Shown: positions 1 through 64,000 of the stretch, in pieces
How positions within the stretch are numbered: position 1 is the first letter of the stretch
Layout: each line of letters starts with the position of its first letter
Origin: Nitrospinaceae bacterium
GTDB taxonomy: Bacteria > Nitrospinota > Nitrospinia > Nitrospinales > VA-1
Direction of reading: 5' to 3'
NCBI GenBank assembly: GCA_029261455.1
Contig: JAJDBH010000139.1
Span: forward strand, 12,922 to 76,921
Length of the DNA stretch: 64,000 bases
Made by a program: the position numbers and the translations under genes
The notes under the pieces: generated by a model
Seen by the model: only the letters and a program-made list of their open reading frames with translations
The model's database searches: none
What the model was told of the DNA's origin: nothing

Positions 1-2039
1 TTTGCTTGGCGATCAACGGCGCCTACGGAAATATAACGGTTACCAGCATAATCGTTATAAGCGAGCCCAAACTGGGCTTCCAAAAAGTTATTACCAGAAT
101 TGTATGTCCCGTAAACTGTCCCCTGATAACTATTGATATCGGTTTGGTTTTCTGAGAGTCGGGAGTTTACATCTGTATACGAATAGCTTGCTGCGAGACC
201 TAAAAGGAAAGTATTACTGGTTTGCTTGTCTGCCCCAAAGGCAAAACCCCCTGTACTCGCTTCGAAACCTTGAATCCCTTGACGCTCGCTCTGGTCTACA
301 TAAGCTCCAAATCCCTGAAGCCAAAAGTTGTTTCCCTCACTCACATCATCGCCTGCTGAAAGACCTTGGCCAGCGGAGATTCCTGTTCGCAGACTCGCAA
401 GTCGATAAGACACCGTGTTCAAGGGAGCTCTTCCTGCCAATACGGTGCCGATGACGGAACCACCATCGACAACCGGCGCTAACGATTCCAAAGCCGTCCC
501 CTCTTCTGAGGAACCCGCTAAACCATTCAACGCTGACGACAAAGTAGAATCGCCGGCAAAGGCCACATCAACTACTTCATTGACCGCCGTTGCATTACTG
601 CTCATATCAGTTGTGACTGCTGTGGGAGTGAGCTCAAGGTTGTTACCGTTCAGCGCCAGGGTAAAATTATATTGCGAATTATTGTCGGTTACAGTAATGC
701 CTGTCACCACACCCACCCCTAATCCTATATCTCCATCACCATCATTATCGATGAGTATGACGATAGCTGTTCCTGAGGTGAGGTTTCCGCTGACTGTCGG
801 AACAATGGAGGTTCCTGAGACTAACGTTGCCCCGCCTGTCACCACCAATTGACCGTTGGTATTGCCAATAGTGACTCCAAGTTTAGCAGAGGCTCCAAAT
901 GTGACCGTGCCAGAAGCTGTAACGGTTGATGTCCCGACATCAATGGTGCCCGAAGTCCCGGCTGCTGTCAGAGAGCCCGTAATAGTTGTGGAGGCTTTGG
1001 AGAATTTCAAGGTCGCTAAATTACTGATCGTTGTTGTTGTAGCTTTGAGATCGCCAGCAAAAGTCACGGTTTTACCACTACCTTGAATATTGACAGCATT
1101 CAGTCCCACACCGGTCGAGCCCACATCGCCACTGAAGGTGCTAGCCCCGACAACATTCAAGATCCCCTGGTTAGTCGTCGTGTTTGTGATCGCGCCAGTA
1201 ATATTCGCGCCATCAGAAACACTTATCGTTCCATTTGCGGCAAAGTCTATAGTACCCTTGACCGTGCCGTTGAAGGTTGTTGTATTTGTGCTTGAAATAA
1301 TAATCGCATCGGCATCCACAGTGCCATTGAAAGTTGCAGTTGTGTTTGCCCCAATATTCAAAATATCTACTGCCGCCGTAGCACCAATACTCTGAGAAAA
1401 TGCGATCGTATTAGCACCACCCTGAGAATTATTGACATTCATGGTGATCGTATCTAGTGTATTTGAAGCATTGATAGAAGCATCAAATATAATATTTTCA
1501 ATATTTACCGTATCAAAAGTGAGAGACAACGTAGAGGTTCCCGTGCCACCCACTATGGCAATTGAGTTTGTTCCGCCTCCTGACGTTGTCGCATTACCCT
1601 GAAAAGTAATATTGTCGTTTGTGGCGGTAATGGTCAAACTATTGGTGTTAGCAGTACTGCTCACTACAAGGTCATCGGCAAAAACAACCCCATTTGTAGT
1701 GCCTGAAGTTGTAACACTGATTCCTTGAGTAGTATTGCCGGTTGATTCAGTGAGCGTGAAAGAATCACTCGGGGTTATATTATTACCAAGAGTAACCACA
1801 CCCGTATCACTATCAATAATGATATTGGTCGATGCCGCTTCGTTGGATTCAATGAGCCCGCCTGACAAAGTTGCCCCAGCGCCACCGATTGTTGTCGCAG
1901 TGATCGTGTTGCCGTTGGTCACTTCATTTAGCCCATTGGCTGCTATTACCTGTTTGGCAGAATTAACGATTAGGAATATTGACGACAAAAGAATAGCCGA
2001 AAGTCTGACACTAAAATTATTTTTTTTTAGCGAACCCAT
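1..2039 (-). CDS. Autotransporter/adhesin-like repeat protein, N-terminal ~680 codons (3' end runs off the left edge)
   Basis: Absent from the ORF track because there is no in-window stop. ATG at 2039 is preceded by an SD-like GGGAGAAAGA. The N-terminus MGSLKKNNFSVRLSAILLSSIFLIVNSAKQVIAANG looks like a signal peptide. The frame had no stops in the five 60-nt blocks I spot-checked (1-180, 1021-1080, 1681-1740). The body is T/V/N/G/A/I-rich and passenger-like. The left end (..EAQFGLAYNDYAGNRYISVGAVDRQA) resembles beta-barrel strands. Confidence 0.6.
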   Translation of the reverse strand, partial: MGSLKKNNFSVRLSAILLSSIFLIVNSAKQVIAANGLNEVTNGNTITATTIGGAGATLSGGLIESNEAASTNIIIDSDTGVVTLGNNITPSDSFTLTESTGNTTQGISVTTSGTTNGVVFADDLVVSSTANTNSLTITATNDNITFQGNATTSGGGTNSIAIVGGTGTSTLSLTFDTVNIENIIFDASINASNTLDTITMNVNNSQGGANTIAFSQSIGATAAVDILNIGANTTATFNGTVDADAIIISSTNTTTFNGTVKGTIDFAANGTISVSDGANITGAITNTTTNQGILNVVGASTFSGDVGSTGVGLNAVNIQGSGKTVTFAGDLKATTTTISNLATLKFSKASTTITGSLTAAGTSGTIDVGTSTVTASGTVTFGASAKLGVTIGNTNGQLVVTGGATLVSGTSIVPTVSGNLTSGTAIVILIDNDGDGDIGLGVGVVTGITVTDNNSQYNFTLALNGNNLELTPTAVTTDMSSNATAVNEVVDVAFAGDSTLSSALNGLAGSSEEGTALESLAPVVDGGSVIGTVLAGRAPLNTVSYRLASLRTGISAGQGLSAGDDVSEGNNFWLQGFGAYVDQSERQGIQGFEASTGGFAFGADKQTSNTFLLGLAASYSYTDVNSRLSENQTDINSYQGTVYGTYNSGNNFLEAQFGLAYNDYAGNRYISVGAVDRQA

Positions 2040-2382
2040 TCTTTCTCCCGAAGACGCCCATCAAATCAGGAGAAATACTGCTTCCTCCTATTTTGACGAA
2101 AAAACTTACATCCTAAAAAGTGGTGAGCATGAATATTATACATTGAGAGTGAATGATTATCGCGCAAAAGATACTGTTTTTTCGGACTATCCGCATGTCA
2201 AAACAAAATAACCATTTCCCCATAGCGATATTACTGCTCGCAGGAATTAAAACAACATAGATAGTATTGGTGTTTATTTTAGGAGATCATGTAAAAAAAA
2301 ATGGGCTTGAATAGCCCGGTTTTTACTTTATAAAGGCGGGAGAATTACGAAAATGGACTTAAATGATGATTTGAAATTAATG

Positions 2383-2418
2383 AAAAAAAAACCCTCTCTC
2401 CTAATAAAGGAGAGAGGG
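2383..2418 (-). terminator. Rho-independent terminator after rplS
   Basis: On the minus strand, CCCTCTCTCC-TTTATTA-GGAGAGAGGG is followed by a T9 run, 53 nt downstream of the rplS stop. Confidence 0.7.
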
Positions 2419-2470
2419 TAAATAACCTTTGCTTGTAAAGTAGAGCTATTACAAGTCCAAGCTGAGTAGG

Positions 2471-2896
2471 TTAGGCATTTTTAGCGGCAGCTTTTGCGGC
2501 TTTCGCTTTTTTTCCACGGGTCTTGACCTTTTTCACTTTGGTAGTAGGCCGTGGTGCCTTGAGTTCTTTCAGGCGAGCCGCTTTGCCACGCAGTTCGCGA
2601 AGATAATACAGTTTGGCCTGGCGCACTTTGGCACGTCGGACGATCTCAATTTTTTCAACTCTGGGGGAATGAAACGGGAATATACGTTCCACTCCAATAC
2701 CAAAGGAAATTTTGCGAACGGTCAAGGTCTTGCGAGACCCACCCCCACGCATTTTGATGACCACGCCTTCAATGACCTGAATACGTTCTTTCTCTCCCTC
2801 AACTATGCGCATATGCACCTTGACGGTGTCGCCGATATGAACATCGGAAACTTCCTTCTTCATTTCTTTTGCTTCAACCTGATCTACTAAGTTCAT
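2471..2896 (-). CDS. rplS: 50S ribosomal protein L19 with Lys/Ala-rich C-terminal tail
   Basis: [54 protein letters not shown] is a typical L19 core. It lies downstream of trmD. Confidence 0.95.
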
Positions 2897-2965
2897 GAAC
2901 CTCTCTCCTTGGGTGTCTATATATTAACTAATTGATGATTTTCGATTCCGTTATAAAATTCTTTA

Positions 2966-3544
2966 TCAAGACCTGCCTAACAGGCGGTCCAATATAATTG
3001 CTACCGCTCCTCGTACCGGCAAGTGATTGAATCCGCTATTACCTTCTATCGGATCCAACACAAGGTCGGCACTGCGGGTCAGGTTTTTTTCCAATCCCCA
3101 GCCAGTGCCAAAAACCAGAAGCACCGGGCCACCCTTCTGCAATTGTTTGCTTAAATTTCCATATCCAATGCTGTTCGGCTGCTGTTTCGCTCCGGTGACG
3201 ACCACGCAAGGTCGTTCGCCAGCTTGTTCTGTCACATCGGCCACCGCATCATCCAGGCTTTTTATAACCTGGGTTTTCAGCAGAGCTTCTTTTCGGGTTG
3301 GGTTATACTCCGCCCCAAACCCTTTCAACCAATGACCGACCAACCTCTCGACCAGCTCCTGCTGAGTCTTCAAAGGTGTGACCACATAAAAAGTACCGAC
3401 TCCATATGTCCGGCAGACACGCGAAATGTCATGGACGTCCAAAGTGGTGACGGATGACACCACTACTTCCCCCGTCTTGTTATAGACGGGAAAGTGGACC
3501 AGCGCCAAATGAATATTCGAATAACGCGCTTTATCCAAAGCCAA
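2966..3544 (-). CDS. SPOUT-type RNA methyltransferase-like protein (PF09936/DUF2168-like)
   Basis: 192 aa. HLALVHFPVYNKTGEVV..TTLDVHDISR..LLVFGTGWGL..NHLPVRGAVAIILDRL resembles the SPOUT family found between trmD and rplS in some phyla. Recognised by eye only. Confidence 0.6.
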   Translation of the reverse strand: MALDKARYSNIHLALVHFPVYNKTGEVVVSSVTTLDVHDISRVCRTYGVGTFYVVTPLKTQQELVERLVGHWLKGFGAEYNPTRKEALLKTQVIKSLDDAVADVTEQAGERPCVVVTGAKQQPNSIGYGNLSKQLQKGGPVLLVFGTGWGLEKNLTRSADLVLDPIEGNSGFNHLPVRGAVAIILDRLLGRS

Positions 3545-3550
3545 CCTGTA

Positions 3551-4249
3551 TCAAACCCGTTTATTTTTTTCGAGCAGATCGGGTCGAACCTGCGCGGTTT
3601 TTTTTATCGCTTCCGCCTTTTGCCAGTCGCGTATTTTTTTCGGGTCGCCAGAAACCAGAACTTCTGGAACCTTGAGTCCTTCATAATCCTGAGGCCGAGT
3701 GTATTGCGGGTACTCCAGCAAATCGTCGTGGAAAGATTCTTCCACCACCGATTCCGGGTCACCCAGCACCCCCGGCAATAACCTTGATACTGCCTCAACG
3801 AGAACCATAGCCGGAAGTTCTCCGCCCGTTAAAACATAATCACCTATGGAAATTTCCTCATCGACATAATGCAGACGAATCCGCTCGTCAATGCCCTCAT
3901 AGCGACCACAGATCAGAGTGAGGCTCGACAAGTTCGAGAGCTCCCAAGCTTTTTCCTGATCGAAAGGCCGACCTCCGGGAGACAATAATATCGTCCGGGA
4001 TTCGGGAACTTCCTTTTTGACCGCAGAAATGGCACGGGCAATGGGCTCGACATTCATGACCATGCCCACTCCACCTCCGAAAGGGGAATCATCCACTTTC
4101 CTGTGCTTATTCAGACTGTAGTCGCGCAAATCATGGACGTGAATATCCAACAATCCTTCTTCGCGAGCCCGCTGGATAATGCTATCTCCAAAAGGAGACT
4201 CAAACATCCCCGGAAAAATGCTGACAATGTCAAACCGGAGTGTCCTCAA
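3551..4249 (-). CDS. trmD: tRNA (guanine37-N1)-methyltransferase
   Basis: FDIVSIFPGMFESPF..GGGVGMVM..LICGRYEGIDERI..SIGDYVLTGGELPA. TTG start with GAGGG SD. Confidence 0.95.
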   Translation of the reverse strand: MRTLRFDIVSIFPGMFESPFGDSIIQRAREEGLLDIHVHDLRDYSLNKHRKVDDSPFGGGVGMVMNVEPIARAISAVKKEVPESRTILLSPGGRPFDQEKAWELSNLSSLTLICGRYEGIDERIRLHYVDEEISIGDYVLTGGELPAMVLVEAVSRLLPGVLGDPESVVEESFHDDLLEYPQYTRPQDYEGLKVPEVLVSGDPKKIRDWQKAEAIKKTAQVRPDLLEKNKRV

Positions 4250-4733
4250 TCAAACCCTCAATATTATGAAAAATCAGTTTTTTCTGTTCCAAATCGATGG
4301 ACTTGACCACCGAATCAATCATAGGGAGCATCCATTCCTGATCCCCGTTCCGCACCACATATATATCGTTACTCTTCGTGGGGATAATTTCTTCAATAAC
4401 TCCATAGGGTCGGCCCTCTTCATCGAAGACCGCAAGCCCTTCAATCTCAAAGCGGTAATACTCGCCTTCTGACAAAGGCTTTAGGTTCTCACGTTTAGCC
4501 AAAACTTCTGTACCGGTCAAAAGTTTTGCCGTATCAATGTCATCGATTCCTTCAAACTTAATAATGAAGGGAACGTTGGCCCCACGAATCGATTGAACTT
4601 TTACTTCCTTTTCTTCCAACCGCACAGTCTGTTCACGTAAAGATTCGACCTCTTCCGGGTCATGCGGAAAAAACTTCAATTCACCTTTCAGACCGTGAGT
4701 TCGACCAAGCTTGCCAAAAGAAATCCAGTCCAT
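4230..4733 (-). CDS. rimM: 16S rRNA processing protein RimM
   Basis: WISFGKLGRTHGLKGELKF is a RimM N-terminus, with a PRC-barrel-like C-terminus. I prefer the ATG at 4733 to the TTG at 4751 given in the track. Start uncertain. Confidence 0.85.
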   Translation of the reverse strand: MDWISFGKLGRTHGLKGELKFFPHDPEEVESLREQTVRLEEKEVKVQSIRGANVPFIIKFEGIDDIDTAKLLTGTEVLAKRENLKPLSEGEYYRFEIEGLAVFDEEGRPYGVIEEIIPTKSNDIYVVRNGDQEWMLPMIDSVVKSIDLEQKKLIFHNIEGLIEDTPV

Positions 4734-4734
4734 A

Positions 4735-4965
4735 TCATTCAATAATTTCAAGCACAGCTCGTTTTTTTAATTTGGTCGCAGTCGCGTTCAGGATAGTGCG
4801 CATGGCCCTGGCAGTTTTTCCCTGCTTGCCAATGACCTTTCCCAAATCATCTTTAGCGACCCTCAATTCCAACACCGTTGTTTTCTCGCCTATCACTTCT
4901 TGCAAATCCACTTCATCAGGCTTGTCCACCAACGACTTCGCAATCATCAATATGAGATCTCTCAC
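4735..4965 (-). CDS. KH-domain RNA-binding protein (UPF0109/YlqC-like)
   Basis: 76 aa with [19 protein letters not shown] (GXXG KH motif). GTG start behind AGGAGG. Conserved position between rpsP and rimM. Confidence 0.85.
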
Positions 4966-5076
4966 AATTACCTCCTAGTCCACAGGAAACAAACCCCAGA
5001 ATGAAAAGGAGCAACACAAACTTATTATTCCAGTTCGCGCAATTGTGAGAATCGCGGTTTTGCGAAATGAATGGGC

Positions 5077-5322
5077 TTAAGCCCCGACCCCAGCCTTTTT
5101 GAACAAGGTTCCTACGGTTTTGCTGGGCTTCGCACCTTTCTTGATCCAAGCCATAGCCTTATCCGCGTCAACCTTGCAACCCTCTTCATCGTTAAGAGGA
5201 TCGTAGGTTCCCAGAATCTCAAGAAATCTACCATCTCTTGGCATTCTAGAATCTGCCGCAACAATCCTGTAAAAGGGTTTCTTTTTTGCTCCTCGTCGAG
5301 TCAATCGAATTACAACTGCCAA
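5077..5322 (-). CDS. rpsP: 30S ribosomal protein S16
   Basis: (M)[44 protein letters not shown] start at 5322 sits 7 nt after AGGAGA. The longer track ORF (to 5394) adds a non-S16 extension. Confidence 0.9.
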
Positions 5323-5493
5323 TGTACTTTCTCCTAAGTTACGGGCTTTGCCCGGTATATATGGCGTTAACAACTGCCAATAATTAATGTACAAACAAAA
5401 CTAATACTTATAGCCCAGCTTCACGCTGTTCGGGTCAGGCCCGAAAGATTTGCGGCAAAAAAAACCGCAATAATTCACTCAATAAAAATCCGT

Positions 5494-6840
5494 TTAGAAA
5501 GGCCGACCCGGCATACCTCGTCCGCCCATCAGACTGCCAAAGTTCATACCGCCACCCCGGGCAACCTTTTTCATCATCTTTTGCATTTGCGCAAACTGCT
5601 TCAACAACTTGTTCACATCATTCACCCGGGTGCCACTGCCTAGAGCGATTCTGCGTTTTCTGCTGGCATTGATGATATTGTGTTTTTCGCGTTCCCGCGC
5701 AGTCATGGAATTAATAATCGCCTCAACTTGAACAAAGGCACTGTTATCAATTTTCAAACCTTTCGTCAGTTTTCCCGCACCGGGGATCATCCCTAACAAC
5801 TGCTCCATCGATCCCATTTTTTGCACCTGCTTCAACTGGTCGCGAAAATCTTCCAAAGTAAACGCGTTGCTCTTGAGTTTTTTCTGTAACTTTTCCTGCT
5901 CTTCCTGTTCGAAATTTTGCTCTGCTTTTTCGACCAGGGACATGACATCGCCCATGCCCAGAATACGAGAAACAATGCGGTCAGGATGAAACGGCTCCAA
6001 CGCATCGAGCTTTTCTCCCATTCCTATAAATCGAATAGGTTTGCCGGTCACTCTTCTTATGGAAAATGCCGCACCGCCACGCGCATCACCGTCCATCTTA
6101 GTCAAGACCACGCCATCAATACCGACAGCATCATTAAACGTCTTGGCGATATCGGCAGACTGCTGCCCCATCATCGCATCCGCCACAAACAATACCTCGT
6201 GCGGCTGAACCGCTTTCTTGATCTGCTTTAGCTCTTCCATCAGAGCATCATCAACCTGCTGACGACCCGCAGTATCGATGATCACTATCTGACTCATTCT
6301 GTTGACGGCTTCATCCAGCGAATTTTTACAAATCGCTACGGGATCTTTCTCTTCCCCGGCGTCATACACCGCTACATCGAGCTCCCGTCCTAAAACATGC
6401 AACTGTTCTATCGCTGCCGGACGGTAAACATCCGCAGGAACGAGGAGACAGTTTTTTCCTTTTTCTTTAAACCGCTTAGCCAGTTTACCGACTGTGGTGG
6501 TTTTACCCGCCCCCTGAAGTCCCGCCATCAATATAATAGTGGGCGGCTTCGGCGCAATCGCAATATCAACAAATTCTTCACCCAGCAAATGCGTCAAGTG
6601 ATCGTTGACGATTTTGACCATCTGGTGCCCGGGCGTCAGACTTTTTAGAACTTCCTGACCAACAGCTTGCACACGGACTTCGGCAATAAAATCTTTGATA
6701 ACCGGCAGGCTAACATCTGCCTCGATCAACGCGACACGGATTTCACGCAAGGCCTCATCGACATCGTTTTCCTTGAGGACTCCGCGGCCTTTTAATTTTT
6801 TGTAGATCGCTTCAAGGCGATCGGATAAATTATCGAACAT
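5494..6840 (-). CDS. ffh: Signal recognition particle protein Ffh
   Basis: MFDNLSDRLEAIYKKLKG.., GLQGAGKTTT, DTAGR, TKMDGDARGG and a Met-rich M domain. True start is the ATG at 6840, not 6930. Confidence 0.95.
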   Translation of the reverse strand: MFDNLSDRLEAIYKKLKGRGVLKENDVDEALREIRVALIEADVSLPVIKDFIAEVRVQAVGQEVLKSLTPGHQMVKIVNDHLTHLLGEEFVDIAIAPKPPTIILMAGLQGAGKTTTVGKLAKRFKEKGKNCLLVPADVYRPAAIEQLHVLGRELDVAVYDAGEEKDPVAICKNSLDEAVNRMSQIVIIDTAGRQQVDDALMEELKQIKKAVQPHEVLFVADAMMGQQSADIAKTFNDAVGIDGVVLTKMDGDARGGAAFSIRRVTGKPIRFIGMGEKLDALEPFHPDRIVSRILGMGDVMSLVEKAEQNFEQEEQEKLQKKLKSNAFTLEDFRDQLKQVQKMGSMEQLLGMIPGAGKLTKGLKIDNSAFVQVEAIINSMTAREREKHNIINASRKRRIALGSGTRVNDVNKLLKQFAQMQKMMKKVARGGGMNFGSLMGGRGMPGRPF

Positions 6841-6988
6841 GAAAAATAGGGCTAAACCCTTTAAATTTAAGGGGACTATCGGCTTTAATTGTAAGTCGAT
6901 TAGTATATAATAACAACCCGCAATGCGCAAGCTGATTAGATTAAACCTTTAGCAAGCGCGGCGCAACATCAAAATACCCGGAAAACCT

Positions 6989-7669
6989 ATGAAATCAGTA
7001 GTTTTGTTAAGTGGTGGGCTCGATTCCACCACAACCTTGGCAATGGCTCAAAAAGCGGGGTTTGATCTCTTCTGCCTCACCTTCGACTATGGCCAGCGAC
7101 ATCGAGTCGAGCTGGATCGGGCTCGGGACATCGCTCAGCACTTCGGTGCCATGGACCATCAGATCGTCAAAATCGATTTGCGCCAGTTTGGCGGTTCGGC
7201 TTTGACCGACTCCATTGAGGTTCCGACCGACCGGAACCAAGAGGAAATGTCCGCAGAAATTCCCGTCACCTATGTTCCAGCGCGCAATACCATTTTTCTT
7301 TCGTTTTGTCTGGCTTACGCAGAAGTGAAAGAAGCCAGCGATATTTTTATCGGAGTCAACGCTGTTGATTATAGCGGCTACCCCGATTGCCGACCCGAAT
7401 TTATCAAAGCCTTTGAAACCCTCGCAAACCTGGCCACCAAAGCAGGCGTTGAAGGAAAACAGTCTTTAAAAATTCATACCCCTCTGATCGAATTGAGCAA
7501 GGCAGAAATTATCCAGAAAGGTTTGGAGCTGGGAGTGGATTATGCCATGACCCACAGTTGCTATGATCCAGCAGAGGGAGGAATTTCCTGCGGCGTGTGC
7601 GACAGTTGCCAATTGCGCCTGAAAGGTTTTCAAGAGGCTAGGGTCAAAGACCCTATTGGATATAAGTAA
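6989..7669 (+). CDS. queC: 7-cyano-7-deazaguanine synthase
   Basis: [14 protein letters not shown]-loop, and a C-terminal CxxCxxC zinc site ([10 protein letters not shown]). Confidence 0.95.
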
Positions 7670-7715
7670 GGTAAACAAAGATGAACGCAGATAAAAAATA
7701 AAGAGGTTTAACCCA

Positions 7716-7784
7716 AATCCCCCCAGCCACATTTCGGGGAAGGGGGAATAATCAAAAAACCCCCTCCCCGAATCGGGAAGAGGG
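7716..7784. repeat. REP-like element copy (CCCCAGCC core plus G/C palindromes), acting as a bidirectional terminator region
   Basis: AATCCCCCCAGCC at 7716-7728. Palindrome CCCCCTCCCCGAATCGGGAAGAGGG at 7760-7784 is flanked by A6 on one side and a T-rich stretch on the other. It lies between convergent queC and the His-rich gene. Confidence 0.55.
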
Positions 7785-7830
7785 TTGTATTTTAACTAGC
7801 TCCCACGTGAGTGGGTGCCTAGTGGTGTCT

Positions 7831-8163
7831 CTACATTTTACTTCCTTCTTCTTTACGTTGATGCATCTCTTTCTGCATTTTCTGGTGAGCGTCTTCTTTC
7901 ATGCCGCTACCTTCTTCCATTGCCTCTTTTTTCTCATGCTCATATTTACCGTATTTCTTTTCGTAATGTTCTTTGGAATGCTCACCGCTATCTTTGTATT
8001 CATGAGCCATACCACTAGCTTTATGATCCATTTCCATCGCGGCACCGCCACTGCCTTCTTCATACACTTTTTTATCATGATCCTCACCTTCGTGAGCGAA
8101 AGCGGTGGAAGAAAATAACATTCCCATAACGAGCAATAGAACTGCGAAAAACATCTTTTTCAT
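7831..8163 (-). CDS. Small secreted His/Glu/Lys/Met-rich protein (possible periplasmic metal-binding protein)
   Basis: 110 aa. Signal peptide MKKMFFAVLLLVMGMLFSSTAFA, then a charged low-complexity body with 12 His and an internal repeat EEGSGGAAMEMDHK / EEGSGMKEDAHQK. Confidence 0.6.
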   Translation of the reverse strand: MKKMFFAVLLLVMGMLFSSTAFAHEGEDHDKKVYEEGSGGAAMEMDHKASGMAHEYKDSGEHSKEHYEKKYGKYEHEKKEAMEEGSGMKEDAHQKMQKEMHQRKEEGSKM

Positions 8164-8273
8164 TTTGATCTCCTGGTGTTTATGTCGGGGATGAAACCTG
8201 ACTATAAGAATAACAGTTTTTCATTTATCAAATCAACCGGACTACGACCGGAGGCGGTTTAACCAAAACCCCT

Positions 8274-8361
8274 GGTTGTAAATCACCCCAGCCCTCTTTA
8301 ATAAAGAGGGGGTGAAAACCTAAGCCAACCCTCCCCCAGCCCCTCCCTATGAAGGGAGGGG
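8274..8361. repeat. REP-like element, double copy
   Basis: GGTTGTAAATCACCCCAGCC (8274-8293) is identical to 53590-53609. AATCACCCCAGCCCTCTTTAATAAAGAGGG (8281-8310) is the reverse complement of 51873-51902. A second palindrome, CCCCTCCCTATGAAGGGAGGGG, is at 8340-8361. Confidence 0.7.
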
Positions 8362-8443
8362 AGATTTGAGCAGTGCTCCATCAGCCGAGCCAACTATTTG
8401 TCTGCTCATGAATGCTATTGCAATTGCCCCTGCGGCTAGCAGG

Positions 8444-8956
8444 TTATTTTTCTAGGAGGCGTGGCATTAATTCAACCAGGTTGCAGGGTTTATGAGTGCT
8501 ATCGAGTTGGTGAACGAGAATCTGGTCCCACCCGTCTTTGCAGGCCCCGGTAGAGCCCGGTAAGGCAAACAGGAAGGTACCGTTAGCAACCCCGGCTGTG
8601 CAACGCGATTGCAGGCTGGATGTTTTGATAGTTTCATAACTCAACATACGGAACAGTTCACCAAATCCGGGAATAGACTTTTCATACAACGCCTCAAAAG
8701 CTTCGGGAGTGATGTCGCGCCCTGTCACCCCTGTTCCACCTGTAGCGATCACGGCATCGACATCGGGACTGGCGATCCATTTCTTCAATTGCTCCTGAAG
8801 CAGGTCTATTTCATCTTTGATGATTTTCTTTTCCACCAGATGATGCCCGGCTCCTTTGATCCGATCGACTAAAGTCTGGCCGGATTTATCATCCTCTTCG
8901 GTGCGGGTATCGGAAACTGTCAGCACGGCGATGTTCACGCATTTCTTCTCACTCAT
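8444..8956 (-). CDS. moaB: Molybdenum cofactor biosynthesis protein B (MoaB/MogA family)
   Basis: NIAVLTVSDTRT..DKSG..VIATGGTGVTGRDITPEA..PGSTGA are typical MoCF_biosynth domain motifs. Confidence 0.85.
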   Translation of the reverse strand: MSEKKCVNIAVLTVSDTRTEEDDKSGQTLVDRIKGAGHHLVEKKIIKDEIDLLQEQLKKWIASPDVDAVIATGGTGVTGRDITPEAFEALYEKSIPGFGELFRMLSYETIKTSSLQSRCTAGVANGTFLFALPGSTGACKDGWDQILVHQLDSTHKPCNLVELMPRLLEK

Positions 8957-9089
8957 TTTTTAATCGCTCCTCTTTCCTGAAAATGTATCGGGTCTATAAA
9001 GAATCGGTTTCTATAATTGCAGAACCCGGTTTATGGTAAATTGATGATTAGCGGGTGAGTATATCATAAGCAATTTGTGAGGAACAAAA

Positions 9090-9797
9090 GTGCCAACAGC
9101 TATTGTGACAGGAGGAGCTATCCGCATCGGCCGGGCGATGGCTCTGCATCTAGCCCGAAAGGGATTCAATATCGCTCTGCTTTATCATAGCTCAGGAACG
9201 GCAAGCGAGGAAACTATCGAGGAAGCGCGAGCTCAAGGAGTTCATTGTCAGGGCTATGCGGGAGATTTGAGAAACCTTGAAGAGGCTGAATTGTTCATCG
9301 GCAAAATCCTCAAAGATTTTGATGATGTAGAACTGCTGGTCAATTCTGCGGCCAATTTCATTCAGGAAAATGTAGAGCAGACCCAGCTGGAAACCCTGGT
9401 CGACACCCTCAACCTTAATCTCATGGCGCCTTATTTGCTGATGCGTGAGTACAAACGCAAAGTGAACAAAGGTTTGATCGTCAATATTCTCGATGAGCGT
9501 GTGGCAAAAACTCTGCCCACATTCGCAGCTTATTCTGTCAGCAAAGTGGGTTTGAAACATTTAACCGAGCTGGCGGCGGTGGAGTGGGGGAAGTCTATTC
9601 GAGTCAATGGCATCGCGCCGGGACTCATCCTCCCCCCTCAGGGAGGTCCGCCTGATTATCTTGAAAAGGCCGCAAAAAAAGTTCCCACAGGCACCCATGG
9701 CAATTTGGAAAACCTCACTAAAGCTTTGGACTATCTGATGGAAAACACATTTGTGAACGGTGAAACCCTTTTTGTCGATGGCGGCGAATTCCTCTAA
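9090..9797 (+). CDS. SDR-family oxidoreductase (pteridine-reductase-like)
   Basis: TAIVTGGAIRIGRA (glycine-rich NAD(P)-binding motif), YSVSK (YxxxK catalytic motif), NGIAPG. GTG start. Confidence 0.85.
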   Translation: MPTAIVTGGAIRIGRAMALHLARKGFNIALLYHSSGTASEETIEEARAQGVHCQGYAGDLRNLEEAELFIGKILKDFDDVELLVNSAANFIQENVEQTQLETLVDTLNLNLMAPYLLMREYKRKVNKGLIVNILDERVAKTLPTFAAYSVSKVGLKHLTELAAVEWGKSIRVNGIAPGLILPPQGGPPDYLEKAAKKVPTGTHGNLENLTKALDYLMENTFVNGETLFVDGGEFL

Positions 9798-9799
9798 CA

Positions 9800-10747
9800 A
9801 TGGAACAATACGATTTCAAAATAGACTCAGCTGCCAGCCGGGAACGGCTTGACGTTTTTCTATCCACCCAACAGACAGAGATCAGTCGGTCGCGACTGAA
9901 AAAACTGATTATTGAAGGCCGAGTTACGGTCAACGGTGTGGTGCGACCTGTTGGATATAAAGTTCGGGAAGGAGACCAAGTCACCGTTCAGGTTCCTGCC
10001 CCGGTTCCTCTCGACACTGTGGCAGAACCCATCCCGCTGGATATTATTTTTGAAGATGAATATTTCCTTGCCCTGAACAAACCCGCGGGCATTGTGGTTC
10101 ACCCCGCACCGGGGCATTATACGGGGACACTGGTTAATGCATTACTGCATCATTGCAAAGACCTGTCGGGGATTGGCGGGGTCGAGAGACCCGGCATTGT
10201 ACACCGGCTCGATAAAGACACCTCGGGACTGGTCATGGTTGCCAAAACCGAAGCCGCACACAAAAATCTGGCAGCACAATTCAAGAAACGCGAAATCCAC
10301 AAAGAATATCTTGCCTTCGTGAAAGGCAATGTTAAAAAGGATACAGGTTCAATCCATACCAGCATCGGTCGGCATAAAGTTCACCGTAAAAAAATGGACA
10401 CAAGAGCCTCAAACGGCCGGGAAGCCTACACGGAATATCAGGTCGTACATCGAGGCAAAGATTGGTCTTATCTGAAGCTCTGGCCTAAAACAGGAAGAAC
10501 CCATCAAATTCGGGTTCATTTGGCTTCGATCCACCACCCCGTAATCGGGGATCAACTTTATGGTGGGAAGTCCCCTAAGCTGAAAATGCCCAGACAGGCT
10601 TTGCACGCTCATAAATTGGAATTAAAACACCCGATTTCGGGCTCAGGCTTATCATTTCAAGCACCACTTCCATCAGATATGGAAATCTTCCTACAATCCC
10701 ACGGGTATTCCTCCTCTGAAAAAATTGACGCCCTGCTAGAACAATAA
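9800..10747 (+). CDS. rluD: 23S rRNA pseudouridine synthase, RluA/RluD family
   Basis: N-terminal S4 domain (RLDVFL..SRSRLKKLI..GRVTVNG). Catalytic HRLDKDTSGL. Also GRTHQIRVH. Confidence 0.9.
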   Translation: MEQYDFKIDSAASRERLDVFLSTQQTEISRSRLKKLIIEGRVTVNGVVRPVGYKVREGDQVTVQVPAPVPLDTVAEPIPLDIIFEDEYFLALNKPAGIVVHPAPGHYTGTLVNALLHHCKDLSGIGGVERPGIVHRLDKDTSGLVMVAKTEAAHKNLAAQFKKREIHKEYLAFVKGNVKKDTGSIHTSIGRHKVHRKKMDTRASNGREAYTEYQVVHRGKDWSYLKLWPKTGRTHQIRVHLASIHHPVIGDQLYGGKSPKLKMPRQALHAHKLELKHPISGSGLSFQAPLPSDMEIFLQSHGYSSSEKIDALLEQ

Positions 10748-10816
10748 AGTTCACTCACCAACCAGACTAAAGCGTAATATTTCAAGTTCTCTCACGGTTC
10801 CTGATTGTGAGTTATT

Positions 10817-11391
10817 TGTGGAAAATTTTTGAATATCAGCGTTCTGATATTTTAAAATCCCCCTCAGCAAAAGATTCTCCTTGGAAGACTGAGAAATATC
10901 TCTTTGCTTTCAATGATTTAAATTTTCCTCACATTCATGTCGAATAACTACCGACCCAAAAAGAGGAGTCTGTGGTTTTTCCACAATTTTCAAGTTTAAA
11001 AAAAATTTAAAACAGATGCCTATAATAGGGGGAAGGAAAGGGTATCAAAATCCCGTCAGGCTTTTCCCCCTATAATCAGTCCGTCAAAAAACATTGCAAC
11101 ATCGACATTATGATTTAACCCTCTGGAGGCTTAGATGTAGGGGGAAATAAGGTACCCGAATTTTGACGCTTGATTTGCCCTTAATATATCTGAACAAACC
11201 AAATTCGACTCCCTTATTGCCTAGGTAAAGCCAATGGTTTAAGGGTGTTGAGTAAACATCATCAAGATCAACCTTTGCAGCGGGGTTTATTCTCTATACT
11301 CATCTCAATTCTCTTGCCTGACAAGGGTTTCAAAGGGCCCCCATATCAGGGAAAATCTTTTCCACATTATTTGTGCAAAACCTGTGGAAAA
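10817..11391. promoter_or_regulatory. Cluster of five DnaA-box matches (TTWTNCACA) with an adjacent A/T-only tract; candidate oriC or DnaA-binding locus
   Basis: TGTGGAAAA 10817-10825, TTTTCCACA 10977-10985, TTTTCCACA 11358-11366, TGTGCAAAA 11372-11380, TGTGGAAAA 11383-11391. AT-rich tract (one C, three G in 30 nt) at 10986-11015. No ORF of 60 aa or more in 10748-11607. Confidence 0.5.
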
Positions 11392-11607
11392 CAGCAGGTA
11401 CACTTTCTCTAACACACGATAATTAAAGGCTTTTGGGGTTCCCGATTAGAAACTACGCAACCCGAACAACTCTTTGATTTTTAACAATATTTCAAAGTCT
11501 TCGTTCTAAAGATAAAGGGTGCATCTAATAAAGTTTCTCTTGGCAGGTTTTTTGCGATTTCCGGGAGGGTTTTACGACTTTATTGATTGATGCCAGTTAA
11601 GCCCAGG

Positions 11608-12123
11608 CTAGGCACAGCATTTTTTATATTTTTTTCCACTCCCACAGGGGCAAGGGTCATTTCTGCCAATTTTGGCTTCACTACGAACAACAGTTTTGGG
11701 CTTCACCAGAGGCGAGGTCGCGACAGGAGGCAAGGTAGAATCTTTACGACTATAAACCCAACGACCATTGACTTTATAAAAACGAGAGGATTCTCTCAGG
11801 GTTTGTTCAGCATCTTCCTTAGTATAATAGGCAACAAAATCTACCTGCCCCTCAGAGTCTTCATGACCACCGGCTCGGGTATTCACAATTTCCAGCCTCT
11901 TCCAAACCACCTCGTCGTCGATCAGGTCTGGCCCCAGCCTGGCCATTTCTTTTTTTTCTTCAGGGTGACTGGTAATAACCAGATATTCCCAGTTTTTCTG
12001 AGTGAACGCGGTATAGCGCGACCGCATCAGATCCTCAGCCGTATCAGCGTATCCGGTACCTCGGATCAATAGGCCACAACAATCAGTAAAGGGGGAGTTC
12101 GAACCACAGGGGCAATCTTTCAT
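11608..12123 (-). CDS. SEC-C motif protein, YchJ/UPF0225 family
   Basis: N-terminal CPCGS..FTDCC and C-terminal [22 protein letters not shown] zinc motifs flank an NTF2-like middle. Confidence 0.8.
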
Positions 12124-12230
12124 TTTAGATAATCCGGTCTTTCTACTTGAAGGTTCTTCTTTTTTATTTAATAAAAAGGTATTTAGTGTGCTTCAACGGG
12201 TACTCCAAAAATCACAACTAGACAAAATAT

Positions 12231-12389
12231 CTATTTAACCGGTTTTCTCCTGAAGGGGAATGCCGGTCTCTGCCCTTTACGTTCCGCCAAACGTGAAGGT
12301 TTATTTTCACCATTTGGGTTATCTTTAACCTCTTGATCGCTCAGAGGCTTCTCTTGCTTCTGTTCCTTGTCTTGATTCGGGTTGTTCAT
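12231..12389 (-). CDS. Possible small hydrophilic protein (52 aa)
   Basis: Below the track threshold. ATG at 12389 sits 6 nt after GGAGAA. MNNPNQDKEQKQEKPLSDQEVKDNPNGENKPSRLAERKGQRPAFPFRRKPVK. Same direction as, and upstream of, the SEC-C gene. Confidence 0.3.
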   Translation of the reverse strand: MNNPNQDKEQKQEKPLSDQEVKDNPNGENKPSRLAERKGQRPAFPFRRKPVK

Positions 12390-12813
12390 TATAGTTCTCC
12401 AAATCATTCAACTATTTTTATTCTTTAATAGCATACGCAATCCAAACACCTCACACCAAAAGAAATCGTCTTCTACTCTATTTAGGTCTACCTATCAGAG
12501 CAAACGAATTATTGAGTGCCCGGAAAAAACAATGCCTTATCAGCTACGGGTTAAATCCAACCGGACTGACCAGCGCAAGTATTTGTAATTTAGGCCATAC
12601 CCCCCCCCAAACAGGCGATCAATTTACCCCTACCTGATGATATTCTTAGAAAAATAAGAACAAAAATTGTTAAAAAGCGTCTAAAATAAGACACTACATC
12701 TAAAAATACGCACCCATATAGAATTCCTTATTTGCGGGGATAAGAAAATTCTACCCCGCAAATAGCTGAATATAAAGGCATACCCTAGACCACTTACAAC
12801 ATGCTTGGAAGTT

Positions 12814-12829
12814 TGGTCTCTATTTTGCT
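12814..12829 (+). promoter_or_regulatory. Candidate sigma-54 promoter for the pilin operon
   Basis: TGGTCTCTATTTTGCT has GG and GC with the canonical -24/-12 spacing (TGG-N9-TTGC). It lies 25 nt upstream of the first pilin start. Confidence 0.35.
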
Positions 12830-12853
12830 TTAACCACAAGTGAGAATAAATAA

Positions 12854-13459
12854 ATGGTAACGGGAATGATATCAGCAAAAGATTTTAAGAATTTAGGACA
12901 ACTCCTTAAATCTCGAGAAGGTTTCACTTTAATTGAAACCATAATGGTTTTAGCGGTCTTCGGAGTAATCATGGCGATCGCAACTCCAAATTTTTCAAAA
13001 TGGAAAGAGAAACACGAGATAAACGGTCAAGCACAAAAGGTCTATTTTGATTTGATGTTGGCTCGCACCTCTGCTGTCAAAAATAACAATATCGTTAGAG
13101 TCGCTTTCAACACGACTAGTCACACCTACACAATTCATAACGACACCAATGAGGACGGCATCCAAGACTCTGGAGAGGCTGTGAAATCCGTAGCCTTGGA
13201 AAATGATATAAATTTCGCTTACAACACCGGAAACGATGTGGATGGCAATGCCATTGGCGCAGCTGTTTCCTTTGGCGGTTCCACAACAGTTACTTTCGAC
13301 TCCCGAGGCCAGTCCAACGCGAGTGGTTCGGTGTTCTTATTGCACACGAGTGATATCGGCAGCACTAATGACCGCGCACGTTCCATCAGTGTACTTCAGG
13401 CTACCGGTGCTGTGGATTACTGGACTTATGATGGAAGCGTTACGCCTCCTTGGAAATAA
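12854..13459 (+). CDS. GspH/FimT-like minor pilin (prepilin-type N-terminal methylation domain)
   Basis: ..KSREG|FTLIETIMVLAVFGVIMAIA. Class III signal with Glu5. About 200 aa. Confidence 0.8.
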   Translation: MVTGMISAKDFKNLGQLLKSREGFTLIETIMVLAVFGVIMAIATPNFSKWKEKHEINGQAQKVYFDLMLARTSAVKNNNIVRVAFNTTSHTYTIHNDTNEDGIQDSGEAVKSVALENDINFAYNTGNDVDGNAIGAAVSFGGSTTVTFDSRGQSNASGSVFLLHTSDIGSTNDRARSISVLQATGAVDYWTYDGSVTPPWK

Positions 13460-13461
13460 AC

Positions 13462-13974
13462 ATGAAAAACTTAACCAGCATTGCAGTGGACATGGATCAA
13501 GATCAGAAGGGATTCACATTGATTGAAGTGGTGGTCAGCATGGTCATTCTGTCCGTGGGTATTTTTGGCCTGATTAAAACCGCCAGTTCGGTCATTTATC
13601 ATCAGGATAATTCCAGATTGATCACCGAGGCCACGTTGAAAACCACAAATAAAATTGAGAACACAAAGCGTTACGGAGCGAATGAGCCCACAGGAGGCGC
13701 GTATGGTTTTAACTACCTCACGACTGATTATTTAACGGATGAAGTTTTCGCTGAAATCACTGACCAGAACTATAGAAAAATTGAGACCGACGGGGATTTC
13801 ACCATCACCACAAATCTCCAAGTTTATCCTTCAAGCTCGTCCGAAAACTTTGATGACCCGACATCAATACATATGCTGGAAGTAGTGGTCACAACAGTAT
13901 GGACTGACAGCCGGGGGCAAAGCAAAAATGTGGAAATGGCATCGGTACTTCACAGGAGGCAATTCATAGAATGA
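13462..13974 (+). CDS. PilV-like minor pilin
   Basis: MKNLTSIAVDMDQDQKG|FTLIEVVVSMVILSVGIFGL. I prefer the ATG at 13462 to the TTG at 13450. Confidence 0.75.
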   Translation: MKNLTSIAVDMDQDQKGFTLIEVVVSMVILSVGIFGLIKTASSVIYHQDNSRLITEATLKTTNKIENTKRYGANEPTGGAYGFNYLTTDYLTDEVFAEITDQNYRKIETDGDFTITTNLQVYPSSSSENFDDPTSIHMLEVVVTTVWTDSRGQSKNVEMASVLHRRQFIE

Positions 13975-15770
13975 TGAAAACGCATTTAAAACTAATTCGA
14001 CAGGAACGAGGAAGTACCCTAGTTGTGTATATGTTTGTTCTGGCTGCAATGGCAGCAATTGCTATTGCTTCATTGCAGACAATCACATTAAACCTCGAAT
14101 CCTCTCACTCCCATAAAAAAGGAAGAAATGCCTTTTATTCTGCCGAGGTCGGGCTCGACCTGGCCGTGAACGATATCATCTCTGAGTTTGAGAACCTTAG
14201 CGTCTACACAACTTCAGCCGATGATTCGAGCTCAGATGCTAACGGTTTTATTTCCGTCGCCGATTACCGCAACTATGCTGTCAATTATAATATAACCAAC
14301 CCGGTCGAGCGATTTCTCTATCAGACAGTGGTGGGAAATACCATTATCTATCATTACGCTCACACCTTCGATATTCAAGCTAACTCAACATCACTCAAAG
14401 ATTCCTCCAGAGAAACCGTGAACGAACAAATTCGGGTTCTGGAGACCCCTCTAGTCCAGTACTATATCTTTTATGGTGGATCAGGAAACGATGCCGATCT
14501 GGAAATTCTTCCAGGACCAACTATGAATAGTTGGGGACGGATTCATTCAAACAGCGACATATATATTGGCGCCGGTAGCACGTTTAACCTGAGAAATTAC
14601 GATACCGATAATAACTTGTCACCACACTCCATCGTTGCTGCGGGAAACATCTATTTGAAACGTAAAAACAATGGAAGCCCTTACGCGAATAACAAAGTCT
14701 ATGTAAAAACCTCTAACACGGGAACCACTTTTTCCCCCACTCAAAATATTGCAGCAACAATCAATTCTGTCAACGAGGACACTGAGGAAATCCGTTTCAA
14801 CAATTACCTCCTTATCAATGAAGAACCTTATTCAGTTCCCAGTCAAACCTTGTTCAAACGAGGTGCTTTTTACGAAAGCCGGTCTGGCGACCCACAACGA
14901 ACAACCATTGATGGAATAACGATTGTCGGCACAGGAGGTGTCGGTACCGGAAACATAGAGGTTTATGTTTCCCGGCCTAACGCCAACACCAATGTCACCG
15001 CTCTGGTTGCAGCGATGGAGTCTTCAACGGGAACGTCCACCGGTTTGGCTGACGCGATTACAGAAACAACTTCAGCCTTCCGAGACTGCCGAGAGGAGCG
15101 GGACGTCGACACCACGAATATCGACCTCAATCTCCTGGAGTTATGGTACGAAGAATATCTAGCCGATCAAGGTCTAAGTTTAGCGGGCGATGGCATACTG
15201 ATTTATACCTCTCGCTCTCCAGATGCAACGTATACAAATAGCGACACCAATCTTCAGGCCATTCGTCTGATGAAACTTGATACCACCTCAGCCCCCCAAT
15301 TATCCGATGAAACAACAGTTGCTACTGACAACCCTGTTTATATCCAGGGTGATTTCAATACCATTGATACCAAGGGCGTAGCAGTCATCAGCGATGCTCT
15401 CAATATTCTCTCTAACAGTTTCACTGGAAGAACATCTTGCAGTAGCAAAACAGACGCAACCACGACCACCCTCAATGCAGCATTCTTCGGCGGTAATGTT
15501 CCCACTCCTGCTGGGGGTGGGAACTACAGCGGAGGACTTGAAAATTATCCACGGTTTCAGGAAAGATGGAGTGGCATTGATTGCAATATCCGGGGAAGCT
15601 TTATCAACCTGTGGACCAGTTCCCAAGCTACAGAAAGATGGGGAAAATCAAATGTATATAACCCTCCGGGCCGTGCCTGGGGCTGGGATGTTCGGTTTCA
15701 GGACCCTGATTTCTGGCCGCCTTTTATTCCTTCCATCTTCAGTGTGGAGCGGGTGGGCTTTCTCGAATAG
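13971..15770 (+). CDS. Giant PilX-N-terminal-domain pilus protein (599 aa)
   Basis: ERGSTLVVYMFVLAAMAAIAIASLQ...AFYSAEVGLDLA is a PilX_N-like hydrophobic helix without Glu5. ATGA overlap with the upstream gene. C-terminus: GGLENYPRFQERWSG...PPGRAWGWDVRF. Confidence 0.7.
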   Translation: MMKTHLKLIRQERGSTLVVYMFVLAAMAAIAIASLQTITLNLESSHSHKKGRNAFYSAEVGLDLAVNDIISEFENLSVYTTSADDSSSDANGFISVADYRNYAVNYNITNPVERFLYQTVVGNTIIYHYAHTFDIQANSTSLKDSSRETVNEQIRVLETPLVQYYIFYGGSGNDADLEILPGPTMNSWGRIHSNSDIYIGAGSTFNLRNYDTDNNLSPHSIVAAGNIYLKRKNNGSPYANNKVYVKTSNTGTTFSPTQNIAATINSVNEDTEEIRFNNYLLINEEPYSVPSQTLFKRGAFYESRSGDPQRTTIDGITIVGTGGVGTGNIEVYVSRPNANTNVTALVAAMESSTGTSTGLADAITETTSAFRDCREERDVDTTNIDLNLLELWYEEYLADQGLSLAGDGILIYTSRSPDATYTNSDTNLQAIRLMKLDTTSAPQLSDETTVATDNPVYIQGDFNTIDTKGVAVISDALNILSNSFTGRTSCSSKTDATTTTLNAAFFGGNVPTPAGGGNYSGGLENYPRFQERWSGIDCNIRGSFINLWTSSQATERWGKSNVYNPPGRAWGWDVRFQDPDFWPPFIPSIFSVERVGFLE

Positions 15771-15794
15771 TCATCGAACAACGAGGGACATAAA

Positions 15795-17540
15795 ATGAAT
15801 CAGTCATCAAAAAAATCAAAATGGGGAATGAATGAGCGCGGATTCACCATGGCCGAATTGCTAATAGGGTCTGCAATCTCATTAATCATGCTTGGCCTCG
15901 TGGCAGGGATCATTTCTTCGCAAAAGAATACTTTCTCACGGCAGAGCCAGTTAGGCCAAATGCAGGCCAACGGTAGAGCTTCTGTTGACTTTATAACCCG
16001 TAGCGTCCAGAACGCAGGCTACAACGTCACCCGAGGCAAAAGATTTCTCGCCGCATCCGACCATTACATCACCATGGTTTTTGATGACGACAATGACGGC
16101 ACAATTCAAAATGATGAAGTCATGACTTATGCCGTCTCGAATCCCGACAACTCTACCCTCAGCCCCCCCTTCTCGATCAACCCCTATTTTGATGACGATG
16201 GAGATGGTGAGGTAGACAGCACAGAAACACGGCCCTACTCAATTTCTCTAGGCTTGGAAAATCCTCCATTTCACTTTTATCGCATCACTCCTGATCAAGG
16301 GACTTCAGATGTCACAAAAAGTAAAGTGGCTCGCAATATCGACAACTTGATCATCCGCTATTGGGATAAAAATGGGGACCCTCTGCCAATAGACGTCGCC
16401 ACTGATGCTGACGAAAATCCGGTTCCGCCTTACACCCTTTTAGCCAGCGAATTAAATGAGATTAGAAAGGTGACTATTGAAGTCGTTACAAGGTCCAAGG
16501 ATGAAGACCCCAACGAAAACTACGTGAACAGCGGCACGTATTATACGGGCAGTGTTGCTACTGCAGGAGGCACAACTGCTTATAGCGACCGCTACCATCG
16601 TGAAACTTACACAGCAGTCACCTCCCCAAGAAACCTGGTCACCGCTCCTTGGGGAAAAATCAATTTAGTGGCTAATCCCACACCGGTCAATTGCCCGGAC
16701 ACTTCGACCACCATTACTGCGAGCGTTCTGGATTCAGAAGGAACTGGCATTGACGGTTTGAACGTCAACTTTAACACCAGTGATGGCACAGTAAGCCCGA
16801 CGATCTCGAGTCCTACAAGTAGCGCAGGAGAAACAACCACAACCTTAACTTATGACTGGTCATCACCCAGCGTTACGGCGACTCTTTCCGCCAACACGCT
16901 AATTGATGTGGATGGAGAAGAATACCCGGTATTCAGTGCTATTCCAGTGTCTTTTGAATCGGGGACCGGTATTTTTCAAGATAACTTTGAAAGTGGAAAT
17001 AGCGATGACTGGACCGAAGGAGGTACTGCCAACTGGAATGTTGCAGCGGGTCAATACAAAACGGCCTCCAACGGATTTGCTTTCTCCCGCAATGGATGTG
17101 CAGCCTGGCAGGATTATGTAGCCCAGGTAGATATCAAGCGCAATGGTTCATTAGGCTCGTCGGGTGAATATGTAAGCCTTGTTCTAAGATATCAAAATGA
17201 CAACCAATATTACATGGCAAAAATATCCTGTTCAAGCAACTGCAGCGGAGGTAATCCAAACGATGACTTGTATGTTTTGGAACTGGTAAGTTATGACAGT
17301 GGTGAAACCACTCTGATCAGTTCCTCCACTTTTACTTTTACCAATAATACGTACTATACCCTTATGGCCAGTGCCAACGGAGATGAACTCAAGGCTAAGT
17401 TCTGGGTAGCAGGCACAGCTGAACCTGCCGCCTGGGACATTACTATAACTAACACTGACTATTCCCAGGGAGAAATTGCTTTGACCACAATAACAAGCAC
17501 CACAACCTTTGATGAGGTAGTCGTCACCCCGGCTTCATGA
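15795..17540 (+). CDS. PilW-like minor pilin fused to Ig-like and LamG/lectin-like C-terminal domains (581 aa)
   Basis: NERG|FTMAELLIGSAISLIMLGLV. An Ig-like segment (TTITASVLDSEGTGIDGLNVNFNTSDGTVSP) lies at about 16675-16895. A jelly-roll-like C-terminus (FQDNFESGNSDDWTEGG..WQDY..LVLRYQNDNQYYMAKI..FDEVVV) lies at about 16968-17537. Confidence 0.7.
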   Translation: MNQSSKKSKWGMNERGFTMAELLIGSAISLIMLGLVAGIISSQKNTFSRQSQLGQMQANGRASVDFITRSVQNAGYNVTRGKRFLAASDHYITMVFDDDNDGTIQNDEVMTYAVSNPDNSTLSPPFSINPYFDDDGDGEVDSTETRPYSISLGLENPPFHFYRITPDQGTSDVTKSKVARNIDNLIIRYWDKNGDPLPIDVATDADENPVPPYTLLASELNEIRKVTIEVVTRSKDEDPNENYVNSGTYYTGSVATAGGTTAYSDRYHRETYTAVTSPRNLVTAPWGKINLVANPTPVNCPDTSTTITASVLDSEGTGIDGLNVNFNTSDGTVSPTISSPTSSAGETTTTLTYDWSSPSVTATLSANTLIDVDGEEYPVFSAIPVSFESGTGIFQDNFESGNSDDWTEGGTANWNVAAGQYKTASNGFAFSRNGCAAWQDYVAQVDIKRNGSLGSSGEYVSLVLRYQNDNQYYMAKISCSSNCSGGNPNDDLYVLELVSYDSGETTLISSSTFTFTNNTYYTLMASANGDELKAKFWVAGTAEPAAWDITITNTDYSQGEIALTTITSTTTFDEVVVTPAS

Positions 17541-17619
17541 CGACTAACAAACACCACAACCATTAAGAATGTAGTCTTCTCCCCAACCGAGAAAAGGAAA
17601 CGCTCTATCAGTCCTTTTA

Positions 17620-17647
17620 GCGCAACCCCCTTTTGTGGGGGTTGCGC
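17620..17647 (+). terminator. Perfect 11-bp-stem hairpin between the two pilin modules
   Basis: GCGCAACCCCC-TTTTGT-GGGGGTTGCGC, followed within 8 nt by CTTTTTCC. Confidence 0.6.
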
Positions 17648-17711
17648 GACAAACTTTTTCCTCCATACTTATAAGGTCATAGCTAGACACAATTAATCTA
17701 GAGATCTAATA

Positions 17712-18149
17712 ATGAACCCCTTAAAAAATAATTCCGGTTTTAGTCTCGTTGAAGTTCTCATTGCGGCTCTGATCATTGTGGCAGGTCTGATTGCTTACGT
17801 TATGACATCGGGAAATGTTATTGGTAAAAATGCGCAAAGTAAAAAAGAGTCCGTAGCTGTAACTCTGGCTCAGGACAAAATGGAGTCTATAAGAAATACT
17901 GCTTTAACTGTTTCTTTATCAGGGGCAGATACATTGGCCTCTCCGACTGAATCTGGAGGAGTCTGGACTGCCAACGCTGGAGGAGAGGTGGTTGATGTGG
18001 ATGGGAATACAGGAACTACAGAAGCTATTTATACTCGTTCATGGACGATTACTGAAGATGCCACATTGACGAATTTTCACACTGTATCTGTATCGGTTTT
18101 ATGGGACAGCAATCAAACGATCAGTCTGGATACTCTGATTTCTCAATAA
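17712..18149 (+). CDS. PilV-like minor pilin
   Basis: MNPLKNNSG|FSLVEVLIAALIIVAGLIAYV. 145 aa. Confidence 0.75.
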   Translation: MNPLKNNSGFSLVEVLIAALIIVAGLIAYVMTSGNVIGKNAQSKKESVAVTLAQDKMESIRNTALTVSLSGADTLASPTESGGVWTANAGGEVVDVDGNTGTTEAIYTRSWTITEDATLTNFHTVSVSVLWDSNQTISLDTLISQ

Positions 18150-18159
18150 TGGTTAACTT

Positions 18160-18933
18160 ATGATATATACCTCTAAAAACTTACAAAATGAGCGTGGGTT
18201 CACCTTGATTGAAATGATGATCGCTGGGGTTCTCGGAGTTCTTATTTTAGGTGCGGCAGTATATGTATTCACTAAGCAAGAGACTGTTTTAAAAACGGAA
18301 AATGCTTCCACCAATATACGGGCCAAAGGGCGCCACGCAATTAAAGTGCTTGTTCAGGAGTTGAAGGAGATTGGATTTGGATTGCCTCCGACAGAAGGAT
18401 TAGTTGCCCCAAGTCCCGTAGCAAACTCTTCAACGATTACCTACCGCGCCAATTTAAGTGATGTGCGTGCTACCACACCTCCAAGCGCAGCAAATGGAGG
18501 AAGCTTAAACGATACAGACATCGATGTTGTTGATGATGGTGACGACTTCAGCGATAACGATAAAATCATTATTTATAATCCAAGCTATGGAGATTCAGAG
18601 CTGAACACAGTGAGTGGAACGCCTACAACCACAAACATTCCCTTGGGAAGTGGTTTAGCAAATAATTACTCCTATGGGGCAAGTTCTAAACTTGTGACCA
18701 TCAATAAATATAATGATGTTGTGATTGATTTAAATGGTACGAATATTAGGAAAACAGTCGACGGAGGAACCCCCATCACCCTTATAGGCGATGTGTCTGA
18801 CCTAACTTTTGATTTTTATGGGGTGACTCAAACGGCTCTAGTTACCACAATAGGAATTACGATCACTTTGCAGGACCCTTCCGATTCAGCTATCACTCAG
18901 GATTTCAACACTGACATTACCTTAAGGAATTAA
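18160..18933 (+). CDS. PilW-like minor pilin
   Basis: NERG|FTLIEMMIAGVLGVLILGAAVYVF. 257 aa. Confidence 0.7.
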   Translation: MIYTSKNLQNERGFTLIEMMIAGVLGVLILGAAVYVFTKQETVLKTENASTNIRAKGRHAIKVLVQELKEIGFGLPPTEGLVAPSPVANSSTITYRANLSDVRATTPPSAANGGSLNDTDIDVVDDGDDFSDNDKIIIYNPSYGDSELNTVSGTPTTTNIPLGSGLANNYSYGASSKLVTINKYNDVVIDLNGTNIRKTVDGGTPITLIGDVSDLTFDFYGVTQTALVTTIGITITLQDPSDSAITQDFNTDITLRN

Positions 18934-20270
18934 TGCATATGCCAAAAGATAATGTGTTTAAAAATTTGAGTTGTCGGAGAACTCTTTTCAGGGCAGGTTA
19001 TCTTTCCAATCAAAATGGCATTGCTCTTGTTACGGGTTTGATTTTTATGCTTCTGATGACACTGCTAATGTTTACAGCTATTAAATACTCTTCATCAGAT
19101 ATCACCCGCACAAAAAATTACACCGAAACCCGTCAGGCAACCTACATAGCCGAAGCAGGAATTCATCGGGCCTTAAACTATTTCAATTATGATGGCTCCG
19201 GTAACAGCCCGGGAGAAGCGAGCAATGGTTTTAATGACGAACTGGACAGCAGCAACTGGCCTGCTGGAACGTTTACCAACATTGCTCTTGGTAGTAATGG
19301 AGGGACTTATTCAGTTGTTATTAGTGACAACTCTGATGGCACAGCTACTACTAGTGATGCTGACAACACAGTTATCCTTACTTCTACCGGAACTATAAGT
19401 GGAGTCACAGCCGTCATCGAAGCGATCATTTATCGGCCTTTGTTTATATCTCAGTATGCCATTTTATCTGAAGGGGATGTCAAGATTGCCGGAAGTTCAA
19501 CAACGATTCAAGGATCAAGCGGATCTGTACACACCAATAGCGATTTCACCCAATCGGGGGGCCCCACAATCAGTGGAGGAGCAAACGCATCAGGGACTTG
19601 TTCAGGGGACCAGTGTGATAGTTCTGGCGCACCCGTTGAGTATGTCCCGGTTCTTGAGCCTTCGGACTATGAACAATATGCGGATTACATATTTAACTCA
19701 GATGGAACTATTGACCAGAGAAATTCCGACTCAAGCATCACAACAGGTGTTGAAGGGAATGTAATATTTTCCAAATTTTCCCATAATAGCCAAGGTTGGT
19801 CCGTGGGCAATAGTTCGACGGTTGGGACTACTATTCCAAATCAGGCCAACCTTTATTTTAAAGACGATTTTAAAGCCACATCTGTTGGCGATTCAACCAC
19901 ACCGTGGGAAGTTACCTTAATCGTAGAAAAAAGTATTTCCTGGACGGGGAACGCATACATTACAAACTGGAAAGATACATCCCTTTCACCGGATCTGCAA
20001 AACCTGTTTTTAATTGCAGGAAATGATATCAAGATGAGTAGCATGGAGCAGGACACCCAGGGCTTGATCGCCTGTAAAGATCAGGCATCCCTTTCTGGTG
20101 GTGCGAACATTGAAGGGTATCTTATCTCAAACAATTTAACCACTTCGGACAACACAGTTAATGGAACAGAGACCGATGGTTCTGGTGGCTTGACCCTTAC
20201 CTATAATGGGGACTTGGCTGCACCAGTATTGAATAATAAAGTGTCTATTCTTTCCTGGCAGCAAACTTAA
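18933..20270 (+). CDS. Large PilX-N-terminal-domain pilus protein (445 aa)
   Basis: NQNGIALVTGLIFMLLMTLLMFTAI...ATYIAEAGIHRALNYF is PilX_N-like with no Glu5. Its start overlaps the upstream stop (TAATG). Confidence 0.65.
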   Translation: MHMPKDNVFKNLSCRRTLFRAGYLSNQNGIALVTGLIFMLLMTLLMFTAIKYSSSDITRTKNYTETRQATYIAEAGIHRALNYFNYDGSGNSPGEASNGFNDELDSSNWPAGTFTNIALGSNGGTYSVVISDNSDGTATTSDADNTVILTSTGTISGVTAVIEAIIYRPLFISQYAILSEGDVKIAGSSTTIQGSSGSVHTNSDFTQSGGPTISGGANASGTCSGDQCDSSGAPVEYVPVLEPSDYEQYADYIFNSDGTIDQRNSDSSITTGVEGNVIFSKFSHNSQGWSVGNSSTVGTTIPNQANLYFKDDFKATSVGDSTTPWEVTLIVEKSISWTGNAYITNWKDTSLSPDLQNLFLIAGNDIKMSSMEQDTQGLIACKDQASLSGGANIEGYLISNNLTTSDNTVNGTETDGSGGLTLTYNGDLAAPVLNNKVSILSWQQT

Positions 20271-20374
20271 AACTGGGTTCATGATGACCCCCTGAATAAC
20301 TCCCACCTGCCCTAGCGGCCCAACAGGGTCGAAAACATCCCATAACTTTCAATATGTTATGCTAAAATTCCAGC

Positions 20375-21475
20375 ATGATTGATCGGCGTTTAACTTCCAA
20401 TTTCAACTGGTTATTTTTTCTGACATGTTTGGGAATTGCTATTCTCGGCGTGGTAACCATATACAGTGCCAATCATGGTCGTCCTGAGGCTTTTTTTCGT
20501 GGCCTCTATATCAAACAAATTTATTGGATAGGCTATGGACTGGTGGCTATGCTCATCGCTTTGACACTGGATTACCGCATGTTCAGCCGTTATGCCTACC
20601 TAATCTATTTTCTTACTCTTCTGGCTCTGGCTTATGTGTTGTTTTATGGAGTTATCGCATCGGGTTCCCGGCGTTGGATCCATATAGGCTCTATCAGCAT
20701 CCAGGTTTCTGAGTTCGCCAAGGTATCGTTAATCATAGCTTTGGCGAAATACTTTGAATCGGGGAAGATGTCGAGTCAATATACTTTGAAAGACCTTATC
20801 ATCCCCACATTGATGACTGCCGCACTGGGAGGTCTCATCGTTGTCCAGCCCGACCTGGGCACCACCATGATGATTTTTTTCATTTTTCTGGTTTTTGTGA
20901 CCGCCATTGAAATGGAACGAATGACTTTGATAAAACTTTTCATGGGTGGGCTCATGCTGGCTCCTACACTTTGGTTCTTCCTGAAGGACTATCAGAAGAC
21001 CCGGCTTTTGACTTTGTTCAATCCTGAACTCGACCCACTTGGTGCGGGCTACCATTCTATCCAATCCAAAATCGCCATCGGGTCAGGCGGGTTCTGGGGA
21101 AAAGGCCTGCTAGCAGGAACGCAAAGTAGGCTCAACTTCCTGCCAGAAAAACATACCGACTTTATTTTTTCAGTCTTCGCAGAGGAAACTGGGTTTTTGG
21201 GCGTGGTTATTCTTCTATCATTATTTCTTTTTATCATTCTTAAAGGTTTAAACATCGCTTTTCGGGCAGCAGACCGGTTTGGTTTTTTTCTTGCTCTTGG
21301 GCTCGTCAGTTCCATCTCTTTTTACATCATTTTCAATGTTGGCATGACCATTGGTCTGTTCCCTATTACCGGTATTCCCCTTCCTTTCCTGAGCTATGGT
21401 GGCTCCTCCCTCATCACCCATTTTTTCGCAGTAGGCCTGCTTCTCAATGTTGAAATGAGAAGATCAATACACTAA
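20375..21475 (+). CDS. rodA: SEDS-family peptidoglycan glycosyltransferase, RodA-like
   Basis: Polytopic membrane protein. QPDLGT, SEFAKV, IGSGGFWGKG, PEKHTDFIF, PLPFLSYGGSS. Confidence 0.85.
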   Translation: MIDRRLTSNFNWLFFLTCLGIAILGVVTIYSANHGRPEAFFRGLYIKQIYWIGYGLVAMLIALTLDYRMFSRYAYLIYFLTLLALAYVLFYGVIASGSRRWIHIGSISIQVSEFAKVSLIIALAKYFESGKMSSQYTLKDLIIPTLMTAALGGLIVVQPDLGTTMMIFFIFLVFVTAIEMERMTLIKLFMGGLMLAPTLWFFLKDYQKTRLLTLFNPELDPLGAGYHSIQSKIAIGSGGFWGKGLLAGTQSRLNFLPEKHTDFIFSVFAEETGFLGVVILLSLFLFIILKGLNIAFRAADRFGFFLALGLVSSISFYIIFNVGMTIGLFPITGIPLPFLSYGGSSLITHFFAVGLLLNVEMRRSIH

Positions 21476-21561
21476 ACAAAAGCGTTCGGCTTTTTTTCTC
21501 AAGGTTTGATCCACTCGGCATGTTATAATTTTTCAATCACCCAAACTGAAATAGGGAACGC

Positions 21562-23088
21562 ATGCCTTCTGAAATACTGATAAATTCCAACCAACGCGAA
21601 ATTCGTGTTGCCCTGATGGAAAACAATCAGGTCACGGAATTATTTATCGAGCACAAAACCAATAAAGGCATTGTTGGAAATATTTACCGAGGTAAGGTCA
21701 CCAAAATTCTCCCCGGAATGCAGGTAGCTTTTGTCGATATCGGGATGGAAAAAGCCGGTTTTCTGTATGTCGGAGATATCGACGTTGTCGATATGCTCGG
21801 ACTCGAAGACGAGATGGACCCGCCTCCCCTGGCGGATGAAACAGAAGAGCCCTTTGCAGGAAAACCCGGTCGCCCCAATCACGGAATTCGCATTCAAGAT
21901 ATCTTACAGGAAGGCCAGGAAATTCTGGTACAGGTCGCCAAGAATCCGCTGGGAACCAAGGGTGCCCGCATCACCAATTACATCACTCTTCCCGGACGTT
22001 ATCTGGTCTATATGCCGACAGTCAACCACATCAGCGTTTCTCGGCGCATTGAGGAAGAAGAGGAGAAGGAACGACTGAGAAAACTGCTCGGCGAAATTGG
22101 CAACCCTGGCGAAGGATATATTGTCCGAACCGCCGGGCAGGATGCCATGCGAGCAGACTTCGACTCAGATCTTAAGTTTCTTCACCGCCTTTGGGAAAAT
22201 CTAAAACAGCAATCTGAAGACCTCGGTGCTCCACATTTGGTTTACGAGGATTTGAACCTGATATTTAGATCTATACGAGATCTTTTCACCAAAGATACAG
22301 AGCGGTTGGTGATTGACTCGAAGTCAGATTTCAATAAGTGTTTGGAGTTCTGCAACACATATCTCCCACACTTATCAAATAAGATTGAACAGTATAAAGA
22401 CCCGATGCCGATCTTTGATCACTATGGTATCGAAATAGATATCAATCGGGCTCTGGGCCGGACAATCTGGCTCAAGTCGGGTGGCTATATCACGATCGAC
22501 CAAACCGAAGCCCTGGTCGCCATTGATGTCAACACCGGGAAATATGTTGGGCACAGTGATCCTGAAGATACCATTCTGAAAACTAACCTCGAAGCGGTTA
22601 AGGAAACTGTCTACCAACTTCGCCTTAGAAACATCGGTGGCATCATCATCGTGGATTTCATTGACATGGCTAAAGAAGAAAGTAAGGAAATGGTTTCCAA
22701 TGCACTCAAACAAGCACTGAAACCAGACCGCTCTCGAACTCGCATCCTTAAAATTTCCGAGCTCGGACTGGTGGAAATGACCCGAAAGCGCGTACGCGAA
22801 AGCCTGGCGCAAACTCTTTGTGATCCCTGCGATTACTGTGAAGGAAAAGGGTATATCAAGGGCACTTCAACCGTCTGTTACGAAATCATCCGGGAAATCC
22901 AAAGACTAGGAACCGATAACATCACAAAAAAGAAAATCGATATCGAAATGCATCCAACGGTTTATGACATGCTGTTCGAGGAAGAGAGCAGTTTCCTTGA
23001 AGAAATAGAAAAGCAGAACAATATAGAAATCACATTTCAAGTAAACCCAAAACTACATCGAGAAAAATATAAGATTGTGGGATCTTGA
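21562..23088 (+). CDS. rng: Ribonuclease G/E family (Rne/Rng)
   Basis: S1 domain (GNIYRGKVTKILPGMQVAFVDIG), then AIDVNTGKY and a CPxCxGxG zinc link (CDPCDYCEGKG). Confidence 0.85.
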   Translation: MPSEILINSNQREIRVALMENNQVTELFIEHKTNKGIVGNIYRGKVTKILPGMQVAFVDIGMEKAGFLYVGDIDVVDMLGLEDEMDPPPLADETEEPFAGKPGRPNHGIRIQDILQEGQEILVQVAKNPLGTKGARITNYITLPGRYLVYMPTVNHISVSRRIEEEEEKERLRKLLGEIGNPGEGYIVRTAGQDAMRADFDSDLKFLHRLWENLKQQSEDLGAPHLVYEDLNLIFRSIRDLFTKDTERLVIDSKSDFNKCLEFCNTYLPHLSNKIEQYKDPMPIFDHYGIEIDINRALGRTIWLKSGGYITIDQTEALVAIDVNTGKYVGHSDPEDTILKTNLEAVKETVYQLRLRNIGGIIIVDFIDMAKEESKEMVSNALKQALKPDRSRTRILKISELGLVEMTRKRVRESLAQTLCDPCDYCEGKGYIKGTSTVCYEIIREIQRLGTDNITKKKIDIEMHPTVYDMLFEEESSFLEEIEKQNNIEITFQVNPKLHREKYKIVGS

Positions 23089-23102
23089 TGAGGACTTAGA
23101 AA

Positions 23103-23420
23103 GTGAAAATAAAAAGCGCACGCATATTGAATATTATTCTCTTGAGCAGCATGTTTTTTATTTACGGTTGTGGTAGCACAGGAAAAAATTTCAAAGAGTC
23201 CCTTTATAAAAATATCATTGCAGGAACAACGACCCATAAAGAAATTCACGCAATGTTTGGACCTCCTTTTAAGAAAGGTGTTCAAAACGGCTATAAGGTT
23301 TGGACTTATGAATATAATGCCTACAACTCGCTGGGCAACGATATCACCAAAGACATGGTCATAGTTTTTACTCCGAGTGGTGTTGTGAAGTCCCATCAAA
23401 TGATGACAAATCAGCCTTAA
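23103..23420 (+). CDS. Small lipoprotein, BamE/SmpA-OmlA-like
   Basis: Lipobox FIYGC. GTTTHKEIHAMFGPP..GYKVWTYEY resembles the SmpA_OmlA fold signature. GTG start. Confidence 0.5.
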   Translation: MKIKSARILNIILLSSMFFIYGCGSTGKNFKESLYKNIIAGTTTHKEIHAMFGPPFKKGVQNGYKVWTYEYNAYNSLGNDITKDMVIVFTPSGVVKSHQMMTNQP

Positions 23421-23541
23421 ACAAATAAAGATAAACGGAACATAGAATCTCTCTTTCCTCGCCGTTGTCTTCCTACATACAACCCATGACTCTTTTTAGC
23501 TCCACGCGCGCACTCTCAATTATCCCAATAGTGGCAACAGA

Positions 23542-24966
23542 ATGTTAGGTTTCAGCAAAATCCAATGGAACACTCTACACCTGACCTGGGTGGCATTTTT
23601 CCTGACCTTTGTGGCCTGGTTCAATATGGCCCCCTTCAACACCACAATCATGCATGCCTTGAGCCTGTCTTCTGCCGAGATCAATGTGTTGATGATTTGC
23701 AATGTGGCTCTGACCATTCCCGCCAGAATCATTATAGGTTTCTGGGTTGATCAGTACGGCCCGCAAAAAGTGTTCAGCGGACTATTAATTTTTTCTGCAC
23801 TGGTGTGTTTTGGTTTCGCCCTCGCGCAGGACTTCAAAGCATTGCTGATCACTCGCTTATTAATGGGTATAGTCGGTGGCGGCTTCGTAGTGGGAATAAA
23901 AATGATCGCAGAGTGGTTCCCTCATGAAAAAATGGGGACTGCCCAGGGTATTTATGCAGGTTGGGGTAATTTTGGCTCAGCATTTGCGGCATTTTCTCTT
24001 CCACTGATTGCCATTCTATTTACTGAAGAGTCTGGGTGGCGGGTAGCAACAGGTCTTTCAGGACTTGCTTGTCTTATCTGGGCAGGAGTTTATTACAAGT
24101 TTTGTCCCGATGCTCCGGGTAAAGGCCGGGATTTTTTAGTCGATCTGCATGGTGTGATTGAGGTGTCTTCGCGCCGAGACCTTATCCTGCAAATCCTGCT
24201 TTTGTTACCCGTATATGGGGCTCTATCTCTACTCATCTGGAAACTTTCCCATCACCCATTTTCCTTGATTTCTAATTCCCTTTCCATAGCTCTGATTCTT
24301 GGCTTGGTATTTCTCTTTTTCCTAAACGCGTTGCGATGTTGGAAAGTCAATATTCTTCGAATGCAACACCCAGTTCCTGAAGAAGATAAATATGAGTTCA
24401 AGCAGATCGCTATATTGAGTTTGGTTTATTCTCTGACTTTTGGTTCTGAATTGGCAGTGGTTTCAATGTTTCCTCAGTTTTTAGAAACTACTTTTTCAAT
24501 CTCTGTAGGCTTAGCAGGAATGCTGGGAGCCAGTTACGCCTTCATGAATCTGGTGGCTCGACCTGGAGGAGGCTGGATTTCTGATCGATTTGGCCGTCGG
24601 AGAACCCTTTTCATCATGGTCTTTGGAGGAATGGCGAGCCATTGGTTGATGGGTGAAATAGATTCTAGTTGGCAAATTTCTAGTGTTATAACTCTTGCTA
24701 TAGTGGGGTCCATTTTCTTAAAAGCGGGAAATGGAGCGTGTTTTGCCGTAATACCCTTGATTTCCAAACCCATTACCGGAAAACTTGCCGGACTCGCAGG
24801 GGCTTATGGCAGTGTCGGGGCAGTAATTTTTCTCACCCTCTTCAGCTTCATATCCCCGCAGACGTTTTTTAAAGTCATCGCTGGCTACGCTTTTCTGGTA
24901 TTCTTGTGCCTGTTTTTTTTAAAACCCTTCCGGGTCATGCCCCGAGGGAATAAGTCAAAAATTTAA
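23542..24966 (+). CDS. narK: MFS nitrate/nitrite transporter (NarK/NNP family)
   Basis: About 12 TM segments. AFFLTFVAWFNMAPF, and the NNP-type signature GGGWISDRFGRR plus GNGACFA. Confidence 0.75.
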   Translation: MLGFSKIQWNTLHLTWVAFFLTFVAWFNMAPFNTTIMHALSLSSAEINVLMICNVALTIPARIIIGFWVDQYGPQKVFSGLLIFSALVCFGFALAQDFKALLITRLLMGIVGGGFVVGIKMIAEWFPHEKMGTAQGIYAGWGNFGSAFAAFSLPLIAILFTEESGWRVATGLSGLACLIWAGVYYKFCPDAPGKGRDFLVDLHGVIEVSSRRDLILQILLLLPVYGALSLLIWKLSHHPFSLISNSLSIALILGLVFLFFLNALRCWKVNILRMQHPVPEEDKYEFKQIAILSLVYSLTFGSELAVVSMFPQFLETTFSISVGLAGMLGASYAFMNLVARPGGGWISDRFGRRRTLFIMVFGGMASHWLMGEIDSSWQISSVITLAIVGSIFLKAGNGACFAVIPLISKPITGKLAGLAGAYGSVGAVIFLTLFSFISPQTFFKVIAGYAFLVFLCLFFLKPFRVMPRGNKSKI

Positions 24967-24983
24967 AAAGGAATTAAAGTTCT

Positions 24984-26081
24984 ATGGGATTCACCTGCGG
25001 CCTCGTCGGCCTCCCCAATGCGGGAAAATCAACACTGTTCGGTGCCTTAACACGTACTAAAGCCTTGGCTGGGAATTATGCATTCACCACCATCGAGCCC
25101 AATAGCGGCATCGTACCGGTTCCCGATAAACGTCTGGACATCATCACTTCCTACGTCAAGACTCAGAAAATTGTTCCCACTACTATGGAGTTTGTTGACA
25201 TCGCCGGACTCATCAAGGGTGCATCCAAAGGAGAGGGTCTAGGCAATAAATTTCTTGGCCACATCCGTGAGGTGGATGCTATCGCTCATGTAGTTCGCTG
25301 TTTCGAGGATGGAAATGTCCCTCACGTCAGCGATACCATCGACCCAGCCTCTGACATCGACACCATCAATACCGAGTTAATAATTTCCGACTTGGAATCT
25401 CTCGACCGCCGAAAGACCAAGATTGAAAAGCTGGCAAAATCAGGCGACAAAGAAGCTCGGATGCAAGTAGAAGTACTTGGCATGCTAAACAAGGCCCTTG
25501 ATCAAAACCAACCGGCACGAACCGTTACTGGTTTAAATGATGAACAGAAAGAGTACGTAAAAAGCCTGACCCTTTTGAGCGCCAAACCGGTTCTTTATAT
25601 CTGCAATGTCATGGAACCCAGCGACACGGATAACGAGCTCGTGCAAAAAGTGAAACAGATTGCAGAGCAAGACGGATCATCAGTGGTGGCACTGGCAGGA
25701 AAAATAGAGGGTGAAATCATGGAGATCGAAGATCCTGAAGAACAACAAATGTTTATGGAAGAAATGGGGCTGACCGAAACCGGGCTCGACCGCATGATTT
25801 CTGCCGGATATGGGTTGCTCGAACTCTCTACCTACTTCACAGCGGGGGAAAAAGAAACCCGGGCCTGGACAATCCCCAAAAATGCGAAAGCTCCGGTAGC
25901 AGCAGGTGTGATCCATACCGATTTTGAAAAGGGCTTCATCCGCGCCGAAGTTTACAGCCTGGAAGACCTGATCGAACATAAATCAGAGGCGGGAATAAAA
26001 GACGCCGGAAAGCTCAGAGTTGAAGGGAAAGAATACGTCGTTCAAGATGGTGACATCATGCATTTCCGTTTTAACGTTTGA
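24984..26081 (+). CDS. ychF: Ribosome-binding ATPase YchF
   Basis: [24 protein letters not shown], and a TGS-like C-terminus [18 protein letters not shown]. Confidence 0.95.
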
Positions 26082-26087
26082 CGAGTT

Positions 26088-27059
26088 TCATTTTTTCCAA
26101 GAGGGCACCAGGCAGCGTGGAGTTTTACCTGCCAAAGCATCCAACACATTATCGGCAACAAGGTCTGCCATTTTATCTCTGGTTTCATAGCTGGCACTGC
26201 CAATATGAGGGAGCAGCATAAGGTTTTCCAACTCAGTCATTCCTTCAGTGAGGGCCGGTTCATTTTCGTAAACATCCAGTGCCGCGCCAGCAATTTTTTC
26301 TTCTTTCAGTGCTTCGACTAGAGCTTTATCATCAACCACTTTACCCCTGGCAGTATGAATGAAATATGCCGTGGGCTTCATCATTGAAAACTGTTCTTTG
26401 CCGATCATGTATTGAGTCTGCGCGGTCAAAGGAGCATGAACGGAAATAAAGTCAGATTGTCGGAGCAATTCTTCCAACGGAGCGCATACTGCATTCAATG
26501 CTTGTTCTTTTTCTGCCGGCAGTCGATTCCGGTTACAATAGAGAACACGCATATTGAAACCCGAAGCTCTACGAGCAACCGCCGAGCCAATTTCGCCACA
26601 ACCTATTATGCCCAGGGTTTTTTCATAAACATCACCACCCAGATACATTTTCGCCTGCCACCCCTTGAAACGGTTTTCACGAGTAAATCGTTCGGCAGGA
26701 ACAATGCGGCGGGCAGCCCCAAGAATCATAGCCCAAGTTAAATCGGCAGTTGTTTCATGCAAAACTCCCGGAGTATTGGTCACCCAAATACCCTTTTTAG
26801 CGGCATGCTCCACGTCAATATTGTTGAATCCTGCTCCATAATTGGCAATTAGCCGCAAATTCTTTGCACAATCAATAATGTCCCGGTTAATTTTGTCCGA
26901 TAAGTAAGTAACAATCACAGCGCTTTCTGAAGCATATCTCTTTAGATCTTCAGCAGTGGGCGGAACTTCCGTTTGATTGGTCCGCAAGTCGCAGTGCGAC
27001 CCTAGTTTTTCCAATGCGGCCTCAGGAAACATATTGGTCACGGTAACGATGGGCATCAC
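26088..27059 (-). CDS. D-isomer-specific 2-hydroxyacid dehydrogenase (glyoxylate/hydroxypyruvate reductase-like)
   Basis: GIIGCGEIGSAVARR NAD-binding motif, RGKVVD, and PHIGSAS catalytic His. Confidence 0.85.
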   Translation of the reverse strand: MMPIVTVTNMFPEAALEKLGSHCDLRTNQTEVPPTAEDLKRYASESAVIVTYLSDKINRDIIDCAKNLRLIANYGAGFNNIDVEHAAKKGIWVTNTPGVLHETTADLTWAMILGAARRIVPAERFTRENRFKGWQAKMYLGGDVYEKTLGIIGCGEIGSAVARRASGFNMRVLYCNRNRLPAEKEQALNAVCAPLEELLRQSDFISVHAPLTAQTQYMIGKEQFSMMKPTAYFIHTARGKVVDDKALVEALKEEKIAGAALDVYENEPALTEGMTELENLMLLPHIGSASYETRDKMADLVADNVLDALAGKTPRCLVPSWKK

Positions 27060-27115
27060 GCCGTCCTTTCAGGTTTTCTGTGGTAAAATTAAGAGTCTAA
27101 TTTTAAAGGAAAAAG

Positions 27116-28549
27116 TTGTTCAATCCCATGAAAATTTTATTCCTCGTCCCACCCGAAACTACTTCTCTTGAGTCCTCCGTGCCAAAAGCACTGGAAGGAG
27201 GTAAAGGCTATTACCCAAAACTCGGCCTTCTCTATGTCGCCGCATACTACGAGCGCGAAACGGGGAACACTGCAACCTTCATCGACTGTCCGCCAGAAAA
27301 TGTTTCGGAAGAAGCCATGCTTGCCCGTGTCCGGGATATTAAACCCGATATGGTCGCCATGAGCATCATGACTTTCAATTTACTCGATGCCCTGCGTACA
27401 GCAAAAGTCCTGAAGCTCAAATACCCAAACCTTAAAGTCTGCCTCGGTGGACCGCACGTCAACTTATACCCAAAAGAAACTCTCAGTCTTCCAGATATCG
27501 ACTATGTGGTTTTCGGTGAAGGAGAAAAAATATTCAGCCGCCTGACCCTGTCTTTGGACAAGGAAACAGAACCTTTATCATCCATAAACGGCCTTGGCTG
27601 GAAACAGGATGGCATCCCACATATCAACCCGGCAGAAACTGAGCTACTTGACCTAAACGAATTGCCTTTCCCTGCTCGTCATCTCGTCGATGTTTCAAGC
27701 TACCAACATATTATTGGTGAAGGTAGGCAGTTCTTCACCATCCAAGCGACAAGAGGATGCCCAGCGGCTTGCACCTTCTGTGATATTCGTAAAACCAAGT
27801 TTCGTATCCGCAGTCCCGAAAGCGTTGTCGATGAAGTTGAGGAGCTGGTTAAAATGGGAGTCGACGATTTATTTTTTGTCGATGACACTATCACCATCGA
27901 CAAAAAAAATGTGCTGGCAATTTGCAAATTGATGGTTGAGCGAGGAATCAAAATAAATTTTAAAATTTCTGCTCGGGTAGACACCATCAATCCGGAAGTT
28001 GTGGCGGCACTCAAAAAAGCCGGATGCTACCGCATCCATTTTGGCATCGAGTCAGCAACCCCAAAATATTTACAATATCTTCAAAAGGGCCAGACTCTGG
28101 AAAAAGTGGAACGTGCCTGCAAGATGACCCGAGAAGTCGGCATCGGATTCTTCGCCTACATGATGATTGGAATACCTCATGAGACTAAAGAAGAAATGTT
28201 CGCCACCGTAGATTTTGCCAAGAAACTTAGGCCCGATTACGCGCAATTCTCCATCTGCACACCTTACCCAAAGGTTGAACTCTATTATCAAATGTTAAAT
28301 GAAGGAATAGTTCCAGAAGATTACTGGCAAAAATTCGCCGAGAACCCTACCGCTGACTTTAAAATCAAATTCTGGAATAAGGATTTTACTGAAGAAGAAT
28401 TGCGTCAAATTCAGGATGAGTGCCACGCCCGGTTCTACCGCAGCCCCACTTACATCATGAAACAAATCACCAAGCTAAGATCCTGGTCTGACTTCACTGC
28501 CAAAGCCCGCATGGGAACCAAAATTCTCACCAGCCGCTTAGGAATTTAA
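27116..28549 (+). CDS. B12-binding-domain radical SAM protein
   Basis: N-terminal cobalamin-binding-like domain (KILFLVPP...VAMSIMT). CPAACTFC is a CX3CX2C cluster. TTG start 6 nt after AGGA. An ATG at 27128 is an alternative. Confidence 0.8.
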   Translation: MFNPMKILFLVPPETTSLESSVPKALEGGKGYYPKLGLLYVAAYYERETGNTATFIDCPPENVSEEAMLARVRDIKPDMVAMSIMTFNLLDALRTAKVLKLKYPNLKVCLGGPHVNLYPKETLSLPDIDYVVFGEGEKIFSRLTLSLDKETEPLSSINGLGWKQDGIPHINPAETELLDLNELPFPARHLVDVSSYQHIIGEGRQFFTIQATRGCPAACTFCDIRKTKFRIRSPESVVDEVEELVKMGVDDLFFVDDTITIDKKNVLAICKLMVERGIKINFKISARVDTINPEVVAALKKAGCYRIHFGIESATPKYLQYLQKGQTLEKVERACKMTREVGIGFFAYMMIGIPHETKEEMFATVDFAKKLRPDYAQFSICTPYPKVELYYQMLNEGIVPEDYWQKFAENPTADFKIKFWNKDFTEEELRQIQDECHARFYRSPTYIMKQITKLRSWSDFTAKARMGTKILTSRLGI

Positions 28550-28629
28550 GATCCGTAAAAAACAGCCACACCTGCGCCAACTCTCCCACATACTCAATCA
28601 AGCAAATTCAAAAGCCGCACAAAGTGGAG

Positions 28630-29877
28630 TCAAAAAAGTTTAAGCATGTTTACATCTGTTTCTTCACAAGTTCCCTGATATTGTTCAGCCCATTTGGAAA
28701 CCCGGTGAGCAAGCCCAACTTCATTCAAATATTCCTGATCAATTTTCAAGGGTAAGTCTAAATAGGCCGCACCAATATCCTCCTCTTCAAATGCATTGGC
28801 AACATGAAGGAAAGTAAGTGGGGAGAGCGTGTTTGTTGAACATTCTGTAGGGTTTTCATGAAACAAGATGGCCTCCACAATAGGATCTGGGAGACCCCAG
28901 AGGCCAACAAGATAAGCACCGATTTTTGCATGGCTAAAGCCAAACACCTCTTCTTCAAGGTCATAGTTACTTCGATCTTGATTCCTTAGTTTTAGCTCTA
29001 AAAACTCTTTAAACTTATCTGGAAAATTCAAGATCATAATAATTTTTCCGATCTCATGAAGCAACCCCGCCGTGAAGGAAAAGTTTTGAATTTCCTGGCC
29101 CGCCCCTTCTTCACGTGAAAGCAACATTGCTATTGCCGCGACGGCAACGCTGTGTTTCCAAATTCGATCAATAAATATTTTCCCCGACTTAAACTCACCA
29201 AGTTTGGAAAACACCTCATATGTCAAAACCAGATTTTGAATCAAATCTATTCCGAGAATTTGAACAGCGTGTATGGGGCTGGAAATCTTTTGAGAGTACC
29301 CAAAGAACCCAGAGTTGGCGACTTGAAGAATCTTTGATGTCATCCCCATATCCTGAGAGATTATTTCGCCAATTGATTCCAGTGAGGAGTCCGACGACCC
29401 CAATTCATCCATCAACTTACAATACAAATCCGGCAGGCTCGGAAGAGAATTGATTTCCAAAAGAAGCTTCTTTATTTCTAAATTACTATTCAAATAACTT
29501 CTTAAGGAAACCCCTCTGTTAACTGCATCTTTTAAAACCTCAAAATCGCAGGGTTTAGCCAGAAACTGGTGCATGGAGCCTAGTGAACGGAGAAAAACCC
29601 TTTCCTCGGCCTGCCCCGATAAAACAAACCGCATGGTTTCAGGATAGTTGTTCTTAACTGTCGTTAAAAGTTCCGCTCCATCCATTTCCGGCATGCGCAT
29701 ATCCGACACCACTAGATCAAAATCCTTTTCTGACAGAATACTTAAAGCCTCCTTGCCGCTACCTGCAAATTCACAGTCCCATTCTTTACGCATGGACCTA
29801 AGCGAACGAGATAACCCTTGCAACATGATTACTTCATCATCCACAAAAAGGATTTTAATTTTACTCGTGGCGGACAT
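28630..29877 (-). CDS. Response regulator with REC and HDOD domains
   Basis: ILFVDDE..DLVVSDMRMPEMDG..RFVLSG is the REC domain. This is followed by an HDOD-like LPSLPDLY...HSVAVA...GLLHEIGK. Confidence 0.85.
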   Translation of the reverse strand: MSATSKIKILFVDDEVIMLQGLSRSLRSMRKEWDCEFAGSGKEALSILSEKDFDLVVSDMRMPEMDGAELLTTVKNNYPETMRFVLSGQAEERVFLRSLGSMHQFLAKPCDFEVLKDAVNRGVSLRSYLNSNLEIKKLLLEINSLPSLPDLYCKLMDELGSSDSSLESIGEIISQDMGMTSKILQVANSGFFGYSQKISSPIHAVQILGIDLIQNLVLTYEVFSKLGEFKSGKIFIDRIWKHSVAVAAIAMLLSREEGAGQEIQNFSFTAGLLHEIGKIIMILNFPDKFKEFLELKLRNQDRSNYDLEEEVFGFSHAKIGAYLVGLWGLPDPIVEAILFHENPTECSTNTLSPLTFLHVANAFEEEDIGAAYLDLPLKIDQEYLNEVGLAHRVSKWAEQYQGTCEETDVNMLKLF

Positions 29878-29917
29878 TTAGCTTTCTCCTTTCACAAACA
29901 TAGTTCTTACCCCGAAA

Positions 29918-31393
29918 TCAGTCTGAAACCTTTATCTGTTTTTGTAATAACGGAAGCTTGATTCGAAAAGTAGTCCCAACTCCTAATTTCGATTCAAAAT
30001 TAATTTCCCCCTGATGCTTTTTGACAATGATCGCATGAACAATTGCCAGCCCCTGGCCGGTTCCCTTACCAACCTCTTTAGTAGTAAAAAATGGGTCAAA
30101 TATTTTTTGCTGAATACTTTCAGGAATTCCCCTGCCTGTATCAGAAACTGAAACCTCCACCCATTTTCCTCGCAATTTGGTTGAGATGTTAATGGTCTCG
30201 GTTTTTTTGGGGTCACACTCTCTCTTTTCCTTGATGGAATGCACTGCATTGATGATCAAATTCAACATCACTTGATTGAAGTCATTCAAATAACAGGGAA
30301 CAAGTGGTAACTCCATGTCCAAACTCACAACCACTTCAGCCACATATTTCCATTCGTTTCTGGATACATTCAGGGTAGTGTTAATACTTCTATTGATATC
30401 ACTGGGCCTTTTTTCATCCAAACCTGGGTGAGAGAATTCCTTCAAGGCTTGAACAATTTTATTCACTCGATCAATTCCTTCCAAAGACTGATTGATTGCC
30501 TCAGGTATCTCATCCACCAAATAATCAAACTCCTTTTCTCTTCTTTTTTCCTCTATTAATTTTAATTGCTCTGGAGAGAATAACCTTTCTTTATTATTAT
30601 CAATGAACTGAATATGTTCTTTGAATAAACTCAAAACATCAAAGAAGGAATCCCTAAGAAAACGGGCATTATCACCGATGTACTGCAACGGAGTATTAAT
30701 TTCGTGAGCGATGCCAGCCGCCATTTGCCCAATGGACTCCATCTTTTGCGCATGGTTAAGTTGAACCTGCATCAGTTTACGCTCCGTCACATTCTCTCCA
30801 ATTCCCATAAGCCCCATTAATTTTCCACTGCCATCAAACTGGGGTGATATGGCCAAATTCACCCAAATAGTTTTTCCAGACTTAGTTCTCTCTTCTATTT
30901 CAGAAACTAATCCATTACCATTTTGAATAACTGATTTGATATGACTGGAAATTATTTTTTTTGTTTTTTCATTTGCATAGATAAACTCAATATCTTGTTT
31001 ACCCACCATTTCCTCTGCCGTATACCCAAGCATTCTTTCTGCTCCCTTATTCCAGAAGATCACTCTTCTATTAAGGTCAGTGGAAATTATGGATATATTG
31101 GTGGGACTATTGAGAATATTGTTTAAAAACTCGTTTGTTTGTTGGATTTTTTCACCTTCGTTATCTTTCACTTTGATTTCATTTTTATAACTGGCATTTT
31201 TAATAATCTCCCCTGCTAATTCAGCCACCTTTTCTGGAAGGTCTAACTCTTCATCCATTTTCAACGATTCAAGCTCCTTTTTAACAACTGCAAGTTGAAG
31301 CTTGAATCTATGTCTCTGGATAATCAATTTAACGAAAACCAGAACAACTCCAAATATAGCTAATACACTGATTATAGTTATCGTGTATTTCAT
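29918..31393 (-). CDS. Membrane-anchored PAS sensor histidine kinase
   Basis: N-terminal TM segment and PAS domain (RRVIFWNKGAERMLGYTAEEMVGK). H-box AAGIAHEINTPL. N, G1 and G2 boxes (DTGRGIP, GKGTGQGL). Confidence 0.85.
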   Translation of the reverse strand: MKYTITIISVLAIFGVVLVFVKLIIQRHRFKLQLAVVKKELESLKMDEELDLPEKVAELAGEIIKNASYKNEIKVKDNEGEKIQQTNEFLNNILNSPTNISIISTDLNRRVIFWNKGAERMLGYTAEEMVGKQDIEFIYANEKTKKIISSHIKSVIQNGNGLVSEIEERTKSGKTIWVNLAISPQFDGSGKLMGLMGIGENVTERKLMQVQLNHAQKMESIGQMAAGIAHEINTPLQYIGDNARFLRDSFFDVLSLFKEHIQFIDNNKERLFSPEQLKLIEEKRREKEFDYLVDEIPEAINQSLEGIDRVNKIVQALKEFSHPGLDEKRPSDINRSINTTLNVSRNEWKYVAEVVVSLDMELPLVPCYLNDFNQVMLNLIINAVHSIKEKRECDPKKTETINISTKLRGKWVEVSVSDTGRGIPESIQQKIFDPFFTTKEVGKGTGQGLAIVHAIIVKKHQGEINFESKLGVGTTFRIKLPLLQKQIKVSD

Positions 31394-31404
31394 CGTATTA
31401 ATTA

Positions 31405-32637
31405 TTACTCTCCATATCCAACAAATTCTGTCTTAGACCCCACGTTTATGACAGGAATTGTCAGGTTAAAAGTAGAGCCCACGCCAACTTTACTTTCCAC
31501 CCAAATATCTCCCCCCAAAAAATGAGCCAGACTCTTACTTATTGCCAACCCAAAACCTACCCCTCTATATCTCCGCTCAACAGATGAATTCCCTTGCGAA
31601 AAAGGTTCAAATAGATCTTCAACCTGTTTTTCTGTCATGCCTACTCCAGTGTCAGAAATTTCAAAACTGATGAAGTTGTTTTTTAATTTTTTACGCAGCA
31701 CAGTTAGAGTTATTTGGCCTGCATCAGTGAACTTGATCGCGTTTTCCATCAAATTTAATAAAATTTTCTTAACTTTTTCCCTATCCGAATATATTTTTGC
31801 CCCTTCCAAATCTCCTTCATAAAAAATGGCTAGCTTTTCTTCATCGATCAAGGGTTGCAAAGCTATATCTATCTCACCCATTAACTTATCCAGTCCAAAA
31901 TGAACCTGATTTAACTTCATTTTTCCAGTATCAATTCTGGAAAAATCTAGAACACCCTCTATAATTTTCAACAAATATCTTCCCGCTTTATTGATCCTTT
32001 TTAAATCAGGAACAAACTCAAGCGCTTCATTTTTTTTCTTTAGATTTAAAGAAATCACTTCACTAAATCCGATAATGGTATTTAAAGGAGTTCTCAGCTC
32101 ATGACTTATATTTCTTAGAAATACACTTTTCGTCTGCCTGGCTAACTCGGCTTCATGCTGAGCTTTTTCCAGTTTTTCATTGACCGCCACTAACTCCCGA
32201 GTCCTTTCATTGACCCTCTGCACAAGAGTTGCATTAAATTTAGTTACTTGATCTAAATACTCTTTCTGAAGAAGAGTGCTTAACAGGCGTGCTATAAGCG
32301 CTTCGAATTGAATTGGTTTATACAATACATCTGTGGCACCCAGTTTTATGGCACGGTGTTTTAGCTTCACGTCATCTTTTCCAGTTATCATAATTACAGG
32401 AATCGTATGCGCCTGAGTTCCATTTTTTATAAATTTTAACAACTCCATTCCATCTGTTCCCGGCATGAAGATATCAGAGATAATGACATCAATATTATTC
32501 CCCCTGATATTTTGAAAAGCTTGGGGCACACTTGTTGCCAGAATCAATTCCCAATCCTGCTCACACGGTCTTAGTAGTCTAGCTATGCTAGCCAAAAAAT
32601 TTTTATCGTCATCTACAAAAAGCAATTTTTTCTTCAT
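31405..32637 (-). CDS. REC-histidine kinase hybrid
   Basis: KKLLFVDDD..DVIISDIFMPGTDG is the REC domain. Coiled-coil linker. H-box ISHELRTPLN. DTGVGM, GVGFGL. I prefer the ATG at 32637. Confidence 0.85.
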   Translation of the reverse strand: MKKKLLFVDDDKNFLASIARLLRPCEQDWELILATSVPQAFQNIRGNNIDVIISDIFMPGTDGMELLKFIKNGTQAHTIPVIMITGKDDVKLKHRAIKLGATDVLYKPIQFEALIARLLSTLLQKEYLDQVTKFNATLVQRVNERTRELVAVNEKLEKAQHEAELARQTKSVFLRNISHELRTPLNTIIGFSEVISLNLKKKNEALEFVPDLKRINKAGRYLLKIIEGVLDFSRIDTGKMKLNQVHFGLDKLMGEIDIALQPLIDEEKLAIFYEGDLEGAKIYSDREKVKKILLNLMENAIKFTDAGQITLTVLRKKLKNNFISFEISDTGVGMTEKQVEDLFEPFSQGNSSVERRYRGVGFGLAISKSLAHFLGGDIWVESKVGVGSTFNLTIPVINVGSKTEFVGYGE

Positions 32638-32850
32638 AGTTACCAACTAAATTTCAGATGAATTATTATTTTCCCCACTGACCCAGTAACTCATACCAAG
32701 CAATAAGTGAGCCAAAAGCATAAAAATAGTAATCCACACTATATCAATGGTTTACAACCAGGCTGGCGCTAGCGAGAGTTTATTAACTTAACGAAATCCC
32801 GTTATCAGTACTCTTTGTTGACGGGTTTCCGTTAGTAATGCGAGGGGATG

Positions 32851-34248
32851 CTATATGAAGGCTTTTCGATGGAGCTCAAATTTTCGCATCTTGTCACGGA
32901 GTGTTTGGCGGGGGATTTTAAGAGTGCTAAGAGTTTTTTTGATATTACCTTTGTTGCGAATTAATTCATTTTCAATCAATTTCTTTTCAAATTCAAAGAC
33001 TCTTTCATGAAGAGTTGAGCCTTCCACTTCCATGGCGGATGCTAAATCACTATCCATTTCTGGAGCAATCATCAAATCATCCGCCATGCCAAGGACATAT
33101 TTTCCCGCTTCATTTTTCAATTCACGGACATTTCCTTCCCAGGTACGGTTATATAATTTCTTATAATAATCACGAGATATCTCGGGAACTTGCTTTTTAT
33201 GGTTCTCACAACCTTGCTGCACAAAATGTTGAAACAAAAGAGGAATATCTTCTTTACGAGTTCGAAGTGGGGGCAAGCAAATCTGAATCACATTTAGCCG
33301 ATAAAACAAGTCCAAGCGAAATTGGTTCTGTTTGCAGGCTTTTTTCAAATCAACCTTAGTGGCCGCAATAACCCTTATATCTATAGGGACTAGTTTGTTG
33401 GACCCCATTCTTTCAACAACCCTCTCCTGCAAAACTCGCAGTAGCTTAACCTGCATATTAAGTGGCATGCTCTCAATCTCGTCAAGGAAAACAGTCCCTC
33501 GATTTGCATGTTCAAATTTCCCTATACGCTTCTGACTTGCCCCGGTAAATGCCCCTGCTTCATGACCGAAAAGCTCACTTTCAAAAATCGATTCCGGAAT
33601 AGCACCACAATTTATAGCAACAAAAGGGTGATCACGTCTTTCACTTTGATCATGCAAACACCTTGCAACCAAGTCTTTACCAGTTCCCGTTTCGCCGTAT
33701 ACCAGAACATCCGACTGCGAACCTGAAACATTTTCAATGATCTTCCTAAGCTGCTCCATAACCGGTGAGCTACCAAGCAAGGTCAATGAGTTTTGGTCAT
33801 ATCTTGCTATTTGAGCGCGAAGTTTTCTTAACTCCAATACAAACCGTCTTTTTTCCAAAGCATGTTCCATTACCTTTTGAAACAATTCAAGCTCAACGGG
33901 TTTTTCCAGAAAGTCGTAGGCTCCGTCTCTAATAGCATCTACAGCCATTCGAATATTTCCTCTCCCAGTGACAAGAACAACAGGTAGATCCTGATCGAAG
34001 CTTTTCACTTTTTTCATCAATGTCAATCCATCCATACCGGGCATCATGATATCGGACACAACAATACCCGGCCAGTCTCTCGTCAGACTGGAAAGTGCCT
34101 TTTGGGCAGAATCAAAAGTCTGAACATCCAACCCTACTCTCCTGAGGTTTCTTTTGTAGGCTTGTCCTAATTTCAGGTCATCATCAACCATCATTATTTT
34201 CCCACTGGAACTCATACTTTTTGGACGTACACCAACTAATTCGCGCAT
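32851..34248 (-). CDS. Sigma-54-dependent response regulator (NtrC family)
   Basis: REC domain (IMMVDDD..VVSDIMMPGMDG). AAA+ domain with GETGTGKD and GAFTGA. C-terminal Fis-type HTH. Start codon uncertain (34248, 34215 or 34194). Confidence 0.9.
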   Translation of the reverse strand: MRELVGVRPKSMSSSGKIMMVDDDLKLGQAYKRNLRRVGLDVQTFDSAQKALSSLTRDWPGIVVSDIMMPGMDGLTLMKKVKSFDQDLPVVLVTGRGNIRMAVDAIRDGAYDFLEKPVELELFQKVMEHALEKRRFVLELRKLRAQIARYDQNSLTLLGSSPVMEQLRKIIENVSGSQSDVLVYGETGTGKDLVARCLHDQSERRDHPFVAINCGAIPESIFESELFGHEAGAFTGASQKRIGKFEHANRGTVFLDEIESMPLNMQVKLLRVLQERVVERMGSNKLVPIDIRVIAATKVDLKKACKQNQFRLDLFYRLNVIQICLPPLRTRKEDIPLLFQHFVQQGCENHKKQVPEISRDYYKKLYNRTWEGNVRELKNEAGKYVLGMADDLMIAPEMDSDLASAMEVEGSTLHERVFEFEKKLIENELIRNKGNIKKTLSTLKIPRQTLRDKMRKFELHRKAFI

Positions 34249-34458
34249 CAGCTATTTTTCAACCCAGTAGTTATTTTTCAACCCCAATGATAAATCATAT
34301 ATCGGAGTAGTTATGTCACAAGCATGAAAACTTTGCAAAACAGTCTGAAAAACCGCTGATTACAATAGTCTTTTTTATACATACACATGACAAAATAATC
34401 TAACAAAAGCATTTATTATCTTTGAGCAGGTGTCAGAGCAAAGATATGCGGGATCAAT

Positions 34459-35001
34459 TCACTCTAAAATTTGGGTAGGCTTACCATCAATGCTGGTCTG
34501 GTTTTTTTCTTTCCAGTAGTTTGTCACCCCTTCATCACCAATTTTATTTGTCCAATAGACCAGATCCTCCCGATCACCTTGATATTGAAAACTTGGAACG
34601 GCAAACCCGCAGGAGGTCTGCACAGAATCAACATCGACTAAAAACATCTGCCGCGAACCTGGATATTCGGGAAACAGCGTGATCCATTTAGCCCATTCTT
34701 CATCCCTTGGATGAATGGCCCTGGCCTTTCCATAAACTCTTAATATTAAAGGTTTCCCCTCAAACGAGCAGAACATGAGGGTCATGCGAGGTTGCTTAAG
34801 CGTATGAGCGGCAGTTTCGTTACCACTGCCCGTAAGGTTGAGCCATATCAATTGATTGGCGTTGACAATTTTAAGACTGTCCAAACCCTTTGGAGACACA
34901 TTAACGCGGCCATCAGTATCAGCTGTGCCAACAAAGAATATTTTCTGATCAGCTATAAACTCCTGAAGTTTTCCATCCAGTTCCGTATAGAATTTACTCA
35001 A
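34459..35001 (-). CDS. Pyridoxamine 5'-phosphate oxidase-family FMN-binding protein
   Basis: FFVGTADTDGRVNVSPKG...MTLMFCSFEGKPLILRVYGKA is a split-barrel pattern. Confidence 0.7.
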   Translation of the reverse strand: MSKFYTELDGKLQEFIADQKIFFVGTADTDGRVNVSPKGLDSLKIVNANQLIWLNLTGSGNETAAHTLKQPRMTLMFCSFEGKPLILRVYGKARAIHPRDEEWAKWITLFPEYPGSRQMFLVDVDSVQTSCGFAVPSFQYQGDREDLVYWTNKIGDEGVTNYWKEKNQTSIDGKPTQILE

Positions 35002-35087
35002 AGTTTTATGAACCTCCCTATATAATTATTGTAAAATTAAAATAATCTATTTAATCGCCAAAATCCAGATGGGAATTCAAGAATCAC

Positions 35088-35726
35088 ATGCTTAAAATTA
35101 ACGAAATTTATGCCAGCATCCAGGGGGAATCATCTCACACGGGCCTGCCTTGTGTTTTTATCCGGTTAACAGGATGCAATCTGCGTTGCACCTGGTGCGA
35201 CACCGCCTATGCTTTTCATAAAGGGGATGACTTCACTGTAGAAGAAACAATGTTGAAGGTCGAATCTTTCTCCCTGCCTCTGGTCGAAATCACAGGCGGT
35301 GAACCCTTGATGCAGGAAGAGGTTTATCCACTTATGGACGAACTTCTGGAAAAAGGCTACAGGGTCATGCTCGAAACAGGCGGGGCATTGCCGATAGATA
35401 AAGTCCCAGAAAAAGTTATAAAAATTCTCGATATAAAATGCCCTGGAAGTGGAGAAGATAAAAAGAACCATCTTGAAAATCTAAAATTTCTCGCGCCACA
35501 TGATGAGGTCAAGTTCGTGCTTCTTGATCGCGCTGACTATGAATGGAGCCGTGACCTGCTGCAAAAATATGATCTGTCCTCCTCCAATCAGGTTTTATTC
35601 TCCCCTGTTTTTGACAAACTTGATCTGAAAAATCTCTCTGAGTGGATCCTTGAGGATCGGTTACCTGTGCGCCTGCAAACCCAACTTCACAAAGTCATTT
35701 GGAACAAAAATGCTATCGGAGTGTGA
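35088..35726 (+). CDS. queE: 7-carboxy-7-deazaguanine synthase (radical SAM)
   Basis: INEIYASIQGESSHTGLPCVFIRLTGCNLRCTWCDT is the QueE N-terminal signature. Confidence 0.9.
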   Translation: MLKINEIYASIQGESSHTGLPCVFIRLTGCNLRCTWCDTAYAFHKGDDFTVEETMLKVESFSLPLVEITGGEPLMQEEVYPLMDELLEKGYRVMLETGGALPIDKVPEKVIKILDIKCPGSGEDKKNHLENLKFLAPHDEVKFVLLDRADYEWSRDLLQKYDLSSSNQVLFSPVFDKLDLKNLSEWILEDRLPVRLQTQLHKVIWNKNAIGV

Positions 35727-35778
35727 GGTTTCCTATAAGCTTCACCACTAATCGGCCAAAGGACTTCCCCTATTCCCC

Positions 35779-36855
35779 ATGAATTCCCACGTCTCCAGCA
35801 TAACCCTGCAAAAAAAACTACTGACATGGTATGAAAAAGAAAAAAGAGAAATGCCTTGGCGGAATGACCTGAACCCTTATCGTATTCTAGTATCAGAGTT
35901 CATGCTGCAACAAACTCAGGTGAAAACAGTTATCTCTTATTTCGAACGGTGGATGAAATCGTTTCCCTCTCTGCAAAAATTGGCGAAGGCCCAAGAGTCT
36001 ACCGTTTTAAAACATTGGGAAGGCTTGGGCTATTATTCCCGCGCTCGCAACTTGAAAAAGACCGCTCAACTAATCCTTAAAAACTATTCAGGGAAGATTC
36101 CAGATTCAATGGACGAAATTCTGAAATTGCCTGGAGTGGGTCGTTACACTGCCGGGGCCATTCTCAGTATTGCCTTCGGTCAAAAAGTTCCTGTACTCGA
36201 TGGTAATGTCAAAAGGGTTTTATCTCGGATCTTTTTACTAAAAGAAAATGGAGGAGATCGCAAGTCAGAAAATATTTTATGGGAAACCATGCACAATCTT
36301 CTCCCTGAGACAAGGGCTGGGGATTTCAATCAGGCTTTTATGGAACTAGGTGCCACGGTTTGCCTCCCAAAAAATCCTCTTTGCTTACTCTGCCCTCTTA
36401 AACAAAACTGCAAAGCACAGAAAACTGGAGAACAGAACCTTTACCCACCCCGAAAACAAAAAACCCCTTCCATAAAAATTGAAGTTAGCGCCGCAGTTAT
36501 CTTACGGCGAAATAAAATCTATATCCAAAAAAGAAAACTAGGCGGACTGATGGGTGGATTATGGGAATTCCCTGGCGGTAAATTCGAGCCTGGCGAATCT
36601 GCAGAACAATGTCTCACTCGCGAAATTAAAGAAGAGATGGGGGTCGCTCTCCATATTGATGAAAAGCTCATGACGGTCAAACACAGCTACACCCGTTTCA
36701 GGGTCACTCTACATGTCTTCCTTTGCAGAATTCAATCGGGCCGGGTTTCGCCCACTCAATGCGAAGAATGGGATTGGGTTAAGATAGAAGAGTTAGACTC
36801 ATATCCTTTTCCAGCAGCCAATGTTAAAATTATAAACAGACTAAAAAAAGAATAG
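35779..36855 (+). CDS. mutY: A/G-specific adenine DNA glycosylase
   Basis: LPWR..PYRILVSEFMLQQTQV, HhH-GPD (LPGVGRYTAGAI), 4Fe-4S Cys cluster (C..CLLCPL...C), and a NUDIX-like C-terminus (WEFPGGK). Confidence 0.9.
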   Translation: MNSHVSSITLQKKLLTWYEKEKREMPWRNDLNPYRILVSEFMLQQTQVKTVISYFERWMKSFPSLQKLAKAQESTVLKHWEGLGYYSRARNLKKTAQLILKNYSGKIPDSMDEILKLPGVGRYTAGAILSIAFGQKVPVLDGNVKRVLSRIFLLKENGGDRKSENILWETMHNLLPETRAGDFNQAFMELGATVCLPKNPLCLLCPLKQNCKAQKTGEQNLYPPRKQKTPSIKIEVSAAVILRRNKIYIQKRKLGGLMGGLWEFPGGKFEPGESAEQCLTREIKEEMGVALHIDEKLMTVKHSYTRFRVTLHVFLCRIQSGRVSPTQCEEWDWVKIEELDSYPFPAANVKIINRLKKE

Positions 36856-36888
36856 CGTTTAAACCTTCAATCTACTTTTGGTCAACAT

Positions 36889-38010
36889 ATGTCCCCCGGA
36901 ACCCGAGCCATAATTATTGGTGCAGTCGCCAATTTACTGCTATCCGTTTTCAAGTTTGCAGGAGGCATTCTGGGAAACAGCGTCGCCTTGGTGGCAGATG
37001 CTATCCATTCTCTTTCCGATCTCGTGACGGATGTCATTGTTCTGTTCACTCACCGAATCGGTCAAATGCCGCAGGACGAGGACCACCCCTATGGACACGG
37101 ACGTGCTGAGACAATTGGAGCCACCGTCATTGGTTTGATTATTATCATAACTGGTATCGGCGTTATCCATGAAACCTGGCAATCCATCAACGAAGGCTCC
37201 GGAAAAATACCCGGCCTACTAGCAGCCATTGCTGCAATATTTTCCATCCTCATAAATGAAGGGTTGTTTCACTACACCCGCCGGGTGGGCGAAGCAACAC
37301 AGAGCCCCTCTTTAATCGCTAACGCCTGGCATCATAGGTCTGATGCCATTTCATCTGTTGCGGCTTTAATCGGAATTGTTGGAGCCGGACAGGGGTTTCC
37401 TTTTATGGATCCACTGGCTGGAGCCATAGTCGGGGGCATGATCGTGAAAGTCGGCATCGACATAACCCGGCAAGGGGTGCGGGATTTGATGGATACTGCC
37501 TTGAGTGATGAACACACTAAAAGAATCCATACTATTTTAAAGGCTATTCCGGAGGTTATTCACTTTCATGATTTACGTAGCCGTGTAATTGGTGGAGAGA
37601 TCCTCATCGACTTACATATTCTCGTCGACCCAGAAATGACAGTCACAGAAGGACATAGAGTAGCTGAAATTGTACGGCGCAACCTTATCAAGGCCTTCGA
37701 CAATATTCAAGATGTTCTCGTTCATGTCGATGGCGAACCCGATGCAGAAGTCGAGGCCATCTATCCCATCACGAGAAAAGAGCTGATAGAAATTGCGCGA
37801 CCATTAATTTCAGAACTGGAGGGGAGTATTTTGCAACCTGAAATTCGGGTGCATCATATCAAGGGGAAAAATATTGTAGATGTATTTATAAAGATCGATC
37901 CAAAACAAAATATGGAAGACTCACGTGACCTAGTAGCAAACGTCAAATCCAAACTTGAGACGGCCCCTCAAATCGACCAGGCCCGAGTCTTTCTCGATCT
38001 CAACTCCTAG
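36889..38010 (+). CDS. Cation diffusion facilitator family transporter
   Basis: ALVADAIHSLSDL.., HPYGHGRAE, and WHHRSDA metal-site motifs. Cytoplasmic C-terminal domain with about 70 extra residues. Confidence 0.85.
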   Translation: MSPGTRAIIIGAVANLLLSVFKFAGGILGNSVALVADAIHSLSDLVTDVIVLFTHRIGQMPQDEDHPYGHGRAETIGATVIGLIIIITGIGVIHETWQSINEGSGKIPGLLAAIAAIFSILINEGLFHYTRRVGEATQSPSLIANAWHHRSDAISSVAALIGIVGAGQGFPFMDPLAGAIVGGMIVKVGIDITRQGVRDLMDTALSDEHTKRIHTILKAIPEVIHFHDLRSRVIGGEILIDLHILVDPEMTVTEGHRVAEIVRRNLIKAFDNIQDVLVHVDGEPDAEVEAIYPITRKELIEIARPLISELEGSILQPEIRVHHIKGKNIVDVFIKIDPKQNMEDSRDLVANVKSKLETAPQIDQARVFLDLNS

Positions 38011-38097
38011 CCGGAGGGGAAATTAGCAACCCACTCCCGTGGTCAGGTAACACTCATGCAATATGCAGGCTAGTGCTATCGGTCCAATGGGCCATTG

Positions 38098-39213
38098 CTA
38101 TTCACTACCGGACGTTGTCCGGCGGCGGGCAAGTTTTTTCAAGGTATCACCCTCCCATTCCACATCCAGTCGAGGACGACCCTTATAAAGTCCTTTTTGA
38201 AACGCATAGCCATAAATTAAAGGAAGGGAGACACTGGGCTCGATAAACGCCATGCTATGTGTCGCCTCCTTATTTATTTTGCCCCAAGACTGTGCCTCGG
38301 CCAACGTGCTGCCACTCAATCCACCCCAATGAGGTGAGTCAGTAGTAACTTGCAGAGCATATTTATGCCCTCCTGTATCCACTCCAAAAATATAGGCCAT
38401 GACCACCGAATCGTTGATGTAGTTCTTTGGCACTCCGCCTGCAACATAAAAAGCCGCAGTACGGGTGGAGTTCACCACAATCTGAGTCAATTCATAATTG
38501 TCGCGAATAGAATCTATGGTAATGGGTGTGCGCCCTTCTTTTCGGGCTGTATAGTAATGCTCCGTCAACCCTATTCCTAGACTGGAATCGTTAATAGCCG
38601 GGCAAAAAACGGGCACATTATTTTTTCTGGCAGTGACAAGAATGGATTCTTCATCATCAATCGTTTCCGAAAGTTTAGAGATGAACTCTCTGCTGGAATA
38701 ATTTCTCGGCTCCAAAGTATCGGCGAACCTTCCCACTAAGGTATCGTCCTCGACAAACAATTCATCATCAACATATGTGTCGTAAATCCGATTGATGAAA
38801 AGTTCCCGCAATTGTGTGTCATCAGCATTTGGACTACCATAATAGTGGCCGCCACCAAGAGCGTTGTAGTAATCCTGATATAAAATTGCTCCAGTGGATA
38901 CAATTACATCCACCATATTGTAATGAATCATATCGCGAATGACTTTTCTCAGTCCCGCAGCGATCAGTGGACCAGCCAACCCTAAAATAATGGTGGGCTT
39001 TTCCTCATCCTGAAGCATTTTCCCAAAGATTTTAGCGCATTGCCCAAGGTTTCTAGCCTGAATGGAAGCCGATTGAAACGACTCCACCAGATCACCCACA
39101 TCATTAATACTTTCAAAGTCGACAGGGGAAATTCGAGTATTTAAAATCTCTTTTTTTTTCTTCTTCTGCCCATCATCCAAGGGTTCGGGCATATAAGATT
39201 CTTTGTACCCCAT
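38098..39213 (-). CDS. Deoxyhypusine synthase-family protein (bacterial DHS-like / homospermidine synthase-like)
   Basis: 371 aa. ILGLAGPLIAAGLR, DVIVSTGAILYQD and FCPAINDSSLG resemble the DS family NAD/spermidine-binding regions. Recognised by eye. Confidence 0.75.
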   Translation of the reverse strand: MGYKESYMPEPLDDGQKKKKKEILNTRISPVDFESINDVGDLVESFQSASIQARNLGQCAKIFGKMLQDEEKPTIILGLAGPLIAAGLRKVIRDMIHYNMVDVIVSTGAILYQDYYNALGGGHYYGSPNADDTQLRELFINRIYDTYVDDELFVEDDTLVGRFADTLEPRNYSSREFISKLSETIDDEESILVTARKNNVPVFCPAINDSSLGIGLTEHYYTARKEGRTPITIDSIRDNYELTQIVVNSTRTAAFYVAGGVPKNYINDSVVMAYIFGVDTGGHKYALQVTTDSPHWGGLSGSTLAEAQSWGKINKEATHSMAFIEPSVSLPLIYGYAFQKGLYKGRPRLDVEWEGDTLKKLARRRTTSGSE

Positions 39214-39335
39214 ATTTTTCTCCCAGCCAGAAATTTAATGAAAATGGATCATAACGCCCTAGCCCAAACAGGTCAAGCCACGAAAACGACTGCTAACAGC
39301 ATTAAACAATATCAGTCTGCCATACTCTTGGCAGG

Positions 39336-39773
39336 TTATAGCCGGGAGCATAAACCTTGCGAGTGGGTCTTGGTGTCCACGCTTTCGATGCTCTCAAGAA
39401 TTTTTCCATCCTCCCCAATCACATAGGTGATGCGGGCCGCATATTGTTCTTCAACACTTTTTACAGCTTGGTAACCCAGCGCGATTTCCCGATTCACATC
39501 GCAAAGCAGAGGATAGGGAAAGGAAAATTTTTCTGCAAAGGCTTTGTTGTCTGCTTCATTATCCAAGCTGACTCCAAAAATCTGGACGTTTTTTTCCTCA
39601 AAACTTTTAAAATCATCACGAAACCCCTGGCCTTCCACTGTGCAACCGGGAGTGTCAGCTTTGGGGTAAAACCAAAGCACAATTTTTTTTCCTCGGTAAT
39701 CCTTCAGGCTAATAGTGTTTCCGTTGTGATCATTCACAGAAAAATCGGGTGCATCGGTTCCGGCTTGCAACAT
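39336..39773 (-). CDS. bcp: Thiol peroxidase, Bcp-type peroxiredoxin
   Basis: GTDAPDFSV...WFYPKADTPGCT. ATG at 39773 behind GGAG. The track ORF has a 20-aa spurious extension. Confidence 0.85.
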   Translation of the reverse strand: MLQAGTDAPDFSVNDHNGNTISLKDYRGKKIVLWFYPKADTPGCTVEGQGFRDDFKSFEEKNVQIFGVSLDNEADNKAFAEKFSFPYPLLCDVNREIALGYQAVKSVEEQYAARITYVIGEDGKILESIESVDTKTHSQGLCSRL

Positions 39774-39881
39774 ATTTCTTTCTCCTTCAATAAGGTTAAA
39801 TTCTATTTTATGAGCAGGTATTAGATGATCCAAAAGCTTTCAAGGAGCAGACTATTTAGGAGTGCAGTGATAAAAAAGGCT

Positions 39882-40574
39882 TCAAACTTCCGGGAACAAT
39901 TTCGCCGCAATACTTTCGCCCAACACCAGATCTTCCGGGCGAGTGATCTTCAGGTTCCACTCAGACCCATCCACAACCCGGACCTCCTGCCCCAGATATT
40001 CAATCAAGGCCCCTTCATCCGTACCATAGAAGGAATCTTTCTGGGCGTTGCGAAAGGCCTCGCCGAGTAAATCATAACGAAAAACCTGCGGAGTCTGAAC
40101 ACGCCACAAACCCTCTCGGTCGACTGTGCGCTCAACCTTACCGGAGCTATCTACCTGTTTGATGGTATCGTTAACGGGAATAGCTGTGATCGCCGCACCA
40201 AATTTCTCAGCAACATTGATTGTTTCCTGAATCATCTCCTTCGACAAAAAGGGACGAACTCCATCGTGAACCAAGACAATGTCTGTATCCGCAGGAAGAG
40301 CCTGATAACCGTTAAAAACAGAGTCTTGCCTTTTTTCACCACCTGTAACAACTTGCTTAACAATTACGGGATGCTCCAACCAATCGGCGCGGGCATGCTC
40401 TAATTCCTTTTCCGGCACTACCAGAACCAATGAGTCAATGAGTCCCGACTCCTGGAGTGTTTTCAAGGTGTAATGCAGGATAGGCTTACCCCTCAACGCC
40501 CGAAACTGCTTGGGAACCGTTCCACCCATTCGGGTTCCTTGTCCTCCCGCTGGAATGATCGCGCATACTTTCAT
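39882..40574 (-). CDS. ispD: 2-C-methyl-D-erythritol 4-phosphate cytidylyltransferase
   Basis: IIPAGGQGTRMG...PKQF...VLVHDGVRPF. Confidence 0.9.
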   Translation of the reverse strand: MKVCAIIPAGGQGTRMGGTVPKQFRALRGKPILHYTLKTLQESGLIDSLVLVVPEKELEHARADWLEHPVIVKQVVTGGEKRQDSVFNGYQALPADTDIVLVHDGVRPFLSKEMIQETINVAEKFGAAITAIPVNDTIKQVDSSGKVERTVDREGLWRVQTPQVFRYDLLGEAFRNAQKDSFYGTDEGALIEYLGQEVRVVDGSEWNLKITRPEDLVLGESIAAKLFPEV

Positions 40575-40580
40575 ATCTGG

Positions 40581-41951
40581 TTATTCAAATAAGTGTTCAA
40601 AAAGTTCCGCAAGGTTTTTCACAAATAATAATTCAATGCCTTCATCAGGCAGGTTCTTTATTTTTTTTGCAGAATACGGAATGATGCACCGTTTGAAACC
40701 AAGCCTTCTGGCTTCAATAATACGAGCGTCCAGCTGCATGACCGTGCGCACTTCTCCCGTCAAGCCCACTTCCCCGACCAGCACGGTTAGCGGGTCTATT
40801 ACCTTGTCGCGAAAACTTCCGGCAATAGCGGCTACCACTGCCAGATCCAAAGCTGGCTCCGTAATTTTTATTCCTCCCGCAAGATTCACAAAAATATCTT
40901 CACCCTGCAGTTGAAACTCCATTCTCTTTTCAATAATAGCGATCAATAGAGACATGCGGTTATGATCAAAACCCGTAGCCATTCTTCGCGGCATACCTAT
41001 TGAAGAAGACGTGCTGACCAGAGCCTGCACCTCCACCAACAAGGTCCGGCTTCCTTCAAGGGTTGCCGCGATGGCAGAGCCTGAAGAATTCTCAGGACGC
41101 TCAGACAAAAACCATTCAGAAGGATTTTCCACCGGCACCAATCCCTCCGGTGCCATTTGAAACACTCCAATTTCTGGAGTCGGACCAAACCGGTTTTTAG
41201 TCGCCCTTAAGGCTCGATAAGCATGGCCGCGCTCGCCTTCAAAATAAACCACCGTATCCACAATATGCTCTAAAGATTTAGGGCCAGCTATCGCCCCATC
41301 TTTATTGATGTGACCGATCAAAAGAGTTGGGAGGCCGCGTTGTTTGATGAACTGGAAAATTTTGAACGCTACTTCCCGCACCTGACCTATGCTTCCTGGA
41401 GCGGATTGCAAATCTGAAGTGTAAAAGGTTTGCACCGAATCTAACACCAGCACATCGGGTTTAACCTTCTCCACCCACTGAATAATATCTTCCACGCAAA
41501 TCTCGGAGCAAACCAGAAGGTTTTCAGACAGGGCATCAAGACGATCAGCGCGAAGCTTGATCTGAGACCCCGACTCCTCGCCAGAAACATACAGAACCTT
41601 TTTGCCAAGCCGAGCCAAGTGACCCATGCTTTGTAAAGTGAGGGTCGACTTCCCGATGCCCGGCTCTCCTCCAATCAGGATGAGCGAGCCTTCGACCATA
41701 CCTCCTCCGAGGACTCGGTCAAACTCTCCGATACCGGTGGTCATACGATTTTCAACGATCGACTGCACTTCTGTAATTGGGATTATTACTGAGGGCGTTG
41801 TGCTTCGCTTAGAATTGCGCGAGGGTGACGGCTGACGTGATGCCTCTTCGACAAAACTGTTCCAAGCCATACATTCAGGACACTTCCCCATCCACTTCGG
41901 GATCTGGTGCCCGCATTCCTGACAGATAAAAATAGTAGTGGTTTTAGCCAT
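40581..41951 (-). CDS. radA: DNA repair protein RadA/Sms
   Basis: Zn ribbon CQECGHQIPKWMGKCPEC, Walker A GGEPGIGKST, KNRFG, and a Lon-like C-terminal domain. Confidence 0.95.
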   Translation of the reverse strand: MAKTTTIFICQECGHQIPKWMGKCPECMAWNSFVEEASRQPSPSRNSKRSTTPSVIIPITEVQSIVENRMTTGIGEFDRVLGGGMVEGSLILIGGEPGIGKSTLTLQSMGHLARLGKKVLYVSGEESGSQIKLRADRLDALSENLLVCSEICVEDIIQWVEKVKPDVLVLDSVQTFYTSDLQSAPGSIGQVREVAFKIFQFIKQRGLPTLLIGHINKDGAIAGPKSLEHIVDTVVYFEGERGHAYRALRATKNRFGPTPEIGVFQMAPEGLVPVENPSEWFLSERPENSSGSAIAATLEGSRTLLVEVQALVSTSSSIGMPRRMATGFDHNRMSLLIAIIEKRMEFQLQGEDIFVNLAGGIKITEPALDLAVVAAIAGSFRDKVIDPLTVLVGEVGLTGEVRTVMQLDARIIEARRLGFKRCIIPYSAKKIKNLPDEGIELLFVKNLAELFEHLFE

Positions 41952-42034
41952 AATGAGGCAGAACAGTGAAAGTCAGCAATCGGTCAATCCTCGCAAAAGT
42001 TTTTGTTACCCAGCCAGCCTATCGGCCACCAGCC

Positions 42035-43438
42035 CTACTTCTTGGCTGGACTCAATTGACCAAGGGTTTTCTTAATGTCGTCGTTTCGTGAAATATTGAC
42101 ATTCGCCTTTCGGCGTAAATCGGCGAGCGCTTCTTTGATTGCTGCTTGATCTTTCACAAAACCGGCTTGAGCCTTTTTCAAAGCCTTCTGTTCTTTTTGG
42201 ATATCGATCAATGTAGTAGCAACAGGGTCAAGCTTTGCCTGCTCCTGAACAATCGTCTTAAGAATTTCAATCAGGCGGGATAACTTCTCATTAGCCAAGT
42301 CTACCTTGGTCGTGCGTGTATCCTCTTTCTGTGCTGAATCTTTCAACTGCCCAGTCACCGAACTTTCAAGCTCTGAAGAATGCACAGCAAGCTTTGATGA
42401 AAGGTCTATAAGTTTATTAAATTTTTCATCGGCTAATTTATTGAACTCCCCAGCCTGCTCCAAATCCAACTTGAGAACACCAAGCGCATCATTAGAGGCC
42501 GTGTTCTGAACTTGCAAAGCCTTCAAACTCTCAGCAAGTTTATTTGTCTTCTCATCCGCAACGATAAGATTTTTGTTCGTGACAACCATTGCCTTTTGTA
42601 TCTCGGCAGCTACGGAATGGCTATCTGCCATATTTTGATTCGTCCCTACAAGACTTTCCTGAATGATCCCCATGTCTTTTTTGATGGCATCCAACAAAGA
42701 TTTGGTTTCCAACCCCTGCTTCAGGCTCTCTTGAAGAATTTCAATCAACCTTTGGTTCAACTGTTGGTTTTTTGCGGAAAAAGCTTCCAGACTTTTTTGG
42801 GTGTCCTTGTTGGCTTGCGCCAATTGATCCATGATTATTTTCCGGTTTGTCTGGTTTTCCTCAGCCATGGCGGGAATAATATCTGTACGAAAAAGGGCAA
42901 TGGTATCATCGAAACCTTTTTTAGTTGTGGCGCTCTGCGCTTCCAACTCCCGAACTACTTGGCCCAATGTTTTATTATTGACTGCAGCAAACCCCTGAAA
43001 GTTTTTTTTGCTAGCTTGCTCGAATTTTTCCATATCCTGTGCAAGCCCTTCCCTGAATAGCTCCAGATTTTTGTTTTGCTGGTGGAGTTTACTCAAAACC
43101 TGGTTCTTAACTTCTGCTGCCAAATCATCCAGCTTGGCATTTGTTTTATTCAGGCCACTCAAGGTTTGCGATTTGTTCAGCTCCACAGCTCCCTGTAATT
43201 GAGGAAGAATTTGTTTGACCTCTTCTAACTGACGTAAAAAATCTTCTTGCTGTGCCCGCAAAGCTGAGAGTTCAGTGTTTTTTAAATTTTCCAAGTGCGT
43301 GTTGAATTTTTTCAATTCAAATTCAATTTTTGCCAAGTCTTCATCATCTGCACCGAAGAGCTGGGCAGATGCAGTAACAGGAGATAGCAGTGACACTAGT
43401 AGTAAATAAGAAAGTATGCCGATGAATTTCGCCCTCAT
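42035..43438 (-). CDS. Secreted long coiled-coil protein (function unknown)
   Basis: Signal peptide MRAKFIGILSYLLLVSLLSPVTASA. About 440 aa of heptad-like Q/K/E/L/N-rich sequence. I recognised no TPR or enzymatic motif. Confidence 0.6.
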   Translation of the reverse strand: MRAKFIGILSYLLLVSLLSPVTASAQLFGADDEDLAKIEFELKKFNTHLENLKNTELSALRAQQEDFLRQLEEVKQILPQLQGAVELNKSQTLSGLNKTNAKLDDLAAEVKNQVLSKLHQQNKNLELFREGLAQDMEKFEQASKKNFQGFAAVNNKTLGQVVRELEAQSATTKKGFDDTIALFRTDIIPAMAEENQTNRKIIMDQLAQANKDTQKSLEAFSAKNQQLNQRLIEILQESLKQGLETKSLLDAIKKDMGIIQESLVGTNQNMADSHSVAAEIQKAMVVTNKNLIVADEKTNKLAESLKALQVQNTASNDALGVLKLDLEQAGEFNKLADEKFNKLIDLSSKLAVHSSELESSVTGQLKDSAQKEDTRTTKVDLANEKLSRLIEILKTIVQEQAKLDPVATTLIDIQKEQKALKKAQAGFVKDQAAIKEALADLRRKANVNISRNDDIKKTLGQLSPAKK

Positions 43439-43495
43439 GGATTCCGCTCTTTCGTAAAAAACTTTTGGTTATTGATTTCCGAATTCTTTTATCAT

Positions 43496-43532
43496 AAAAA
43501 AAGCCGCGCCGGGGACGAATCCCCAACGCGGC
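43496..43532 (-). terminator. Rho-independent terminator after pal
   Basis: On the minus strand, GCCGCGTTGGGGATTCGTCCCCGGCGCGGC is followed by T7, 47 nt downstream of the pal stop. Confidence 0.65.
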
Positions 43533-43578
43533 CTTATTATATACAATTCTTTCTTGAATCGTTAGAAACAGTACATGG

Positions 43579-44382
43579 TTATTTTGAAACCATAAAATGT
43601 GCCCGTCGATTCTGGTGCCAGCAAGTTTCGCCGCTGCTAAAGCAGAAAGGTTTCTCTTCACCATAGCTTATAACATGCACTTTTCTGGAATCCACACCTT
43701 GAGAAACCAAATATTTTTTGGTGGAATGAGCACGACGCTCTCCCAATGCAATATTATAATTATTGGTGCCTCTCTCATCACAATGGCCCTGAATTTCTAC
43801 ATGCAGACCTGGGTTACTTTTGAGGAATGAGGCATTCTCTTTAAGAATCGCTTTGGTATTACCATCCAGGTCATACTGATCAAATTTGAAATGAATATCT
43901 TTCAAATCAGTCGAGGCCTGGTACGACTGCAACCGAGACTCTTGAATGCCTGAATCATTAGAACCTGAAGATCCTGATCCTCCATCAAATGGATTGGCGT
44001 CAAAAGAACCACTTGAACCATTACCGATATTTGCTTGATTGGAAGAACCCATATCTCCGTTACCAGAACCTCCCATACCTCCAGGACCGGAACCTCCAAA
44101 GCCTTCAGACCCACCAGCTCCCGAAGAACTGTCAAAAGAAGACCCTCCTGAACCGTTTTCTAAAACAGGCTCTTCACTGAAAAAACCCGAATCTCCCGGT
44201 CCGCCGGTACCACCAAAATCACTCTCTGATGAAGAAGCCGTAAATTCAGTGCTCTCACTAACATTCCCTGAAGTTTCGATCTCCGGCGGCATGAGCTTTT
44301 TCGAACAAGCCGTTGTTAAAAAAACACACAGTACTGCGGTAATAATTGTCTTCCAATTCATAGTTTTCATAATTTTCCTCAC
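43579..44382 (-). CDS. pal: Peptidoglycan-associated lipoprotein Pal (OmpA-C domain) with a long Gly/Ser-rich linker
   Basis: Lipobox LTTAC. OmpA-like HVEIQGHCDERGTNNYNIALGERRA. About 130 low-complexity residues lie between them. Confidence 0.85.
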   Translation of the reverse strand: MRKIMKTMNWKTIITAVLCVFLTTACSKKLMPPEIETSGNVSESTEFTASSSESDFGGTGGPGDSGFFSEEPVLENGSGGSSFDSSSGAGGSEGFGGSGPGGMGGSGNGDMGSSNQANIGNGSSGSFDANPFDGGSGSSGSNDSGIQESRLQSYQASTDLKDIHFKFDQYDLDGNTKAILKENASFLKSNPGLHVEIQGHCDERGTNNYNIALGERRAHSTKKYLVSQGVDSRKVHVISYGEEKPFCFSSGETCWHQNRRAHFMVSK

Positions 44383-44693
44383 CTAGAAATTTTCCCCGAA
44401 ATTTATTAACTAAAATAGTGCTTTCTGCAAACAAATAGCGCCTTCTACATACAAAGTGGAACTAAGTTTCAGAAACTATTGCTCTTAAAAATTTATCGTG
44501 TAGAAATATCATCCTATAATTATATTAAAATTACAACAAAAATGTGGAAACTTCTGTAATTTATTCGTAAACACCGATATTCCAAACGTTTTGTTTTTAA
44601 AGATAAAAGCCTTATAAAGGGGTATATAAAAATGGTAAGGCAAACTTGTTCCGTTGACAACCACTATTTTTATATTTTTACCCAGAGTGTAAA

Positions 44694-46037
44694 TTAATAT
44701 CTAATGTGGGGGGACCAAGCCGGACTATGCCCTTTTCCAGAAAAGGTCAACTGCCTGGCTTCGCCATTCCCGACCTTCTGGATAAAAAGGTTATGACGAT
44801 CTCTTTCTCTCTTGCGGTATATGATGAATCGACCATCGGGAGACCAACTTGGCTGTTCGCAACTTCCAGCGCCCGTGGTAAGGAGTTTGCTCTGATGAGT
44901 ACTCAAATCATATATTTTGATTTGAAATTTTCTACCCACTCTCGATGTGTAGGCAATTTTATCTCCATTGGGGGACCAGGCCGGGTTATCGTTATAGCCT
45001 GAACCGAAAGAGATGCGAGTTACCTTGGACTGGTCACCTTTGACTGAATCCATTATATATATTTGCGGGGCTCCGGTTCCTGAACGGTCTGAAGTGAAGG
45101 CGATTTTTTTCCCATCCGGAGACCAGGTGGGAGATGTATCAATATTAAAGTGTCGAGTTAAACGTTTTAACTTGCGGTCTCTATTCAAAATATAAACTTC
45201 GGAGTTTTGGTCTCTGCTTAGCACCAAGGCTATCCTTTGCATGTCTGGGGACCAAGCCGGTGCAGCATTCAAGCCTGGAAGACGGTGAAGAGTCTGTCTT
45301 TGTTCCCCGGCGGTATCGATCATAATCAAATCAGGATTATGCGCTGCGTACGAAGTATAAATAATCCATTTAGCATCTGGAGACCAGGCTGGGCTGAGGT
45401 TAACAGTATTGTCATGAGTCACCCGCCTCAGATTGTGTCCGTCAAAATCTATCAAGTAGATTTCCTTACCTGCGCTTTCCTGATTTAGAAAAGCTATCTG
45501 GGTTTGGGATATACCACGTTTTCCGGTCAGTTGCATGACCACTTCATCGGCAAATTTATGAATAGTTTTTCGCAACAAATCTCGCGAAGCTTTATAACGC
45601 TTACCAAGAAGGAACCGTTTATTCACAGCGTCATAAAGTCGAAAAGTTAAAACCTGGCCCTTCCCGTTAGCCACCTCACTATATTCCGATTTAATGAGCC
45701 ACTGGGCTCCTACTTGACGCCAGCTTCGGTAGTCCACTTGAGAGCTTGAGCGTTCCATTTTTTCCAGTTCTTCATACACCGGCTCTTGAAGGGGAGAAAA
45801 CCATTCGGAAAGCATCAAATCCTTTTTCAGAATTTTTTTCGCTTCCAGAGCATTTCCCATCTTATCCGCACCCTTCACAACAAAGTCAGCAATTGCCAAA
45901 GTAACTTTTTTCTGTGTTGCAAGCTGCAGATCAATACGGACCTTAGGATCCGCTGAAACAGCATGAACCTGAAACAACATCAAAACCATTAAGACTAGAG
46001 GTACATAGAAACCGGATTTACTCGTCTTTAGGAACAT
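44694..46037 (-). CDS. tolB: Tol-Pal system beta-propeller protein TolB
   Basis: Signal peptide, a TolB N-domain, and repeated PAWSPDG / PTWSPDG propeller motifs. Confidence 0.9.
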   Translation of the reverse strand: MFLKTSKSGFYVPLVLMVLMLFQVHAVSADPKVRIDLQLATQKKVTLAIADFVVKGADKMGNALEAKKILKKDLMLSEWFSPLQEPVYEELEKMERSSSQVDYRSWRQVGAQWLIKSEYSEVANGKGQVLTFRLYDAVNKRFLLGKRYKASRDLLRKTIHKFADEVVMQLTGKRGISQTQIAFLNQESAGKEIYLIDFDGHNLRRVTHDNTVNLSPAWSPDAKWIIYTSYAAHNPDLIMIDTAGEQRQTLHRLPGLNAAPAWSPDMQRIALVLSRDQNSEVYILNRDRKLKRLTRHFNIDTSPTWSPDGKKIAFTSDRSGTGAPQIYIMDSVKGDQSKVTRISFGSGYNDNPAWSPNGDKIAYTSRVGRKFQIKIYDLSTHQSKLLTTGAGSCEQPSWSPDGRFIIYRKRERDRHNLFIQKVGNGEARQLTFSGKGHSPAWSPHIRY

Positions 46038-47292
46038 ATTTAAAATATATATTTATATGAAGGTTAGACATCTTTAACTCCTCGGGAAACTCAGGGAAAG
46101 GCACCGAATCCAGTACCGCCCTGACAGCCAATGTATCCAAGGCCTCAACTCCCGAGCTTTTTTTGATAAAAGGCTTATCAATATTTCCACGGGGAAAAAT
46201 AAAAAAAGAAACCACCGTTTCCTGATTATGTTCTTCAGCCAAAGGTTCCCGCCAGTTTTTATAAATTTTTTCCTGAATCATTCCCACATACAACGATTGC
46301 ATATCTGCACCAGGAACACCCTCTTTTTCCGTAAACACATAAGAGTCTCCTGTCCCAGATTCTGCCGGGGTATGGGAAGTTTTGGGCAAGGTACGCAGTT
46401 TGCTCTGAAAGCTGGAGGAGTCGAGTTTGGCACTGGAGACTTCCACTTTCACGGGTTCTGAATCCACCGACAACGAATCTAATTTCTCCACAAAGGAATC
46501 AAAAGATTCGCTGATCTTCTGCGTGCTTTGCTGAGACTTTACGGCTTTAACCTGAGGAGCAGGTGTCGCATCCAACTTAGCCAGCTGTTGCAATTCTTTC
46601 AACAAATCCACTTCAGGAGCTTGAGGTTTTTCAGGCACAACTTTTTCGGGCTCCTGTTTTTGCTGGTTCTCGACAGAAACTTCTTTTTGTGTTTTTTCGA
46701 GAAGACTCTCTTCCAATTTAAGCTCTTCAAAATTCTTCAAAATATCTTCCTGCAGGGGAACAGGTGCAACAACCTTTGCGGGAGCTATCTTTTTATTCTT
46801 CAAAGCTTCCAATTCCCTAAAAGTCTCTTCGGTAACAGCTTTCTTCTTTACTCGTTTGCTCGCAAGGGGTTTCTGCTTAGGCTTTTCCAACCGCGCCAAC
46901 TGGTCCAGCTCTTCCACCATTTTTTTCTTCGGCGGAATAGCCGTTTTTGTTTCCAGCTTACTCAACTCGGCCAGAATCCCTTTGGACTTAGGTGCCTTTT
47001 TAACCGCAGTAGGTTTTGAATCCGCTGTTTTCTTTAAGGCCGGAATCTTTGGACTCAACTTCTCAGCCTTGGTTTTTTCAACTTTTATAGGGGGTTTCGA
47101 ACGTTTTGGCGCAGCCGCCTTAGACCCTGCCGGCTCACTGACCAGATTCACCATAAATGCAGGGACTATGGCCTTCTCAGGTAGAGGGGGCTTGGGAAGA
47201 AACAAAACAGCGGTCAAAAGCAAAAGATGCCCAAAAACAGAAAACACAAGCATCTGGTTAAAGTCGATAGACGGGGAAAGCTGGACTCTCAT
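46018..47292 (-). CDS. tolA: TolA-like protein (N-terminal anchor, Lys/Pro/Glu-rich spacer, TonB/TolA C-terminal domain)
   Basis: Single TM segment (VFSVFGHLLLLTAVLFL), a long charged spacer, and a TonB_C-like end. ATGA overlap with tolR. Assigned from the tolQR-tolB context. Confidence 0.7.
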   Translation of the reverse strand: MRVQLSPSIDFNQMLVFSVFGHLLLLTAVLFLPKPPLPEKAIVPAFMVNLVSEPAGSKAAAPKRSKPPIKVEKTKAEKLSPKIPALKKTADSKPTAVKKAPKSKGILAELSKLETKTAIPPKKKMVEELDQLARLEKPKQKPLASKRVKKKAVTEETFRELEALKNKKIAPAKVVAPVPLQEDILKNFEELKLEESLLEKTQKEVSVENQQKQEPEKVVPEKPQAPEVDLLKELQQLAKLDATPAPQVKAVKSQQSTQKISESFDSFVEKLDSLSVDSEPVKVEVSSAKLDSSSFQSKLRTLPKTSHTPAESGTGDSYVFTEKEGVPGADMQSLYVGMIQEKIYKNWREPLAEEHNQETVVSFFIFPRGNIDKPFIKKSSGVEALDTLAVRAVLDSVPFPEFPEELKMSNLHINIYFKYVPKDE

Positions 47293-47690
47293 GACTGTGA
47301 AGGTTCTGTCACCATCCCAATATTTTGCACTCCGGCCTGCTTAACGGTGGATAAGACGTGCATGACAAAACCATAGTCCAAGGTTTTGTCTGCCCGCAAA
47401 TAAACACCGCCATCTTTACTGGCTTCGACATATTGCTCTACCTTACGGGTCAACCCCATCAGGTTTGTCAGCTCCTCCTGCTTCCAGAATATTTTTTTAC
47501 TGCTCTTTAAAGTAATGGTAGGGATTTCTTTAATGCTGATCGGGGCGATCGATTCTTTAGGAAGCTGGACTTCCATTCCATGTTGCATAAGTGGTGCTGT
47601 TATCATGAAAATAACCAGCAACACCAGCATGACATCCACAAAGGGCGTCACGTTAATCTCCGCCAGAAAAGGTCTTCGTTGCTTTAACAT
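47289..47690 (-). CDS. tolR: Biopolymer transport protein TolR/ExbD
   Basis: EINVTPFVDVMLVLLVIFMITAP is the ExbD/TolR signature. Confidence 0.85.
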   Translation of the reverse strand: MLKQRRPFLAEINVTPFVDVMLVLLVIFMITAPLMQHGMEVQLPKESIAPISIKEIPTITLKSSKKIFWKQEELTNLMGLTRKVEQYVEASKDGGVYLRADKTLDYGFVMHVLSTVKQAGVQNIGMVTEPSQS

Positions 47691-47724
47691 AAATGTTTTA
47701 TTTTAGGACTGGAAAAAGGTCCGG

Positions 47725-48519
47725 TCACGAAAGATCGAATGATTTTTCTTCTACCGGCTCCCGTACGAAATTTTTTTCCGCCATGTAAGCAAAGTCCAGA
47801 GAAAAATCATCCATGACGGATGTGAAAAGTGAAATTTTATTATTGAAGTAATTGAAAAAGATAACCGCCGGGATTGCCGCCACTAGCCCCGCAGCGGTCG
47901 CAATGAGCGCCTCTGCAATCCCCGGAGCCACACCTCCTATACTGGCTGTGCCCTGCAATCCAATCGACCTGAATGAATGCATGATTCCCCAAACCGTCCC
48001 GAACAAACCAATAAAAGGTGTCGTACTGCCCGTTGTTGCGAGAAAGTCCAATCGATGCGAAAGCCGTCCCACTTCCAAATTGATGGCTTTATTGAGAGCA
48101 AGACTGATGCCCTTCAAGTCTCGGGGGGTCACCATCTCCCCTCCAGTAGCTGGAGGCTCACCGCGTTTTTTACGCTCTTCCTTAGCCATCTCCTGAAAAA
48201 CAAAAAGTTCTCGATAACCAGTCAGGAATACCCGAGCCAAAGGGCTGACTCGTAACTCTTTAGCAAAATTGTAAATATGGGTCAGGTTTTCTGTTTTCGA
48301 AAAGGTCTCCAGAAATCGACCATCTTCACTTTTCGCCTTGAGATAGGTACTGAACTTGCTACAAATAATTGCCCAGGACACAATGGAAAATATCAGGAGT
48401 AACAATAGAACTCCCTTGGCCATAGGACTCGACTGCATGACCAACTCAACAAAACTTAATGGATTATCAGAAATTACATTTTGCACACGGAACCTCTTCG
48501 TGGATAAAGTGAGGCCCAA
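47725..48519 (-). CDS. tolQ: MotA/TolQ/ExbB proton-channel protein TolQ
   Basis: LATTGSTTPFIGLFGTVWGIM...GIAEALIATAAGL. Start uncertain; the ATG at 48438 is possible. Confidence 0.85.
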   Translation of the reverse strand: MGLTLSTKRFRVQNVISDNPLSFVELVMQSSPMAKGVLLLLLIFSIVSWAIICSKFSTYLKAKSEDGRFLETFSKTENLTHIYNFAKELRVSPLARVFLTGYRELFVFQEMAKEERKKRGEPPATGGEMVTPRDLKGISLALNKAINLEVGRLSHRLDFLATTGSTTPFIGLFGTVWGIMHSFRSIGLQGTASIGGVAPGIAEALIATAAGLVAAIPAVIFFNYFNNKISLFTSVMDDFSLDFAYMAEKNFVREPVEEKSFDLS

Positions 48520-48681
48520 AGGCAGGACGCCAGAAGGTATAAGTTTATTTACTTCTAATTAAATCAACACTTTACTTTAATTAAAACCCCGGTTTAAGTC
48601 AAATATTAATACTAAGGAAAACACAACCAAGGTAAATTCAAACAAGTTGATGGAGAAACAATGATTTCTCAATTTACCCAA

Positions 48682-49254
48682 TCATTTCTTCGCACGCTCT
48701 AAATACTCTCTCGATGTGGTTGAAACCTTCACCACTTCACCTATCTGAATAAAATTCGGCACCGTCACAACCAGACCGGTTTCGAGTGTCGCCGGTTTTC
48801 CCGACCCAGAAGCAGTAGCCCCCTTCAAAGGAGGTTCCGTATCCGTCACAGCGAGCTCCACTGCTTCGGGGAAAGACACACCAATGGGGTTGTCGTCACA
48901 AAACTCAATCTTTACCTTGGCATTGGGCAATAGAAATGCCTTGTCATTGCCAATGACTTTATCTTCAAGAAAAATCTGTTCATAAGTTTCGCAGTTCATA
49001 AAGCATAAACCCGCAGGGTCATCGTATAGATATTCCATCTCTATCTGTTCCATTTCGGCACGCTCTACCGATTCATCGGAACGGAACTTCAATTCTGTTT
49101 GCGTTCCGTCCTTTAGTTTTCTAAGCTTAGCCTGCATGGATGCCTGTCCTTTTCCTGGAGTGCGATGTTCGGTCACCATGACACGATATAAATCACCCTT
49201 AACCTTGATCACATACCCGGGACGAAGCCCATTACCTTTAACAAAAGCAACCAT
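48682..49254 (-). CDS. efp: Elongation factor P (Lys-type loop, ..RTPGKGQAS..)
   Basis: LRPGYVIKVKGDLYRVMVTEHRTPGKGQASMQAKLR. 190 aa. Confidence 0.95.
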   Translation of the reverse strand: MVAFVKGNGLRPGYVIKVKGDLYRVMVTEHRTPGKGQASMQAKLRKLKDGTQTELKFRSDESVERAEMEQIEMEYLYDDPAGLCFMNCETYEQIFLEDKVIGNDKAFLLPNAKVKIEFCDDNPIGVSFPEAVELAVTDTEPPLKGATASGSGKPATLETGLVVTVPNFIQIGEVVKVSTTSREYLERAKK

Positions 49255-49398
49255 TCGACAAGTTCCCCAAATTTATTGATTTATTGAAGCAGGATAAAAC
49301 GAGTTTTTCACCCATAGATTCGATGATTATCATGGAGCAGATGATAAGAATCAAGGAAAATCCCGAACTTACCCGAAAGTCTCAGGAGAGTTAACAGG

Positions 49399-50028
49399 AT
49401 GAAATGTCCATTATGCAGTTTTTTAGCCCATTACCTGACTTCCGGAGAGGACCGGGAATACTGGATCTGCTCAAAATGTCGAGCAATATTCGTTCCGGCA
49501 AGCTTCCACATTTCTCAAGATGAAGAGGTCAAACGCTATCTAGAGCATGAAAACAGCCTTGAGAGCGAAGGCTATGTGCAGATGTTTCAGAAAAAAATCA
49601 ATATTCTTCAAGCTTACGAAATCAAATCAGCTCTGGATTATGGCTGTGGGTATGAGCCTGTCCTGAAAACCCTGCTGGAGCGAGAGGGAATCAAAGCCGA
49701 CGGGTATGATCCTAACTTCTTTCCTGATACACCTCTGGACAAACTCTATGACCTAGTCATCTCCACAGAAACCTTTGAACACTTCAGAAAGCCGGCTGAA
49801 GAAATCCCGCGCATTGCTGACCGGGTAGCACCGGGAGGCGTTCTCGCAATCATGACCCGTTTTTATCCGACCAAAGACTTTGCAGACTGGTATTATAAAC
49901 GCGACCCCACCCACATTATTTTCTACTGTTCAGAAACCTTCCAGTGGCTGGCGGAAAATACGGGATTTAAATTGGTCTTCAACAATGAGCACGATTTTGT
50001 GGTATTAAAGAAACTCTCTAACGAGTGA
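49399..50028 (+). CDS. Class I SAM-dependent methyltransferase with N-terminal CxxC...CxxC zinc ribbon
   Basis: MKCPLCSF...CSKCRA, then motif I ALDYGCGYE. Confidence 0.7.
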   Translation: MKCPLCSFLAHYLTSGEDREYWICSKCRAIFVPASFHISQDEEVKRYLEHENSLESEGYVQMFQKKINILQAYEIKSALDYGCGYEPVLKTLLEREGIKADGYDPNFFPDTPLDKLYDLVISTETFEHFRKPAEEIPRIADRVAPGGVLAIMTRFYPTKDFADWYYKRDPTHIIFYCSETFQWLAENTGFKLVFNNEHDFVVLKKLSNE

Positions 50029-50126
50029 GGCAAATAGCTATCCACTTCCGTTAGAGGATGTAGAATCCCCCAACCTTAAAATTGATGCCCCGAAGGGGTA
50101 CGTCTAATAAAGAAAAGAGAGGAATT

Positions 50127-51797
50127 ATGGCAGGAGAATATATTTTCACCATGCAGGACCTGATCAAACGGTACGGACGTAACGAAGTACTGAATGGCAT
50201 TAACCTTAGTTTTTATCATGGCGCCAAAATTGGCATCGTCGGAGAAAACGGATCGGGTAAATCCACCGTCCTTAAAATCATGGCGGGTGAAGATCAGGAG
50301 TTTGAAGGCCGTGCCGCGCCCTTAAAGGGAACCACCATCGGGTTCCTGCCTCAAGAACCGGTTCTGGACGACGAGAAAACTGTCCGGGAAAATGTAGAAC
50401 AGGCGTTTGGGGAAATTAAGGCAATGATTGAGGAGTTTAACGAAGTCAGCGCAAAAATGGCCGAACCCATGTCGGACGACGAAATGGAAAAAGCTCTGGA
50501 AAAAATGGGCCGACTTCAGGATCAAATCGATGCCGCAGATGGATGGGAACTGGACCGGCAGGTAGAAGTAGCAATGGATGCTCTAGTGCTTCCCGCCGAT
50601 GACCAGAAAGCTGGAACCCTCTCAGGCGGCGAAGCCCGAAGAGTCGCGCTTTGCAAACTGCTCCTACAAAAACCTGACATGATTCTTCTCGATGAACCCA
50701 CCAACCATCTTGATGCCGAAACCGTGCAATGGTTGGAGGAGACACTCGCGAACTATCCCGGCAACGTCATCGTGTCCACCCATGATCGGTACTTTCTCGA
50801 CAACATCACTAAATGGATTCTTGAACTCGAAAGCGGAAAAGGCAGACCGTTTGAAGGCAACTACACTTCCTGGCTGGAACAAAAAGCCGAAATCCTGAGA
50901 AAGAGAGAGAAATCCGCTTCGACCTTGCAAAAACGTCTGGAAAAAGAATTGCAATGGTTGAAAGAAACTCCCGGTGCACGACGTAAACAAAATAAAGGCC
51001 GGATTAATGAATACGAAAAACTTTCTGCTCGCAAAGTAGACTTGGAAGACAACTCGCTGGAAATCCAGATCGCTCCCGGCCCACAACTCGGCGAACAGGT
51101 GATTGAGATCGACTCAATTAGCAAAAGCTATGATGACCCCATTATCCAGGACCTGACTTTCTCGGTACCCCGTGGAGCAGTGGTCGGTTTGATCGGGCCC
51201 AATGGTGCAGGAAAAACCACTCTGTTCCGCATGATCGCCGGAGAAGAACAACCCGACTCAGGAACCCTGAAGCTTGGGTCCACGGTAAAACTTTCCTACG
51301 TTGATCAACACCGCCACGACTTGAGTCCTGATAAAACTGTGTTCGAAGAAATAACCGGAGGCACCGAGCATATCGAAGTCGCAGGCAAGACAATTATTTC
51401 CAGAGCCTATGTTGGGCGGTTCAATTTTAAAGGTCCAGATCAACAGAAAAAAGTGGGCGAACTTTCTGGCGGAGAACGTAACCGGGTTCATCTGGCAAAA
51501 CTTCTCAGAAGAGGTGGGAATGTCCTGCTCCTCGATGAGCCCACTAACGACCTCGATGTGACCACTCTACGTAATCTCGAAAATGCCATTCTGGATTTCA
51601 GCGGATGCGTTCTGGTCATCAGTCATGACCGGTTTTTTCTCGACCGCATCTGCACCCACCTTCTGGTTTTTGAAGGCAACAGCAAAGTACGCTGGTTCGA
51701 AGGAAACTTTGGAGAGTATCAGGAAAAACGCAAACAGGAACTAGGTGGCCGCGAAGAAAACAGAAGATCAAAATATAAGAAGTTAACGATTCACTAG
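50127..51797 (+). CDS. ettA: ABC-F ATPase, EttA-like translational throttle
   Basis: Two ABC cassettes (GENGSGKST / GPNGAGKTT; LSGGE twice) with no TM domain. N-terminus MAGEYIFTMQDLIKRYG. The ATG at 50127 fits better than 50082. Confidence 0.85.
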   Translation: MAGEYIFTMQDLIKRYGRNEVLNGINLSFYHGAKIGIVGENGSGKSTVLKIMAGEDQEFEGRAAPLKGTTIGFLPQEPVLDDEKTVRENVEQAFGEIKAMIEEFNEVSAKMAEPMSDDEMEKALEKMGRLQDQIDAADGWELDRQVEVAMDALVLPADDQKAGTLSGGEARRVALCKLLLQKPDMILLDEPTNHLDAETVQWLEETLANYPGNVIVSTHDRYFLDNITKWILELESGKGRPFEGNYTSWLEQKAEILRKREKSASTLQKRLEKELQWLKETPGARRKQNKGRINEYEKLSARKVDLEDNSLEIQIAPGPQLGEQVIEIDSISKSYDDPIIQDLTFSVPRGAVVGLIGPNGAGKTTLFRMIAGEEQPDSGTLKLGSTVKLSYVDQHRHDLSPDKTVFEEITGGTEHIEVAGKTIISRAYVGRFNFKGPDQQKKVGELSGGERNRVHLAKLLRRGGNVLLLDEPTNDLDVTTLRNLENAILDFSGCVLVISHDRFFLDRICTHLLVFEGNSKVRWFEGNFGEYQEKRKQELGGREENRRSKYKKLTIH

Positions 51798-51872
51798 GCG
51801 TGAGGCCAGCTAGCAAAAAGTTTTATTGGCAAGCAAAGGACGGTCTCGGCTAGAGGAAAAAGGGCTTCTGCT

Positions 51873-51902
51873 CCCTCTTTATTAAAGAGGGCTGGGGTGA
51901 TT
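51873..51902. repeat. REP-like element copy
   Basis: CCCTCTTTATTAAAGAGGGCTGGGGTGATT is the exact reverse complement of 8281-8310. Confidence 0.75.
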
Positions 51903-51922
51903 CACCTACATTCTTTCAAAAT

Positions 51923-51964
51923 AAAAAAGGGGCAGAGCCCAAAAGGCTCTACCCCTTTTCTTTT
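51923..51964. terminator. Bidirectional terminator between ettA and the tail-fibre-like gene
   Basis: A6-GGGGCAGAGCC-CAAAA-GGCTCTACCCC-TTTTCTTTT lies between convergent genes. Confidence 0.6.
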
Positions 51965-51982
51965 AATACGAATGTTAACTAA

Positions 51983-53428
51983 TTACCGCCACTCCAACCC
52001 GACACCGTGCAGGTTGAGGAGTTTGTTGTTCAGCGTTTCAACTTTCCATTCCATATCTGTGCCAGTTGGTTGACCAGAAATGTCAACCGTGCCAGTTAAC
52101 AGATTACCTTTTTCAAATTCTCCAGCATCAGACAGAGTAACCTGAGTGAAGGTGGTTCCTCCATCACGACTCACCGAAGCTTTGAGATCTGTGTTGATGA
52201 CGATATCTGCCGCCACATCTTCTGCCATGAGAATGATATTGGCACCATTCGGTTCTGTCTTCGCCGTCTGCGAATTGGAAACCAGGGTCATATTTTCTGT
52301 AATAACTTCGGTTGCATGGACTTTGAAATATAAATCAGTTTCCAGATTTCCACTTGGCCAGGTAACACCACCATCGTTTGATATATTGTATCCACCAACA
52401 ATTGGACCAGTGACACGGTCAGCACCTATAATCCAACCGGTATCCACAGCCTGATTTGCCATTGCAGTGACAATCCAATATTGGGTAGAGGCGCTCAAGT
52501 TAATGCCACCAGAAAAAACCCATGAATTTACGTTGCCCACAGAAAAAGTTCCTGGAACCACGGTTATTGCTTTTGTTGCACCCGGATCTACCAGGGTTCC
52601 TGATGGTCTATTTGAACTGTCTGTTTCGATACGTACGGTCACATTTCCTACAGGGCTCCCAAAGTTTTCGAAGAATTGCAAATCAACTTGCGAAAGCGAT
52701 ATGCTTGTTCCAGTTGTAAAAGACTGTGCCACTCTATACTCAACTCCAATTTGATCACCAATACCCTGAAACCTTAGTCCAACTTGATTAACAATATCTT
52801 CGTTACCTCCGATGGGATTCAGGTTTTTATATTTTTCTCCATTGGAATCATAATCTTCATTCGTAGATGCGGTGGCATCAACACCGGTCTCGCTATTAAA
52901 AGCATCCACGGATCCGTTGATCATTTTCAATACCTGAGGTGGACTGACATTTCCTGCCGTCCGGTAAGCGTTCAACAATACATTAGAATTGAAAAGCTGA
53001 TCGCCTTCGGCAGGGTTGGCCCACAAAAGGTTTCCGCTGGTGTCTGAAGTGAGGAACTGACCGCTTGCCCCCACTGCCAGTCGAGTTTCACTGGTGCCAT
53101 CATGAACCAGAACATCCCCTTTGGTGGTGAGTGTTTCAGGAGCAGCGATGGTGAGTGTTTCGTTGGCGCCACCATTGCCTTCGGTGAGTGTGATCCCGGC
53201 TCCTCCAACTAGTTTTCCGTTCAAGAATCCCGCTGTCGTGTCATCAGCAGAGACCTTGACATTTTCATCTGTTGCAGTTGATGAGATGGTGAGTGTGGGG
53301 TTTGCTCCATCGGTGACCTGTAAATCGATGTTCGCCCCTTCCTCCATTGTCAGAGTTTCGGCTGAGGCGGTTGCCCCGCCTGCCAGAATCAAGCTCAACA
53401 ACATGATCAGTACTAATAAATTTCGCAT
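51983..53428 (-). CDS. Secreted protein with a phage-tail-fibre-like motif (function unknown)
   Basis: ATG at 53428 behind AGGGGG. Signal peptide MRNLLVLIMLLSLILAGGATASA. TTKGDVLVHDGTSETRLAVGASGQFLTSDTSGNLLWA resembles a motif common in phage fibre and receptor-binding proteins. The remainder is beta-rich. Confidence 0.55.
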   Translation of the reverse strand: MRNLLVLIMLLSLILAGGATASAETLTMEEGANIDLQVTDGANPTLTISSTATDENVKVSADDTTAGFLNGKLVGGAGITLTEGNGGANETLTIAAPETLTTKGDVLVHDGTSETRLAVGASGQFLTSDTSGNLLWANPAEGDQLFNSNVLLNAYRTAGNVSPPQVLKMINGSVDAFNSETGVDATASTNEDYDSNGEKYKNLNPIGGNEDIVNQVGLRFQGIGDQIGVEYRVAQSFTTGTSISLSQVDLQFFENFGSPVGNVTVRIETDSSNRPSGTLVDPGATKAITVVPGTFSVGNVNSWVFSGGINLSASTQYWIVTAMANQAVDTGWIIGADRVTGPIVGGYNISNDGGVTWPSGNLETDLYFKVHATEVITENMTLVSNSQTAKTEPNGANIILMAEDVAADIVINTDLKASVSRDGGTTFTQVTLSDAGEFEKGNLLTGTVDISGQPTGTDMEWKVETLNNKLLNLHGVGLEWR

Positions 53429-53589
53429 ATCGAACCCCCTTAAAAGCGTGAAAGTATTTGAATACGGATAACTTTCACGCAGAGGTTTTGGTTCGAACAA
53501 GCGAAATATTCTTCTTGCCAAAGCCCTAAGAAATTAACGGTTAATATTCAAGGTGTTTGGGAATGAAAAAATGTGCGGTGGGGTCTACA

Positions 53590-53609
53590 GGTTGTAAATC
53601 ACCCCAGCC
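53590..53609. repeat. REP-like element, partial copy
   Basis: GGTTGTAAATCACCCCAGCC is identical to 8274-8293. Confidence 0.65.
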
Positions 53610-53797
53610 ATCAAACCTTAAAATGACCGGCTTGATCTTTGAGAGAGAAGAAGACCCGATGCTTCGACATGCCCTTTCAGGGCAAGAAGGCAACGGTTTA
53701 ATACCACTAGCTCAGCATGACACCTTTGGGGTTTTGTAGAAGTCATACAGAGTCCCGCCAAAGAACTTCTACAACACCTATTGCTCGCCAGAAAAAG

Positions 53798-56239
53798 CTA
53801 TTCCACGCTGACACCGCGCCGAGCGGCGGGGAAGGTCAGGGAGAACGTCGTTCCCTTGCCTTCTTGAGAGGAGACGTCAATCTTTCCGCCATGTTTCTCC
53901 ACCAGTTTATGGACGATGTTCAGTCCCAGCCCCGTTCCCTTACCTTGCTCCTTGGTGGTGAAAAATGGATCATAAATTTTCGACAAGTATTCTTTGGGAA
54001 TGCCCGGCCCTGTATCCTTTATTGTCGCAAAAACAACTCCATTTTGCCCTGCAGTTGATATTCTCAGTTCTCCTTTACCTTCCATCGCTTGTACTGCATT
54101 CGTCAGTAAATTAGTAAATATTTGTTGAATTTCTTCGGGCTTGGCTTTAATGGGAGGCAGCGCAGAAAAACTTTTATCTACTCTAATATCATTATTATAG
54201 GAAGTAAGAATTGCAATCTCGATGGCCGCATCGATACGTTCATTAAGGTCCACCTCTTTTTCTTCTACCAACCCGGCAGAGCGTGTGTAGCCCGACATAT
54301 TGAGAATGATCGACGCCATATGCTTGGAACGATCAAAAACTTTACTGGCATATTTATGAATTTTTTTCTGATCCTTTTCATCAAGAATAGCTTCCGTAAA
54401 ACCCATGATGGAGACCAGCGGATTGTTCAACTCATGGGCAATGCCCGCGGCAAGCGTACCCAGACCAGACAGCTTTTCCGCCATTGCCAGTTGATCATGC
54501 AACTCCACATCTTCCGTAACATCTCTTAAGAGCAGTCCAAGTCGTTCACCACTGCCATCATGAATAACAATATCAAAAATCTGGAAAGCGAAAACCTTTC
54601 CGTCCAGCTTGATAGTTTGTTTCATGCTTTGCAGGGAAGGAGATTCCTCCCGAGGAGCAAGAGGATCACGGGCGGTATAACATTGTATGCTTTGGCTCCC
54701 CAGACCATTGTTAGCAATGGGGACAACTTCACTATAATAATTGATGAGCGCTTCCTGCACATCCTTCCAGGCAGAGGAAGACTCCAGATCCTTTAAATGA
54801 TTCCCCAACAGTTGCTCGTCAGTTCGACCAGCGATATTTTCAAAGGCTTCATTCACGTATTCAATTTTCATCTTTGGGTCAAATATAGCCACTGCATCGG
54901 GCACACTTGTGAGAATACTGTCGGTGTATTCTTTGAGGTAACGGACTTCTTCAGTTTTTTCGCGCACCTTACTTTCCAACCCTGAAAAAGATTTTTGCAG
55001 TAAATCATTCATCTGATTCACTTCATTAGCAAGAGCCTCCAGTTCGTCTCCGGTTTTTATTTCCAAGGTTTCAACTTTTTCACCTTTACCAATGCGCTCC
55101 GCAGCTTTCTGTAGTCTTCTAATCGGCTGAACAATTTTCTTAGCCGCTAAAGAGCCCATGCCTCCGATCAGCAGAATGGACACCACCCCAGCCGTGGAGA
55201 TCCATAAAAAGAGTTTGTTCATGGGGGCGAATAATTCATCCGAAGCCTGCCAGGCAAACGTGTACCAATTCTTCCCTTCCGATTTCGTGATCAGTTCCCT
55301 AGTTTGCTGTAGAGGTGAAAATCCGATGATGGAAAGTTCTTCTCCTCCATGACCGTCTCCCATGGTTTTAACCCAATCTGGATTTTTCCCTGTAACACTC
55401 CTCACTAGAACGGGATCTTCCAACATAAATCCTGTTGGCAAAATCGGGCAATCAACCACCATGCCGCTCGAATCAATCATCATGACATGACCCGTTTCGC
55501 CAAAGGTGATTGGTTCGATGGAACCAGAAAAAAACTCCCTCGCATCAAACACATGATGCAAAACTCCTATCGTCCTCTCCTTTTCATCAAGAATCGGGAA
55601 GGCAAATGTCATCAAAAAAGATTCAGTTTTTTTATTAAAGGTGACCGGTCCTATATAAACAAACTCTTTTCCACCTGCAATGGTTTTTCCCCAATCAGGC
55701 TTTTCACTATGAAGCCATTCGGGGAAGTCGTTGATGCTTGCCCGGAGAACCCCGAAGGCATCGGTGACATACAATGCCTGCGTCGCAAGAACAGACAGTA
55801 TCTTTCTTTTCTGGAAACTTTGCAGTGCCCAACTGGCTTCTGACTCAAGAATGGGTTTGGTTGAGCCAGAAATTACTTCCTCAATCTGTATTTGCCGTGT
55901 TGCCGGGTTAAGGAGGGTCTGATTGAAATCTAAAATGCTTGATCGGATGGAAGGGTGAGCAGCATGGCGGATATTTCGTGATATCTCACCATCTATCAAT
56001 AAATCTACCTTGGTAGAAGTTTCATAAGCCAACGCCTTGAAGCTGGCTCCGATCACCCCCTGCAAGGATTTTGTCCCCTGCAAATAGGAAAGGATCATAG
56101 CCAGCATCAAGGGTAAGGCCCCAACCCCGAGCATAGTCCAGATTAATTTATTTTTTAATCCGGCACGTATGCCCTTCCGTATTTCAGTTACCCCGGAGCT
56201 TCTCGCTTGAGAAGAGGGATTGTCACGATGTGCATCCAT
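53798..56239 (-). CDS. Sensor histidine kinase (periplasmic Cache-like domain, HAMP, PAS, HisKA, HATPase)
   Basis: Two TM segments flank a periplasmic domain of about 300 aa. HAMP (IVQPIRRLQKAAERIGKGE), PAS, H-box AAGIAHELNNPL, DTGPGIP, GKGTGLGL. Confidence 0.85.
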   Translation of the reverse strand: MDAHRDNPSSQARSSGVTEIRKGIRAGLKNKLIWTMLGVGALPLMLAMILSYLQGTKSLQGVIGASFKALAYETSTKVDLLIDGEISRNIRHAAHPSIRSSILDFNQTLLNPATRQIQIEEVISGSTKPILESEASWALQSFQKRKILSVLATQALYVTDAFGVLRASINDFPEWLHSEKPDWGKTIAGGKEFVYIGPVTFNKKTESFLMTFAFPILDEKERTIGVLHHVFDAREFFSGSIEPITFGETGHVMMIDSSGMVVDCPILPTGFMLEDPVLVRSVTGKNPDWVKTMGDGHGGEELSIIGFSPLQQTRELITKSEGKNWYTFAWQASDELFAPMNKLFLWISTAGVVSILLIGGMGSLAAKKIVQPIRRLQKAAERIGKGEKVETLEIKTGDELEALANEVNQMNDLLQKSFSGLESKVREKTEEVRYLKEYTDSILTSVPDAVAIFDPKMKIEYVNEAFENIAGRTDEQLLGNHLKDLESSSAWKDVQEALINYYSEVVPIANNGLGSQSIQCYTARDPLAPREESPSLQSMKQTIKLDGKVFAFQIFDIVIHDGSGERLGLLLRDVTEDVELHDQLAMAEKLSGLGTLAAGIAHELNNPLVSIMGFTEAILDEKDQKKIHKYASKVFDRSKHMASIILNMSGYTRSAGLVEEKEVDLNERIDAAIEIAILTSYNNDIRVDKSFSALPPIKAKPEEIQQIFTNLLTNAVQAMEGKGELRISTAGQNGVVFATIKDTGPGIPKEYLSKIYDPFFTTKEQGKGTGLGLNIVHKLVEKHGGKIDVSSQEGKGTTFSLTFPAARRGVSVE

Positions 56240-56269
56240 ACATGGAACCTCTTATTATGGATACAGGGT

Positions 56270-56692
56270 TTAGACATAATCAAATTCTTGCGGAGATGCC
56301 AGCACCTCGGCAACTTTGGCCAACAATTTTTCTTTCTCAACAGGTTTGACCAGATAATCTTTCACACCTTTTTTCATCAAAGAAACTGCCAAGTCTGAGT
56401 CGGGATAACCCGTGACCACAATGATAGGAATAGAAGGTGCATTCTGTTTCAAGTAATCAATGGCCTCAATGCCATTGACCTTAGGCATTCTGATATCGCA
56501 AAGGATCAACCCAACTTGTAACAGGTTTGCACCTGACTTCATCATGTTAATACCTTCTTCTCCATCTGAAGCCTCGATCACATTGTATTTGCCCGACTCA
56601 AGGTGAAGCCTTAACACTTCTCTCACTTCTGCTTCATCATCGATGATAAGAATCTTTCCTTTGGTGCTGGAAGCATTTTCTATAAAGGACAT
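56270..56692 (-). CDS. Single-domain response regulator (CheY-like)
   Basis: KILIIDDE...LILCDIRMPKVNG...IIVVTGY...KDYLVKP. ATG at 56692 behind AGGAGG. Confidence 0.85.
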   Translation of the reverse strand: MSFIENASSTKGKILIIDDEAEVREVLRLHLESGKYNVIEASDGEEGINMMKSGANLLQVGLILCDIRMPKVNGIEAIDYLKQNAPSIPIIVVTGYPDSDLAVSLMKKGVKDYLVKPVEKEKLLAKVAEVLASPQEFDYV

Positions 56693-56932
56693 GGGGAACC
56701 TCCTGCTCAGGTTTGGGAACAAAGCTCACTGCCTGGGAAAAACTGCAATTTACTTTTTTCACAAAAAGTGAACTCAACCACTAACTTATAGGGAATATAA
56801 TTCCCGAAAAAGGATCCCGCCACAATTTACAAAATGAATTTTTTTTCATTAACAAGTTTCAGCCGCAGGACGCGACACAGGAAACAACCTCAACCTTATG
56901 TAATCCAAGGGGAAAATGATGCAAAAGCCTCA

Positions 56933-56970
56933 AAGAAGGCATTGTGCCATGAGGAACACAATGCCTTCTT
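56933..56970 (-). terminator. Terminator hairpin ending the cytochrome operon
   Basis: Perfect 14-bp inverted repeat AAGAAGGCATTGTG / CACAATGCCTTCTT, starting 4 nt after the trihaem cytochrome stop. Confidence 0.65.
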
Positions 56971-56973
56971 TAA

Positions 56974-57975
56974 TTATTGGCCTTTGAAGGTAGAACGAAC
57001 GTAAGCGATGACATCGGCCAGACTTTGCTCAGGCAAAGTCATACCCCAGTCCGGCATATTGGAAGATTTGCCGACACTTTTACCGCCAAAATAAATCAGG
57101 TTATATAAATAATCCTCTGGGTAATCTGAAAGTGGCAGATCGGCATGAACTGCCGGTTTTGGGTCCAAACCTTTAGCACCCGGTCCATCACCCTTACCTT
57201 GAGGACCATGACACTGCACACAATATTCTTTATAAACTTTGGCGCCTCGTTTCGCGTCGGATTTTTTGAAAGCCGCAGAATTCCACGGTTCGTAGAATTT
57301 AAAATCCTTCACACCCAGGGTCATGACATAACCTATAACATGGCGTGCCTTGCGAGCGCTGATGTCTGCCAGATATTCACCACTATGCGGGGTGAAGTCC
57401 TGAGGGTTTTCTGCGAACCGGCTCCACCAATCCAGATTGTATCGGTTGCCTGCATTAAAGAGGTCAACACTGATCGGGCCGCCCATGTTTTTTCCTTCAT
57501 CATCCTTAATCTGGTGACAACCCATGCAGGAATATTCCTTAAAAATCCCTGCCCCCAAGCTGGCCTCCATTTCCGTAAAGGTGGACATGTCGACAAAGCT
57601 TTTCTTGATCCGAGGGTCACGGTAAGTCTTTTCCATATAATCAGCGATCGCTATGGCTTCTTCCTTCATCAATACCATATGCTTGCCGGAAAAAGTGGAT
57701 TTGTCCCAGCGATAACTGTTGGGGTAAAGATTGTCTTCCTGCCCCATCAGTCGGCGGATCAACCAGGGACGTTGGTACTTAACGCCACTCCACATCAAGT
57801 CTGGGGCTTTCAACCCAAACTTGGACGCAGGTTTACCTTCAAACCTGTGGCAGTTTTTGCACTGACTGTTAATTATTTTTTCGGCGAACCCATCATCACC
57901 GGCCCAAAGGGCGGAAGGCATTGATATCAATAAAAACAGCAACACTGCGAAACATACAACTGATAATCGCCTCAT
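56974..57975 (-). CDS. Trihaem c-type cytochrome
   Basis: Signal peptide. Three CXXCH sites: CKNCH, CMGCH, CVQCH. Confidence 0.8.
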   Translation of the reverse strand: MRRLSVVCFAVLLFLLISMPSALWAGDDGFAEKIINSQCKNCHRFEGKPASKFGLKAPDLMWSGVKYQRPWLIRRLMGQEDNLYPNSYRWDKSTFSGKHMVLMKEEAIAIADYMEKTYRDPRIKKSFVDMSTFTEMEASLGAGIFKEYSCMGCHQIKDDEGKNMGGPISVDLFNAGNRYNLDWWSRFAENPQDFTPHSGEYLADISARKARHVIGYVMTLGVKDFKFYEPWNSAAFKKSDAKRGAKVYKEYCVQCHGPQGKGDGPGAKGLDPKPAVHADLPLSDYPEDYLYNLIYFGGKSVGKSSNMPDWGMTLPEQSLADVIAYVRSTFKGQ

Positions 57976-58004
57976 AATAATTCTCCCGTCCCTGTTAATA
58001 AACT

Positions 58005-58490
58005 TCAGACTATCAAAAACTGCTTTATGAATAAAATCAACTGCCAGATTTCCTCAGGCTTCAAAGTGGATTTATGAGCTGGCATGGCAGTACCCCGCGA
58101 GCCGTTCTGAATGACCCAGAACAACTGACCGTCTGGCAAGTCGCTCATCACTTCAGCGCATGTAAAGTTTCTCGGAGGTGGGTCCAACCTTCTTGCCAGA
58201 CTGCCATTACCATTGCCCTTGGCTCCATGACAGAGCTTGCAAGCAGTTGGTTTAGCATCTTTATTAAAAAGCCGCTTGCCCTCGGCCAGGTTTTTTGGAG
58301 TCGGTGGCACTGGGTTCTTCTTTTTAAGGTACCGACCTGGAGCCTTTCGGGTTTTGCGGTTCTGCGGACAAATCCCAGAAACCAACAGCACCGATCCATC
58401 CCTACTTTGAACGCGTGGCAGAACATCTTCGGCAACCACCTCTTGCCCTGACAATAATAGCGTTAAGGACAGTGCCAAAACCCGGAGCAT
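58005..58490 (-). CDS. Monohaem class-I cytochrome c (type B, no His-rich insert)
   Basis: Start MLRVLALSLTLLLSG at 58490. CPQNR, CKLCH, PPRNFTC, DGQLFWVIQNGSRGTAMP. Confidence 0.75.
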   Translation of the reverse strand: MLRVLALSLTLLLSGQEVVAEDVLPRVQSRDGSVLLVSGICPQNRKTRKAPGRYLKKKNPVPPTPKNLAEGKRLFNKDAKPTACKLCHGAKGNGNGSLARRLDPPPRNFTCAEVMSDLPDGQLFWVIQNGSRGTAMPAHKSTLKPEEIWQLILFIKQFLIV

Positions 58491-58494
58491 CGTT

Positions 58495-59061
58495 TTATTT
58501 TCTTCGAGGTTGAGAGAACTGACGCAAATAATGAATAATCTGCCATATTTGCTTGTCATCAAGATCTTTAAATGCCGGCATACCCGTTCCCGGTGAACCA
58601 TTGCGGATGATCCAGAACAACTGACCATCGGAAACATGCCGCATCGTTGCCTTGCAATTGAAATTCCGTGGCGATGGATTCAGCCCCTGCGCCATGATAC
58701 CTAGTCCATTACCATTCACACCATGGCAAATTTTGCAGGCCACCGGCTGAGCATCCACCTGGAACAAAGATTCACCTGCATAAATAGTGTCCCGGCTGGA
58801 TTCCAACGGATTAGGCTGGTCACGGATTTCATCAGGAGCCTGATCTGTATACCGCTTCTGCGGACAAGTGCCCTCACCGGCAAACCCCTGCCCATGGTGC
58901 CCGCGATGGTGACGCAAATGATGCCGATGTCCATATCCCATAGGCGGCGGTCCCGCTAATACATCAGATATCATCCCAAATATAAATATTCCCAGGATCA
59001 CACCAACGATACCAGCCTTGCTGAACCCTCTCTTCATATTGAACACCTGTAGAAAATCCAT
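58495..59061 (-). CDS. Monohaem cytochrome c (type B) with His-rich insert
   Basis: GYGHRHHLRHHRGHHGQG, CPQKR, CKICH, PRNFNC, DGQLFWIIRNGSPGTGMP. Start is 59061 or 59037. Confidence 0.75.
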   Translation of the reverse strand: MDFLQVFNMKRGFSKAGIVGVILGIFIFGMISDVLAGPPPMGYGHRHHLRHHRGHHGQGFAGEGTCPQKRYTDQAPDEIRDQPNPLESSRDTIYAGESLFQVDAQPVACKICHGVNGNGLGIMAQGLNPSPRNFNCKATMRHVSDGQLFWIIRNGSPGTGMPAFKDLDDKQIWQIIHYLRQFSQPRRK

Positions 59062-59065
59062 TCGA

Positions 59066-59488
59066 TTAATTACTTAGAGAAAATGTGCGGATGAAATGAA
59101 TCACACTCCAACCCTCTTCTTCGTTGATAACCTTGCCTACCCGCACCGGCATTTCCGTTCCCGGACTACCATTCCTCAATACCCACATGAGTTCGCCATC
59201 AGTCCGGGTCTCCTGCCATTTTGGATCGGTAAAATCTCTCGGCGAATGACCGGGCCGTTGCACCCCTTTGCCATCAACATTGTGGCAGGTGACACACTGG
59301 CCTTTACCAAAATAAATCAGTTGCCCGGAATCTATTCTCTCTGGAGTTGGCGAGTAGGGGTTATCCATATCCTGAAGTTCGTCTAAAAGTTCAGGAGGAA
59401 CCCTCGGCGCATAGTTATCTAGATGAAACGCTTCGGCCAAACCTGCAAGCAAGAGAGCCGCTATTAGAGTTAAATGGATCGTTCGCAT
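59066..59488 (-). CDS. Monohaem cytochrome c (type A)
   Basis: Signal peptide. PRVPPE, CVTCH, PRDFTD, DGELMWVLRNGSPGTEMP. Confidence 0.75.
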   Translation of the reverse strand: MRTIHLTLIAALLLAGLAEAFHLDNYAPRVPPELLDELQDMDNPYSPTPERIDSGQLIYFGKGQCVTCHNVDGKGVQRPGHSPRDFTDPKWQETRTDGELMWVLRNGSPGTEMPVRVGKVINEEEGWSVIHFIRTFSLSN

Positions 59489-59554
59489 AATTTGGATCCA
59501 TTATAATCAAAAAACAGCAAGGGTTACCACCCCAGCAACCATCTTCTTTCTAAA

Positions 59555-60208
59555 TCAATTACTGAGCTGGCGAATAAAATGAATCAATTGCCATATCTGC
59601 CTGTCAGTAAGGCTTTCGAAGGGAGGCATACCTGTACCGGGAGAACCATTTTTTATGATCCAAAACAATTGCCCGTCAGGAATTTTTTCCATCGTTTCTA
59701 CGCAAGTGAAGTTTCTTGGAGGCGGGGTCATGTCTCCACTCATCATGCCCAAACCATCGCCTGAGCCGTGACACATTGTGCAACTGGGTTGCGCATCCAA
59801 CTGAAAGAGCAGGCGCCCTTTTTCAATATTATCAGAGGAGTTTTCCAAGGGGTTGGTCGCATTATATAAAGATTCAGGAGCTTTGGCAGTAGCTCTGGGT
59901 TGCGGACATTGAGACTCGCCATCTAATCCGGGGCCACTGCCCCCATGGTGCATCATCCCATGTCTCGAACCTCTATGATGTCCTTTTCCACCACGCTCGC
60001 AACCCATATGCTGTTCTCCCTGCTTGCAGCCACCACGACGAGCAAGAATAATCGTCTCTTTATTTTCAAAATTGAGGAACCCTTTATCATCATTTGGAGA
60101 TGGGGAAACCCCTGCATAGACAGGGCCATTCAAAAGCAGAAATATCCCAAGAACAACAAAAAGCAATCTCGAAATTGTATTGAGTTTGTTTAACAATAAG
60201 TTCTTCAT
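59555..60208 (-). CDS. Monohaem cytochrome c (type B) with Cys/His/Met-rich insert
   Basis: GGCKQGEQHMGCERGGKGHHRGSRHGMMHHGG, CPQPR, CTMCH, PPRNFTC, DGQLFWIIKNGSPGTGMP. Confidence 0.75.
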   Translation of the reverse strand: MKNLLLNKLNTISRLLFVVLGIFLLLNGPVYAGVSPSPNDDKGFLNFENKETIILARRGGCKQGEQHMGCERGGKGHHRGSRHGMMHHGGSGPGLDGESQCPQPRATAKAPESLYNATNPLENSSDNIEKGRLLFQLDAQPSCTMCHGSGDGLGMMSGDMTPPPRNFTCVETMEKIPDGQLFWIIKNGSPGTGMPPFESLTDRQIWQLIHFIRQLSN

Positions 60209-60299
60209 AATTGAAAACCTCTAAATGTGTTCCTGGAATTGAGCTACCGCGTATTATCAGCAACCCTTTGACTGCAAAAATCAAACGATGAGATTTTCT

Positions 60300-60743
60300 T
60301 CACTTTCCAAATGAGCGGACATACAAAATCAAATGCCAGGCCTCTTCTTCAGTCACCACCGAAGGTACAAACTTAGCCATGGCAGTTCCTTCACTGCCAT
60401 TTTTCAAAATCCATAGCAGTTCCCCATCTTTCCGTGTGGTTTGCCAGACTTTATCAGTAAAGTTTCGCGGGAGCTTTCCTACCAGTCCGGGGATATCACT
60501 AAACCCTCTGCCATCTATTCCGTGGCAGGTCACACAAAATGCCTTGCCGGTAAAAAGGGCTTTGCCCTTTTCAATATTCTCTTTGGTAGAAGGAAAAGGA
60601 TTGACCCATGATCGCGCTTCTTCAATCTGGTCAGGAGGAACCCTGGGGTTCAGAATTTCTGAATCAGTTGCTGCGCTCGCCACAGGTAATAAGCAGAGGA
60701 GCAAGCCACAAAAGAGTCCTGTTCTCATCTTGTTCTCAAACAT
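60300..60743 (-). CDS. Monohaem cytochrome c (type A)
   Basis: Signal peptide. PRVPPD, CVTCH, PRNFTD, DGELLWILKNGSEGTAM. Confidence 0.75.
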   Translation of the reverse strand: MFENKMRTGLFCGLLLCLLPVASAATDSEILNPRVPPDQIEEARSWVNPFPSTKENIEKGKALFTGKAFCVTCHGIDGRGFSDIPGLVGKLPRNFTDKVWQTTRKDGELLWILKNGSEGTAMAKFVPSVVTEEEAWHLILYVRSFGK

Positions 60744-60823
60744 GCTCCAGCCTCCTTAAGTTAATTCTATATTTATTGAGAACACAGGGAGGACAAACAC
60801 CGCCCTCCCTATGCACGGTTTGG

Positions 60824-61345
60824 TTATTTGGTTCGAAAAACATGACCCACAGAGGTAGGTACTGTCACCGTTCCATCTGGAACAACCTGATCTTTACCCC
60901 AGAGGTGAAAAATAACACCATCTGTTTTGCCTGCGGCTTCCGCAAGGGCTTTCACTTCTTTGGGATCTTCAATATCAAGAATGACTACTCGCCCCGTATC
61001 AATCTCAACCTGATGATCATGGAATGCCCGGTTCCACTGGATAAGCGGCACATTCTTTCTAGCAAGGTCCTTTGCTATAAAATATTCCACGGCTACAAGT
61101 TTGGCATCGGGAGCAGTCGTTTCAAATAATAGGCATTGAAGAATCTCACCGCCTTGGATTCCCTTACAAAAATGATGATAAGGTCCACCGACCGTGCCAT
61201 TCGCCATCATGTGTGGTGCTTGAACATGAATGGTGTATCCATCTGCTGGCCCATTACCGCCACTAATGGCCGGGGTTGCCAGAAAACCTAAACCCACCAG
61301 GCTCAGGACACTTATCATTAAAATAGTTCTAATTGTTTTTTTCAT
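60824..61345 (-). CDS. Secreted DUF1264/OBAP-like protein
   Basis: Signal peptide. PYHHFCKG...LQCLLFETTAPDAKLVAVEYFI...WNRAFHDHQVEIDTG matches my recollection of the DUF1264 core (HHYC...QC..yd...ArLiGvEY...WHsH.yEv.sG). Not verified. Confidence 0.55.
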   Translation of the reverse strand: MKKTIRTILMISVLSLVGLGFLATPAISGGNGPADGYTIHVQAPHMMANGTVGGPYHHFCKGIQGGEILQCLLFETTAPDAKLVAVEYFIAKDLARKNVPLIQWNRAFHDHQVEIDTGRVVILDIEDPKEVKALAEAAGKTDGVIFHLWGKDQVVPDGTVTVPTSVGHVFRTK

Positions 61346-61476
61346 TGCTACCTCCTAATAGGTAATGAAAAGGATTAAAAATTTACACTTCATTTATGAA
61401 TCAATAATACTCGTGCAAAAAGTGTTAGCACACTTCTATTTAAACAACCTGAGACAAACTAGCCTATTGCTAAACC

Positions 61477-62043
61477 TCAAGATTGGTTGTTTTTTTCCCA
61501 ACGTTCCAGAGATACCAACCCGAATATCCCCGCAACCCACAAACCTGCTATGAATAACCAGGGAGAGAGTCCGGTGAGATCTACAAAAGTCACTTTTCCA
61601 AAGTTCCCTACACTCAAAATATGAGACTTTATCCATGGGTAAACTTCAGCAAATAAACCGGCACCCACAATCATTCCAAACACTCCTGCTATAGCGTGCC
61701 GGGAGCCTTCACCCATGGCGGCAACTGCGGTCCCTGGGCAATACCCCAATACCGCCATCCCTGCTCCAAAAATGAGTCCACCCAAGGCGTTCCCCAAGAG
61801 TGCCGTGGTCTTTACATGCAAAGCGATGTCAAAACCTAAAGCCCGCATGCCATATATACCCACGCTACCCACCATCACTGCCGTCAACATGATCTTAAGC
61901 ACAGTAAAGTCTTTCAACATGAATTGCCCCACAATCACGTTGTACCGGGTCACACCACCTTTTTGCAGTAAGAAACCAAATAAAAATCCTATAATTCCCC
62001 CCATCAAAATGGTGGCTGGGTTTGCAAAAAAATGTTCAAACAT
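61477..62043 (-). CDS. YeeE/YedE-family membrane protein, second half (DUF6691-like)
   Basis: Start MFEHFF at 62043 gives an ATGTTTGA overlap with the upstream stop. Polytopic. GYCPGTAVAA motif. Confidence 0.75.
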   Translation of the reverse strand: MFEHFFANPATILMGGIIGFLFGFLLQKGGVTRYNVIVGQFMLKDFTVLKIMLTAVMVGSVGIYGMRALGFDIALHVKTTALLGNALGGLIFGAGMAVLGYCPGTAVAAMGEGSRHAIAGVFGMIVGAGLFAEVYPWIKSHILSVGNFGKVTFVDLTGLSPWLFIAGLWVAGIFGLVSLERWEKNNQS

Positions 62044-62659
62044 TATTTTTCCCTCCCTTGCCATACAACAACCAGGCCGTAACAATTCCAGCGGCAAACA
62101 GGCAAAGAAAAAATATCCAGGAAGATACCGCCAATTGAAGGCTACCGGAAATTCCATGCCCGGAAGTGCAACCACCTGCCAAACGCGCCCCGAACATCAC
62201 AATAATCCCTGCCAAAAAAGCTCCTGCAAAACGAACGCCCTTTGAAGGACCAAACCGTACTTTCCAGATATCGGGAACGGTTTCACTTAAGCGGGTCGAT
62301 GATAACCATGATGCACAAAACGCTCCCAGAACCAACATTACCACTAATGCAAACTGCCATTCAAATACAGGGTAGGGTCCTTCCAAAGTTCCAAGGTATT
62401 TTACAAAATAGGCATTTGATCTAATATGGTCCTCAGACACCAATCCTTCAACCATTCCCGCAGTTCGAACAAAGGTTGTGGAGACTCCCAAGGCCTTATT
62501 CATCAAAGCAAAAGTAACCCATGAGAGTAAACCAATTCCGGTTCCTACTGCATAGGGTGACCACCGAGCTTTTTGAAATATTGAGAGCATTTTCTCTTCC
62601 ATTGCCTTTGTTTTTTTCAGCAACCGGTTAATGAGGTAGAAATTCTGGGGTTTGGGCAT
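62036..62659 (-). CDS. YeeE/YedE-family putative sulfur-compound transporter, first half
   Basis: Polytopic. LAGGCTSGHGISG is the family signature. Start uncertain (62659, 62602 or 62590). Confidence 0.75.
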   Translation of the reverse strand: MPKPQNFYLINRLLKKTKAMEEKMLSIFQKARWSPYAVGTGIGLLSWVTFALMNKALGVSTTFVRTAGMVEGLVSEDHIRSNAYFVKYLGTLEGPYPVFEWQFALVVMLVLGAFCASWLSSTRLSETVPDIWKVRFGPSKGVRFAGAFLAGIIVMFGARLAGGCTSGHGISGSLQLAVSSWIFFLCLFAAGIVTAWLLYGKGGKNNV

Positions 62660-62828
62660 CCAGTTTTCTTCTCATCTCAGCGGATAAACTTTTGATCTTA
62701 CTCTGGCCCGGATTCAGCCCCATATCCTGATCTTTAATCTTTTTCCAGTATCGACGACTCAGCTCCTGACTGGAAAGTATTTTTTTCAATTTTCTCTTAG
62801 CATTGTAGATGCGCACTTCATAAAACAT
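62628..62828 (-). CDS. Small basic protein (66 aa), unknown function
   Basis: ATG at 62828 sits 4 nt after GGAGGTGG. MFYEVRIYNAKRKLKKILSSQELSRRYWKKIKD... has no TM segment and no Cys. Confidence 0.4.
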   Translation of the reverse strand: MFYEVRIYNAKRKLKKILSSQELSRRYWKKIKDQDMGLNPGQSKIKSLSAEMRRKLDAQTPEFLPH

Positions 62829-62851
62829 TTTCCACCTCCTCGCTAATAGGG

Positions 62852-63289
62852 TCAAAAGGCAAACTGGTTTCCCTTTTCTTTTTCACTGAGCTTTCTCAAA
62901 ATCTTCACAATCAATTCAAACTCCAACGATTTATTTAAAACAAAGTCTGCACCTGCCATTTTCAGTTGAGCTTCAATATCTTCATAAGGTTGTTCCGCCA
63001 AAATAATCAGAATGGGTTTGTTTTTAGAGAATTCAAAATCCCTCATTACATTCATTGCCGTTCCATCGGCAAGATACAGATCTAACACCAAGACATTGGG
63101 CTGAAAACGGTGAACAGAAAGAGCGATCTCTTTCAGACTGGTCCATGTCGCGACCACGTCCACTTCGGGAATGCCTTGAACCAGACCATACAAACGGCCC
63201 AACACACCTTTAGAGTCTTCAACTGACAGCAAAACTTTCACCAGACTTGTCTCCTCAATCTCTTTCATTAAGGTAAGTATGGGTGACAA
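62852..63289 (-). CDS. Stand-alone receiver (REC)-like protein, slightly atypical
   Basis: VLVLDLYLADG is the putative phospho-Asp. Acidic pair is ED. Ala replaces the usual Thr/Ser (IILAEQ). Conserved Lys in FVLNKS. Start is 63289 (TTG) or 63268 (ATG). Confidence 0.6.
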   Translation of the reverse strand: MSPILTLMKEIEETSLVKVLLSVEDSKGVLGRLYGLVQGIPEVDVVATWTSLKEIALSVHRFQPNVLVLDLYLADGTAMNVMRDFEFSKNKPILIILAEQPYEDIEAQLKMAGADFVLNKSLEFELIVKILRKLSEKEKGNQFAF

Positions 63290-63394
63290 ACTAAAAATTT
63301 AATATCGTTTGGCTTGGGGTTTTAAGGGTCATAAAACAAGGGTTTGGCTTGTCGTAGATCTACGACAAGAGGGGGAAAGAACGGCGCGGGGAAT

Positions 63395-64000
63395 CTACTC
63401 TACAAGCTTGTTTTTAAGCGCATAATGGATGAGCTCGGCGTTGGACTTGAGGGCCATTTTTTCCAGTATGCGCGACCGGTGGGTGCTCACTGTAGTAACA
63501 CCTACAGAAAGCTCCTCGGCAATATCTTTCAGCGATCTACCCGAAGCAATCGAGCAAAAAACCTGAAACTCTCTGGGAGAAAGAGTCTCATGTGGAGACT
63601 TTTCAGAATCTCTGCCCAACTCGTCGACCAGCCTTTCGGCCATTTCCGGACTGATGAATTTCCCACCACTGGCAACTTTGCGGATCGCCTGCACAAGTTG
63701 GTCGGGGGCACCGGCTTTGGTCAAATAGGCGGAGGCACCGGCTTTGAGGAATCGCATGCCATACATATCCTCCGAATGGATGCTTAATATGATGACCGGG
63801 AGCTTTGGATACAGGCTTTTCAATTGCGGGAGTACTTCCCAACCGCTTTTTACTGGCATTTCAATATCCATAACCACAACATCTGGCATTTGGATTTTGA
63901 CTTTTTTTAACACCTCCGCACCATTTTCGGCTTCATCGATGACAGAAAGATCAGGCGTCTTCGACAATATCTGCTTGATGCCTTGCCGCACAACAGCATG
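63395..64000 (-). CDS. NarL/LuxR-family response regulator (5' end beyond the right edge)
   Basis: The frame is open to the window end (..HAVVRQGIKQIL). DVVVMDIEMP. C-terminal LuxR HTH (LSPREFQVFCSIASGRSLKDIAEELSVGVTTVSTHRSRI). Confidence 0.85.
   Translation of the reverse strand, partial: HAVVRQGIKQILSKTPDLSVIDEAENGAEVLKKVKIQMPDVVVMDIEMPVKSGWEVLPQLKSLYPKLPVIILSIHSEDMYGMRFLKAGASAYLTKAGAPDQLVQAIRKVASGGKFISPEMAERLVDELGRDSEKSPHETLSPREFQVFCSIASGRSLKDIAEELSVGVTTVSTHRSRILEKMALKSNAELIHYALKNKLVE

Follow-up and report, generated by a model that had tools for sequence, protein, structure and literature searches.

What does a dense cluster of DnaA boxes do in a long non-coding gap between two convergent genes: start replication, control the initiator elsewhere on the chromosome, regulate transcription or encode an RNA? 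The question is raised by an 860-bp gap in a 64-kb stretch of DNA that was analysed as a whole (hereafter the window), the source organism of which was placed in Nitrospinota through its RluD homologues. The gap lies between the convergent genes rluD (9800-10747, plus strand), whose product carries PseudoU_synth_2 and S4 domains, and a YchJ/SEC-C gene (11608-12123, minus strand); both gene ends and the length of the gap were confirmed as given in the initial annotation, which had proposed a candidate oriC or DnaA-control locus.

The consensus TTWTNCACA occurs nine times across the whole window and five times within the gap, exactly at the positions and on the strands first described (given below). 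All four exact copies of TTTTCCACA are confined to the gap, with none in the rest of the window, which bears out the earlier impression of a 9-mer absent elsewhere. Shuffling the gap 20,000 times with dinucleotide frequencies preserved gave 0.127 matches on average and at most 3, versus the five observed; the chance figure of 0.05 proposed earlier is somewhat low, while the above-chance conclusion drawn from it stands. DnaA-box clustering in the gap is real and far above chance. Just 2 bp from the first consensus box, a sixth box of degenerate sequence makes up a tandem pair with it, which brings the cluster to five consensus boxes and one degenerate box in 860 bp. Inside the gap no ORF reaches 60 aa, and the description of the gap as ORF-free holds for this interior, whereas one mechanically called ORF (11587-12072, plus strand, 161 aa) starts in the final 21 bases of the gap and then runs antisense through ychJ. 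The features are as follows.

10800-11490, unstranded: whole conserved non-coding element, a core of ~0.7 kb (18-sequence alignment and conservation profile)
10806-10814, minus strand: weak DnaA box TAACTCACA, upstream half of a tandem double box with a 2-bp spacer (consensus comparison)
10817-10825, minus strand: DnaA box TTTTCCACA, downstream half of the double box (TTWTNCACA match)
10977-10985, plus strand: single DnaA box TTTTCCACA, with a short conserved run of T after it (TTWTNCACA match and alignment)
10986-11015, unstranded: AT-rich tract, 26/30 A+T (composition; not conserved)
11043-11055, plus strand: IHF-like site TATCAAAATCCCG, two mismatches to WATCAANNNNTTR (consensus comparison and positional conservation)
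11082-11092, unstranded: conserved motif CGTCAAAAAAC, inverted partner of the GAATTTTGACGC motif (conservation profile)
11158-11169, unstranded: conserved motif GAATTTTGACGC, which includes a -35-like TTGACG hexamer (conservation profile and alignments)
11358-11366, plus strand: box I of the triple box, TTTTCCACA (TTWTNCACA match)
11372-11380, minus strand: box II of the triple box, TTTTGCACA, opposed to box I across 5 bp (TTWTNCACA match; varies or is weak in relatives)
11383-11391, minus strand: box III of the triple box, TTTTCCACA, oriented like box II, with a 2-bp spacer between them (TTWTNCACA match)
11424-11460, unstranded: conserved block TAAAGGCTTTTGGGGTTCCCGATTAGAAACTACGCAA (alignments and conservation profile)
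11467-11479, plus strand: perfect IHF consensus CAACTCTTTGATT (YAANNNNTTGATW), at +109 relative to the start of box I (consensus comparison)
past ~11490, unstranded: variable remainder, ~120 bp to the ychJ stop codon (conservation ends near 11490)

In full, the triple box reads TTTTCCACA-TTATT-TGTGCAAAA-CC-TGTGGAAAA, and the distance from box III to the right-hand IHF consensus is ~75 bp. The GTCAAAA/TTTTGAC motif is present in two strongly conserved copies (11082-11092 and 11158-11169), which are inverted, 76 bp apart and not DnaA boxes.

The same non-coding element, with near-constant spacing, is found in more than 20 relatives, among them Nitrospina watsonii and N. gracilis. The long non-coding gap after rluD was present in every relative fetched, namely in two circular MAG contigs of 2.3-2.4 Mb with arbitrary start points (L081 and L083), in L082, L085, L087 and L088, in fourteen metagenome contigs and in N. 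watsonii 347, N. gracilis and one 4.0-Mb Nitrospinota contig, the last three of which carry the same box modules. With the start of the triple box set as zero, 18 aligned relatives have the tandem pair at -552/-541, the single box at ~-380 (-369 to -391) and boxes I, II and III at 0/14/25. These positions are kept even in the most distant aligned relatives, which share only ~42% overall identity with the window, and the boxes stand out as invariant islands within diverged sequence. Other such islands are GGTATCAAA (11041), CGTCAAAAAAC (11082), GAATTTTGACGC (11158), TAAAGGC...CGATTAGAAAnTAnGCAA (11424-11460) and TTGATT (11474), of which CGATTAGAAAnTAnGCAA is retained even in L180, L111 and L331/L332. 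The left module is a double box with both members perfect in L087 and a complete triple box in L111. Across the window and its relatives the GC content of the gap is 0.33-0.41 versus 0.44-0.48 for the genome.

The IHF-like site at 11043-11055 keeps its position at -311 to -315 in most relatives, and its counterpart is a perfect IHF consensus in 9 of the 21 relatives compared, versus two mismatches in the window; the site at +109 shows zero to two mismatches in most relatives, and conservation ends ~10 bp beyond it. In true Nitrospina (L331/L332) both sites are degenerate, with two to three mismatches.

The neighbours of the element change. In L180, L331, L332 and L336 ychJ is absent and rodA directly follows the element, and in L111 a tmRNA gene (1346-1705, minus strand; tag ANDYDVAVAA) replaces rluD as the left neighbour. 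A YchJ search of the genome contigs found relatives in other phyla only, none of them above 43% identity. The persistence of the element despite these changes indicates that it is probably an autonomous functional DNA unit.

To our knowledge, control of the nucleotide state of the initiator by chromosomal sites (DARS1, DARS2 and datA) has been worked out only in Escherichia coli. We favour, at a rough probability of 0.6, the reading that DnaA and IHF would assemble in the gap, on a conserved and autonomous non-coding locus that lies away from the origin, belongs with DARS2 and datA and would tune initiator activity. A datA- or DARS-like site had been listed as an alternative in the initial annotation, and the triple-box geometry, the IHF site at +109 and the non-origin position all argue for it. 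Binding of DnaA and IHF to the element is predicted from their consensus motifs. DnaA molecules would bind the triple box cooperatively, IHF would bend the adjoining DNA and the resulting complex would alter the pool of active initiator, the preferred mechanism being a DARS2-like release of ADP from ADP-DnaA with regeneration of ATP-DnaA. The right-hand module is most likely a DARS2-like recharging site, to which the left module, the middle module and the second IHF-like site may add titration or datA-like inactivation; the effect on DnaA would be recharging, or else inactivation or titration.

Comparison with the E. coli sites carries much of this reading. The DARS core consists of head-to-head boxes I and II across a 5-bp space (PMC6868365), and opposed boxes separated by 5 bp are found at 11358-11380 and in all relatives. 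Box III lies adjacent to box II and in the same direction, with a spacer of 2 bp here versus 3 bp in E. coli, where 2- and 3-bp spacers between tandem boxes are equivalent for DnaA dimer binding (PMC11317965). As read from MG1655, the DARS1 core is TTATCCACT-ATTCC-TGTGGATAA-CCA-TGTGTATTA and the DARS2 core is TTATTCACC-TTTTC-TGTGGATAG-AGT-TGTGAAGAA, each with spacers of 5 and 3. The IBS1-2 region of E. coli DARS2 extends from +93 to +121 (PMC11724364), and near-consensus IHF sites occur in the DARS2 sequence at +93 and +109, beside a PciI site that overlaps the footprinted IBS1-2. At the level of sequence, the window matches this layout with its perfect IHF consensus at +109; in both loci the IHF site falls ~60-85 bp past box III (+93 to +121 in E. 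coli, +109 to +121 here). IHF has been reported in Nitrospinae.

Further points in common with DARS2 are the opposed boxes I and II followed by a box III in tandem with box II, the non-coding, non-origin setting and, in N. watsonii, a position approximately mid-replichore if oriC is near dnaA. The Nitrospinota locus differs in its 2-bp rather than 3-bp spacer between boxes II and III, in having perfect outer boxes and a weak box II, and in its larger size (~0.7 kb), with two extra DnaA modules and other conserved motifs. We know of no Fis in Nitrospinota, the factor that E. coli DARS2 needs and whose sites there lie past the IHF site, and Fis sites are not expected in the locus. There is no sequence homology between the two loci outside the motifs, and the likeness is one of layout. 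The weak box II, the 2-bp spacer, the degenerate IHF-like sites of L331/L332 and the point about Fis weigh against the DARS2/datA-type reading.

Other DnaA sites share parts of this architecture. DARS1 has the same head-to-head boxes I and II with a 5-bp spacer and a tandem box III; however, E. coli DARS1 is IHF-independent and only ~100 bp long, and its box II is perfect and nucleating, whereas in the Nitrospinota element no box is weaker or more variable than box II. The box cluster of ColE1-type plasmid origins (pBR322) likewise combines head-to-head boxes I and II at 5 bp with a tandem box III. With datA the locus shares its non-coding, non-origin nature, a length of ~1 kb, a count of at least four or five DnaA boxes and an IHF site located among these boxes, which in datA is essential. 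The IHF-like site at 11043-11055, which has two mismatches in the window, sits between the single box and the triple box. E. coli datA differs in lacking the head-to-head triple-box core and in the layout of its essential boxes 2, 3 and 7. Non-oriC chromosomal clusters of DnaA boxes restrain initiation in Bacillus subtilis and Streptomyces coelicolor, so that such loci exist outside the proteobacteria (cited in PMC5742627). These clusters resemble the present one in lying outside oriC and differ in belonging to other phyla. We know of no description of DARS-type geometry or IHF involvement for them. Finally, ChIP-seq in E. coli identified the 'double DnaA box' as the site favoured by DnaA dimers (Stringer, Fitzgerald and Wade 2024, PMC11317965). 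Boxes II and III, like the two boxes of the left module (10806-10825), are tandem pairs 2 bp apart of this kind; the term denotes a binding unit and not a type of locus.

A less probable account, compatible with a DARS2/datA-type role and not exclusive of it, is that the element is mainly a DnaA-controlled transcription region, which would either regulate the rodA-rng operon from far upstream, coupling elongation to the replication cycle, or carry promoters of an unannotated small transcript or peptide. It draws on the lineages without ychJ (L180, L111, L331, L332 and L336), in which the element stands directly upstream of rodA in the same orientation, on an extra perfect box ~125 bp before rodA in Nitrospina, and on -35-like TTGACG/TTGACA hexamers, found at 11163 and also, in distant relatives, across part of the single box. 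In E. coli, DARS1 and DARS2 likewise occupy promoter regions, those of uvrB and mutH. In the clade of the window, however, the element lies between convergent genes and is separated from rodA by ychJ, and in the window itself also by a pilin island of ~7.4-7.5 kb, with all modules kept. The -10 elements are unconserved, a promoter scan of the gap gave nothing above chance, there is no conserved ORF or RNA structure, and metatranscriptome contigs leave 10750-11417 at ~0. One candidate sigma-70 promoter, TTGACG-16-TATATC (11163-11190), was rejected, its -10 being lost in distant relatives. A terminator-like hairpin at 10791-10811 is kept in close relatives only.

The origin reading, the first proposal of the initial annotation, is improbable. 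It holds that the gap is the chromosomal oriC lying away from dnaA, where DnaA bound to the boxes would open the neighbouring AT-rich tract, and several features would suit it: the conservation of a multi-module box cluster, the length and non-coding nature of the gap and its higher AT content relative to the genome, the fixed spacing of the boxes and the persistence of the element amid changing neighbours, the last two of which are typical of origins too, and IHF-like sites, which E. coli oriC also has. Clustered boxes, IHF-like sites and conserved spacing are indeed what the element shares with bacterial origins; what it lacks in comparison is a skew switch, a conserved unwinding element and a nearby dnaA.

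Strand composition bears most directly on the matter. Third-codon GC skew (GC3) was calculated per gene strand over local spans of 20-64 kb. In the window, it was -0.09 for plus-strand and -0.13 for minus-strand genes on the left of the gap (replication component ~-0.11), and -0.21 and -0.15, respectively, over 52 kb on the right (replication component ~-0.18); the minus strand is G-rich regardless of gene orientation, the signature of replication-linked bias. Skew is negative on both sides in seven genomes (the window, L081, L083, L085, L087, L088 and L336), and N. watsonii and N. gracilis show a replication component of ~+0.09 on the left and ~0 on the right, the reverse of the origin pattern. 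No polarity switch of the origin type therefore occurs at the gap in any of the nine genomes, and local strand composition shows that forks pass through the locus rather than start there. As a separate observation, the replication-linked GC3 skew of the syntenic block is weakly positive in L331/L332 and clearly negative in the low-GC clade of the window (with L081-L088 and L336). Given these opposite signs, the orientation of the block relative to fork movement appears to differ between true Nitrospina and the clade of the window.

The candidate unwinding element fares no better. The tract at 10986-11015 is AT-rich over 30 nt as described, although it contains two C and two G rather than one C and three G, and its equivalents in 18 relatives have a mean AT content of 0.67 and a minimum of 0.39, being AT-rich only in the close relatives of the window. 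No conserved AT-rich unwinding element was detected in the 18 sequences, in which no position exceeds a mean AT of 0.77. The boxes of the triple box are oriented toward each other and not toward a flanking unwinding region. In a check by eye no TAG/TAA-type trinucleotide array (DnaA-trio) was seen next to any box; the published DnaA-trio rule (3'-NAN-5' x3, up to 16 bp from a correctly oriented box) is too permissive to discriminate in AT-rich DNA.

Gene context points the same way. That no dnaA lies nearby was correctly noted, and dnaN, parAB and gidAB are likewise absent from the 64-kb window. The published genome sequence of N. watsonii (OX336137.1) takes dnaA as its start point, as chosen by its authors (PMC10112255), and in this sequence the element lies at 2.279-2.300 Mb of 3.012 Mb, ~723 kb from dnaA. 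We infer the position of the true Nitrospinota oriC from the local skew and this dnaA-based genome start; a literature search on the Nitrospina origin or Nitrospina GC skew returned nothing relevant. The divergence of the flanking genes, which had been read as weakly consistent with divergent replication, holds for the immediate neighbours, with the ffh/rpsP operon pointing leftward and rodA-rng rightward, but on the right it is lost after the initial 17 kb; of the 49 genes on that side of the gap, 32 have minus-strand orientation. A dense and conserved cluster of DnaA boxes in a long non-coding gap is thus insufficient for calling an origin, and predictors that lean on box counts could therefore mis-place oriC in these genomes.

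Very unlikely is the remaining alternative, that the gap encodes a structured non-coding RNA and that its DnaA-box matches are incidental: a long ORF-free region with several conserved blocks would suit such a locus, but the conserved islands are the protein-site motifs themselves. Searches of the whole window against Rfam gave no match at the gathering threshold, with only noise in the gap at E values up to 5, and no tRNAs were found. A sliding RNAalifold scan of 12 diverse relatives on both strands yielded no consensus helix except the invariant inverted repeat of boxes I and III, and six-frame peptide comparison gave short matches in several frames on both strands around the conserved blocks and no consistent ORF. 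The gap was not found in any RNA run searched. Contigs of close relatives from four marine metatranscriptomes cover the ffh/rpsP operon, rluD and ychJ, with bins at 10750-11417 at ~0; contig depth is a poor measure of expression and the evidence is weak, yet it excludes an abundant stable RNA from the gap.

Returning to the DARS2/datA-type reading, we asked how far its central module extends beyond Nitrospinota. A scan of metagenomes for the pattern TTWTCCACA-N5-TGTNNNNAA-N2-TGTGGAWAA returned at least 120 loci (L091-L210), for which fewer than one chance match would be expected by a rough estimate. Among the matches listed there are 88 distinct 34-mers in 41 flank-homology families, with GC contents from 0.31 to 0.70, and only ~14 of these loci belong to Nitrospinota. 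Examples are:

L104, 5308-5341, unstranded: triple-box metagenome locus (pattern scan)
L118, 10651-10684, unstranded: triple-box metagenome locus (pattern scan)
L129, 13331-13364, unstranded: triple-box metagenome locus (pattern scan)

Matches to the IHF consensus pile up at +105 to +119 among the 120 matches listed, 12 of them perfect (in 5 families) and 36 with at most one mismatch, the latter in at least 11 of the 41 families listed. In almost every other 15-nt bin, 0-5 families among the matches listed have an IHF match at this threshold; the exceptional bin is +15 to +29, where box III itself resembles the IHF consensus. Five of the 120 matches listed lie beside a detected dnaA gene, and these five loci and L190 contain 5-11 perfect boxes within 400 bp, in oriC-like clusters; triple-box geometry is not exclusive to DARS. 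Most of the other matches listed are isolated triple boxes in non-coding gaps, in contexts that include MazG, a T4-like cyanophage and neighbours that we take, by eye from translated ORFs, to be rplI|dnaB and MurJ. The pile-up of IHF matches at +105 to +119 over many families suggests that a composite of the DARS2 type recurs in many unrelated contexts. We advance only tentatively, as possible and still doubtful, the broader proposal that the triple box (box I, 5 bp, box II, 2-3 bp, box III) with an IHF site ~75 bp downstream could be an ancient and widespread DnaA-recharging device, an analogue of DARS2, in Nitrospinota and at least 10 other unrelated families from soils, sediments and seawater. 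The term 'DARS-like' was not found in the literature searched.

Initiation timing in most bacteria is an open question, and the reported conservation of DARS2 is limited to nearby beta- and gamma-proteobacteria (PMC5742627). If the proposal is true, a DARS2-like module would span the distant phylum of the main marine nitrite oxidisers and many other lineages, and the question of initiation timing would become directly testable with purified DnaA and IHF.

Several minor observations accompany the scan. In the T4-like cyanophage contigs L144 (8138-8171) and L109 (2312-2345), with GC of ~0.35, the triple box reads TTTTCCACA-ATAAG-TGTTAATAA-TC-TGTGGAAAA and is followed by a fourth box at +88. It lies inside a stretch of 2.6-2.8 kb that lacks tRNAs and ORFs of at least 100 aa, next to a gene matching the Pfam family Kyano_Gp96, and this stretch may be a phage origin or a DnaA decoy. 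Head-to-head box pairs at 4-5 bp are common in phages: among viral contigs (L211-L330), convergent TTTTCCACA...TGTGGAAAA pairs favour gaps of 4-5, 14-15 and 25-26 nt; phage families predominate in this set, and it does not serve as a neutral control for the 16-nt geometry. In the high-GC contig L172 (region 2957-2991, GC 0.58), a triple box lies between two ORFs that we presume, by eye from their translations, to encode ribosomal protein L9 (rplI) and the replicative helicase DnaB; this triple box may serve DnaA control of the replicative helicase gene.

Two other regions of the window stand out. Relative to L081/L083, a pilin-like gene block of ~7.4-7.5 kb (12854-20270; N_methyl, GspH and PilX_N) is inserted between ychJ and rodA, and a similar block is present on a 372-kb JGI contig. 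Further right, 28630-34248 is a low-GC segment (0.37-0.40) with a minus-strand run of two-component and sigma-54 regulators, whose products are an HDOD response regulator, a PAS histidine kinase, a hybrid kinase and a sigma-54 activator.

Follow-up and report, generated by a model that had tools for sequence, protein, structure and literature searches.

The minor-pilin cassette and its surroundings

A cassette of four minor-pilin genes lies on the forward strand of the window, the whole 64,000-nucleotide stretch of Nitrospinaceae DNA that was analysed. Its first gene (12,854 to 13,459) encodes a GspH/FimU-like H-type pilin of 201 aa, which was matched by the Pfam models GspH (E 1e-8) and N_methyl (E 3e-6) and by the NCBIfam models for ComGD, GspH and Verru_Chthon cassette protein D. 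The I-type pilin that follows (13,450 to 13,974) is PilV/GspI-like and 174 aa long; it was matched by N_methyl (E 9e-9) and TIGR02523 PilV (E 3e-6), and GspI and XpsI also matched. The third gene (13,971 to 15,770) encodes a large K-type pilin of 599 aa that was recognised by PilX_N (E 5e-4), and residues 495-555 of this protein matched the C-terminal part of cyanobacterial HpsA (E 1e-13). The H, I and K genes are directly upstream of the J gene, an open reading frame at 15,795 to 17,540 that encodes 581 aa plus a stop codon. The J protein was designated P0001. H, I and J carry Glu5; K lacks it and reads G↓STLVV at its cleavage site.

A probable terminator of this cassette (cassette A) was read directly from the forward strand at 17,620 to 17,648, before cluster B. 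It is a perfect 11-bp hairpin, GCGCAACCCCC-N6-GGGGGTTGCGC, followed by a T-rich tail. The hairpin was missed by a simple scan. A promoter-like site was also seen downstream of it, at 17,684 to 17,713.

The four genes are inherited together as an H-I-K-J cassette, in which P0001 is the J subunit. K was found in 40 of the 102 genomes of the order (Nitrospinales), and it adjoins J on the same contig wherever both are assembled there. It was directly upstream of J at all nine loci examined. At the two loci that were read, L022 and L024, an H orthologue occupied the same position, and the cassette stood directly downstream of pilQ-aroB and was followed by an aldehyde dehydrogenase gene. In three families, at least 15 genomes had pilM and K/J together on one contig, about 8-13 kb apart. 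The pilM gene was present in 46 of the 51 high-quality genomes of the order, and half of the high-quality genomes had pilM without the cassette. The cassette is therefore dispensable for piliation as such. One complete genome, G072, has a decayed copy of it. Membership of the cassette in a T2SS was considered and rejected, since the T2SS locus (contig C106) includes pseudopilin genes of its own and the cassette shows synteny with pilMNOPQ. A candidate gene for the major pilin is on another contig of the genome, C116 (32,288 to 32,677).

Domain architecture of the J pilin

P0001 consists of a prepilin signal, a GspJ/PilW-type pilin module, an Ig-like domain and a C-terminal ConA-like jelly-roll. 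A sequence-only reading of this gene had described a canonical prepilin signal, a PilW-like region, a bacterial Ig-like segment and a LamG/DUF1080-type jelly-roll. All of the motifs that it quoted are present in the translation of the reading frame, and each of the four parts was borne out by the searches and AF2 models given below. The Big_1-like Ig domain and the ConA-like jelly-roll stand behind the pilin module, which makes P0001 a modular pilin as defined in a published survey (PMC8179133). Conservation was counted over 39 family members (orthologues) of P0001.

The class III (prepilin) signal occupies 15,795 to 15,905 of the forward strand. The leader is 16 aa long and the signal reads MNQSSKKSKWGMNERG↓FTMAE, with Gly at -1, Phe at +1 (a position held by Phe or Met in class III signals) and Glu at +5 (Glu21), and then about 20 hydrophobic residues at the start of alpha1. 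The residues around the cleavage site, G16↓F17, are ...NERG↓FTMAELLIGSAISLIMLGLVAGII. Pfam N_methyl matched residues 12-36 at E 8e-4, just below its curated cut-off, and was found at E<0.01 in 36 of the 39 members. In the J family alignment G16 and F17 were invariant and E21 was conserved in at least 90% of the sequences. A gene for a prepilin peptidase (Peptidase_A24) was also found in the genome.

The pilin module spans residues 17-285 (15,843 to 16,649, forward strand). AF2 models showed an alpha1 helix at residues 19-73 and a beta-rich globular part. The best 23 PDB matches in Foldseek of the model of residues 1-290 (pLDDT 82.7) were almost all J-type minor (pseudo)pilins, including XcpW, EpsJ, Tt1219 and the XcpGHIJK model. 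The scores were modest, with E 5.7e-4 and TM 0.55 for the J-type entry 9a1f_S. Pfam PilW (PF16074) matched residues 168-280 weakly (E 0.0086, 16.5 bits against a cut-off of 26) and reached E<0.01 in just 5 of the 39 members. NCBIfam models gave generic pilin-helix matches to the J protein and nothing more specific. The module has a paralogue in the cluster B pilin P0123 (E 2e-6). The structural matches of the model show a J-type fold for the N-terminal module.

Two putative EF-hand-type Ca2+ loops were found within the pilin module. Loop 1 covers residues 97-108 (DDDNDGTIQNDE; 16,083 to 16,118, forward strand) and loop 2 covers residues 133-144 (DDDGDGEVDSTE; 16,191 to 16,226, forward strand). 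Both agree at every position with the canonical 12-residue pattern, which has acidic or amide residues at positions 1, 3, 5 and 12, Gly at position 6 and a hydrophobic residue at position 8. In loop 1, positions 1, 3, 5, 6, 8 and 12 were kept in 35-39 of the 39 orthologues, and Pfam EF-hand models matched nine of the 39. In loop 2, D133 and E144 were invariant, position 3 was D or N and position 8 was V or I in all 39 members, and Gly6 was kept in 36. The nearest PDB sequence matches at loop 1 were calmodulin loops; in a search with the single protein they were weak, and no other matches were obtained. The two loops probably bind Ca2+ and stabilise or gate the pilin module.

The Ig-like domain, of the Big_1/invasin D3 type, spans residues 286-388 (16,650 to 16,958, forward strand) and is a candidate stalk. 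Pfam Big_1 matched residues 303-367 at E 1e-6 (28.9 bits against a cut-off of 34.9). Among the 39 members, Big_1 was found in 28 (E<0.01) and Invasin_D3 in 19. Seven beta-strands were present over residues 287-388 in the AF2 model. The geometry between the domains is unreliable in this model (pTM 0.49).

The head spans residues 392-581 (16,968 to 17,537, forward strand) and was assigned to the ConA-like jelly-rolls by Foldseek and profile searches. Residues 394-579 formed an all-beta sandwich, most of it with a pLDDT above 90, and fold similarity places it among the two-sheet jelly-rolls of the ConA-like lectin/glucanase type. Its best structural match was CBM66 (4b1m; TM 0.75-0.80, rmsd 3.0 A, E ~1e-6, identity 18-20%), followed by the L-type lectins VIP36 and ERGIC-53 (TM ~0.5) and GH43 C-terminal sandwiches. 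LamG-like and thrombospondin C-terminal domains were also matched. The J-family profile matched CBM66 (4azz) over the whole head at E 0.0076. PF06439 (DUF1080 / 3-keto-disaccharide hydrolase) was found in 7 of the 39 members (best E 2.4e-5), and P0001 itself gave no match to it at E up to 1. The ConA-like fold is also used for protein binding and catalysis. The likeness to CBM66 suggested by these sequence and model matches is at the superfamily level only, and the ligand of CBM66 is not transferable to P0001. No ligand-binding residues of CBM66 are given in PMC12678895.

Variability within the protein is greatest in the head, where mean pairwise identity is 0.42 against 0.57 for the pilin module. 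Conserved residues of the head include W406, E408, R465, Y473, W537 and D573. The head is unique in its genome by paralogue search. Its 527 homologues are mostly within large secreted multidomain proteins. Length variants of the J protein of 1069-1108 aa carry about 450 extra residues. When the 1059-aa variant of L022 and the 629-aa variant of L024 were searched with Pfam, the inserted or replaced segments gave no identification.

Distribution of PilY1 in Nitrospinota

The tip adhesin PilY1 was searched for with PF05567. No match was obtained in P0001, in the window, in the genome itself (84.5% complete) or in 14 control genomes, and none of the 102 genomes of the order had one. The search works, because it found PilY1 in other Nitrospinota orders: PF05567 was present in 11 of 18 genomes of the other sampled lineages (families f5-f9). 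The arrays in f5-f9 have the order I (154 aa), J (211-250 aa), K (175-219 aa) and PilY1 (1167-1524 aa). The fused J and the 599-aa K were found only in the order without PilY1. Few independent evolutionary changes underlie this complementary distribution, in essence a single split between orders. The comparison adds support to the plausible idea that an adhesin built into the pilin replaces PilY1.

Proposed role of the H-I-K-J set in the type IVa pilus

We consider it fairly probable that P0001 serves as J subunit in an accessory H-I-K-J set, which primes and caps a type IVa pilus in this order. Prepilin peptidase would cleave P0001 at G16↓F17. The alpha1 helix and the pilin module would then join I, the large K and the H adaptor in an initiation complex, which would end at the pilus tip. 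The Ig-like domain would serve as a stalk and the jelly-roll as an exposed head, most likely binding carbohydrate on particles, exopolymer or other cells. The EF-hand loops would probably bind Ca2+ in a stabilising or gating role. J is not the topmost subunit in GspIJK-type complexes, so display of the head at the tip would depend on the Ig stalk. Where PilY1 is absent, K supplies the closing strand in cis (PMC13533445), and the 599-aa K probably closes its own beta-sheet in this way. Since the order lacks PilY1, the adhesin role of PilY1, and possibly its calcium-dependent role, would apparently be built into J and K. The evolutionary form of this proposal is more tentative, and we regard it as a possibility on the doubtful side: PilY1 may have been lost in one Nitrospinota order, with adhesion and calcium-dependent tip control moved into the minor pilins J and K.

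The matches of K to the hormogonium polysaccharide protein HpsA, together with weak matches of H and J to HpsC and to the Verru_Chthon cassette proteins D and C, are also compatible with an Hps-like pseudopilus set acting on exopolysaccharide made by the cell itself. In that case the jelly-roll would bind self-EPS instead of foreign surfaces, to guide secretion or to set off retraction on slime, and a carbohydrate-binding fold suits this role equally well. However, the HpsA match is limited to about 60 residues and the HpsC match to the generic pilin helix. The cassette has no genes for glycosyltransferases or polysaccharide export beside it in the window, L022 or L024, and the synteny with pilMNOPQ further argues against an Hps-like role, which we regard as improbable. 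We give a similarly small chance to a head that is a LamG-type module and binds something other than carbohydrate, for instance a partner-cell protein or the surface of a mineral or particle; P0001 would then be a tip adhesin without being a lectin. The LamG-like and thrombospondin C-terminal matches point in this direction, as do the weak sequence similarity to proven CBMs and the occurrence of homologous domains, often in multiple copies, in very large secreted proteins. Against this, the top structural and sequence match of the head is the proven CBM66 and the L-type lectins come next, and domains of the PF06439 and PF13385 types are mostly associated with carbohydrate.

An enzymatic head, either a 3-keto-disaccharide hydrolase or a ConA-like glycanase carried on a pilus or pseudopilus, is very unlikely. 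It is suggested by PF06439, which is now named after the hydrolase, in seven members of the family, and by the existence of modular pilins with predicted peptidase modules (PMC8179133). However, P0001 lacks a PF06439 match even at the permissive threshold, the best structural match is a non-catalytic CBM, and the GH16-type ExDxxE motif is not visible in residues 392-581. We give as little credence to a role restricted to the priming of assembly, in which the protein would remain buried in the periplasm or at the secretin and its extra domains would serve machine docking or peptidoglycan contact. The non-apical place of J in GspIJK structures would fit such a role. HIJK sets are also primarily assembly initiators (PMC9934059, PMC13533445), but filaments grow from the base and initiation complexes therefore reach the tip (PMC9934059). 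In addition, the head is the fastest-evolving part of P0001 and is swapped or extended between lineages, which is typical of exposed modules, and the cassette is accessory whereas pilM is near-universal.

The main nitrite oxidisers of the ocean are Nitrospina and its relatives, whose attachment to particles or partner cells is little understood. A pilin-encoded putative tip lectin is a concrete candidate with which the attachment of nitrite oxidisers can be tested. If the functions of PilY1 did move into J and K, the order would offer a natural replacement of PilY1 by modular pilins in diderm T4aP, and the head might let nitrite oxidisers attach to glycans on marine particles or on partner cells that oxidise ammonia. 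The phylum allows small J and K with PilY1 to be compared side by side with large modular J and K without PilY1. Such a comparison is relevant to tip-complex assembly and to the retention of adhesins under load.

Comparison with known systems

The sequence-only reading had interpreted P0001 as a different architecture for a pilus adhesin. Its domain architecture and the absence of PilY1 stood, but the claim of a different architecture was not supported, as PilC of Streptococcus sanguinis (PMC9934059) and catalogued lectin modular pilins (PMC8179133) precede it. The survey lists more than 1,200 modular pilins with 264 architectures in monoderms and diderms, and lectin-type PF13385 modules are among the 15 commonest (PMC8179133). 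Modular pilins with lectin modules are thus already established, and P0001 extends existing understanding and does not change it.

Like P0001, S. sanguinis PilC has an N-terminal pilin module, an Ig-like fold and a C-terminal module of the ConA-like lectin/glucanase superfamily. It is a proven lectin (PDB 7OA7/7OA8) with sialylated glycans and heparin as ligands, and it pairs with an I-type pilin and has been modelled at the pilus tip, where it is proposed to act (PMC9934059). PilC belongs to a monoderm with three minor pilins only; its pilin moiety is unusually short and its head is galectin-like. In P0001 the J-type module is full (about 270 aa) and includes two EF-hand loops, the head is CBM66/DUF1080-like, the gene is part of a complete H-I-K-J cassette and the host is a diderm. 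Sequence similarity between the two proteins was not detected; S. sanguinis PilC was absent from the PDB sequence-search matches and from the best 50 Foldseek matches listed. The two proteins are probably independent fusions.

GspJ/XcpW/EpsJ, PilW and Thermus Tt1219 share with P0001 the J-type fold of residues 1-285, Glu5 and the H/I/K cassette. These known J subunits have about 200-280 aa and no added domain, whereas P0001 has about 300 residues extra, and the gene order is H-I-K-J here and H-I-J-K in the known sets. CBM66 of the Bacillus subtilis levanase SacC (4AZZ/4B1M) and DUF1080/PF06439 have the same jelly-roll with similar N- and C-terminal motifs; CBM66 stands in the context of a glycoside hydrolase, while the head of P0001 is part of a pilin.

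The likeness to the PilY1/PilC tip adhesins (PF05567) that we propose lies in a tip adhesin role and an EF-hand-type calcium site, and the conserved pair of EF-hand loops in the J pilin can be tested as a counterpart of PilY1's calcium site. P0001 and PilY1 are not homologues. PilY1 is no pilin; it exceeds 1000 aa, contains a beta-propeller and is attached to K by a C-terminal strand (PMC13533445), whereas the putative adhesive module of P0001 is covalently part of the pilin. CofB/TcpB of type IVb pili, with beta-repeat and lectin-like domains, and Caulobacter CpaL, a pilin-like tip protein, are likewise large, have extra domains and act at the tip, in initiation and in binding. They differ from P0001 in pilus class (IVb and Tad), in pilin type and in the added folds. 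CpaL has about 600 residues (PMC13533445) and compares better with the neighbouring 599-aa K than with J.

Domain architecture of the J pilin

The open reading frame of P0001, the J pilin under study, was intact (15795-17540, + strand), and its translation had 581 aa. The N-terminus MNQSSKKSKWGMNERG/FTMAELLIGSAISLIMLGLVAGII was a class III signal with Gly-1, Phe+1, and Glu+5. In Pfam searches, P0001 matched N_methyl (E 8e-4), Big_1 at residues 303-367 (E 1e-6), and, weakly, PilW at residues 168-280 (E 0.009). N_methyl was also matched by 36 of 39 orthologues at E<0.01. The named proteins among 138 homologues were all from Nitrospina, Nitrospinales, or Candidatus Nitrohelix. An alignment of 39 of the 138 was used for an AlphaFold2 model, which had a mean pLDDT of 84.9 and exceeded 90 across most of the C-terminal domain. 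The model began with a long alpha1 helix spanning residues 19-73. This was followed by a beta-rich pilin globule that reached about residue 280, a sandwich of 7 strands (residues 287-388), and a two-sheet jelly-roll (residues 394-579), hereafter the head. Just past the stop codon, a degenerate in-phase repeat of the last ~40 nt of the gene was observed at 17551-17588.

The top PDB match of the head in Foldseek was CBM66 of B. subtilis levanase (target TM 0.75-0.80, rmsd 3.0 A, 19-20% identity), followed by the L-type lectins VIP36 and ERGIC-53 and by GH43 C-terminal sandwiches. At the sequence level, the family profile matched CBM66 (4azz) across the whole head domain with an E value of 0.0076, and PF06439 (formerly DUF1080) was matched by 7 of the 39 family members. 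The sequence-only reading had described a prepilin signal, a PilW-like region, an Ig-like segment, and a jelly-roll. These Pfam, model, Foldseek, and profile results indicate that the description was right throughout.

A paralogue search of the window's genome found none for the head. Its 527 detectable homologues lay mainly within very large secreted proteins, and a few in other giant pilins of ~1,900 aa. The head was the least conserved region of P0001, with a mean pairwise identity of 0.42 compared to 0.57 for the pilin module. In genus g19, the J pilin had 1069-1108 aa; an insert of ~450 residues, in which Pfam had no match, separated the jelly-roll from the Ig domain. Such long versions were seen at L022 (G020:C1) 6748-9927 and in G021 and G022. 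In lineages other than g19, the J pilins diverged past about residue 500-540.

Pilin module and neighbouring genes

A model of residues 1-290 (pLDDT 82.7, pTM 0.77) was compared with the PDB using Foldseek. The 23 best matches were almost only J-type minor (pseudo)pilins, including XcpGHIJK chain 9a1f_S (E 5.7e-4), EpsJ, XcpW, and Thermus Tt1219, which is XcpW/GspJ-like (PMC5131608). The neighbouring genes of cassette A agree with a J-type assignment for P0001: a GspH-like gene (12854-13459), a PilV/GspI-like gene (13450-13974), and a 599-aa gene (13971-15770) that is K-type because of its PilX_N match, lack of Glu5 (G/STLVV), and length. Residues 495-555 of the K protein resembled the C-terminal part of cyanobacterial HpsA (E 1e-13). 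A second, shorter pilin set at 17712-20270 comprised I-, J-, and K-like genes, with products of 257 aa for J and 445 aa for K, and its J-like protein was the sole genomic paralogue of the P0001 pilin module (E 2e-6). At 17620-17648, between the two sets, lay a perfect 11-bp hairpin whose tail was rich in T; transcription of cassette A probably ends at this hairpin. A promoter-like site came next, at 17684-17713.

The pilin module also contained two canonical 12-residue EF-hand loops, DDDNDGTIQNDE (16083-16118, residues 97-108) and DDDGDGEVDSTE (16191-16226, residues 133-144), which the sequence-only reading did not mention. Positions 1, 3, 5, 6, 8, and 12 of both loops were kept in 35-39 of 39 orthologues, and both loops were retained even at 38-40% identity. 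We only infer that they bind Ca2+. The loops parallel the calcium site of PilY1, a protein that the order lacks, and 12-residue EF-hand loops such as DDDGDGILQSTE occur in some PilY1 proteins of deep-branching Nitrospinota.

Linkage of the cassette to T4aP genes

In the window's genome, contig C116 carried pilMNOPQ and a PilA-like pilin, C20 carried pilB, pilC, two pilT, pilSR, and further pilins, and C152 carried a prepilin peptidase. A separate T2SS locus (C106:7645-10045) had four pseudopilin genes of its own, and a third minor-pilin set lay at a contig end (C79:1-2214). Together with the two window sets, these make at least four H/I/J/K-like sets in a 3.5-Mb genome. Two adjoining T2SSE-family ATPase genes with unusually long frames (954 and 1021 aa) were seen at C181:17060-21147.

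In G020 and G048, the H-I-K-J cassette was immediately downstream of pilQ-aroB and upstream of an aldehyde dehydrogenase gene. The order of pilQ, aroB, and the aldehyde dehydrogenase gene was kept in the window's genome, where just a 219-aa ORF, and no cassette, separated the last two; in this genus, the cassette lies at a different locus, beside the second pilin set. By coordinate comparison, at least 15 genomes from three families had pilM on the contig that carried K/J, at a distance of ~8-13 kb. These results indicate that the cassette belongs with the T4aP machine.

Of 120 Nitrospinota genomes, ~37 had a full-length P0001 orthologue, and these genomes all belonged to a single order, in its families f1, f3, and f4. 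The 599-aa K protein was found in 40 of the order's 102 genomes. K adjoined J wherever both were assembled on the same contig, indicating strict co-inheritance. Among 51 high-quality genomes of the order, pilM was present in 46 but the cassette in 25; the cassette is therefore accessory. In the complete genome G072 of the same genus, the J gene was reduced to a frameshifted remnant (residues about 152-581; L023 (G072:C1) 6970-8221), flanked as in the window by a SEC-C gene and rodA. The other pilin genes of both clusters were all deleted, and pilM was retained.

Complementarity with PilY1

PilY1 had been reported missing, and this held: PF05567 had no match in the window's genome or in any of the 102 genomes of the order. 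The search itself works, since PF05567 was found in 11 of 18 genomes of families f5-f9 in the same phylum. Loci of f5-f9 had the order I (154 aa)-J (211-250 aa)-K (175-219 aa)-PilY1 (1167-1524 aa), at times in several copies. Within the phylum, small J and K with PilY1 are thus complementary to large modular J and K without it. This complementarity, which has few independent events behind it, is the strongest new support for a built-in adhesin. Classical PilV-PilW-PilX-PilY1 arrays were seen in deep-branching Nitrospinota at L031 (G108:C1) 2235-17785, L030 (G115:C13), and L029 (G005:C182). G108 had four PF05567 matches inside ~20 kb of one contig, with three PilY1-size ORFs in the stretch read.

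In a recent tip-licensing model, the K sheet receives its last strand either in trans, from PilY1, or in cis, from K itself, and the C-terminus of CpaL (~600 residues) folds back on its own pilin-like domain (PMC13533445). A 599-aa K in a PilY1-less system is consistent with this model, and this K may complete its sheet in cis, like CpaL and GspK.

The most likely reading, given moderate confidence, is that P0001 would be displayed at the tip of a T4aP without PilY1, as a J pilin that binds glycans. The alternative given most weight would keep carbohydrate binding and change its target, with the head binding the cell's own EPS in the style of the Hps system. A non-carbohydrate ligand comes next in weight, ahead of the head being an enzyme. 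Least weight is given to P0001 being confined to an internal priming role.

Comparison with known modular pilins

S. sanguinis PilC combines a pilin, an Ig-like domain, and a ConA-like lectin. Sialylated glycans and heparin are bound by PilC, an I-like pilin stabilises it, and a model places it at the tip (PMC9934059). A survey reported >1,200 modular pilins with 264 architectures in both monoderms and diderms, and PF13385 lectin-type modules ranked within their 15 most frequent (PMC8179133). Both the general principle and the layout in three parts are therefore known already. The earlier interpretation is partly supported: P0001 may plausibly be a built-in adhesin that takes the place of PilY1, but its architecture is not the new one that had been suggested. 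No sequence relationship between P0001 and PilC was detected in PDB sequence searches or among the 50 best Foldseek matches listed, which suggests that the two fusions are probably independent. Distinctive of P0001 are its full J-type module, which carries two EF-hand loops, its CBM66/DUF1080-like head, its place in a complete H-I-K-J cassette of a diderm, and the phyletic trade-off with PilY1.

Follow-up and report, generated by a model that had tools for sequence, protein, structure and literature searches.

Which reaction is served by six consecutive cytochrome c genes of a marine nitrite-oxidising Nitrospinaceae bacterium, when no known oxidase, reductase or dehydrogenase is encoded in the 64-kb stretch of DNA analysed here (the window)? 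An initial annotation, made from this sequence, had proposed near-identical carriers with no enzyme partner, forming a dedicated periplasmic electron relay or a redox-linked metal/sulfur handling module.

A conserved cluster of secreted cytochromes

The six open reading frames, with their haem motifs and spacing, were reproduced exactly as first annotated: all lie on the minus strand within 56974-60743, separated by 91, 66, 4, 4 and 29 nt (Table 1). Together they hold eight CXXCH motifs, against about 0.008 expected for 1186 residues, and no other open reading frame of at least 60 aa in the window carries one. All six proteins pass the gathering scores of both PF00034 and PF13442, and their description as secreted c-type cytochromes in a single co-directional cluster is upheld, as is the absence of a known catalytic gene from the window. 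By their scores they belong neither to SoxXA, CcoP or SorU nor to a bc complex, and all curated NCBIfam matches fall far below their cut-offs. Those homologues that bear names belong to Nitrospina, Nitrospinota or Ca. Nitromaritima.

Table 1. Features of the cytochrome cluster and its surroundings, with positions in the 64,000-nt window.
Feature	Position	Strand	Evidence	dN/dS
YeeE/YedE-family membrane protein, first half	62036-62659	-	PF04143, 71 bits; weak TsuA/YedE NCBIfam matches	
YeeE/YedE-family membrane protein, second half	61477-62175	-	PF04143, 66 bits	
Secreted DUF1264 protein, candidate metalloprotein	60824-61345	-	PF06884, 50 bits vs cut-off 25	0.06-0.10
Stem-loop between DUF1264 and A1	60782-60814	-	14-bp G+C-rich stem, z = -1.96	
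A1, monohaem class I cytochrome c, CVTCH, cytochrome-579-like, signal peptide	60300-60743	-	Pfam; NF033864	0.11-0.15
B1, monohaem type B cytochrome c, CTMCH	59555-60208	-	Pfam; variable single-gene cassette	0.24 (vs L006)
Small conserved hairpin GGGGTGGTAACCC and T run, upstream of A2	59510-59541	-	terminator-like match; z = -1.0	
A2, monohaem type A cytochrome c, CVTCH	59066-59488	-	Pfam; NCBIfam	0.05-0.12
B2, monohaem type B cytochrome c, CKICH, His-rich disordered tether	58495-59061	-	Pfam; AF2 model	
B3, monohaem type B cytochrome c, CKLCH	58005-58490	-	Pfam; paralogue clades	0.19
Trihaem cytochrome c, CKNCH, CMGCH and CVQCH, three class I domains	56974-57975	-	Pfam; NCBIfam	0.05-0.12
Intrinsic-terminator-like hairpin closing the cluster	56930-56973	-	-33.3 kcal/mol, z = -6.0, then U-rich tail	
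Stand-alone response regulator	56270-56722	-	PF00072	
dCache-HAMP-PAS histidine kinase	53798-56239	-	Pfam	

The hairpin noted after the last gene is also borne out, as a strong terminator, with equal folding in 0 of 200 shuffles. Of the two internal structures, the stem-loop following the DUF1264 gene has no clear U run on its 3' side, and the weakly folding hairpin upstream of A2 is kept in sequence in the A1-A2 spacers of loci L002 and L008. The DUF1264 gene and the six cytochrome genes are one conserved gene cluster, which we infer to be an operon, and dN/dS values of 0.05-0.24 indicate purifying selection on each of the seven.

Divergent paralogues and a single-gene cassette

Far from being near-identical, the five monohaem cytochromes are 30-43% identical (to A1), and in the paralogue tree each forms its own old orthologue clade, that of A2 being a separate clade within the Nitrospinaceae. 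The proposed split into two subtypes is real: the type B cysteine pair CPQxR...NFxC is retained in 118 of 119 type B homologues, and a His-rich stretch (at least four His per 20 aa) occurs in about 75 of the 119. B1 adds a His/Met-rich N-terminal segment and an additional CX8C; in the AF2 model of B2, for which there is an alternative start at 59037, residues 41-60 are predicted to be disordered and the cytochrome core ordered. The sequence block said to be shared by all five paralogues is indeed present in each, but A1 has 'MA' in place of 'MP' after NGS.GT, and the C-terminal motif departs from the consensus in B1, B2 and B3. Every monohaem copy is intact and retains CXXCH and a candidate Met ligand.

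Duplication of an A-B unit, the origin initially suggested for the A-B-A-B-B order, is not upheld, because close relatives have the order A1-A2-B2-B3 (A-A-B-B) and B1 is a present/absent single-gene cassette; the age of the five clades likewise speaks against it. Comparison of the boundaries shows that B1, a single gene, has been cleanly inserted or lost within the A1-A2 spacer; it is present in L006, L007 and L050 and absent from L002, L003, L008 and L011.

DUF1264 and the tetrahaem fusion point to probable partners

The initial annotation overlooked a candidate partner, the DUF1264 gene, which lies 80 nt upstream of A1. In all 78 species loci for which upstream DNA is available, spanning two phyla (Nitrospinota and Nitrospirales loci), the gene immediately upstream of the A1 orthologue is DUF1264, on the same strand and with a median gap of about 77 nt. 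A1 orthologues are themselves 59-92% identical in the 80 best species loci, all from Nitrospinota or Nitrospirales. Invariant DUF1264 residues comprise H40, H45, H57, H58, C60, C71, E87, H109, D110, H111 and E114, and its AF2 model (pLDDT 78.5) found no fold match in the PDB. Our best reading is that DUF1264 is an uncharacterised partner with an orphan predicted fold; given that this predicted fold matches nothing solved, a catalytic role, suggested by the conserved His, Cys, Asp and Glu residues, would be a guess. In Geobacteraceae, one DUF1264 gene sits near a multicopper oxidase.

The trihaem cytochrome conserves H99, H197 and M307 as candidate ligands. In all 22 tetrahaem homologues examined (one from Nitrospinaceae and 21 from Nitrospirales, among which two loci are the same contig), this protein is extended by a C-terminal type B domain, in which a motif search located CPQxR in 22/22 and NFxC in 21/22, and which scores 137-151 bits to B1-B3, mostly to B2. 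Trihaem forms have free B genes alongside. That the fusion occurs in every tetrahaem homologue argues, at the level of sequence, that the trihaem protein and the type B cytochromes may function as a single chain.

DUF1264, A1 and the tetrahaem cytochrome make up a three-gene module common to nitrite-oxidising Nitrospinota and Nitrospirales, found in its minimal form in L043, L067, L076, L080 and L083. Copy number of the array varies, with some Nitrospinaceae carrying DUF1264-A1 alone, and the cluster in the window is a lineage-specific, split-up expansion of this module.

Sulfur genes neighbour the module in Nitrospirales

A second set of potential partners is invisible from the window alone. 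In marine Nitrospirales, the module belongs to a co-directional island with genes for SorAB sulfite dehydrogenase, persulfide dioxygenase-rhodanese, CoADR-rhodanese and TauE. Six distinct Nitrospirales loci (L001/L015, L039, L049, L064, L074 and L075) have the tetrahaem homologue immediately upstream of sorA-sorB; in L001, the enzyme matches SorA at 585.6 bits and the protein next to it matches SorB at 75.8 bits. When only loci of 15 kb or more are counted, 21 of 50 have a sulfur gene and 14 a SorA-like gene within 10 kb, with persulfide dioxygenase-rhodanese in 11, CoADR-rhodanese in 11 and rhodanese in 15; in L050, the CoADR-rhodanese gene sits between a B gene and DUF1264. About half of these long loci have DUF1264-A1 with no sulfur gene nearby. 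SorAB brings its own cytochrome, SorB, and the tetrahaem protein is therefore not needed for SorAB catalysis. No SorAB or other known catalytic gene was found in the window, nor did any of the Nitrospinaceae loci examined have one within 10 kb, and guilt by association in Nitrospirales may fail to carry over to Nitrospinaceae.

Upstream of DUF1264 lie two halves of a YeeE/YedE-family protein, a family of sulfur-compound transporters. The listed reading frame of the second half overlaps the first, so its true start is probably further downstream. The first half occupies the same position in L006, L007 and L011 and is absent from L002 and L008, and in L049, from Nitrospiraceae, a pair of half-size YeeE/YedE genes adjoins the tetrahaem gene and SorA. 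At the other end of the cluster, homologues of the response regulator flank the tri- or tetrahaem gene in both Nitrospinaceae and Nitrospirales; the histidine kinase, syntenic in L007, L008, L011 and one JGI contig (372 kb), is a probable regulator of the cluster.

A proposed periplasmic relay, probably linked to sulfur oxidation

Taken together, the neighbourhood survey of related loci fits the relay, possibly sulfur-linked, that was first proposed. The explanation that we favour, at a probability of roughly 0.45, is a multi-cytochrome relay in the periplasm that is probably tied to sulfur oxidation and has DUF1264 as partner; the cluster would probably wire the oxidation of a sulfur compound, or another periplasmic reaction, into respiration. 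We infer the donor, the direction of electron flow and the part played by DUF1264 as follows. Electrons would come from a periplasmic oxidation, most likely of a reduced sulfur compound carried across the membrane by the YeeE/YedE pair; the donor reaction could be that of sulfite, via a SorAB encoded elsewhere, or whatever DUF1264 may catalyse. The trihaem protein would dock with the type B cytochromes, mirroring the natural fusion, with B1 and B2 hanging on flexible His-rich tethers and perhaps remaining membrane-anchored if their N-terminal helix is uncleaved. The next acceptors would be the soluble type A carriers, which would feed the cytochrome-c-oxidising respiratory chain, and the flanking two-component systems would turn the cluster on.

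It is conceivable, though on balance unlikely, that the cytochromes instead serve nitrite oxidation as its general pool of high-potential cytochrome c, taking electrons from the periplasmic nitrite oxidoreductase and delivering them to the terminal oxidase and, for reverse electron flow, to the bc complex; DUF1264 would then be an accessory factor. Such a pool would suit the fact that all of the 80 best species loci have the DUF1264-A1 pair, and that about half of the long loci have no sulfur gene nearby. A1 is moreover homologous to cytochrome 579, the Leptospirillum carrier for another high-potential donor (PMC8126622), and the NXR-to-oxidase carriers of Nitrospina are still without assignment (PMC3578206, PMC10839748). 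However, nxr, oxidase and bc genes are absent from the window and none was noticed in annotated loci, copy number varies down to the DUF1264-A1 pair, and the two-component systems on both sides suggest conditional rather than constitutive expression. 'DUF1264' is also absent from at least the top 400 ranks of the transcript table of N. moscoviensis, a species that may lack the gene, and the top-transcribed monohaem cytochrome there, NITMOv2_3685, neighbours DUF4115, not DUF1264.

We consider it improbable that the cluster is an iron, manganese or copper redox or handling module, in which the His/Met-rich B1 and B2 tethers and the His-rich DUF1264 would bind metal for the cytochromes to oxidise or reduce. 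The frequency of His-rich stretches among type B homologues, the invariant His, Cys, Asp and Glu of DUF1264, homology to a cytochrome of an iron oxidiser, an ArsP_2 permease nearby in L050 and the Geobacteraceae multicopper oxidase all lean towards metal, but CXXCH is confined to the six soluble or tethered proteins, with no outer-membrane porin-cytochrome of the Cyc2/Cyt572 type; disorder is predicted for the His-rich segment, which is variable or missing in B3 and many homologues, and no metal transporter is conserved alongside the module. There is a still slimmer chance that the cytochromes carry no bulk electron flow and report the periplasmic redox state to the dCache histidine kinase: in both phyla a response regulator and histidine kinase do sit beside the tri- or tetrahaem gene (for example in the window, L007, L011, L045, L051 and L081), yet eight haems in six proteins exceed a sensor's needs, the widely conserved DUF1264-A1 pair often occurs without these regulators, and regulators commonly adjoin the genes that they control. 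That most copies are redundant, drifting and unexpressed is very improbable; differing copy number and internal hairpins that could shorten transcripts would allow it, but the intact copies, each with its haem motif, candidate Met ligand and own clade, and dN/dS of 0.05-0.24 speak against it.

Comparison with known systems

Structural and sequence comparisons relate the cluster proteins to several known class I cytochromes. ActE of alternative complex III and CcoP of the cbb3 oxidase share PF13442 and rank among the top PDB matches by sequence and fold; no ACIII or cco genes occur in the window, however, and the ccoP model gives 16-45 bits against a cut-off of 180. The first trihaem domain is weakly similar to SoxX (43 bits, below the cut-off of 61), but unlike SoxA the protein lacks the extra Cys for a His/Cys-ligated haem, and no sox genes are nearby. 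Closest to the B2 model are the folds of T. paradoxus c552, ActE and Kustc0457 of Kuenenia stuttgartiensis, with small anammox c552 (5MXY, 7O38) also among its top matches. Among PDB sequences, the five-paralogue profile matches Kustc0457 (PDB 6H5L chain B) best (E 1.8e-21), and the G.G.G...PRNFT block is common to both; like anammox c552, Kustc0457 is a partner of periplasm-like redox enzymes in a nitrogen-cycle organism. It differs in being the fused dihaem partner of an HAO-like octahaem enzyme, of which there is none here, and is about 25% identical. SorB and SorU are likewise periplasmic class I cytochromes, and SorU is among the structural neighbours of the B2 model, whereas the SorU model yields about 20 bits against a cut-off of 100 and the window has no sorAB; since SorAB already has SorB, the cluster cytochromes would be downstream acceptors rather than subunits.

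Among curated models, that of cytochrome 579 (NF033864) scores highest for A1, A2, B2 and B3 and is a close second for B1; cytochrome 579 too is a small, secreted class I cytochrome with one haem. The A1 match to it covers nearly the full length and reaches 100 bits (E 1e-28), a long way short of the equivalog cut-off of 280, and the modified haem absorbing at 579 nm is a feature of cytochrome 579, to which A1 is likened by sequence alone. Leptospirillum, its host, is a relative that belongs to Nitrospirota and is an acidophilic iron oxidiser, in contrast to the neutrophilic marine nitrite oxidiser studied here, and we know of no DUF1264 partner for cytochrome 579. This periplasmic carrier was purified as an octamer inferred to hold two co-purifying homologues, and Leptospirillum genomes each encode two homologue types (PMC8126622). 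The several paralogues described here are reminiscent of that arrangement and may likewise assemble into a multi-haem relay.

Composition of the cytochrome cluster

The six minus-strand ORFs reported initially (A1, B1, A2, B2, B3 and the trihaem gene) were all recovered, separated by 91, 66, 4, 4 and 29 nt, within the range of 4–91 nt first given. Among all ORFs of 60 aa or longer in the 64-kb window, a motif scan returned the eight CXXCH sites that had been counted, all of them within these six genes, against an expectation of ~0.008 in 1186 residues calculated from the Cys and His frequencies of ORFs of this length. All six proteins exceed Pfam gathering thresholds (Cytochrom_C, PF00034; Cytochrome_CBB3, PF13442), scoring 32.7–76.5 bits against cut-offs of 21.3 and 27, and individually they are ordinary class I cytochromes. 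Hydrophobic signal-like segments, read straight from the sequences, occupy the N-termini and may direct periplasmic export. The hairpin noticed after the last gene proved very stable (−33.3 kcal/mol, z = −6.0; 0 of 200 shuffles fold as well) and sits after the last stop codon.

Alignment of the five small proteins bears out both the division into type A (without extra Cys) and type B (CPQxR before the haem site and NFxC after it) and the common sequence block, the latter with small deviations from the consensus originally written. Their description as near-identical carriers does not hold, because identity to A1 is only 30–43%. The Met of the NGS.GT.M motif is invariant in all five monohaem proteins and is a candidate distal ligand. 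As distal-ligand candidates in the trihaem protein, domains 1 and 2 are invariant in His alone (H99 and H197) and domain 3 keeps M307, a pairing of His and Met candidates that suggests a potential step inside the protein. In type B proteins the two Cys are co-conserved in 118 of 119 homologues, which supports a candidate disulfide.

B2 and B1 each contain a His-rich, partly Met-rich low-complexity segment (GYGHRHHLRHHRGHHGQG and GKGHHRGSRHGMMHHGGSG, respectively) between the signal/anchor helix and the CPQxR motif, and about 75 of the 119 type B homologues have at least four His within 20 aa. In the predicted model of B2, His-rich residues 41–60 are disordered and the cytochrome core is ordered; the segment may act as a flexible tether or bind metal. 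Upstream of its His-rich stretch, B1 has a second Cys pair, RRGGCKQGEQHMGCERGG (CX8C), which is kept in the orthologue from locus L006 and missing from B2 and B3.

The trihaem family is small, with only 27 cluster representatives at E ≤ 1e-30 among 1.84 billion proteins, and an exact look-up of the protein in public assemblies returned no record. Ten larger, distant relatives (530–1195 aa), searched for a fused enzyme domain, carry cytochrome domains alone.

An invariant DUF1264 partner

The initial annotation saw no enzyme partner for these cytochromes and missed a gene for a secreted DUF1264 protein directly upstream of A1. The protein scores 50 bits against PF06884 (gathering threshold 25) over profile positions 3–130 of 171, and by sequence it is a short, divergent, predicted-secreted member of this family. 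A scan with the alignment of the five paralogues, covering one genome per GTDB species, matched at least 596 stretches; the loci of the best 80 all belong to Nitrospinota or Nitrospirales, with A1 orthologues 59–92% identical to that of the window. The DUF1264–A1 pair occurs in all 80 of these best-matching species loci, spanning two phyla, and a phmmer search of all ORFs showed that, wherever upstream DNA exists, the gene immediately preceding the A1 orthologue encodes DUF1264 (78 of 78 loci, median gap ~77 nt). Named homologues of A1, type B and DUF1264 come from Nitrospina, Nitrospinota and Ca. Nitromaritima and, for A1 and DUF1264 only, from Nitrospira.

Residues H40, H45, H57, H58, C60, C71, E87, H109, D110, H111 and E114 are invariant in the DUF1264 subfamily, a pattern that looks like a metal site. 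The AlphaFold model (pLDDT 78.5, pTM 0.72) matched no solved structure (best Foldseek E-value 0.3, TM-scores ≤0.26), and a profile search of PDB sequences gave nothing meaningful (best E-value 0.64). To our knowledge, DUF1264 is a family without known function and without a solved or matching fold; a literature search on it yielded plant, fungal and animal-feed omics work and an apparent mislabel in a Beggiatoa paper, with no link to bacterial cytochromes. In a Geobacteraceae MAG, the gene of a close homologue stands next to no cytochrome gene, and cytochrome pairing is therefore not general to DUF1264; the DUF1264–A1 pairing appears specific to nitrite-oxidiser lineages. NITMOv2_3685, a 450-nt monohaem cytochrome gene and the 12th most transcribed gene of N. 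moscoviensis, is probably not an A1 orthologue, since its upstream neighbour is DUF4115, not DUF1264.

History of the array

The neighbourhood survey found the module (DUF1264, A1 and a tri- or tetrahaem gene) in relatives across Nitrospinota and Nitrospirales. Closest to the window is L006, a Nitrospinaceae MAG whose A1 is 92% identical (among the best 80 of at least 596 matches) and which keeps the window's order as far as B1, where its contig ends. Locus L007 has the full order, including B1 and an upstream YeeE/YedE pair. The order DUF1264-A1-A2-B2-B3-trihaem is found in close relatives L002, L003 and L008 and on a 372-kb JGI contig, L011 has A1-A2-B2-trihaem, and several Nitrospinaceae have DUF1264-A1 alone.

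The A-B-A-B-B order had been taken to suggest duplication of an A-B unit. This is rejected: in a neighbour-joining tree A1, A2, B1, B2 and B3 fall into separate clades, each with several species, and the window carries the A1–A2 spacer of L002 and L008 in two pieces, the left one after A1 and the right one, a conserved small hairpin plus T run, after B1. B1 thus represents a clean indel of a single-gene cassette rather than one half of a duplicated unit. A sixth, type B clade comprises copies located after the downstream kinase in relatives; this sixth type B cytochrome c (155–161 aa) is present beyond the kinase in L007, L011 and the JGI contig and missing from the window.

The small hairpin (GGGGTGGTAACCC) is conserved at the DNA level across species, in the spacers of L002 (10460–10505) and L008, and stays beside A2 with or without B1. 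It may be an attenuator parting DUF1264-A1(-B1) from the genes downstream.

Natural fusion of the trihaem and type B proteins

The Nitrospirales homologue of the trihaem protein has ~476 aa and four haems. In Nitrospirales locus L001, this tetrahaem protein ends in a type B domain of 120 residues that contains CPQPR, NFTC and DGQLYWVIKNGS. The domain is present in 22 of the 22 tetrahaem homologues of the examined loci, 21 from Nitrospirales loci (of which L001 and L015 are a single contig) and one encoded by L050, a Nitrospinaceae chromosome, and it scores 137–151 bits against B1–B3, mostly B2. Trihaem forms lack the fused domain and have free B genes alongside. Gene fusion is standard evidence for parts acting together, and by this evidence the trihaem protein and the type B cytochromes would act together. 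The minimal order, DUF1264-A1-tetrahaem, is seen in five Nitrospirales loci; the window cluster appears, from gene content and order, to be an expanded, split version of it.

Sulfur genes around the module

A co-directional island in marine Nitrospirales comprises persulfide dioxygenase-rhodanese, rhodanese, DUF1264, A1, a small conserved ORF, a response regulator and kinase, SorA, SorB, CoADR-rhodanese, the tetrahaem gene and TauE. The molybdoenzyme of this island scores 585.6 bits against the SorA model (cut-off 600) and its neighbour 75.8 bits against the SorB model (cut-off 93). Of the 50 loci that span 15 kb or more, 21 have some sulfur-related gene within 10 kb, 14 a SorA-like gene and 23 a tri- or tetrahaem gene; in six distinct Nitrospirales loci the SorA-like gene directly follows the tetrahaem homologue. 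SorAB has been recorded in N. gracilis, N. marina and lineage IV Nitrospira, without physiological proof (PMC3578206, PMC8115632, PMC10839748, PMC12342949), in genome papers that mention neither the cytochrome cluster nor DUF1264. Behind A1, marine Nitrospirales have a conserved ORF of ~134 aa (L001 10475–10879; 15 of the 50 long loci) with a hydrophobic N-terminus, a C-terminal C...C and no Pfam match; the window lacks it.

In Nitrospinaceae the sulfur link appears, from gene neighbourhoods, weaker than in marine Nitrospirales, but present. A phmmer search of the window with the L001 SorA-like protein gave no match. A split YeeE/YedE pair stands directly upstream of the cluster in the window, L006, L007 and L011, and in L050 a CoADR-rhodanese lies between a B gene and DUF1264. 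The two half-size YeeE/YedE proteins score 66 and 71 bits against PF04143 (gathering threshold 27) and far under the cut-offs of the TsuA and YedE equivalog models, so that the assignment stands at the PF04143 family level. The pair varies among close relatives independently of B1, and L011 has the pair without B1.

Remainder of the window

Housekeeping and regulatory genes fill the rest of the window: a Tol-Pal-like gene set, EF-P, RodA, RNase G, pilin-like genes and several two-component proteins. There is no respiratory enzyme anywhere in the 64 kb, in agreement with the earlier failure to see an oxidase, reductase or dehydrogenase in the operon. The stretch of low G+C may be a foreign or fast-evolving regulatory island. 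The deoxyhypusine synthase family, a member of which shares the window with EF-P, is best known from eukaryotes and archaea.

Features of the cytochrome cluster and of the remaining window
Feature	Window position	Strand	Remarks
Pilin-like genes	12854-20270	+	N_methyl and PilX_N motifs; interspersed with large ORFs without family match
Low-G+C stretch	30001-34000		G+C down to 0.37-0.40, strong negative GC skew; PAS histidine kinase, hybrid kinase-receiver, sigma-54 response regulator
Deoxyhypusine-synthase-family gene (PF01916, 293 bits) and EF-P	38098-39213 and 48682-49254	-	
512-aa ORF	51983-53521	-	Beyond downstream kinase; hydrophobic segment at residues ~33-53; no Pfam match
Terminal hairpin	56930-56973		
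Six cytochrome genes	56974-60743	-	
B2 His-rich segment	58900-58960		Residues ~41-60
Small hairpin and T run	59510-59541		Just upstream of A2
B1 His-rich segment	59940-60010		Residues ~75-95
B1 second Cys pair	~60020-60060		Residues 61-72
DUF1264 gene	60824-61345	-	Secreted, 173 aa; same strand as A1, 80 nt upstream of it
YeeE/YedE halves	61477-62659	-	ORFs as listed overlap by 140 nt
Basic ORF, 75 aa	62628-62855	-	No family match; conserved upstream of DUF1264 in Nitrospinaceae
Degenerate receiver-domain protein	62852-63289	-	29.6 bits, just under cut-off; conserved upstream of DUF1264 in Nitrospinaceae
GerE-type response regulator	beyond 63289		Cut by window end; in relatives also GAF histidine kinase

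Proposed role and alternatives

We favour, with a probability of about 0.45, a periplasmic multi-cytochrome relay in which the trihaem protein would work together with the type B cytochromes and pass electrons on to the type A carriers. The electrons would derive from an oxidation in the periplasm. A sulfur compound is the likeliest substrate, with either DUF1264 or a SorAB enzyme encoded elsewhere as the route, and the flanking two-component systems would regulate the cluster. The main rival, that the six proteins are unassigned cytochromes c of the nitrite-oxidation chain, is tenable if somewhat unlikely: the loci examined all come from two nitrite-oxidiser-rich lineages and all have DUF1264–A1, whereas the context is regulated, copy-variable and distant from nxr. 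We also entertained the bolder and rather doubtful idea that DUF1264 is a previously unrecognised periplasmic metalloenzyme with a dedicated cytochrome-579-like acceptor, the two making up a redox couple found specifically in nitrite oxidisers of the Nitrospina and Nitrospira type. The enzyme would then perform an unassigned step of energy metabolism or be a new oxidase of sulfur or nitrogen compounds, and its electrons would reach respiration over a modular haem wire, split or fused, built of type B and trihaem proteins.

A role of the cluster in metal handling seems improbable to us, and one in redox sensing more improbable still. That the genes are drifting duplicates is hardly credible, given that all seven are under purifying selection (dN/dS of 0.05–0.24 against L002, L007 or L006), which argues against decaying copies; pseudogenisation is rejected on the same values.

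Nitrospina and marine Nitrospira make most of the ocean's nitrate. Genome papers leave open their electron-carrying cytochromes c and their use of sulfur compounds (PMC3578206, PMC10839748, PMC12342949). Our analysis supplies a candidate module for nitrite oxidisers, composed of DUF1264, a cytochrome-579-like cytochrome and a tri- or tetrahaem cytochrome. The natural fusion predicts docking partners among the cytochromes, a genomic link is drawn between the module and SorAB and persulfide genes, and bacterial DUF1264 gains its first concrete biochemical lead. The cluster is real and more structured than at first seen, and in one respect less exotic, being a variant of a widespread, unstudied nitrite-oxidiser module and not a unique array. 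Three things are new: an invariant DUF1264 partner whose predicted fold is an orphan, an architecture either split or fused, and the association with sulfur genes.

Relation to known cytochrome systems

Membership of SoxXA or CcoP, raised in the initial annotation, was not found, both models scoring well under their cut-offs. Domain 1 of the trihaem protein reaches 43.3 bits against SoxX (TIGR04485, cut-off 61); the mature protein has no Cys beyond its three CXXCH motifs, and hence no Cys-ligated SoxA-type haem, and no sox genes (soxYZB as SoxAX neighbours) were found in the window. Scores against CcoP (TIGR00782) are 16.6–44.5 bits (cut-off 180), with no oxidase genes (ccoNO) in the window, and B1–B3 score ~20–21 bits against SorU (cut-off 100). 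The annotated ORFs of the window show no nir genes, nirS being the expected neighbour of the NirM/NirC cytochromes of cd1 nitrite reductase.

Searched against PDB sequences, the paralogue profile matches the dihaem Kustc0457 of Kuenenia best (E 1.8e-21), ahead of ActE of alternative complex III, small c552 cytochromes and CcoP, and the predicted B2 model has its closest folds in the same proteins. Among curated families, cytochrome 579 of Leptospirillum (NF033864) is the best for A1, A2, B2 and B3 and a close second for B1, with 100.4, 65.5, 51.8, 50.3 and 43.6 bits, respectively; the A1 match (E 1e-28) spans nearly the full length. Nitrospirales A1 orthologues score 102–108 bits, the L050 orthologue 91 bits and other A-like paralogues 117–128 bits. 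All lie far under the equivalog cut-off of 280 bits for the whole protein, which makes them homologues, not members. The haem of cytochrome 579 is modified, its alpha band lying near 579 nm in the reduced state, and the protein is an oligomeric carrier in iron respiration. Purification of this periplasmic carrier yielded an octamer, for which a content of two homologues was inferred (PMC8126622); it offers a useful analogy for several monohaem paralogues forming one relay.

Follow-up and report, generated by a model that had tools for sequence, protein, structure and literature searches.

The locus described here raises the question of what a split YeeE/YedE-type transporter does at the head of an array of cytochrome c genes in a Nitrospinaceae genome. 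A large share of oceanic nitrate comes from the Nitrospinaceae, which inhabit the margins of oxygen-minimum and sulfidic zones. Black Sea incubations showed lower or undetectable rates of nitrite oxidation at the depths that contained sulfide (PMC13768755), and genome surveys have credited the nitrite-oxidising members of the class Nitrospinia with SorAB at most (PMC10839748). A sequence-only reading of the locus had described three open reading frames and suggested that they serve the import or export of a sulfur (or selenium or tellurium) compound in conjunction with redox reactions in the periplasm. The three frames, 62036..62659(-), 61477..62043(-) and 60824..61345(-), were present as described in the window, by which we mean the whole stretch of 64,000 nucleotides that was analysed. 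The two overlapping YeeE/YedE half genes, the DUF1264 gene and six c-type cytochrome genes all lie on the minus strand (Table 1).

Table 1. Features of the locus, with window positions and the basis of each assignment
Feature	Position	Strand	Assignment and basis
yeeE_A	62036..62602	(-)	C-terminal half of single-chain TsuA/YeeE, PmpA/YedE1-like; Pfam, alignment, hydropathy
yeeE_B	61477..62043	(-)	N-terminal half and central helix of TsuA, PmpB/YedE2-like; Pfam, alignment
Stop/start overlap ATGTTTGA	62036..62043	(-)	sequence read
Spacer between yeeE_B and DUF1264	61346..61476	(-)	alignment of pair-bearing and pair-lacking relatives
DUF1264 protein	60824..61345	(-)	secreted, 173 aa, signal peptide; Pfam, alignment, AlphaFold2 model
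cytA1	60300..60743	(-)	monohaem cytochrome c, cytochrome-579-like; Pfam, NCBIfam
cytB1	59555..60208	(-)	membrane-anchored monohaem cytochrome c, Cys/His/Met-rich linker
cytA2, cytB2, cytB3, trihaem cyt3h	56974..59488	(-)	Pfam, NCBIfam
small66	62628..62828	(-)	66-aa basic protein; synteny, no Pfam family
Receiver-only protein	62852..63289	(-)	
LuxR-type response regulator	63395 to past window end	(-)	
CheY-like regulator and 813-aa sensor kinase	53798..56722	(-)	downstream end of locus

Pfam identified six cytochromes downstream of the DUF1264 gene, five of them monohaem and one trihaem. The CheY-like regulator and sensor kinase that close the locus are kept across the genus, and at the other end the LuxR-type regulator is followed, beyond the window end, by a 437-aa histidine kinase. 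The small66 gene is likewise conserved in the genus, where it stands directly upstream of the pair or, where the pair is missing, of DUF1264. The small66 protein matched no Pfam family in the profile search, and on that ground we ruled it out as a cryptic TusA. A promoter and terminator scan of 56–64 kb gave nothing above shuffled expectation and no operon boundaries, and GC composition showed no anomaly that would mark the YeeE pair as foreign.

Profile searches assigned both halves to PF04143 (Sulf_transp, cut-off 27), as had been expected. The yeeE_A product scored 71.3 bits over profile positions 161–309 and the yeeE_B product 67.0 bits over positions 8–154, and these were the only two PF04143 matches genome-wide. 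DUF6691, the PmpB-type Pfam model that had been proposed as a further check, was matched by yeeE_B at 24.8 bits, short of the 27 required. Compared with the fused protein the two parts are swapped: the upstream gene corresponds to the C-terminal half of YeeE and its downstream partner to the N-terminal half. Reading the context ...AATAATGTTTGA... showed that the TGA stop of yeeE_A overlaps the yeeE_B ATG, itself an internal ATG of a longer frame (61477..62175), and therefore gave an 8-nt overlap (ATGTTTGA), which is predicted to couple the translation of the two genes. An overlap of exactly 8 nt recurs in 30/84 related pairs and one of 1–29 nt in 55/84. The translational coupling claimed for the locus holds for the two halves only and does not extend to DUF1264, which is separated from them by a spacer of about 130 nt. 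The gene yeeE_A was also confirmed, but not its start: a start at 62659 is unlikely because the reading would enter the preceding small ORF, and an ATG at about 62601–62602 or at 62589 is most likely (184–188 aa), matching the N-termini of all relatives.

The motifs on which the sequence-only reading rested are present, GGCTSGHG in yeeE_A with Cys145 and GYCPGT in yeeE_B with Cys102. They are also conserved among related pairs, the former as GGCTSGH[GA] in at least 59/84 and the latter in 79/84. Cys91 and Cys293 are indispensable in S. thermophila TsuA. In alignment with that protein (PDB 6LEO), Cys145 of yeeE_A corresponds to Cys293 and Cys102 of yeeE_B to Cys91, and both pore cysteines are conserved across the 84 pairs. 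The position of TsuA Cys22 is occupied by Thr in yeeE_B (LQKGGVTRY vs LQRGRICFN); PmpB-type halves also lack this first conserved cysteine (PMC11582611). The yeeE_B protein (188 aa) aligns to TsuA residues 4–189, central helix included, and hydropathy gave about four hydrophobic segments for yeeE_A and about five for yeeE_B. Median lengths in the subfamily are 184 aa (A) and 190 aa (B) over the 84 pairs, the A-then-B order is kept in 80/80 related loci, and yeeE_B has 6181 homologues at E<=1e-10. By these features the pair is a widespread long form of a two-gene YeeE, of about 185 + 190 aa and with roughly 4 + 5 predicted membrane helices.

A two-subunit YeeE-type channel, which had been proposed as a heterodimeric version of the single-chain transporter, is likely, but it is not new, and the pair by itself is ordinary. 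The same adjacent half genes, C-half-like gene first, are published as PmpA/PmpB of Serratia sp. ATCC 39006 and as YedE1/YedE2 of Cupriavidus pinatubonensis JMP134 and Sinorhizobium meliloti. In the former each half has a single Cys, PmpA being equivalent to the C-half and PmpB to the N-half, and a heterodimer has been proposed (PMC11582611); YedE1E2 imports zero-valent sulfur without TusA, needs both of its Cys for this and lies next to ArsR and persulfide dioxygenase (PDO) genes (PMC10812762). The window's pair shares with these systems the single conserved Cys per half, equivalent to TsuA C293 and C91, the lack of TusA/YeeD next door and, for its subfamily in other phyla, recurrent ArsR regulator, persulfide dioxygenase and rhodanese neighbours. 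It differs from them in subunit length (~185–190 aa vs ~130–140 aa) and in the fifth segment of yeeE_B, which aligns with the TsuA central helix and is absent from the published PmpAB, so that about 4 + 5 predicted helices stand against 4 + 4. Its local neighbours are c-type cytochromes and DUF1264 instead of ArsR and PDO.

The single-chain thiosulfate importer TsuA/YeeE, which works with TsuB/YeeD (E. coli; Spirochaeta thermophila, PDB 6LEO, 8J4C), belongs to the same Pfam family, and the two window proteins together span essentially its whole 9-helix chain with C91 and C293 kept. The window version differs from it in its two genes, their permuted order, the C22 to Thr exchange and the lack of a neighbouring TusA-like YeeD. 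SoxT1A and SoxT1B of Hyphomicrobium denitrificans, importers for sHdr oxidation and for signalling, are likewise YeeE-family proteins encoded with sulfur-oxidation genes, and they connect sulfur chemistry in the periplasm with enzymes or regulators of the cytoplasm. SoxT is, however, a single chain with three cysteines in sox/shdr clusters, whereas the window locus has no sox or shdr cluster. The absence of a TusA/YeeD-like partner had been regarded as unusual. Indeed no PF01206 match was found in the window; genome-wide the matches lay only on other contigs, and the only strong TusA domain is fused C-terminally to a sulfite-reductase-like protein. Among the immediate neighbours at 69 non-Nitrospinota loci, TusA was not one of the 25 most frequent Pfam families. 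A missing TusA is in fact normal for the split type, because YedE1E2 was tested as a TusA-independent importer.

We know of no biochemical function for any DUF1264 member. The assignment of the third protein to this family held in the profile search (PF06884, 50.0 bits; cut-off 25), and its signal peptide ends ...TPAIS/GG. The family comprises at least 2,268 homologues, plant oil-body proteins among them; these oil-body-associated proteins (OBAP) belong to the same Pfam family and share the conserved His/Asp-rich core, whereas the window's protein is a secreted bacterial form that is invariably paired with a monohaem cytochrome c. An alignment of 49 sequences contained 31 invariant columns, including 7 His, 2 Cys, 3 Asp and 1 Glu; H40, H45, H57, H58, C60, Q70, C71, H109, D110, H111, E114, D142, W149 and D157 are invariant. 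Conserved residues of this kind had been singled out as possible metal or redox ligands. The AlphaFold2 model, which we used for single-chain confidence and secondary structure, had a pLDDT of 81.7. Searches for a solved relative returned none by fold (best Foldseek E 0.2, TM <0.25) and none by sequence (phmmer against PDB). A recent preprint predicts that a DUF1264 homologue has a binuclear metal site buried in the protein and that its fold has no solved relative (bioRxiv 10.64898/2026.10.18.759936). In the library searched we found no paper linking Nitrospina with YeeE and, in the papers mentioning DUF1264, no connection with sulfur.

The DUF1264 gene seems to keep its own conserved 5′ region, judging from about 110 nt next to it, including TTTGTCTCAGGTTGTTT at 61442–61458, that also occur upstream of DUF1264 in at least one pair-lacking genome. 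We rejected TTTGTCTCAGGTTGTTT as a regulon motif: with up to 2 mismatches allowed, it is unique in the genome as far as informative places are concerned and was not found ahead of any other sulfur gene.

To describe the surroundings of the pair outside Nitrospinota we took neighbour statistics over the 69 loci. The commonest neighbours were ArsR-type HTH proteins (13) and rhodanese (7 upstream and 6 downstream), together with metallo-beta-lactamase (6 + 3) and pyridine-nucleotide-disulfide oxidoreductase (6). A majority of the pairs outside Nitrospinota had unrelated neighbours or stood alone, with no CXXCH proteins nearby. Cytochromes beside the pair were essentially not found outside Nitrospinota, and the cytochrome link is therefore lineage-specific. 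All 12 pair-bearing genomes among the 41 Nitrospinota sampled also have DUF1264, and across this phylum four different gene orders place the pair next to the same cytochromes. The order small66-A-B-DUF1264-cytochromes was found in 8 genomes of the genus. In locus L048 the order is DUF1264-cytA1-A-B-cytB1-cyt3h, which puts the pair inside the cytochrome cluster. A-B-cytB1 occurs in L045, L047 and L025, cytB1 homologues thus following the pair directly in these three loci and in L048. Homologues of cyt3h, whose first domain is SoxX-like below cut-off, directly follow the pair in genome G024 and the Nitrospinaceae MAG PW1 (YgaP_TM-A-B-cyt3h in L022 and A-B-cyt3h in L046). One further pair (L024) lies 4 kb from PDO-rhodanese. 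Among about 16 Nitrospinota pairs only 2 were without cytochrome-cluster neighbours; the pairs that stand alone are those of G023 and OFTM6.

The gene combination had been taken as one unit, and its neighbourhood is indeed conserved in the 8 genomes of the genus. The pair is, however, missing from the syntenic locus in G014, a single-contig assembly, and in G009, so that DUF1264 and the cytochromes work without it. In the genus the pair is an optional cassette and does not count as a built-in, conserved component of the DUF1264-cytochrome operon, and its recurrent partners are the cytochromes rather than DUF1264 specifically. Within the genus cytB1 was found only in pair-bearing genomes, and cytA directly follows DUF1264 in most loci examined. 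Pairs from another Nitrospinota family nest inside the clade of the genus, which indicates transfer.

The sulfur-linked periplasmic redox idea of the sequence-only reading gains independent comparative support, because DUF1264-cytochrome c adjoins sulfur enzymes in Nitrospirales and in other members of the Nitrospinota. In eight loci (L132, L133, L135, L136, L143, L137, L138 and L139) DUF1264-cytochrome c has PDO-rhodanese at a distance of at most three genes, CoA-disulfide-reductase-rhodanese (CoADR-rhodanese) is near it in L026, L132 and L136, and SorA-like genes are near it in L132, L133 and L136. YgaP-type membrane segments also occur beside it among these lineages. DUF1264 loci without sulfur genes are L134 (Geobacteraceae), L142, L027 and L028. 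The sulfide/persulfide detoxification operons BigR-Blh (Xylella/Agrobacterium) and CstR-CstAB (Staphylococcus aureus) also combine persulfide dioxygenase-rhodanese, CoA-persulfide-type reductase and YeeE-type genes, and the same set of enzymes is found with DUF1264-cytochrome c in the Nitrospirales and other Nitrospinota. Those operons have ArsR/CsoR-type persulfide sensors and often SQR, whereas here regulation is of two-component or sigma-54 type, the search for SQR gave none, and the set is enlarged by c-type cytochromes and a secreted DUF1264 protein.

A known sulfur system elsewhere in the genome had been named as a possible explanation of the transporter. We found no SoxB match in the genome (84.5% complete), and none of six SQR-sized candidates among 13 Pyr_redox_2 matches was SQR-like by eye; Nitrospira marina is also reported to be without SQR (PMC8115632). 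PDO-rhodanese, CoADR-rhodanese, SorAB and the sulfite-reductase-TusA fusion are all encoded elsewhere in the genome and could work with the YeeE pair. Five Oxidored_molyb matches include one SorA-like gene with a cytochrome partner that lies on a contig other than the window's; SorAB is encoded on C111. A dependence of the pair on PDO-rhodanese was rejected: within the genus only the window's genome has both, PDO-rhodanese being absent from seven pair-bearing genomes.

The explanation that we favour, with a probability slightly better than even, is that the split YeeE channel is the membrane link in a cytochrome-c-linked periplasmic arm of a network for the oxidation or detoxification of reactive sulfur. 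The C-half yeeE_A and yeeE_B, with the N-half and central helix, would form a heterodimer that rebuilds the 9-helix TsuA fold, each subunit giving one pore cysteine (Cys145 of A, Cys102 of B). To our knowledge every characterised member of the YeeE/YedE family imports, and because TsuA, SoxT and YedE1E2 all do so we consider, by analogy, that the channel most probably passes sulfane-sulfur or thiosulfate species from periplasm to cytoplasm without a dedicated TusA. The optional pair would head a locus flanked by two-component regulators, with a putative secreted DUF1264 metalloprotein and c-type cytochromes as its core. Since the same core in other nitrite oxidisers is interleaved with PDO-rhodanese, CoADR-rhodanese, YgaP-type segments and SorA-like sulfite dehydrogenase, the locus may be the periplasmic, cytochrome-c-linked arm of a network acting on sulfide, polysulfide, thiosulfate and sulfite, with the pair joining periplasmic and cytoplasmic sulfur chemistry. 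We infer both a catalytic role of DUF1264 and its functional coupling with the pair.

It is possible, if somewhat unlikely, that these neighbours share no job, the pair being a stand-alone mobile cassette for thiosulfate or sulfane-sulfur uptake, in assimilation or persulfide-based stress protection, that was inserted by chance between small66 and DUF1264 in part of the genus and is not linked mechanistically with either DUF1264 or the cytochromes. The varying presence of the pair in an otherwise syntenic locus, the separate 5′ region of DUF1264, the mostly solitary or unrelated settings of pairs in other phyla and the transfer indicated by the nested clade all agree with such a cassette. The assimilatory sulfite-reductase-like protein with its C-terminal TusA domain could accept the sulfur, and YedE1E2 alone raises cellular persulfide and lowers oxidative stress (PMC10812762). 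Chance insertion is opposed by the homologous cytochromes of the same cluster beside the pair in four Nitrospinota arrangements, with the pair inside the cluster in L048, by the scarcity of Nitrospinota pairs without such neighbours (2/~16) and by the restriction of cytB1 in the genus to pair-bearing genomes. We think it decidedly unlikely that the pair instead exports cytoplasmic sulfite or thiosulfate, formed by PDO-rhodanese or other routes, for oxidation by SorAB and/or DUF1264 with electrons passing to the cytochromes. The topology would suit such a route, as PDO-rhodanese and CoADR-rhodanese have no signal peptides while the periplasm houses SorA (with a Tat signal), DUF1264 and the cytochromes, and related clusters contain a YgaP-type segment or the YeeE pair and no TauE-type exporter that we could find. 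Against it stand the importing function of TsuA, SoxT and YedE1E2, the lack of support for export by YedE1E2 (PMC10812762) and the seven pair-bearing genomes without PDO-rhodanese. Very improbable, in our estimate, is a function outside sulfur, in which the pair would move selenium, as YedE/FdhT, or another chalcogen or metal, and the His/Met-rich cytochromes and DUF1264 would handle a metal such as copper, or peroxide stress. One related pair directly upstream of NAD-formate-dehydrogenase-like genes, the predicted binuclear metal site in DUF1264 (bioRxiv 10.64898/2026.10.18.759936) and the cupredoxin-like, CCP and SOD genes in related clusters would fit it. The NCBIfam similarity to YedE/FdhT selenium proteins that also speaks for it is weak (31–34 bits vs cut-offs of 200–350), the subfamily's neighbour statistics favour rhodanese, PDO and ArsR, and sulfur enzymes stand beside DUF1264 in at least 8 loci.

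The comparative pattern ties a YeeE-type channel, DUF1264, c-type cytochromes and persulfide dioxygenase/rhodanese/SorA together in two nitrite-oxidiser phyla and suggests a wider, regulated reactive-sulfur system in these organisms, a pathway not previously described. It gives DUF1264 a first concrete, testable biochemical context. For its role we used SorAB and flavocytochrome c sulfide dehydrogenase as a working analogy for DUF1264-cytA1, both of which work in the periplasm and hand the electrons of a sulfur compound to a dedicated monohaem cytochrome c with an adjacent gene; DUF1264 has neither sequence nor fold kinship with them and no molybdopterin or flavin domain. A bolder proposal, which we regard as rather unlikely, is that DUF1264 and its dedicated monohaem cytochrome c form a novel-fold, binuclear-metal periplasmic sulfur-compound:cytochrome c oxidoreductase that replaces SQR/flavocytochrome c in marine nitrite oxidisers. 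In Nitrospinaceae and marine Nitrospira, DUF1264 would then generate a sulfane-sulfur product by oxidising sulfide or thiosulfate, and this product would reach PDO-rhodanese in the cytoplasm through the split YeeE pair or, in other lineages, through a YgaP-type segment. Such a cytochrome-linked route would let the main oceanic nitrite oxidisers survive, or even profit from, sulfide at oxic-sulfidic interfaces. Cytochrome c peroxidase was also seen in the cytochrome clusters, and a Cu/Zn SOD-like gene in the PDO-rhodanese cluster of the window's genome, so that an oxidative-stress role is equally compatible.

The profile matches and the gene overlap confirmed what the sequence-only reading had described at this locus, namely two overlapping YeeE/YedE genes followed by a DUF1264 gene and a run of cytochromes. 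The two membrane proteins scored 71.3 and 67.0 bits against Pfam Sulf_transp (cut-off 27), the DUF1264 assignment held under profile search with 50 bits (cut-off 25), and the membrane genes share the overlap ATGTTTGA in the sequence as read. The upstream gene (yeeE_A) corresponds to the C-terminal half of a single-chain YeeE (profile positions 161–309) and the downstream gene (yeeE_B) to the N-terminal half (8–154). The start proposed for the first gene, 62659, gave way to 62601 or 62589, which are likelier, as in all relatives. Translational coupling was retained for the two halves only and not for DUF1264, which follows after a spacer of 130 nt.

Features of the locus, of other G000 contigs (G000, the window's own genome) and of fetched loci (L)
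Feature	Location	Strand	Remark
LuxR-type response regulator		-	first in minus-strand order; 437-aa kinase beyond window end
Receiver-only protein		-	after LuxR-type regulator
66-aa basic protein		-	between receiver-only protein and YeeE pair
Two half-size membrane proteins (YeeE_A; YeeE_B)	62036–62602; 61477–62043	-	after 66-aa basic protein
17-nt motif TTTGTCTCAGGTTGTTT	61442–61458	-	5' of DUF1264
Secreted 173-aa DUF1264 protein	60824–61345	-	after YeeE pair
Five monohaem and one trihaem c-type cytochromes	cytA1, 60300–60743; cytB1, 59555–60208	-	after DUF1264
CheY-like regulator, 813-aa sensor kinase		-	after cytochromes
Persulfide dioxygenase (PDO)-rhodanese	C233		
Receiver protein, DsrE-like, Tll0287-like haem protein, PDO, Cu/Zn-SOD-like, dihaem cytochrome c peroxidase	C233:1890–7401	+	outside window
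CoA-disulfide reductase (CoADR)-rhodanese	C39		
SorA and cytochrome	C111		
Assimilatory sulfite/nitrite-reductase-like ORF	C226:8143–9948	-	outside window; runs off contig end
Stand-alone YgaP-like TM protein (PF11127)	L022:9047–9370 (G024)		immediately 5' of YeeE pair
Stand-alone YgaP-like TM protein (PF11127)	L136:4492–4704		immediately 5' of PDO-rhodanese
Stand-alone YgaP-like TM protein (PF11127)	L143:5627–5845		immediately 5' of DUF1264
PDO-rhodanese	G029:C38:23585–25000	-	one in-frame TGA
CoADR-rhodanese (G023)	L026:8338–9654		adjoins DUF1264; matches in two pieces, middle missing
Related pair, formate-dehydrogenase-like genes	L036:6466–12206		uncultured proteobacterium

The proposal of a heterodimeric YeeE fits the families, the cysteines and the two halves, but the two-gene form has already been published. 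PmpA and PmpB are the C- and N-halves of YeeE, carry one cysteine each, matching C293 and C91 of the single-chain thiosulfate importer TsuA, and have been proposed to form a heterodimer (Li et al. 2024, PMC11582611). Work from the Xun laboratory on the Cupriavidus pair YedE1E2 showed uptake of zero-valent sulfur, for which both cysteines were essential and in which no TusA partner took part (PMC10812762). In our pair, Cys145 of A aligns with TsuA Cys293 and Cys102 of B with Cys91; the position of TsuA Cys22 is Thr in the B subunit. The subfamily is large (6181 homologues, E ≤ 1e-10). A precedes B in every one of 80 reference-genome loci; of 84 pairs compared, 30 share the exact 8-nt overlap and 79 retain GYCPGT. 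Its median lengths are 184 aa (A) and 190 aa (B), whereas published PmpAB subunits have about 130–140 aa. A fifth hydrophobic segment in B aligns with the TsuA central helix, and by sequence A and B together would have 4 + 5 = 9 helices. Its size and the fifth B segment set this transporter apart as a variant within the known two-gene YeeE type.

The reported lack of a TusA/YeeD-like partner was borne out by the absence of any PF01206 match within the window. Such a lack is normal for this type of pair, as in YedE1E2; TusA was outside the 25 commonest Pfam families among immediate pair neighbours in 69 non-Nitrospinota loci. The leading neighbours there, an ArsR-type HTH (the commonest, 13), rhodanese (7 upstream, 6 downstream), metallo-beta-lactamase (6 + 3) and pyridine-nucleotide-disulfide oxidoreductase (6), are the genes that make up persulfide/sulfide stress operons, and essentially no CXXCH proteins adjoined the pair outside Nitrospinota. 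The strong TusA domain of G000 (3.5 Mb, 84.5% complete) is C-terminal in the sulfite-reductase-like ORF of contig C226 (at least 601 aa; PF01206, 73 bits; conserved Cys kept in GVKCPFNY), a fusion that could be a cytoplasmic acceptor for sulfur entering via the YeeE-type channel. At L036 a related pair lies directly 5' of NAD-dependent formate-dehydrogenase-like genes (Complex1_51K, molybdopterin subunits), which recalls, by analogy, the YedE/FdhT–formate dehydrogenase link for selenium supply.

Most probably the two proteins form a heterodimeric channel of the YeeE type that passes a sulfane-sulfur or thiosulfate species, and all precedents favour import. In part of the genus the pair is attached to a regulated module of periplasmic DUF1264 and cytochrome c. 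The main rival reading makes the pair a self-standing uptake cassette, mechanistically unconnected with DUF1264 or the cytochromes. The locus is conserved in relatives and syntenic across the genus, though the pair is optional: eight genomes contain it, G014 (a single-contig assembly) and G009 lack it at the same position, where DUF1264 comes straight after the small basic gene, and G006 is also without it. The 110 nt or so nearest to DUF1264 can be aligned across genomes with the pair and G014 without it; DUF1264 thus possesses a 5' region of its own, and the pair acts like an optional insertion ahead of it. The motif TTTGTCTCAGGTTGTTT, unique in G000 and kept in pair-bearing genomes and G014, may serve the DUF1264–cytochrome genes as an operator or promoter element. 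The rival stays alive through this polymorphism, through the 5' region that DUF1264 has to itself, and because in the genus the pair does not go together with PDO-rhodanese (G000 alone has both).

An independent cassette is harder to reconcile with the four arrangements in which the pair adjoins homologues of the same cytochromes across Nitrospinota: before DUF1264 (the window's genus), with cytA1 on one side and cytB1 on the other (L048), with the trihaem cytochrome as the next gene (L046 and L022, where a YgaP-like membrane protein precedes the pair) and with a cytB1 homologue as the next gene (L045, L047, L025). This recurrence speaks against pure coincidence; two Nitrospinota pairs stand alone (G023, OFTM6). 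In other Nitrospinota, a trio of YeeE_A, YeeE_B and a cytB1 homologue recurs (L045, L047, L025, L048). The cytB1 product, a monohaem cytochrome anchored in the membrane, has a linker rich in Gly, His and Met, and within the genus cytB1 homologues occurred only in pair-bearing genomes (G000, G005, G015), four further pair-bearing genomes being without it. A tree built from 82 pairs (A and B concatenated) grouped 13 of the 14 Nitrospinota pairs in one clade (SH-aLRT 96) nested among Phycisphaerae (Planctomycetota), with the G024 pair separate. Pairs of a different Nitrospinota family lie inside the genus clade, pointing to transfer within the phylum; the tree suggests acquisition from planctomycetes and later passage within Nitrospinota.

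More interesting than the split transporter is that, among nitrite oxidisers of two phyla, DUF1264–cytochrome c lies beside sulfur enzymes. Homologues with 54–75% identity were found in Nitrospirales, including Ca. Nitrospira neomarina, and at five of these Nitrospirales loci the genes run, in this order, sigma-54 activator, (YgaP-type membrane segment), PDO-rhodanese, rhodanese, DUF1264 and cytochrome c. Several continue with CoADR-rhodanese or with a SorA-like gene and the cytochrome belonging to it; at L143, PDO-rhodanese lies on the far side of the cytochrome. In other Nitrospinota families, DUF1264–cytA stands in one uninterrupted stretch with the B-type and trihaem cytochromes, PDO-rhodanese and a dihaem peroxidase (L137, L138, L139) or adjoins CoADR-rhodanese (L026), and G032 has the YeeE pair, cytB1, peroxidase and PDO-rhodanese inside 7 kb. 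DUF1264 loci L134, L142, L027 and L028 were without sulfur genes. These neighbourhoods support the suggested link between periplasmic redox chemistry and sulfur species, and the comparison of genomes connects the module, in nitrite oxidisers, with the chemistry of persulfides, sulfite and rhodaneses. Published surveys of Nitrospinota and marine Nitrospira name SorAB (sulfite dehydrogenase) alone (for class Nitrospinia, PMC10839748) and describe SQR as absent (for Nitrospira marina, PMC8115632). In the literature searched there was no Nitrospina–YeeE link, the one paper with both names giving each a single time, and no link to sulfur was noticed in the 16 papers naming DUF1264.

The conserved His/Cys residues noted in DUF1264 belong to an invariant set (H40, H45, H57, H58, C60, C71, H109, D110, H111, E114, D142) in a protein with a Sec-type signal peptide. 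The AlphaFold2 model had a mean pLDDT of 81.7, and no solved relative was found by sequence or by fold. A 2026 preprint independently lists the family as having a novel fold and a predicted buried binuclear metal site suiting a small substrate (bioRxiv 10.64898/2026.10.18.759936).

Of known sulfur systems elsewhere in G000, PDO-rhodanese, CoADR-rhodanese, SorA and the TusA fusion were present, but SoxB had no match in this 84.5% complete genome, and no SQR-like gene was among its Pyr_redox_2 hits. The C233 PDO has 473 aa and two rhodanese domains, and in G032 (L024) the same Tll0287–peroxidase–PDO set lies 2–4 kb downstream of the YeeE pair. The oddities of the G029 PDO-rhodanese and the G023 CoADR-rhodanese may be pseudogenes, recoding or assembly errors. 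The YgaP-like segment, a small stand-alone protein in three loci and fused to rhodanese in others, appears to supply this gene neighbourhood with a second membrane component.
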